From: a bacterium
Lineage (GTDB): Bacteria; Hydrothermota; Tepidihabitantia; Tepidihabitantales; Tepidihabitantaceae
DNA: 18,379 nucleotides
Assembly: GCA_046485285.1 (NCBI GenBank)
Contig: JAWOHE010000057.1
Location: forward strand, 1-18,379
Direction of reading: 5' to 3'
The position numbers and the translations under genes were made by a program. Positions within the stretch are counted from its first letter, which is position 1. Each line of letters opens with the position of its first letter. The notes beneath the pieces were generated by a model that was given only the letters and a program-made list of their open reading frames with translations, did not search any database and was not told where the DNA came from. Shown here piece by piece: positions 1 through 18,379 of this stretch.

Positions 1-2190
1 CGTCTCGCCGCCCGCGCCGACCCGCGCCCCGCGAAGAACCGGGCGCGCGTCCAGTACGTCCTGCCACATCACCAGGTAGCCCAGCCGGTCCGCCGCGACC
101 GCGAGCCACACGCGCTCGGGCCGGTCCGCCGCGCTCCACCGCCCCAGCTCGATGCCCCGGGAATCAAGCACCTCGCCGCCCGCGCCTGCCCGGACGCAGA
201 GGACCTCGCCGTCCTGCTCGCCCTCGAGCCAGGCAACGAGGAACCCGTCGCCGCACGATGCCACGGCCGGCGCGAGCCGGTTGTCGTGGCAGGACGCGAG
301 CAGGAAAGGGGAGCCGGGCATCAGCCCGCCGGACCCGGATACCCGGGCGCCCCGGAGCGTATCGCGGTCGCGCCAGCAGACCAGGTAGTCCCAGCCGTTG
401 AACGCGAGCGCCGGGGCGGACACCCTCCCGCTCTCGATGTCCAGCTCGAAGGTCGGGTTCTGCCCGCAGGCACCATCCGGGCCGATGCGCCCGCCCGACA
501 CCACCGACGTGCCACTTCTCTGCGACCTCGTCCGGGCGGCGAACCAGCCCTGCGTCCCGCCGGCGAGGTCGAAGCGCCCGTCGTCGACGTCGAGCGCCCG
601 CAGGTCCAGCGGCACGCTGTCGAGCAGGGCGCCCTCGGCGTTGAAACGGAAGCCCTTGAGGTCGCCCGAGCCGGGCCACGCCAGCAGGCAGACGTCCCCG
701 CAGGAAGCCACCTTCGGAAACCCGGTGGCTCTCTCGGGCTCGGCTGTGAGCCGGAACGAACCCAGCCGCCTGCCCCCGCGGCCGAGCGTCACCGCCCGGA
801 GTGCGACCCACTCCTCCTCCTCGACGTCCGGCTCGACCCAGGCCACGAGGAAGCCCGAACTCGACGCCCCGGCGGCAACGCCCAGTTGCCCCGCCGCGCT
901 GCGCACCGTCACCTCTTCGCCCGGCTCGCCCGGCCTGCCGTCGCGGGCAAGGCGCGCGGCGCAGAGGAGGTTCCCGTCGACATCGTGCTCCACCCACGAC
1001 AGCAGCAATCCGGAACCGTCGCCGGCGACGTCGAACTGGTACCCCTCACACTCGCTGGCCAGCTCCGCCTCGACTCCGTGGCAGGCCTCGTCAACCCGAC
1101 CATCGGGCCAGACTCGGCGGCTGCGGAGGCCGATGAACCCGGGACCGTGCTCCTGCCAGCAGGTGAGGAACGCCTCCCCGGTCCAGGCCAGCTCGGGCAG
1201 CCCGACCCGGCGCCTTGATGAATCCGCGCGCACGCGCAGCGGGACGGAATCGATGACGCACCCGCCGGGACCGATGCGCGCGGCGAGGATGCCCCAGCTG
1301 TCGGCCCCGGGACCGTACTCGCCCTCCCACGCCACCATCGCGCACCCTCCGCCCGCGGCCACGGCGACCGGCCAGTAGTCGGACTCGCTCTTCCTTCCGG
1401 CGACGACATCGGCCGTGTCGAGCAGGACGCCCTGCGCCGACACCCGCCGCACCCTGACCTCGCGCTCCGGGCGGTTGAAGTTGCCCACCCACGCGACGTG
1501 GAAGCTCGCGCCGTCGAAGGCAACCGCCGGGTACTTCTGACAGGAACTACTGTCCGAAATCCTGATTCCGTCGCCTTGCAGCACCACCCCGCCCGGCGTC
1601 ACCTGCGCCCCGCCGATGCGGTACTGCCCGTCGCCGGGGTTGGGCTCCATCCAGACGACAAGGAAGCGGCCGTCGCCGAACGCGACTGCCGGGGAGACGG
1701 CCCATGTCACTGAGAACACCGGGAACGGACCGCGCAGGACGCGCCCGGTGCTGTCGAGCGTGACGGCCATCACCGCCCCGCTCCTGACCGACCAGCAGAC
1801 CAGGTAGACCCCGCCGCCCCACGCCGCGGCGACCTGTTCCAGGACGTCGTCCTCGTCACCGGAATCGAGGAGCACCGGCCTGCCGGCAACGACGCGCCCG
1901 CCGTCGTCCGTGACGACTGCCACCAGCATCGACGAGACGTCATCCGCCCCGACGACGCCCTGCCACGCGACCAGCCAGCGGCCGCCGCCGCAGGCCACTG
2001 CCGTGGCGCGGCACTCTCTCAGCGGCCGCCCCGGCTGCCACTCCGGGTCGACAACGAACGGGCGGCCATCTCCGGGGATCGCGCGCGCGCCGAGCCCGGC
2101 CGGGTCCCGGGGACCGGGAAGCACCGGCTGGGCCGTCACGACGCCGGCGGCAGCGCCAACGGCCAGCAGGACAGCGACGATTCTTCTCAA
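1..2190 (-). CDS. Large secreted repeat protein, probably beta-propeller-like (3' end beyond the window)
   Basis: Hand translation from TTG at 2190 stays open to position 1 (730 codons, no stop, so absent from the ORF track). N-terminus MRRIVAVLLAVGAAAGVVTA-QP looks like a signal peptide. About 13 degenerate ~50-60 aa repeats such as PAVAFGDGRFLVVW, PAVAFDGASFHVAW, PALAFNGWDYLVCW...LRGARV, PAVASCGDGFLVAW...GEVLDSRGI. Purine-rich AGGAAGG and a promoter lie upstream. Confidence 0.85.
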   Translation of the reverse strand, partial: MRRIVAVLLAVGAAAGVVTAQPVLPGPRDPAGLGARAIPGDGRPFVVDPEWQPGRPLRECRATAVACGGGRWLVAWQGVVGADDVSSMLVAVVTDDGGRVVAGRPVLLDSGDEDDVLEQVAAAWGGGVYLVCWSVRSGAVMAVTLDSTGRVLRGPFPVFSVTWAVSPAVAFGDGRFLVVWMEPNPGDGQYRIGGAQVTPGGVVLQGDGIRISDSSSCQKYPAVAFDGASFHVAWVGNFNRPEREVRVRRVSAQGVLLDTADVVAGRKSESDYWPVAVAAGGGCAMVAWEGEYGPGADSWGILAARIGPGGCVIDSVPLRVRADSSRRRVGLPELAWTGEAFLTCWQEHGPGFIGLRSRRVWPDGRVDEACHGVEAELASECEGYQFDVAGDGSGLLLSWVEHDVDGNLLCAARLARDGRPGEPGEEVTVRSAAGQLGVAAGASSSGFLVAWVEPDVEEEEWVALRAVTLGRGGRRLGSFRLTAEPERATGFPKVASCGDVCLLAWPGSGDLKGFRFNAEGALLDSVPLDLRALDVDDGRFDLAGGTQGWFAARTRSQRSGTSVVSGGRIGPDGACGQNPTFELDIESGRVSAPALAFNGWDYLVCWRDRDTLRGARVSGSGGLMPGSPFLLASCHDNRLAPAVASCGDGFLVAWLEGEQDGEVLCVRAGAGGEVLDSRGIELGRWSAADRPERVWLAVAADRLGYLVMWQDVLDARPVLRGARVGAGGET

Positions 2191-2207
2191 GCTGCCTTCC
2201 TGACAGC

Positions 2208-2236
2208 AGTATAGCCCTCCGCCTCTCGACGGTCAA
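2208..2236 (-). promoter_or_regulatory. Sigma70-type promoter for the repeat-protein gene
   Basis: TTGACC (2236-2231), 17 bp spacer, TATACT (2213-2208); 17 nt upstream of the TTG start. Confidence 0.75.
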
Positions 2237-2263
2237 CCTTCCCGGGCCCGCGCCGGCCGGTGC

Positions 2264-2291
2264 TTGACCGCAACCGCAACCGGCCTATGCT
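2264..2291 (+). promoter_or_regulatory. Sigma70-type promoter for the EEP nuclease gene
   Basis: TTGACC (2264-2269), 16 bp spacer, TATGCT (2286-2291); divergent from the 2208-2236 promoter. Confidence 0.6.
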
Positions 2292-2358
2292 GGGATGGAC
2301 CGCCGGAACGACCCCGTGGCGACGAGTGCGCCCCGGGGCGGAAACAGAGGAGGCAGCC

Positions 2359-3282
2359 ATGCCCGTTCCCGCCGACACGCCGCTTGAGGCGAAAGAGCGC
2401 CTGGCCCTGATGGACCTGATGGACGCAGGCGAGTACACCGTCGCGAAGCGCCAGGTCGACGAAAACATCATCATCGCGACCTGGAACATCCGGCAGTTCT
2501 CGGAGAACAAGTCCTGGCGGGCGCTCAAGTACATCGCCGACATCATCGAGCGCTTCGACCTCGTCGCCATCCAGGAGGTCAAGACCGACCTCCGCGGCCT
2601 CGCCCGCCTCCAGGAAATCCTGCCCGGCCGCTACCGCGTGCTCGTGACCGACGCCACCGGCAACTCCGAGCGGTTCGCGTTCCTCTACGACGCGCGGACG
2701 GTCGAGCCGACCGGCCTCGTTTCCGACGTCGCGCTCGACATCGACGTCACCGACCACGTCGGCTTCCAGCTCCACCGGATGCCCTACTGCGCGTCGTTCC
2801 GCGCCGGCCGCTTCGACTTCACCATTGTTTCGGTCCACATCTTCGACACCAGCCCGGAGTTCAAGGAGAAGGAAATCGCCCTGCTCGCCGACCGGGTCGC
2901 CGCCAAGGCACGCAGGCCCGGTACCAAGGTGGTTGACCGCGACCTGTTCGTCGTCGGCGACTTCAACATCCGGAAGGAGGGCGACCGTTTCTTCAGGGCG
3001 CTGGTCGAGAAGGGCGAGTTCGAGATGCCGGAGGTGCTCAACAAGCTCACGACCAACTTCAAGCGCACCGGCACCTACGACAAGATCGCCTGGGTGCGCA
3101 GGCGCAGGGACATCAGCTTCGCCGGCCGCTGCAACGTCGTGCCCTTCTACAAGGCGGTGTTCCAGGACCAGGAACCGCCCGGCGGCTATGCGCAGGTCAG
3201 TGATCACCTGCCGCTCTGGGCCGAGTTTCGCGTCAACGTGCTGACCCAGCAGCTCGAGCAGGTCATCAACCCGGGGCCCTGA
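2359..3282 (+). CDS. Endonuclease/exonuclease/phosphatase (EEP, DNase I-like) family protein, ~307 aa
   Basis: Motifs ATWNIRQF, AIQEV, SERFAFLYD, HRMPY, VHI, VGDFN, YDKI, SDHLP. Start moved from 2260 to ATG 2359, which follows GAGGAGG and lies downstream of the promoter. No signal peptide visible. Confidence 0.9.
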   Translation: MPVPADTPLEAKERLALMDLMDAGEYTVAKRQVDENIIIATWNIRQFSENKSWRALKYIADIIERFDLVAIQEVKTDLRGLARLQEILPGRYRVLVTDATGNSERFAFLYDARTVEPTGLVSDVALDIDVTDHVGFQLHRMPYCASFRAGRFDFTIVSVHIFDTSPEFKEKEIALLADRVAAKARRPGTKVVDRDLFVVGDFNIRKEGDRFFRALVEKGEFEMPEVLNKLTTNFKRTGTYDKIAWVRRRRDISFAGRCNVVPFYKAVFQDQEPPGGYAQVSDHLPLWAEFRVNVLTQQLEQVINPGP

Positions 3283-3399
3283 CTGACGGCACCGCCCCGC
3301 CCTGCCATCGTCGGGACTGTGGCGAAGGGCCTGCGGGCGCGGCAGCATCCTCCCGCTCGGCGTGCCGGGGCGGCAGTTGCGGCCGGGCCCGGACGTCGC

Positions 3400-4566
3400 T
3401 CAGCGGCTCCCGAGGATGGCGGCGACCTGCTGGTCGATTTCCGGCCGGGCGTCCCGCGCCAGTTGCGCGAACGCCTCGTCCCCGAGCCGCGCACGAAGGT
3501 CGTCGAGGCACTCCCGCGCCGTCCCGGCATGGTGCGACTTGAGTTGCTCGAAGACCGCCAGCGCGACGGAGTAGTTGACCAACGCGGCCCGGTAGTCGTT
3601 CTCGACCTCGGCGAGCATGCCGAGCTGTCCCAGCGTCGTGGCGATTCCGGTCCTGCTGCCCAGCTCGCGCTTCAGGGCAAGGCTCTCCTCGTACAGCTCC
3701 CGGGCCGCGGCGACGTTCCCCTGCTCCTGGCTCAACATCGCGAGCTGGTGCAGGCCGCGCGCGATGCCGTGCTTGTCGCCGTGCTCCCGCGCGAGTTTGA
3801 GGCTTTCCTCGTACAGCTCCCGGGCCCGGCCGAAGTTGCCCTGGACCTGGTGGACCGTGGCGAGGTTGTGGAGCGTCTGGGCGACGGCGGGGGCGCTGCT
3901 GTGCCTGCGCGCGAGCACCAGGCTCTCTTCGTAGAGGGAGCGCGCGCGGGGGATCTCGCCCTTGACCTGGTGGATGAGCCCGAGGTGGTGCAGCGCCTTG
4001 GCCACCCCGCTGTCGTCCCCGAGCCTGCGGGTGAGTGCGAGACTCTCTTCGAAGAGCCTGCGCGCCTCGTCGAGCTCGCCCCAGTCGTGACGGACGACCC
4101 CGGCGTTGTGCAGGGCGATGCCCCGGCCCCGCTGATCGTCCAGTTGCCCGGCAAGGCGGGCCGACTCCTCGTAGTTCTCCAGCGCCTGCTGGCGTCGCTC
4201 GGCCAGGTAGTGGCAGAGGCCGACGAGGTTGAACAGGGCCGCCAGCTCGGTGCCCCGGGCTTCCTTCATCGCCGCGCGGTAGTGGCGGATGGCCTCGTCC
4301 CACCGGTACGCCCGGCGTGCCGCTTCGCCGAGCAGGAACCGGTCCCGGACCGGCGCGGCGGCGGCGGGCAGGCCGTCGAGGTAGGCCCGGAGGTCGTGGC
4401 GCAACCCTTCGACGTCCCGCTGGAGCACGTCCAGCCGGGTCTCGGTCATCCGGCCCTGGCTCTTTGAGCGGCGGTAGAGGTAGACCGAGAGCCCGATGCC
4501 CACCGCGGCCAGCACGACCCCGGCCAGCGTCCAGAAGAGGGCTTCGGGCATCCCCAGTACCGTCAT
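3400..4566 (-). CDS. Membrane-anchored tetratricopeptide-repeat protein (40-aa TPR repeats)
   Basis: N-terminal TM helix (LFWTLAGVVLAAVGIGLSVYLY-RRSK), short coiled coil, then about 6-7 repeats with 40-aa period (e.g. ALHNAG...EESL, ALHHLG...YEESL, TLHNLA...YEESL, GLHQLA...YEESL). Confidence 0.88.
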   Translation of the reverse strand: MTVLGMPEALFWTLAGVVLAAVGIGLSVYLYRRSKSQGRMTETRLDVLQRDVEGLRHDLRAYLDGLPAAAAPVRDRFLLGEAARRAYRWDEAIRHYRAAMKEARGTELAALFNLVGLCHYLAERRQQALENYEESARLAGQLDDQRGRGIALHNAGVVRHDWGELDEARRLFEESLALTRRLGDDSGVAKALHHLGLIHQVKGEIPRARSLYEESLVLARRHSSAPAVAQTLHNLATVHQVQGNFGRARELYEESLKLAREHGDKHGIARGLHQLAMLSQEQGNVAAARELYEESLALKRELGSRTGIATTLGQLGMLAEVENDYRAALVNYSVALAVFEQLKSHHAGTARECLDDLRARLGDEAFAQLARDARPEIDQQVAAILGSR

Positions 4567-4572
4567 GGTTCG

Positions 4573-4600
4573 AGTCTAGGGACGGCCCCTCGGCTGTCAA
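4573..4600 (-). promoter_or_regulatory. Sigma70-type promoter for the TPR gene (probably leaderless)
   Basis: TTGACA (4600-4595), 16 bp spacer, TAGACT (4578-4573), then 6 nt to ATG 4566; no SD. Confidence 0.7.
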
Positions 4601-4685
4601 TCCGGCCCCGGCCCGCGCGGCCCGCCGCGGCCAACGCGCGCAGGGACGCTCCTGCCATCCTGCGGCGGCCCGGCAGGTCGGCCGC

Positions 4686-4715
4686 TTGACATCCCACCCC
4701 GGCCGGCCGTAGACT
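4686..4715 (+). promoter_or_regulatory. Sigma70-type promoter for the 4755 gene
   Basis: TTGACA (4686-4691), 18 bp spacer, TAGACT (4710-4715). Confidence 0.65.
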
Positions 4716-4754
4716 GCATCCCATGTTTCGCGACACGCCGGCAGGCAGGAGGCA

Positions 4755-5219
4755 GTGATGGAGCTACTCAAGTTCGCGGTGCCGGGCCTGACCGCCCTGC
4801 TGGGCCTGGTGAAACTGCTCAACATCCCGGGCCGGGCCCTCAAGCTCCTGACCACCCTGCTCATCATCCTGAGCGGCGCCGGCTCGGCCGCGCTCATCGG
4901 GCAGAGCGGCAAGGCCGAGGCGCGCCGGGCCGTCGCGGCCGAGGAGGCCCAGCGTCGGGCCGAGGACAAGCTCAACCGGATGTCCGACGCCCTGCTCGGC
5001 ATCCAGCAGAACCTGGCCGAACTGCAGGTCCAGCTTGCCCGGGCGCCGCAGGGTTCGCCCGGCTCCGCCTCGGCCCGTACTGCGCTCGCGGCCACCCTGA
5101 AGAGGGTCAGCGACGCCAAGCTGATCGCCAACCCGGCCGAGCCGCCGGCCGAATCGAGCGAGACTCCCGCCGCGCCGGTCTCGCCTGCCGTCGGCACCCC
5201 GGACAGCGACGACCGGTAA
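4755..5219 (+). CDS. Hypothetical membrane protein: 1-2 N-terminal hydrophobic helices, coiled coil, Pro/Ser/Ala-rich acidic tail
   Basis: SD AGGAGG at 4747-4752 before GTG 4755/ATG 4758; GC3-rich codon usage; hydrophobic N-terminus; heptad-like segment EDKLNRMSDALLGIQQNLAELQVQL. Confidence 0.75.
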   Translation: MMELLKFAVPGLTALLGLVKLLNIPGRALKLLTTLLIILSGAGSAALIGQSGKAEARRAVAAEEAQRRAEDKLNRMSDALLGIQQNLAELQVQLARAPQGSPGSASARTALAATLKRVSDAKLIANPAEPPAESSETPAAPVSPAVGTPDSDDR

Positions 5220-5250
5220 GACCGCAGGGCCGCACCTGGAAATCCGCTTC

Positions 5251-5279
5251 TTGCGCCGGCCCGGCTTCCAGCCTACACT
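5251..5279 (+). promoter_or_regulatory. Sigma70-type promoter for the radical SAM gene (probably leaderless)
   Basis: TTGCGC (5251-5256), 17 bp spacer, TACACT (5274-5279), then 7 nt to in-frame GTG 5287. Confidence 0.55.
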
Positions 5280-5286
5280 TCCGGCC

Positions 5287-6372
5287 GTGGACTCCGGCCC
5301 GGTCCCGCTGTTCGAAGCCCAACTCGCCGCCGTCTTCCGCCGCGCGCTGGTGCTGAGCCTGGCCCGGCCGCGGCTGGCGTTGTTCTTCCTCCGCGCCCGC
5401 GCCGGCCAGCGCCGAGCAGCCCGCTTGCGCCGCGCGTGGCTGGCCCGCGGCATCCAGGTACCGCCGGTGATGATCGCCAGCATCACCAACCGCTGCAACC
5501 TGAACTGCGTCGGCTGTTACTCCCGCGCGCTCCGCTCCGCGGGCGAGCCGGAACTCGAGTCCGGGCGGTTCCGCGCCCTGCTCGAGGAGGCGCGCGGACT
5601 CGGCATCGGCATCGTCTTCCTCGCCGGCGGCGAGCCCCTGCTCCGGCCCGACCTGCTCGAGGTCACCCGCGACTTCCCGGGCATCGTCTTCCCGGTCTTC
5701 ACCAACGGCACGCTGATTGACGAAGGCTGGGTCCGCCGCTTCCGGGACCAGCGCAATCTCATCGCCGTCGCGAGCATCGAAGGCAGGGAAGCGGAAACCG
5801 ATGCCCGCCGCGGTGCGGGCATCTTTGCCGGGCTCCGCAACCTCGCCGGCCGGGTCCGGGATGCGGGTCTGTTCTGGGGCTGTTCGCTCACCGTGACGCG
5901 GGCGAACTTCACGGCGCTGGTCGAGCCGGGCTTCGTCGGCCGGCTCATCGAGGCCGGCTGCCGGGCGTTCTTCTACGTCGAGTACGTCCCGGCCCGGGAC
6001 GGAACCGAAGGCTGGACCCTGACCGCCGAACAGAAACGTCTGCTCATCACCCGGCTCGACGAGTTCCGCGCCGCGCACCGGGCGCTCTTCATCGGCTTCC
6101 CGGGCGACGAGGAGCAGTTCGGCGGCTGTCTCGCCGCGGGCCGGGGCTTCGTTCACGTCGCCAACTCGGGCGCGGTCGAGGCCTGCCCGTTCGCGCCCTT
6201 CTCCGACTCGAACACCAGCGAAATGAGCCTGCGTGAGGCGCTCGGCTCGAACCTCCTCCGCCGCATCCGGGAGAACCACGGCCGGCTCAGCGAGACCCGC
6301 GGTGGCTGCGCGCTCTGGGAGAACCGCGACTGGGTCCGCTCGCTGCTGGCCGGGCCCGACAGGACGGAGTAG
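5287..6372 (+). CDS. Radical SAM protein with C-terminal SPASM/twitch-like region
   Basis: CxxxCxxC motif (TNRCNLNCVGCY), GGEP, FTNGTL, SIEG...D.RRG.G, and C-terminal GCLAAG...EACPF...GGCAL. Start placed at GTG 5287 from the promoter position (track start 5251). Confidence 0.9.
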   Translation: MDSGPVPLFEAQLAAVFRRALVLSLARPRLALFFLRARAGQRRAARLRRAWLARGIQVPPVMIASITNRCNLNCVGCYSRALRSAGEPELESGRFRALLEEARGLGIGIVFLAGGEPLLRPDLLEVTRDFPGIVFPVFTNGTLIDEGWVRRFRDQRNLIAVASIEGREAETDARRGAGIFAGLRNLAGRVRDAGLFWGCSLTVTRANFTALVEPGFVGRLIEAGCRAFFYVEYVPARDGTEGWTLTAEQKRLLITRLDEFRAAHRALFIGFPGDEEQFGGCLAAGRGFVHVANSGAVEACPFAPFSDSNTSEMSLREALGSNLLRRIRENHGRLSETRGGCALWENRDWVRSLLAGPDRTE

Positions 6373-6432
6373 ACACCAGGACCCCGGGGCCAGGCCCCTC
6401 GGCCCCAGCCGATGGTTGGTCGGCCCGACCGG

Positions 6433-6996
6433 TCAGCGGCTCGAAGGCCCGGCGTCGGCGAGACCGAGGAGCGCCACGCGCCGGGGGTCGCGCGGGTCAA
6501 CCATCACGTTGACCGTGGTGCCCGGCGCATAGCGGCTGGCCGTGAGGCGCGAAACGACCGCGGTGGCGGCGGCGCGGTAGCTGTGGCCGTCCCGGCGCCG
6601 GACCTCGAGCTCGACCCGTACCTGCGGGTTCTTGTTGATCGTCACGCCGGTGTCGGCCAGGGCCAGGACGGTAGCCTGGGCCGGGACGCCGTTCTCGAGC
6701 GCGATGCCCGCTCCCAGCAGGAGGACCATCCTGCGGCGGGCGGCCCGGGCCATGAAGAAGAAGATGGCCGCGACCGCGACAGAGGCCCCGAGGATGATGA
6801 CGAGCGCGAGGACCGGCGGCCCGCCCGACGCGGCCGGGGTCCGGCCCCGAATGACCAGGAACGCGACAAGCGGGGCCACGACACCAACGAACAGCCCGAC
6901 CGCGCCGGCGATCACGCTCACCTTGATGCCTGTCCTGCCGGGCACCAACCATCCGGTGTCGCCCGGGCCCTCGCCGGTCCTGGGATTGTCCTTCAC
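6433..6996 (-). CDS. Two-TM membrane protein with C-terminal beta domain (DUF3592-like), ~187 aa
   Basis: GTG 6996 overlaps the MFS stop (GTGA) with GGAGG upstream. Two hydrophobic helices, then G..A.ATV...DTG..IN.NP...G..V.V.VDP.DP..VAL. The longer 442-aa track ORF is an artefactual extension through the MFS gene. Confidence 0.75.
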   Translation of the reverse strand: MKDNPRTGEGPGDTGWLVPGRTGIKVSVIAGAVGLFVGVVAPLVAFLVIRGRTPAASGGPPVLALVIILGASVAVAAIFFFMARAARRRMVLLLGAGIALENGVPAQATVLALADTGVTINKNPQVRVELEVRRRDGHSYRAAATAVVSRLTASRYAPGTTVNVMVDPRDPRRVALLGLADAGPSSR

Positions 6997-8258
6997 ACAA
7001 CACCTCCGTTTGACTCCGTCGCCTCCCGGCGCATGCCGCGGACGAACAGGAACCCGAGCGCGGCCAGCAGGACCAGCAATCCCCCGATGCCGGCCAGCGC
7101 GTGCCGCCACGAGGTCAGGTCCCCGAACAGCCCGACCGCGGTCGCCGAGATGATGAAGGTCGCGTTGCCGACAAACTCGCGCGTCGCGAACACCCGCGCC
7201 CGCGCCTCCGGTGCCGCCTCCTCCTGAAGGATGGTGTTCTGGACCACGCCCAGCCACGAGTATGACACCCCGGCGAGAAGGGCGACGACGACGAGGAACA
7301 GCAGCGAGAGGTGAAACGAGCCGGCAATGAAGAGCAGGCCGTAGAGCAGGATCGCCGCCAGTATCACCATCGGCCGGTTGACGCGCCCGGGCAGGAGTCC
7401 GATCACGACCGCGCCCCCGACCATCCCGACCGCGATGATGCCGGCGAAGACGCCGACCCCGACCGTTCCCTTGCCGAGGACCTGCTGGACGAGGTAGATG
7501 AGCACGGTGTAGGCGACCGCGCTGATCAGGACCGAGACGACGGTCGATGCCAGCACGAAGGCGATGAGCCGGCTGCGCGCGACGAGCCGGCCGACCTCGG
7601 CCAGCTCCCGGCCGAACCGCCCGGCCGCGGCGGCGAGCGAGTTGCCGAGCGGCGAGGCGTCGGCCGGGGCGCGCAGGCGCGCGGCAATCGTCAGCGCGAC
7701 CAGCCCGGCCGCGAGGTGCGTCGAGGCGTTCGCGGCCAGGCCGACACTCCAGCCCAGCCACGGCACCAGGAACCCGCCGAGGACCATCCCGAGGATGGTC
7801 GCGACCCGGGCCAGCGCGAGGCTCGCCGAGTTCGCGGCGAGGATGCCACGCTCGCCGACCACCGCCGGCAGGAGCGCCGGGGCCGCGGTGTTGTTGAACA
7901 GGTCGAGACCGAAGAACACGAACATCCCGGCCCAGCAGGGCCAGTAACTGCGCGCGAGCCAGGCCGCGAGCGGGGTCGCGAGCAGGACCGCGGACTGAAT
8001 CAGGTGGGTCGTCGCAAGAGTCTTGCGCTTGTCCCAGCGGTCAACCAGCACCCCGGCGAACGGGGTCAGCAGCAGCGTCGGCAGGGTGAAGACCAGCGCG
8101 CCCCCGGAGTAGCCGAGGAGCCGACCGGGTCGGGCCGCGGCGATGAGGGTGATGAGCAACATGTGGGTGAGCCGGTCCCCGAACTGGGAGATGGTCGTGA
8201 CCGCGACGAGCCGGCGGAAGTCCGGGACGCGCAGGACCGTGCCCAGGTTCGCCACCAT
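6993..8258 (-). CDS. MFS transporter (macrolide-efflux/DHA3-like)
   Basis: About 12 TM helices; FRRL...ISQFGD; motif A GVLVDRWDKRK; PALLPAVV; LQEEAAPEARARVFA. Confidence 0.92.
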   Translation of the reverse strand: MVANLGTVLRVPDFRRLVAVTTISQFGDRLTHMLLITLIAAARPGRLLGYSGGALVFTLPTLLLTPFAGVLVDRWDKRKTLATTHLIQSAVLLATPLAAWLARSYWPCWAGMFVFFGLDLFNNTAAPALLPAVVGERGILAANSASLALARVATILGMVLGGFLVPWLGWSVGLAANASTHLAAGLVALTIAARLRAPADASPLGNSLAAAAGRFGRELAEVGRLVARSRLIAFVLASTVVSVLISAVAYTVLIYLVQQVLGKGTVGVGVFAGIIAVGMVGGAVVIGLLPGRVNRPMVILAAILLYGLLFIAGSFHLSLLFLVVVALLAGVSYSWLGVVQNTILQEEAAPEARARVFATREFVGNATFIISATAVGLFGDLTSWRHALAGIGGLLVLLAALGFLFVRGMRREATESNGGVV

Positions 8259-8264
8259 CGTGCC

Positions 8265-8292
8265 ATCGTAGTCGCCGCCCGCCCGACGTCAA
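8265..8292 (-). promoter_or_regulatory. Sigma70-type promoter for the MFS gene (probably leaderless)
   Basis: TTGACG (8292-8287), 16 bp spacer, TACGAT (8270-8265), then 6 nt to ATG 8258; no SD. Confidence 0.65.
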
Positions 8293-8320
8293 GCCTCGAG
8301 GCGGGCGCGGCGCGGTCCGG

Positions 8321-8797
8321 TCAGGCCGGCTTCACCGGCTCGCAGATGTCAACGATGAACCTCTTCTCCGGGTGCTGCTCGTGGTCGTTCAGGTAGACCT
8401 CGTAGCACATCCGGTCGTCCGGCTGAAAACCGCTCTGCGGCAGCCACTCGCAGAGCAGTTTGTTCCAGGCCGCGCCGAACTCGGTCGGCGCGATTTCGGC
8501 GTGGGCGACGGCAAACAGCCCGCCGGGCACGGTCATCGTCGCAACGTCACCGCCGACCGCGGTCCCGGGCGGGATGGTGACACAGGCATCAGCGCGCAGG
8601 TCCTCGGGCCTGGTTTTCTCCGGGTCGTCGTGGTACACGGCCAGGACCTTGACGTCCGGCCGGCCCATCAGCCCGAGCGGCCCGGCCCAGCCAGACAGCC
8701 GCTCAAATGCCCGGCCGATCGTGTTGTACGGACCGACGTTGCGCGCACAGGCGACGTGCAGCCCGGGCAACTGCTTCAACTCGAACGATATCTTCAT
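8321..8797 (-). CDS. Stand-alone GyrI-like small-molecule-binding domain protein
   Basis: Motifs GPY..IG.AFERL..WA, YHDDP..T..EDLRADAC, PGGLFAV, EWLPQSG..PDDR.CYEVYLND...DICEPVK; SD-like AGGAAGGGAG upstream. Confidence 0.9.
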   Translation of the reverse strand: MKISFELKQLPGLHVACARNVGPYNTIGRAFERLSGWAGPLGLMGRPDVKVLAVYHDDPEKTRPEDLRADACVTIPPGTAVGGDVATMTVPGGLFAVAHAEIAPTEFGAAWNKLLCEWLPQSGFQPDDRMCYEVYLNDHEQHPEKRFIVDICEPVKPA

Positions 8798-8925
8798 CTT
8801 GACTCCCTTCCTGGCTGTCCCGTCAGCCGCTCGCGTTGCACTGCCGGTGAGGTCTCGCTTGCAGCAGCTGTCGCTGCTGCCGTCGCGGTAGTCGCGCCAG
8901 ACACCGCGTCATCTCACCGGAGAAA

Positions 8926-8990
8926 CACCAAGACACAAAGACGGAAGACTCCGGGGTCCGAACCCGCGAACCCCTCTTTGTGCCTTCGTG
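8926..8990. repeat. Imperfect inverted repeat (REP/MITE-like intergenic element)
   Basis: CACCAAGACACAAAGA (8926-8941) versus TCTTTGTGCCTTCGTG (8975-8990): 14/16 complementary with a perfect 8-bp inner core, around a 33-nt spacer. Confidence 0.55.
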
Positions 8991-9089
8991 GCCTGCCCGG
9001 CATTGCGTTGTGGATGAGTCCTGCGCCGGTCGCACGGCCGGGACCGCCGGCGGGCGCTGCGTCTGCCGTGACTGCCTCCTGATGATGAT

Positions 9090-9118
9090 AGCATAGTTCG
9101 CACCGGCCCGGCTGTCAA
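9090..9118 (-). promoter_or_regulatory. Sigma70-type promoter reading toward the GyrI-like gene
   Basis: TTGACA (9118-9113), 17 bp spacer, TATGCT (9095-9090); about 285 nt upstream of ATG 8797. Confidence 0.7.
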
Positions 9119-9139
9119 CCCCTCGCGGCGCGCGTCTCC

Positions 9140-9167
9140 TTGACTCTCACGGCGTTTCCGGTATAGT
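9140..9167 (+). promoter_or_regulatory. Sigma70-type promoter for rpmB
   Basis: TTGACT (9140-9145), 16 bp spacer, TATAGT (9162-9167); SD AGGAGG at 9191-9196. Confidence 0.75.
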
Positions 9168-9201
9168 GCATTCGCCCTTGTGACCGTCTCAGGAGGAAAC
9201 C

Positions 9202-9390
9202 ATGGCTCGACATTGCGAAGTCTGTAACAAGATTGCCGGCGTCGGCTCGAACATCAGCCACGCTCACAACGTCACGAAGCGCCGCTGGGAGCCGAATCTC
9301 CAGCGCATCCGCGTGAAGGACGGCGGCACGACCAAGCGGATTTGGGTCTGCACCCGGTGCATCCGCTCGGGCAAGGTCGCCAAGGCCTGA
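9202..9390 (+). CDS. rpmB: 50S ribosomal protein L28 (zinc-binding, two CxxC pairs)
   Basis: [10 protein letters not shown]...[20 protein letters not shown]...VCTRCIRSG is the L28 signature; strong SD. Confidence 0.97.
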
Positions 9391-9416
9391 GCCCGGACCG
9401 GATTCCAGGAGGTGTC

Positions 9417-10376
9417 TTGAACTGTCTCATCACCGGTATCACCGGGTTCGCCGGCAGCCACCTCGCCGAGTTGCTGCTTGGCCGGGGCGACTGCGAAGTC
9501 CACGGCATCATCCGCTGGCGCTCGCGGACCGAGAACATCGAGGGCATCCGCGACCGGCTGCACCTGCATGTCTGTGACCTTCGCGACACGACCTCGATTT
9601 ACGAAGTCATCGCGCGGGTCCGACCCGAGATGGTCTTCCACCTCGCCGCCCAGAGCTTCGTGCCGATGTCATGGACCGCGCCGGCCGAAACGCTCTCGAC
9701 CAACATCATCGGCCAGGCTAACCTGTTCGAGGCGATCCGCGCGGCCGGGCTCATCGAATCCTGCCGGGTGCAGATTGCCGGGTCGTCCGAGGAGTACGGG
9801 CTGGTTCACCCCGAGGAGACCCCGATCAAGGAAACCAACCCGCTGCGCCCGCTCTCGCCCTACGGCGTGTCCAAGGTCGCCCAGGACCTGATGGGCTACC
9901 AGTACCACCAGAGCTACGGCCTGAAGGTCATCCGCACCCGGGGGTTCAACCACACCGGCCCGCGCCGTGGCGAGGTCTTCGCGACCTCCAACTTCGCCCG
10001 CCAGGTCGCCCTCATCGAGACCGGGAAACAACCGCCGGTCATCAGCGTCGGCAACCTTGACGCGGTCCGCGATTTCACCGATGTCCGCGACACCGTCCGT
10101 GCCTACCGGCTCGTGCTCGAGAAGGGCGAGCCGGGCGAGGTCTACAATGTCGCGACCGGCAAGGGCTGGCGAATCGGTGCGATGCTCGACATCCTGCTCG
10201 GGCTGGCAAAGGTCAAGGTCGAGGTCAAGCCCGATCCGGCCCGGATGCGGCCGAGCGACGTCGAACTCCTGCTCGGCGACCCGTCGAAGCTCAGGGCCCG
10301 AACCGGCTGGGAGCCGGAGTACAGGTTCGAGCAGACGATGGCCGACCTGCTCGACTACTGGCGCGGCCGCGTCTAG
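9417..10376 (+). CDS. GDP-mannose 4,6-dehydratase-like extended SDR (GMD/RMD family)
   Basis: TTG 9417 after AGGAGGT. Motifs GITGFAG, GIIRWRS, HLAAQSFV, GSSEEYG, SPYGVSK (YxxxK), FNHTGPRRGEVF, GNLDAVRDFTD, RPSDV..LLGD. Confidence 0.85.
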   Translation: MNCLITGITGFAGSHLAELLLGRGDCEVHGIIRWRSRTENIEGIRDRLHLHVCDLRDTTSIYEVIARVRPEMVFHLAAQSFVPMSWTAPAETLSTNIIGQANLFEAIRAAGLIESCRVQIAGSSEEYGLVHPEETPIKETNPLRPLSPYGVSKVAQDLMGYQYHQSYGLKVIRTRGFNHTGPRRGEVFATSNFARQVALIETGKQPPVISVGNLDAVRDFTDVRDTVRAYRLVLEKGEPGEVYNVATGKGWRIGAMLDILLGLAKVKVEVKPDPARMRPSDVELLLGDPSKLRARTGWEPEYRFEQTMADLLDYWRGRV

Positions 10377-10393
10377 CCGCCGACGGTGCCGGC

Positions 10394-11386
10394 ATGAGCC
10401 GGGTCTTCATCACCGGTATTGAAGGCTTCGCAGGCCGGCACCTTGCCGGCCTGCTTGCCGACGCCGGCCACGACGTCGCCGGCATCCACCTCGCCCCGCC
10501 CCCGGCAGACCCGCGCCTGCGACTGCACGAGGCCGACATCCGGGATCTGAACGCTGTCGGCCGGGCGCTGCTTGACTGCCGGCCGGAGCAGGTCGTCCAC
10601 CTCGCGGCCGTCAGTTCGGTCGCCGAGTCCGAGAACGGCGCGGCAACGGCCTTCGAGGTCAACGTGCTCGGCACCCTGAAGCTCTTCGAGGCCATCCGGA
10701 TCGCCGGGCTCCGCCCGCGCGTGCTCGTGATTTCCTCGGCCAACGTCTACGGCTCGTCGGTCTCGAGCATCCACTCGATGCACCGCCCGCCCGCGCCGCT
10801 GACCGAGGACTCGCCGCTCCAGCCGCTGTCGCCCTACGCGCTGTCCAAGCTGGTCTGCGAGCAGGTCAGCCGCTATTATCGCGATGCCCATGGCTTTGAT
10901 GTCGTGGTCCTGCGGCCGTTCAGCCACACCGGCCCGGGCCAGTCTCCAACTTTCGTCTTCGCCTCCGCCGCCCGGCGCATCGCGGCAATCGAGCGCCGCT
11001 GGGAACAGGACCCCGACCTTGACGAGGCAGCTCGCATCGTCGAGATGGGCAACCTCGATGTCCTGCGCGACTACACCGATGTGCGCGACGTCGTTCGCGC
11101 CTACGCGCTCGCGCTCGATCGGTGCGAGGCCGGCTCGACCTGCAATGTCACCTCGGGCCGGCCGGTGCTCATCCGCGACGGCATCGAGACGATGGCCCGA
11201 CTCGCTCGCTGCCCGGTGCGGGTCGTCACCACGGCCGACCGGCTGCGCCCCCGCGACCTGCCGGTGCTGACCGGCGACCCGGCCCGGTTCCGGGCGGCCA
11301 CCGGCTGGGAGCCGGCGATTCCTTTCGAGCAGACGCTCGCCGACCTGCTCGACTACTGGCGCAAGGAAATTGGCAAGTCGCCCTAG
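10394..11386 (+). CDS. GDP-4-dehydro-6-deoxy-D-mannose reductase (RMD)-like extended SDR
   Basis: GIEGFAG, HLAAVSSV, SSANVYG (no dehydratase Glu), SPYALSK, FSHTGPGQS..F, GNLDVLRDYTDVRD; tandem paralogue of the preceding gene. Confidence 0.8.
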   Translation: MSRVFITGIEGFAGRHLAGLLADAGHDVAGIHLAPPPADPRLRLHEADIRDLNAVGRALLDCRPEQVVHLAAVSSVAESENGAATAFEVNVLGTLKLFEAIRIAGLRPRVLVISSANVYGSSVSSIHSMHRPPAPLTEDSPLQPLSPYALSKLVCEQVSRYYRDAHGFDVVVLRPFSHTGPGQSPTFVFASAARRIAAIERRWEQDPDLDEAARIVEMGNLDVLRDYTDVRDVVRAYALALDRCEAGSTCNVTSGRPVLIRDGIETMARLARCPVRVVTTADRLRPRDLPVLTGDPARFRAATGWEPAIPFEQTLADLLDYWRKEIGKSP

Positions 11387-12233
11387 CGTTTCGATCCTGA
11401 TCGTCACCTGGCAGAGCGGCCGTGACATCGAGACCTGCCTCGACTCGATTCACTCGCGCCGCGAATTTGAGGTCATCGTCGTCGACAACGCCTCGACTGA
11501 CGACACCCGCGCGCGACTGGACCGGTATCATCACCTCACCGTCATCGCAAACGAGCGAAACCTCGGCTACGCCCGGGCCACCAACCAGGGCCTCGCCGCC
11601 TGCCGCGGCGAGCATGTCCTGATGCTCAACCCGGACACGAAGCTCGAACCCGGAGCCATTGACGCACTCCTCGACCACCTCGATGCGAACCCCGGCCACG
11701 CCGCAGTTGCCCCCCGGCTTCTCAACCTTGATGGCACGCTCCAGCGCTCGGTGAGGGGACTGCCGACGCCGGCCGCCGCGTTCTGGGACCTGACCGGCCT
11801 GGCGTTCGTCTTCTCGCGGAATCGCCGCATCGGACGCATCCGGATGGCCTGGTTCGACTACGACTCGGCCGGCCCCGCACCCCAGCCGATGGCATCGTGC
11901 CTCGTCTTCCGCCGTAAGGTGCTGGTCGAGCTCGGCGGTATGGACGAACGCCTGCCGATATTCTACAATGACGTTGACCTGTCGCTGCGGATGGCCGCAC
12001 GGGGACTTGTCACCTGGTACCTGCCGACATCACGTGTCTTCCACGCACGCGGGGCAAGTACCGGCCAGGCCAGACCAAGGATGCTGCGCGAGCAGTACCG
12101 CTCGCTCATCCGCTGTCTCGCCATCCACGACCGATCCGGATGGTTCTGGCTGAAGTCGGTTGCGCTGGTGCCGCTGGCCGGCCTGGTAATGCTCGTGCGG
12201 ACGCTGGCCTGGCGCCGGCGCCGGCGCGGCTAG
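11370..12233 (+). CDS. GT2 family glycosyltransferase (WbbL/GT2-like)
   Basis: VSILIVTW, VVDNASTD, NLGYARATNQG, LMLNPDT, GGMDE...FYNDVDLS, H..GAS; TTG start overlaps the previous gene. Confidence 0.9.
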   Translation: MASRPSVSILIVTWQSGRDIETCLDSIHSRREFEVIVVDNASTDDTRARLDRYHHLTVIANERNLGYARATNQGLAACRGEHVLMLNPDTKLEPGAIDALLDHLDANPGHAAVAPRLLNLDGTLQRSVRGLPTPAAAFWDLTGLAFVFSRNRRIGRIRMAWFDYDSAGPAPQPMASCLVFRRKVLVELGGMDERLPIFYNDVDLSLRMAARGLVTWYLPTSRVFHARGASTGQARPRMLREQYRSLIRCLAIHDRSGWFWLKSVALVPLAGLVMLVRTLAWRRRRRG

Positions 12234-13423
12234 CTGACCGACCGACGCACAAGTATCTCGAGTCGCTCGGCCAGCCGTCTGGCCTGCGCGCGCCGGTCGA
12301 ACCGTTCCCGACCTTTCCCGGCGAATCGGGCCGGGTCGCGGGCAACCTCGGCCAGCGCCTGCCCCAGCCCGGCCTTGTCGCGCGCCCAGCGGCCGCAACC
12401 GCACGATTCGACCAGCGCACCGGCCTCGGCGGTATCCGGCCCGTAGACGACCACCGGCCGCCGCGCCCCCAGGTACTCGTAGAGCTTGATACCCACAGGC
12501 TGGCCGGGCTTGCCGACATAGAGCAGGACGCCTGCTCCGAGCATCAAGCGACACGCATCGCCGTGGTCGAGAGTCCCGAGGAGCGTCACGCGCGAGTCGC
12601 GGGCCAGGCGTCGCGCCGGCTCGGTCGCTACCCGGCCGGCGACATATAGCCGAGCGCCGGGCACCGCGTCGAGTGCCCCAACCGCGTGCTCGAAATCCCT
12701 CTCATTCTCCCAGAGGTTGCCGACATGGACGACCGCGAAGCCATCGAGCTTCTCCGCCTCGCGTTCGAACTCGGTCGGGTCGAACCCGTTCTCGAGCACC
12801 TCGACGCCGGACCCGGCAAGTCGGGCGGTGCCCTCATTGACGGCCAACGCCAGGTCGGCGTGACGCAACAGCTGCTGCCGCAGGCGGGCGAGCGCGCTTC
12901 GCTGCCAGGCCGGCGGCGGCTGGAAGCCGGTCGGCCAGGGGTCGCGGAAGTCGAGCACAAGCGGCAGGCGCGACTGCGCCTTCAGCCGCGTGCCGATTAC
13001 GAGCGAGGTGAACGGCGGCGCGGTCGCGAAGATGGCCGCCGGCTTCTCCCGCTCGATGATGCGCCCGCCCTCGCGGACCGCGAACGGCGTCCAGCCGACC
13101 TTGGCGTCCGGAAAGAGAAGGTAGTTGAGGAGCCGCGGGCCCCGGCCGAGGTGGCGGGCCGCTGAAGGTCGCAGGCGGGCTCGCACGGGCCGTAGCCGGT
13201 TCAGGAGTCGTGCCGGGTCAGTGCTTTCAGTCCGGTAGATCTGCGACCCGGCGAGGTCTTCAAGGAGCTGCGGGTCGTAGTGGTAGTAGGCCGCAGGCTT
13301 CACTGTCAGGATCAGCGGCCGCCAGCCAAACTCGGGCAGAAACTTGCACAGCTTGGTAACCCGCATCACGCCGGATAGCCCGAGCGGCGGAGTGTAGTAG
13401 GCGACGACGAGCAGGCGGCGCAT
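12230..13423 (-). CDS. GT-B fold (GT4-like) glycosyltransferase
   Basis: LVVAYYTPP...GV.R..KL.K.L..FGW, FPD...GW, ATAPPF, DFRDPW, NGFDP, KLYEYLGARRPV. ATG overlaps the helicase stop (TGATG). Confidence 0.88.
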   Translation of the reverse strand: MRRLLVVAYYTPPLGLSGVMRVTKLCKFLPEFGWRPLILTVKPAAYYHYDPQLLEDLAGSQIYRTESTDPARLLNRLRPVRARLRPSAARHLGRGPRLLNYLLFPDAKVGWTPFAVREGGRIIEREKPAAIFATAPPFTSLVIGTRLKAQSRLPLVLDFRDPWPTGFQPPPAWQRSALARLRQQLLRHADLALAVNEGTARLAGSGVEVLENGFDPTEFEREAEKLDGFAVVHVGNLWENERDFEHAVGALDAVPGARLYVAGRVATEPARRLARDSRVTLLGTLDHGDACRLMLGAGVLLYVGKPGQPVGIKLYEYLGARRPVVVYGPDTAEAGALVESCGCGRWARDKAGLGQALAEVARDPARFAGKGRERFDRRAQARRLAERLEILVRRSVS

Positions 13424-15447
13424 CAGCGGGTTCCGCCCACCCGCTCGGCAATCCGCGCCGACACGGTCTCCGCCGTCATCTCAACCGGCTTCACCCGGCG
13501 CAGGAACTCAATCGTACCGCCCATATCGAGTGCCAGCAGGTGGTCCTCCACCTTGAGTTCATCGGGCAGTAATCCGAAGAAAGCGCCCGAGCCAAGGCTG
13601 TCTTCGAGTCGGGCCAGGTTGCGCCGGACGACCTCGCGCATGGCACCCGGTTCCGGGACCGGAAACCGCCCGAGTGCCGTACAGCCGCAAAGCGCGAACA
13701 GCCGGCCATCGAGGTCGGTCGCGCTGACGCCCGAGGCCCCGAGCGCCTCGGAGATGAGATAGCCATGGGTCGTGCCGAGGAGATGCAGGATGAACACCTG
13801 ACCGCCGTCACGAAACCACGGGAACTCATCCGGCTCGAGCTCTGGGAACAACTTCGACTTCAGGACGCGTGCCAATCCGTGGCCGTGACCACCCGTGCCG
13901 GTGCCTTCGAACACCTTCGTTGCCGCCCCGACCGCTCCCGACGGCCGGACCAGCAAGAGGCGCTCCTTCTCTCGGAACTCTGCCAACTCCCATGTCCGGC
14001 CGCCGAGCAGGAACTGGCGGAAGACGAAGAAGACCGTGCCGAGGGACCGACCGGTGGACGCCTCGCGCACCTCAAACTTGCCGAAGCTCTTCTGCTGGAT
14101 GTTTGAGTGAATCCGGCCATATCGGACCTGCGTCTCGAGACGGTCGCCCAGCGTATAGATGCCGGGCCGGGTCGAAACCACCACCTCCTCATTGACCAGG
14201 TGCCGGAACACTTGCTCGACCGCCGGCGCGCTCTCAGCCGGGAAGATCCGGCGAACCGCGGCGAGCGTCGCGCCGACGCGGCGACGCTGGTACAGGTAGG
14301 ACACTATCTGCTGGGGAATCACCGCCAGCGTGGGCGTGTAGGGCTTCTCGTGGAGCCGACCCTGCCGCGCGCATTCGAACAGCGTTTCGAACTGGAACCG
14401 CTCCCAGCCGTCCGTGAAGAAGCCAAGCGCAACCAGCCGGCCCTGGTCCCGCCGGTTGCCTCGTCCGATGCGCTGGAGCAGTGACGAGACGTTGAACGGC
14501 GGCCGGACAAGCACGACCGCATCGACGTCGCCGATGTCGATACCGAGTTCGAGGGTCGAGGTGCAACACAGCAGCCCCGAGTTATCGGCGGTCATCGCAG
14601 CCTCGACCTCCTCGCGTACGCGGCGGTCGAGACTGCCATGATGTACGCGAACCCGGCCCTGGAACGGCGGCCGGTCGAGCTGGGCGACCGACGACTCGGC
14701 CCACGACCGGGCGTTGAAGAACACCAGCGCCTTGCGACAGCCACGAGCAGCCAGCTCGCAGACGACCCGGCCGGCCCAGTCGCCGTCCATCGGGAACAGC
14801 GCGGCGTCGATGGCACGCGCATCGTCGACCTTGACCGTGCCCGCCCTCGGGAAGTAGCGCGCACCGATCGCATCGTCGTCGACGGTGGCCGACAGGGCAC
14901 AGAACTGGAGCCCCGTCCTGACCAACCGCAACCGCTCGAGCAGAACCCGGAGCTGGTCCCCACGCGGAGAGTTGTCGAGCAGGTGCAGTTCGTCCAGCAC
15001 GACCGCCGCCAACGACAAGAGGTCGCGAGGCCGCCGGCACAGCAGCGAGTCCAGCGACTCAGGCGTCGTGATTAGCAGGAACGGCAGCGCCCGCGCGGCT
15101 TCTCGGGGGTGGTCGCCGGTCTTCCGGCCAACTTCCAGCCCGAGCGCGGCTACCGGCCCTTCGAGCCGCCGGTGAAGGTCATTGACCAGCGCCCGTGTCG
15201 GCGACACATACAGGACCGCCGGCTCGGGCGGCTGGCGTTCATCGGCCAGGATGCGCTCGATGAGTGGAGCCGCGACCGCCTCTGTCTTACCCGTCGCTGC
15301 CGGCGAGATCAGCACCAGGCTCTCTCCCCGGAGCACACGAGGTATTGCCAGTTCCTGGATCCGAGTCAGCTGTCCGAAGCGGGAGAAGAACGGAAACCAG
15401 GTCCGCCTGAGCTGCTGCCGGATTGCCTGCGGGTCCGCAGCAATCAA
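13423..15447 (-). CDS. Lhr-like SF2 DExH-box helicase (BrxHI/SngC-like), ~674 aa
   Basis: Q-motif FGQLTRIQ; I SPAATGKTE; Ia SPTRALVND; Ib TTPESL; II DELH; III SAT; IV VFFNAR; HHGSL; V TSTLELGIDIG; VI QRIGRGNR; then a winged-helix-like segment and FLLGGRTW. Start moved to TTG 15447, 7 nt after the upstream stop (track start 15609). Confidence 0.9.
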   Translation of the reverse strand: MIAADPQAIRQQLRRTWFPFFSRFGQLTRIQELAIPRVLRGESLVLISPAATGKTEAVAAPLIERILADERQPPEPAVLYVSPTRALVNDLHRRLEGPVAALGLEVGRKTGDHPREAARALPFLLITTPESLDSLLCRRPRDLLSLAAVVLDELHLLDNSPRGDQLRVLLERLRLVRTGLQFCALSATVDDDAIGARYFPRAGTVKVDDARAIDAALFPMDGDWAGRVVCELAARGCRKALVFFNARSWAESSVAQLDRPPFQGRVRVHHGSLDRRVREEVEAAMTADNSGLLCCTSTLELGIDIGDVDAVVLVRPPFNVSSLLQRIGRGNRRDQGRLVALGFFTDGWERFQFETLFECARQGRLHEKPYTPTLAVIPQQIVSYLYQRRRVGATLAAVRRIFPAESAPAVEQVFRHLVNEEVVVSTRPGIYTLGDRLETQVRYGRIHSNIQQKSFGKFEVREASTGRSLGTVFFVFRQFLLGGRTWELAEFREKERLLLVRPSGAVGAATKVFEGTGTGGHGHGLARVLKSKLFPELEPDEFPWFRDGGQVFILHLLGTTHGYLISEALGASGVSATDLDGRLFALCGCTALGRFPVPEPGAMREVVRRNLARLEDSLGSGAFFGLLPDELKVEDHLLALDMGGTIEFLRRVKPVEMTAETVSARIAERVGGTR

Positions 15448-15454
15448 GGTTCCC

Positions 15455-16798
15455 TCAGCCTCGCTTCTTGCCCCGGCCTTCTTCGGCGCCTCCGAAGCGG
15501 GCCACGTCCAAGCTCTCGACCGCGTGCTTGATGAACGCCCGCACGCCGTCTGCCCCGCGCTCGGTCGCCGCCCTGAACACCCGCTTCTGCTCCAGCTCGC
15601 CAAACGCAAAACCAGCGTGCGCCCGCTGATACAGAGTCACCAACGTACTGAACGCCTCGACCAGCGCGCGGTCTTCCAGTGGTGCGAGCGTCACCCGTCG
15701 CTCGATGCGGTTGGCAAGCTTGAGGTAGCTGTACTCGTTCGGACTCGGCGTGGTCGCAAACACCAGCAGGAGCGACGGGTCACGGTAGATGTAGGGCACG
15801 GGCCGGACGCGATTGTGTATCATCCGGCCATCAACCCGCCTGAGCTCGGGGTCGTTCCTAGCAGTCCGCACCAGACCCTCCATGAAGTTGACGCTCTTGG
15901 CAAGGTAGACAACATCCCACAGCCTCGTAACGGTTTCCGCCTCGTCAACCAGCAGTACCAGCCCCTTGAGGCCGACCTGCCTGGCAATCCAGCTCAGGCC
16001 GGAGAGGATGTTGCAGTAGAAATCGGCGGCGGTCGAGAAGTCGTAGAGCGCCGGTATCCGCTGGCCGCCTCGAACCCGGTTCTGGCTCGTGGCGTCGGTC
16101 GCGTACTCCTTGGTGCTCTCGCCCTCAATCCACTGCCAGAATACCTCGCTCTCGAGGTTGCCGGCGTCAAGTCGCCGGAGCTTGGCGAGTACTGGACCAA
16201 AGAACACGTGGTCCCGCATCTCGAGCCCGGACGCATCGCGCAGCAAGTCACGGTAGCCATGCTCCCGGCCATCCTTCAGATAGCGCAGGTTGCTGATGAG
16301 CTCGCGGTAGACCCGCTTGGGTCGATGCGGGCTGACCTCGAGCGGGTCGAACCGGCAGACAGTCGCGCACATACCCTCCTTGAGCGCCCGGTGATGGATG
16401 TACTCGAGCAGGTGGGTCTTGCCGGTGCCGTACTCCCCCTCGACGAGGTACACATCGCCCGTGCCCTGCGCGAGACCGGCAAGCGCGGACTCCGCGATCG
16501 CGACTTCGCGCTCGCGGCCGAATGTGAATGCCTCGATGTCCTGGACCGGGACGATTCCCAGCCGGAACGCCTCGATGATCCGGCAGGCCTGGACGCGCGT
16601 CACCGCGCTCACCCGCGGGCTCACGCCGGCAACAAGCTCGGCTGCAGCAAGTCGAACCAACCGCAGTCGCCTGGTTGGCAGCCACAGCTTGAGCCCGCTC
16701 GCGAACTCGCAGAACAGCTCGGTACCGCCCCAGCGCGAGTCCCGAACCTCGCCTTCCCCGAAAACCGGATGCGCCACCACCCGAGTGCCGGTGCTCAT
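15455..16798 (-). CDS. BrxD/DUF2791-like P-loop ATPase with N-terminal Tudor-like domain
   Basis: IIEAFRLGIVP...FTFGRERE; Walker A GEYGTGKT; Walker B GLVLLVDEAE; VFATTP; N-terminal V.HP.FG.GEV. Confidence 0.82.
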   Translation of the reverse strand: MSTGTRVVAHPVFGEGEVRDSRWGGTELFCEFASGLKLWLPTRRLRLVRLAAAELVAGVSPRVSAVTRVQACRIIEAFRLGIVPVQDIEAFTFGREREVAIAESALAGLAQGTGDVYLVEGEYGTGKTHLLEYIHHRALKEGMCATVCRFDPLEVSPHRPKRVYRELISNLRYLKDGREHGYRDLLRDASGLEMRDHVFFGPVLAKLRRLDAGNLESEVFWQWIEGESTKEYATDATSQNRVRGGQRIPALYDFSTAADFYCNILSGLSWIARQVGLKGLVLLVDEAETVTRLWDVVYLAKSVNFMEGLVRTARNDPELRRVDGRMIHNRVRPVPYIYRDPSLLLVFATTPSPNEYSYLKLANRIERRVTLAPLEDRALVEAFSTLVTLYQRAHAGFAFGELEQKRVFRAATERGADGVRAFIKHAVESLDVARFGGAEEGRGKKRG

Positions 16799-16838
16799 TG
16801 CTGACCCTCAGCCTCTTCCCTTCGCCTGCCGAGGTCTG

Positions 16839-18113
16839 CTAGAACTCCTCGCGCTCGACGTCGGCCCGCTCGGTCTGCTCGAGCCGCTGGGAAGTTACGC
16901 GCAGGAGCTTCTCGGCAGCCTTCCGGTCGAACTCCTGGCCGGGCTCGGCACGCAGCTTGTGCAACGCTTCGACCAGGCTGACCACGAAGAGCCGCCGGTA
17001 GCTGATGTCGAACATGAAGGCGGCCACCGCCAGCCGGGCCAGCAGACCGATAACCCGGTCGCGACGCTCGGCAACCAGTTCAACATCATAGGCCGCCTCG
17101 AAGACCGCGGCGAGCCGTGTGCCCAGTCGTAGGAGGAACTCCTCAGGGTCGATCCCGAGGTCGTCAAGGTTGACGCGGACTCCGACAGGGTTGATGCCAC
17201 TGAACTGGCTACGCAGTCGCTGTTTGAGTGCCTCATAGACCCCGCCAGAGCCCTCGAGCAACAGGTTCTCGTCCGGCACCGCGTAGAAGATCATCGCGCC
17301 GGGCAGACGCGAGTTGCCGCACTCGTCAACGAGCTGGCGCAGGTTGTCAAGCGCCCGGCGCCTGTCGCGCGAGGACGAAAGAGACATCCCGCGTTCGGCC
17401 TCGTCGAACAGCAGCACCAGCCCGTTGTAGCCGATTGAGTGCACCCACTGGATGAGCGAGCGCAACATCCTGAACGCTGTCGCCTTGTCAACCCGCTCCG
17501 AGATACGATGCCGCAGCCGAACTTCCCTGTCGACCTCCTCGCCCTTGAGCCACTGGACGATGCTGTTGAAGCCTTCGGCGTCGTCCGCAACCAGTGCGTC
17601 AAAGGCCGCGCGTACTGCGTTTGAGAAGCTCGAGCTCTCGGTCGGCGCGAGTTCTTCAACTTGGTGCTTGAGCTCGGTAACTCGCTCGGCCGTTACCCGC
17701 CTCGCGGCGTACCAGTGTCGCAGAACCGCCTCGATGCCCCGCTCCGTGCCGGGCACGGGCTGGTCCGAAGGAACCGGCACACTGATGCCTGCGACAACGG
17801 CTCGGTAGACCAACTCAAGCCGGTCGAACGGGCACTCGGTCGGACTCAGGCTGACGTACGAAACGCAGTAGTTGTTCCGAAACGCGAGATTCCGGACCGA
17901 GTAAAGGAAATGGGTCTTGCCGCCGCCGTAGTTGCCGGTCACCAGCTTGAAGCTCGACAGGTTCCAGGTCAGAATACCCTTCAGGTACTCCTCCTCCAGC
18001 ACCCCGAGGTAGCGCTCCAGTCCAATGGTGAATGCGTCGAGCCCGAACTCGGGAGGTGTCCCGGTCGCGCCCAGCTTGCTGACGATCGCGCGCGCCAGAC
18101 CCCTCTCCATCAT
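16839..18113 (-). CDS. BrxD/DUF2791-like P-loop ATPase
   Basis: AIVSKLG.TGTPP..G...FT.GL; Walker A FKLVTGNYGGGKT; V.LSP.E.PF; QWLKGE; GYNGLVLLFDEAE (Walker B); ALDNLRQLVD; YEALKQRL. ATG overlaps the upstream stop (ATGA). Confidence 0.87.
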   Translation of the reverse strand: MMERGLARAIVSKLGATGTPPEFGLDAFTIGLERYLGVLEEEYLKGILTWNLSSFKLVTGNYGGGKTHFLYSVRNLAFRNNYCVSYVSLSPTECPFDRLELVYRAVVAGISVPVPSDQPVPGTERGIEAVLRHWYAARRVTAERVTELKHQVEELAPTESSSFSNAVRAAFDALVADDAEGFNSIVQWLKGEEVDREVRLRHRISERVDKATAFRMLRSLIQWVHSIGYNGLVLLFDEAERGMSLSSSRDRRRALDNLRQLVDECGNSRLPGAMIFYAVPDENLLLEGSGGVYEALKQRLRSQFSGINPVGVRVNLDDLGIDPEEFLLRLGTRLAAVFEAAYDVELVAERRDRVIGLLARLAVAAFMFDISYRRLFVVSLVEALHKLRAEPGQEFDRKAAEKLLRVTSQRLEQTERADVEREEF

Positions 18114-18379
18114 CCCTCTTCCGGGTATGACAGGTGTGAGTAGTTGGTACCCTCGCCCTGATCATTATCCGGGACCCATAGCGCCTTTGCCCTGCTGGTC
18201 GTCGAGTCAAAAGCCGCAACGTGCAGCCGGGGCGCCTCGCCGCCCGGCGGCGACTGCCGCAGCCGATACAGGTCGTGACTGAACTGCACCCTCGGATATT
18301 CGAGGAACCGCCGCCTCACCGGGTCGGCACGGAACGCCTCGGGCTGGATGAGCAGAATCAGCTCGGACAGCAGCTCGAT
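18110..18379 (-). CDS. C-terminal 89 aa of a protein of unknown function (5' end beyond the window), upstream member of the ATPase-helicase operon
   Basis: Frame open from the window edge: IELLSELILLIQPEAFRADPVRRRFLEYPRVQFSHDLYRLRQS...RLHVAAFDST...LWVPDNDQGEGTNYSHLSYPEEG*. Stop overlaps the ATPase start. Confidence 0.75.
   Translation of the reverse strand: MELLSELILLIQPEAFRADPVRRRFLEYPRVQFSHDLYRLRQSPPGGEAPRLHVAAFDSTTSRAKALWVPDNDQGEGTNYSHLSYPEEG

Follow-up and report, generated by a model that had tools for sequence, protein, structure and literature searches.

The stretch of DNA analysed here (the window; 18,379 nucleotides) contains a cassette of four tightly packed, co-oriented genes on the minus strand, A-B1-B2-H according to the window's ORF calls. 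The last 89 codons of gene A (18110..18379) are open at the window end and are followed by B1 (16839..18113), a BrxD-type ATPase of 424 aa, and B2 (15455..16798), a paralogous BrxD-type ATPase of 447 aa, both identified from the ORF with Pfam and PADLOC matches. The fourth gene, H (13423..15447), encodes an SF2 DExH helicase by Pfam and PADLOC, with 674 aa if read from a TTG at 15447; this start codon is tentative, and the open frame extends to 15609. A and B1 overlap in an ATGA (18110-18113), while 40 bases separate B1 from B2 and 7 bases separate B2 from H, confirming on the minus strand the arrangement given in the initial annotation, which had also taken the operon to be truncated at the right edge. 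Indeed, contig C12 (3787 bases) overlaps the last 191 bases of the window end to end with 100% identity, and contains the rest of gene A, its first ~200 codons, on the plus strand (L004, 2991 or 3027 to 3785). The operon is interrupted by the assembly only, and A-B1-B2-H is a complete four-gene cassette with A as the first gene. A sister genome (L039) has the same order on one contig, GT4-H-B2-B1-A-DUF2769. The window's own genome is 88% complete. The GT4 glycosyltransferase gene (12230..13423, minus strand; Pfam Glyco_trans_4_4 and Glyco_trans_1_4) has one base of its ATG in common with the H stop codon. It was found after H in only 7 of the 20 loci read, all from families f1 and f5, and is probably a neighbour restricted to some families as opposed to a part of the system. 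We found no paper in the literature that gives the cassette a name.

Both ATPases are matched by Pfam BrxC_BrxD, B1 over its full length (2.3e-47, residues 7-398) and B2 with 3.4e-24. The PADLOC BrxD model yielded 1.4e-44 for B1 and 1.2e-25 for B2, with the SngB model weaker in both cases (5.6e-21 and 4.7e-11, respectively). Scores with NCBIfam BREX_BrxD (NF033438) were 151.5 bits for B1 and 86.9 bits for B2, compared with an equivalog cut-off of 350; on these matches, both proteins are homologous to BrxD but are not equivalogs. Reading of the motifs confirmed the intact Walker A and B reported earlier for B1 (GNYGGGKT and LVLLFDE) and B2 (GEYGTGKT and LVLLVDE). The motifs are invariant across the respective B1 and B2 alignments, and with these intact both ATPases look active. 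B1 is an ORC/Cdc6-like AAA+ protein without an extra domain. The AF2 model of B2 has a pLDDT of 89.9, and its best-ranked Foldseek matches include ORC1, ORC4, Cdc6 and archaeal Orc1 (E 1.3e-4 to 8e-4, probability 1.00). In the tree, B1 forms one clade and B2 one clade (SH-aLRT 100), reciprocally monophyletic; the divergence between the two paralogues seen in the initial annotation is, as judged from this phylogeny, ancient.

The helicase has the SF2 motifs DELH, SAT and QRIGRGNR, again as previously described, and is matched by Pfam DEAD (2.3e-29) and Helicase_C (9.5e-16). The PADLOC BrxHI model (5.9e-69) outscores SngC (7.3e-61), and the best solved relatives are mycobacterial Lhr structures (5v9x_A, 4.7e-28; 7lhl_A, 2e-27), aligned mainly over residues 4-200. 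The 201 bits obtained with NCBIfam DEXH_lig_assoc fall short of that model's cut-off (850), and no Pfam family was matched by the C-terminal 335 aa, the C-terminal half of the protein. By sequence homology, H is an SF2 helicase of the Lhr-core/BrxHI/SngC type. Lhr itself is described in PMC5758891 as translocating 3'-to-5' on ssDNA and unwinding RNA:DNA duplexes. Natural fusions of B2 with the helicase occur in three proteins (P0075, P0138 and P0182), and fit the ATPase-helicase partnership suggested in the initial annotation. The closest relatives of B1, B2 and H are components of anti-phage systems (BrxD, BrxHI, SngB and SngC), an observation that speaks against a role in genome maintenance.

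Protein A is about 279-291 aa in length and matched no Pfam, PADLOC or NCBIfam family. Its homologues form 43 clusters with a length of about 280 aa. An AF2 model was available for an orthologue that is 86% identical (P0002; pLDDT 79.9), and predicts a bundle of three helices at the N-terminus that leads into a region of beta-sheet; no significant PDB structure match was found for this model. The earlier statement that the visible part of the upstream protein is not recognisably TerB-like is borne out: protein A was matched by neither PADLOC SngA nor Pfam TerB, and TerB families matched 0 of 36 family members at E values up to 1.

The N-terminus of B2 contains a small additional domain (residues 6-50; 16649..16783, minus strand), identified from the strands of the AF2 model together with profile matches. 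In the model of the whole protein, strands 6-10, 14-22, 27-32, 37-41 and 46-50 form a five-stranded beta-barrel, and block pLDDT values over residues 1-50 range from 69 to 96. A profile of 18 B2 N-termini was compared with PDB sequences, and the top 4 of 9 matches were UvrD/PcrA C-terminal domains, each individually marginal (E 0.01-0.074). When the profile was aligned by hhalign with 11 UvrD C-termini of the phylum, a match of 97.6% was obtained (E 4.5e-12, 38 columns). The Pfam model for the PcrA/UvrD Tudor (PF21196) stayed below threshold on the N-terminus of the window's B2, with weak matches on three relatives (0.0015-0.05). Profile homology and the predicted fold identify residues 6-50 as a Tudor domain of the PcrA/UvrD C-terminal type. 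PMC8318588 names RNAP beta and UvrB as binding partners of the Tudor domain in PcrA and describes PcrA as a suppressor of R-loops; a Tudor fold by itself is no proof of RNAP binding.

A comparison of UvrD C-termini in 20 hand-picked WOR-3 genomes, 9 with the cassette and 11 without, reveals that UvrD lacks the Tudor motif in 7 of the 9 cassette genomes (f1, two of f6, f7, two of f23 and f18), and has it in 8 of the 11 cassette-free genomes (four of f19, f14, f31, f32 and f17). The cassette occurs together with a Tudor-bearing UvrD in f29 (2/2) and G183, and f8 (2/2) and f21 have neither. Judging from these sequences, the WOR-3 Tudor domain resides mostly on either UvrD or B2, a tendency as opposed to a rule, and one to which no valid statistic applies since the genomes are related and were chosen by hand. 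In three of five cassette genomes with a completeness of 95-99%, the sole UvrD-family match is an AddA-sized ORF (1057-1083 aa), and several cassette genomes apparently lack a UvrD/PcrA-type gene. Mfd and a Tudor-less UvrD-like helicase are both encoded in the genome from which the window comes, and hence a repair gap is not demonstrated there. This, the looseness of the link with UvrD, the sub-threshold PF21196 score on B2 and the marginal PDB profile matches are each observations against a maintenance function.

The distribution of the cassette was surveyed in 201 sampled genomes of candidate division WOR-3. A and B1 were each found in 71 of these, in nearly the same genomes. Several families are filled by the cassette (f1, 18-19/19; f2, 4/4; f3, 3/3; f4, 8/8; f6, 10/10; f7, 5-6/6; f23, 8/8; f29, 5/5), and it is single-copy per genome, the sole exception being G185 with a second, partial match. 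Identity of B1 across the phylum is 41-85%, falling from 85% within a genus to 65-72% within a family, 53-61% at order/class level and 41-50% between classes; the genome's UvrD-like helicase diverges faster, down to 30-43% identity. Each family with at least two rows in the tree (f1, f4, f6, f7 and f29) forms one clade, in the B1 and B2 halves alike, and the B1 tree agrees with taxonomy as far as the level of classes. The cassette is inherited vertically in WOR-3. Gene order is conserved: A-B1-B2 is kept in 19 of 20 fetched loci, with H adjoining in 13. Of 5 genomes in which H does not adjoin, 4 have an orthologue of it elsewhere, and A is retained though unlinked in f3, f18 and f23. Of 72,556 plasmid records searched, 0 reached 80% coverage of B2 and the matches were to distant BrxD proteins of BREX-2 only, and 50,697 phage records gave no match at all.

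The neighbours within the window are a GDP-mannose dehydratase, an epimerase, GT2 and GT4 glycosyltransferases, an MFS transporter, a GyrI-like protein and a radical SAM enzyme. The 53 flanking ORFs at 7 WOR-3 loci are likewise housekeeping genes, with synteny within families and two exceptions: L135 has a DUF559/MTES_1575 REase-like ORF, and L071 a helicase-RNase H pair. Apart from the L135 ORF, no integrase, transposase, restriction-modification or Cas gene was found in the window, in these 53 ORFs or in a further 47 flanking ORFs. Conflict-type genes flank some distant copies (HEPN and PIN in L190, a nucleotidyltransferase in L178, nSTAND1-WD40 in L182), and genes of DNA transactions are neighbours at some loci (a MutS-domain protein, DnaG and RpoD in L111; UvrC in L126; UvrD in L203).

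These data bear on whether the cassette could be a system directed against phages or plasmids, of the Shango or BrxD-BrxHI kind, that has become fixed in these lineages. The ATPase pair would then sense foreign DNA, or phage interference with transcription via the Tudor domain, and set the helicase on the invader, with A as sensor or effector. In PADLOC, the models that match B1, B2 and H best (BrxD, SngB, BrxHI and SngC) are in line with this proposal. All four genes recur in the same order in 15 of 51 metagenome loci, on contigs with a GC content of 0.28-0.73, as would suit a spreading system, and toxin-antitoxin or STAND genes are present in some flanks. Whole WOR-3 families lack the cassette (f8, 0/7; f16, 0/8; f17, 0/14; f19, 0/20), which is therefore dispensable; together with the few flanks containing conflict-type genes, this is also an observation against a maintenance machine. 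However, we consider a defence system, though a serious rival, the less likely reading: the cassette is a clade-wide, single-copy feature whose tree follows taxonomy, B1 is conserved more than the genome's UvrD-like helicase, the flanks are stable and of housekeeping type, components are retained even when unlinked, plasmids and phages have no close relatives, and no recognisable effector (nuclease or toxin) is present. The initial annotation had proposed an anti-phage or DNA-processing system and had named strictly vertical inheritance with no defence phenotype as evidence to the contrary. Neither genomic context nor distribution (single copy, whole families, congruent tree, housekeeping flanks) supports the anti-phage role, and inheritance is indeed vertical; the alternative wording, a DNA-processing system, fits better. 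That annotation had been made without sight of the B2 Tudor domain and of the beginning of the operon on a second contig.

We favour, with about even confidence, an inherited nucleic-acid machine for genome maintenance, perhaps tethered to RNA polymerase and related to Shango and BrxD-BrxHI, as opposed to a mobile defence island. How the parts bind, what substrate they act on and what they do for the cell are inferred as follows. B1 and B2 would form a hetero-oligomer, possibly with A; the initial annotation had already suggested a hetero-oligomeric ATPase. The B2 Tudor domain could tether this ATPase complex to a partner bearing a 'helicase interaction motif', a part that UvrB or the beta subunit of RNA polymerase plays for PcrA/UvrD. 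The two ATPases would then load H, the Lhr-type 3'-to-5' helicase, onto DNA or activate it there, wherever a transcription complex has stalled, an R-loop has formed or a lesion is present. In clades where UvrD is Tudor-less or missing, the cassette may do part of the PcrA/UvrD work.

An RNA polymerase-independent version of such a machine, loading or remodelling helicases in DNA repair or replication restart, seems decidedly unlikely to us. The target of its Tudor domain would be nucleic acid, UvrB or some other repair protein, and the pattern seen with UvrD would be coincidental. The ORC/Cdc6-like fold of B2 is compatible with this version, as are the DNA-repair helicase Lhr as closest solved relative of H, the suggestion in PMC12839542 that BrxD loads BrxHI, and the inclusion of UvrB among PcrA Tudor partners in PMC8318588. 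The DNA-transaction neighbours also point this way, yet weigh little because neighbours vary between families. No lesion-recognition or nuclease domain was found, and our data do not separate this version from the RNA polymerase-coupled one. A bolder form of the maintenance machine, which we put forward as a tentative and somewhat improbable extension, is an ORC/Cdc6-like pair that is tethered to RNA polymerase via the PcrA-type Tudor and loads an Lhr-type helicase. This would constitute a four-protein transcription-coupled R-loop/repair machine replacing PcrA/UvrD in large clades; Shango and BrxD-BrxHI would be relatives of a housekeeping machine and may also act through RNA polymerase.

New in this work are the single-copy inheritance throughout whole WOR-3 families, with a B1 tree that follows taxonomy and housekeeping flanks, the B2 Tudor domain, the tendency of the Tudor to reside on UvrD or B2, the B2-helicase fusions and the recurrence of the gene order in diverse metagenome contigs. 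A BrxD-BrxHI/Shango relative with an identifiable docking domain offers a concrete, testable handle in the form of the Tudor's binding partner. If the cassette is a maintenance machine, a repair helicase function that is nearly universal would have undergone non-orthologous replacement, and a module catalogued as 'defence' would have housekeeping kin, with a bearing on how defence-gene predictions made from homology only are read. If the cassette is instead a fixed defence system, such phylum-deep vertical inheritance would itself be unusual.

In BREX type 2, BrxD and BrxHI are described in PMC12839542 as a tightly linked dyad, with BrxD a stand-alone ATPase without additional domains that is proposed to load BrxHI in the manner of a replicative-helicase loader; the same paper refers to the mechanism of the pair as still uncharacterised. 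The cassette resembles this system in that an ORC/Cdc6-like BrxD-type ATPase adjoins an Lhr/Ski2-like SF2 helicase, with BrxD (for B1 and B2) and BrxHI (for H) as the top-scoring PADLOC models. In contrast to BREX type 2, it has two anciently diverged ATPases as opposed to one BrxD, an N-terminal Tudor on B2, the additional conserved protein A and vertical inheritance, and it lacks a PglZ, PglX, BrxC or PglW partner. No PglZ was found in the window or on C12, the genome's single PF08665 match being a response regulator-PglZ fusion on another contig; no BrxC/PglY large ATPase was found, PF10923 matching only B1 and B2 in the own genome; and the Pfam-scanned ORFs of the window and C12, to which the statement on PglX and PglW applies, include no PglX methyltransferase or PglW kinase domain. 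Neither SngA nor TerB_N or TerB_C was matched in the own genome, nor in control genomes, and the locus is, as initially annotated, neither canonical BREX nor canonical Shango.

Shango consists of the TerB-domain protein SngA, the ATPase SngB and the helicase SngC; it was reportedly presented as a defence system by Millman (2022) and Johnson (2023), and we know of no established mechanism. The cassette shares with it the succession of a small upstream protein, a DUF2791-type ATPase and an Lhr-like helicase, as well as the absence of a methylase and of PglZ, and the SngB model matches B1 and B2 as SngC does H. Unlike SngA, protein A is not TerB-like, and the ATPase is duplicated, with a Tudor on one copy (B2) and SngB scores weaker than those of BrxD. 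In the case of PcrA/UvrD, the same type of Tudor is combined with 3'-to-5' helicase activity in one system, and on our best reading a role at RNA polymerase and R-loops, as described in PMC8318588, may be analogous. The cassette differs in having the Tudor N-terminal to an AAA+ ATPase instead of on the helicase, in its SF2 (Lhr-like) as opposed to SF1 helicase, and in using four proteins where PcrA/UvrD uses one.

The four genes lie on the minus strand near the right edge of the window, which is the entire contig C36 (18,379 bases) of a 2.34 Mb genome (88% complete, ~68% G+C); the closest relatives of its proteins carry the label candidate division WOR-3. In reading order these are gene A, of which the last 89 codons fall in the window (18110-18379) and which belongs to no known family, B1 (16839-18113, 424 aa), B2 (15455-16798, 447 aa) and the helicase gene H (13423-15447, 674 aa from a TTG start, in a frame open to 15609). 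The initial annotation had proposed two BrxD-type ATPases and an Lhr-like helicase, and Pfam, PADLOC and NCBIfam models agree on this, with B1 and B2 both assigned as BrxD-type and H as Lhr/BrxHI/SngC-like. The ATGA overlap, 40-base gap and 7-base gap that it placed at the junctions are all present, as are intact Walker A/B motifs in both ATPases and the DELH, SAT and QRIGRGNR motifs of H. A GT4 glycosyltransferase gene (12230-13423, minus strand) starts one base inside the H stop codon (TGATG). This GT4-H coupling, accompanied by GT2, epimerase and GDP-mannose dehydratase genes, was seen in families f1 and f5 only (7 of 20 loci).

The remainder of gene A was located on a second contig of the same genome, C12 (locus L004, 3787 bases). 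The reverse complement of C12 opens with 191 bases that are 100% identical to the right end of the window, an end-to-end overlap (window 18189-18379, C12 3597-3787). The assembly break thus falls within gene A, which starts at C12 position 2991 (TTG) or 3027 (ATG) and encodes ~279-291 aa. The join is supported by a sister genome that carries the full order GT4-H-B2-B1-A-DUF2769 on a single contig (L039). A further contig, C53, has a 31-base, 94% match to the overlap stretch. Directly upstream of A on C12 lies a gene for a small, Cys-rich DUF2769 protein (2560-2946, plus strand), followed by divergent FeS-assembly and DsbD-like genes; given this content, the operon begins at A and the cassette consists of A-B1-B2-H without further genes. 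The DUF2769 gene is also found upstream of A in the sister genome (L039 10225-10641) and is absent from other families.

To place the cassette within the phylum, 201 genomes were sampled, all of them, like the comparison genomes throughout, metagenome bins. A and B1 were each found in 71 of the 201, in nearly identical sets of genomes, with one full copy per genome save for G185, which has a second, partial match. The cassette fills whole families (f1 18-19/19, f2 4/4, f3 3/3, f4 8/8, f6 10/10, f7 5-6/6, f23 8/8 and f29 5/5) and is missing from others (f8 0/7, f13 0/6, f16 0/8, f17 0/14 and f19 0/20). Identity of B1 to the window copy declines from 85% within the genus to 65-72% within the family, 53-61% within the order and class, and 41-50% in other classes. 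The genome's own UvrD-like helicase drops faster (66-75% within the family, 30-43% beyond it), and a search for it at E up to 1e-40 gave no match in 10 of the 19 genomes of its own family. A tree of 45 B1 and B2 rows, from a quick IQ-TREE search with SH-aLRT as its sole support measure, places every B1 on one side and every B2 on the other (support 100), and each family with at least two rows (f1, f4, f6, f7 and f29) forms one clade in both halves. The B1/B2 duplication is therefore older than the spread of these lineages, and both genes travelled together. Among loci fetched around A, with ORFs called mechanically, the A-B1-B2 order is present in 19 of 20, with H adjoining too in 13, and one further locus is cut by a contig end. 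Four of the five genomes lacking an adjacent H have an H orthologue (40-50% identical) elsewhere, and in f3, f18 and f23 gene A and its partners (B1, or B1-B2) are on separate contigs. That components are kept in a small genome despite lost linkage argues for a standing cellular role. Both the inheritance and the conservation weigh against the main rival explanation, that the cassette is a defence system which became fixed in these lineages and which perhaps watches transcription.

The gene neighbourhood likewise speaks against defence and for an inherited genome-maintenance machine. Elsewhere in the window are genes for a GDP-mannose dehydratase and an epimerase, for GT2 and GT4 glycosyltransferases, and for a GyrI-like protein, a radical SAM enzyme and an MFS transporter. 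A scan of 53 ORFs flanking seven WOR-3 loci identified sugar-nucleotide enzymes, MgtE, fumarase, DnaG, RpoD, a MutS-domain protein, a class II tRNA synthetase (PF00152), UvrC, secreted proteases and similar genes, the exceptions being one DUF559 endonuclease-like ORF and, in one locus, a helicase paired with an RNase H-like protein. No integrase, transposase, restriction-modification or Cas gene was seen in the window or among these 53 ORFs, and the ORF layouts around the cassette recur within families. Three long frames on the minus strand of the window (1-2190, 2233-3348 and 3266-5197; 730, 371 and 643 aa) have no Pfam match; in DNA of 70-75% G+C they could encode genuine, uncharacterised proteins or be open by chance.

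An N-terminal motif, H-P-x-F-G-x-G-x-V ... F-x-x-G-L-x-L-W, is common to all B2 relatives. In the AF2 model (pLDDT 89.9), residues 6-50 of B2 fold into a five-stranded barrel, which a disordered linker connects to an AAA+ body; ORC, Cdc6 and archaeal Orc1 are among the best-ranked Foldseek matches. A 43-position profile built from 18 B2 N-termini was compared with 177,635 PDB sequences, yielding nine matches (E up to 10). The four best are UvrD/PcrA C-terminal domains (7egt_B, 0.01; 4c2t_A, 0.027; 7egs_B, 0.063; 6yi2_A, 0.074). Aligned by hhalign with 11 UvrD C-termini of the same phylum, the B2 N-termini matched over 38 columns with 97.6% probability (E 4.5e-12). The Pfam model for this PcrA/UvrD-type Tudor domain, PF21196, stays below threshold on the B2 of the window and gives weak matches on three relatives only. 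PMC8318588 describes the PcrA Tudor domain as binding, via a 'helicase interaction motif', an insert within the beta subunit of RNA polymerase, reports that the motif occurs in UvrB too, and states that PcrA suppresses R-loops (the same search also gave PMC5397179, PMC3797733 and the preprint 10.1101/2020.07.06.189035).

A Pfam scan of the phylum with PF21196 gave matches in 47 of 201 genomes, comprising 1 of 71 cassette genomes (G183) and 46 of the other 130. As these counts looked mutually exclusive with the cassette, UvrD C-termini were read directly in 20 genomes, which are hand-picked and akin to one another, so that no statistic is given. The Tudor motif is present on UvrD in 8 of 11 cassette-free genomes (four from f19, one each from f14, f32 and f17, and a degenerate form in f31) and lacking in three (two from f8, one from f21). 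It is lacking in 7 of 9 cassette genomes (f1, f7 and f18, and two each from f6 and f23) and present in the two from f29. Strict exclusion was accordingly rejected: the Pfam scan misses real Tudor domains in f19, and f29 has both. The Tudor module in this phylum thus tends to be carried mostly on either UvrD or B2, with clear exceptions. In the window genome's own UvrD-like protein (682 aa), no Tudor domain was found at the C-terminal end. Five cassette genomes without a UvrD orthologue match were inspected further, and in three of these (G003, G024 and G091, 95-99% complete) the only UvrD-helicase family matches are ORFs of AddA size (1057-1083 aa). In some lineages with the cassette, then, no PcrA/UvrD-type helicase is seen. 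G183, the sole cassette genome with a Pfam-detectable Tudor match, carries a true PcrA/UvrD C-terminal half (L142 2-1387) on a short contig, C51; the bin is listed at 2% contamination and the origin of this contig is uncertain.

Protein A falls into no Pfam, PADLOC or NCBIfam family. Many of its charged and aromatic positions are invariant. The structure model of an 86% identical orthologue, P0002 (pLDDT 79.9), consists of an N-terminal helical bundle (helices 2-30, 36-51 and 56-93), a five-stranded sheet (100-138), more helices and a lower-confidence C-terminal sheet. Foldseek returned nothing from the PDB at E up to 0.001 (best 0.2), and a wide VIA-align search gave generic three-helix-bundle matches alone (residues 1-78, Z up to 9.1). 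Complex prediction for A and B1, with P0002 in place of the window copy as the A chain, scored 0.48 (runs 0.48, 0.51 and 0.02; best of three controls 0.00; partner pLDDT at least 82; run agreement at least 63% of contacts); it lends weak support and is not counted as evidence. With scores of 0.60 or below, 18 of 157 solved complexes reached the mark, as did both mismatches that passed (two of 215). Look-alike clusters of A in the ESM Atlas (score 0.97; TM 0.87 over 276 residues) serve as leads only; among their labelled members Chloroflexota, Thermodesulfobacteriota and Acidobacteriota are the most frequent, and a profile search added one relative labelled Gemmatimonadota.

In a wider search of 1.84 billion representatives, 974 proteins are related to B2 at E up to 1e-3, of which 226 reach E up to 1e-30. 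On 72,556 plasmids B2 has only distant BREX-2 BrxD matches and no close relative, and it has no match in 50,697 phage records. Three of these relatives, P0075, P0138 and P0182 (942-965 aa), join a B2-type ATPase with a DEAD/Helicase_C helicase in one chain and so link B2 to H in Rosetta-stone fashion; P0182 also gives a weak N-terminal Tudor match. A metagenome scan based on 15 aligned, distant B2 proteins (26-36% identical to the first row of the alignment) identified 51 loci, with GC of 0.28-0.73; such breadth of the family is a point in favour of a defence function. Profiles of the WOR-3 proteins detect A, B1, B2 and H on one strand and in the same order in 15 of these loci; the remainder are mostly cut by contig ends, and L168, L201 and L206 have room yet miss a part. 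Two high-GC loci (L201 5683-7697 and L206 787-2816) hold A-like and B1-like genes with several kb downstream free of B2 or an Lhr-like helicase, an arrangement that may represent another variant of this family. The 47 ORFs flanking ten metagenome loci are mostly ordinary (purD, argH, LptF/G, an HtrA-like protease, ClpP, NAD kinase and a UvrD helicase). Also present are a nucleotidyltransferase with a JAB protein (L178), an nSTAND1-WD40 protein (L182) and an ATPase_2/DUF234 protein (L172). In L203 a convergent UvrD-family helicase gene (9534-11543, 669 aa) directly follows H, and in L190 (7865-10044) B2 and H are separated by an inserted HEPN-PIN gene pair.

The most likely job of the cassette would be a PcrA/UvrD-like clearing of R-loops or stalled complexes. 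Observed directly are the domain homologies, fusions, inheritance and distribution only; all interactions and the substrate are inferred. B1 and B2 would form an ORC-like hetero-oligomer, perhaps including A, and the Tudor domain of B2 would dock this ATPase complex onto RNA polymerase, or UvrB. The ATPase pair could then load or activate H. The closest solved relative of H is Lhr, described in PMC5758891 as moving along ssDNA in the 3'-to-5' direction and as able to unwind RNA:DNA duplexes.

Homology to BrxD, BrxHI and Shango remains the other argument for defence, and the initial annotation had noted that upstream genes might complete one of these loci. Extension onto C12 revealed no such completion: the operon opens at A, with the DUF2769 gene and the divergent FeS/DsbD-like genes ahead of it, and a canonical BREX or Shango locus completed upstream is rejected. 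In this 88%-complete genome a PF10923 search matches B1 and B2 only, so that BrxC is absent from it, and SngA, TerB_N and TerB_C models have no match, with control genomes equally silent for these models. The single PglZ match is a response regulator receiver-PglZ fusion on another contig (C57, L005 838-2349), which resembles the PorX type; proteins with type IX secretion sorting tails are also encoded in the genome (L004 3-650). Searches of the full-text literature, supplements excluded, found no published description of the four-gene cassette and nothing on DUF2791 together with a helicase. Those for DUF2791/PF10923 gave unrelated papers only, and, as far as titles and the starts of abstracts show, those for Shango, SngB and SngC gave none that deals with this architecture. 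In a 2026 BREX survey (PMC12839542), BrxD-BrxHI is handled only within type 2 BREX, and the new BREX-related systems are centred on DUF499. The survey describes BrxD itself as an ATPase that stands alone and carries no additional domain. In the family models, canonical BrxD starts at the point that aligns with B2 residue 63-70, and the Tudor domain is thus a distinguishing feature of B2. What is new here is the Tudor domain on B2, the phylum-deep vertical inheritance of the cassette and its relation to UvrD.
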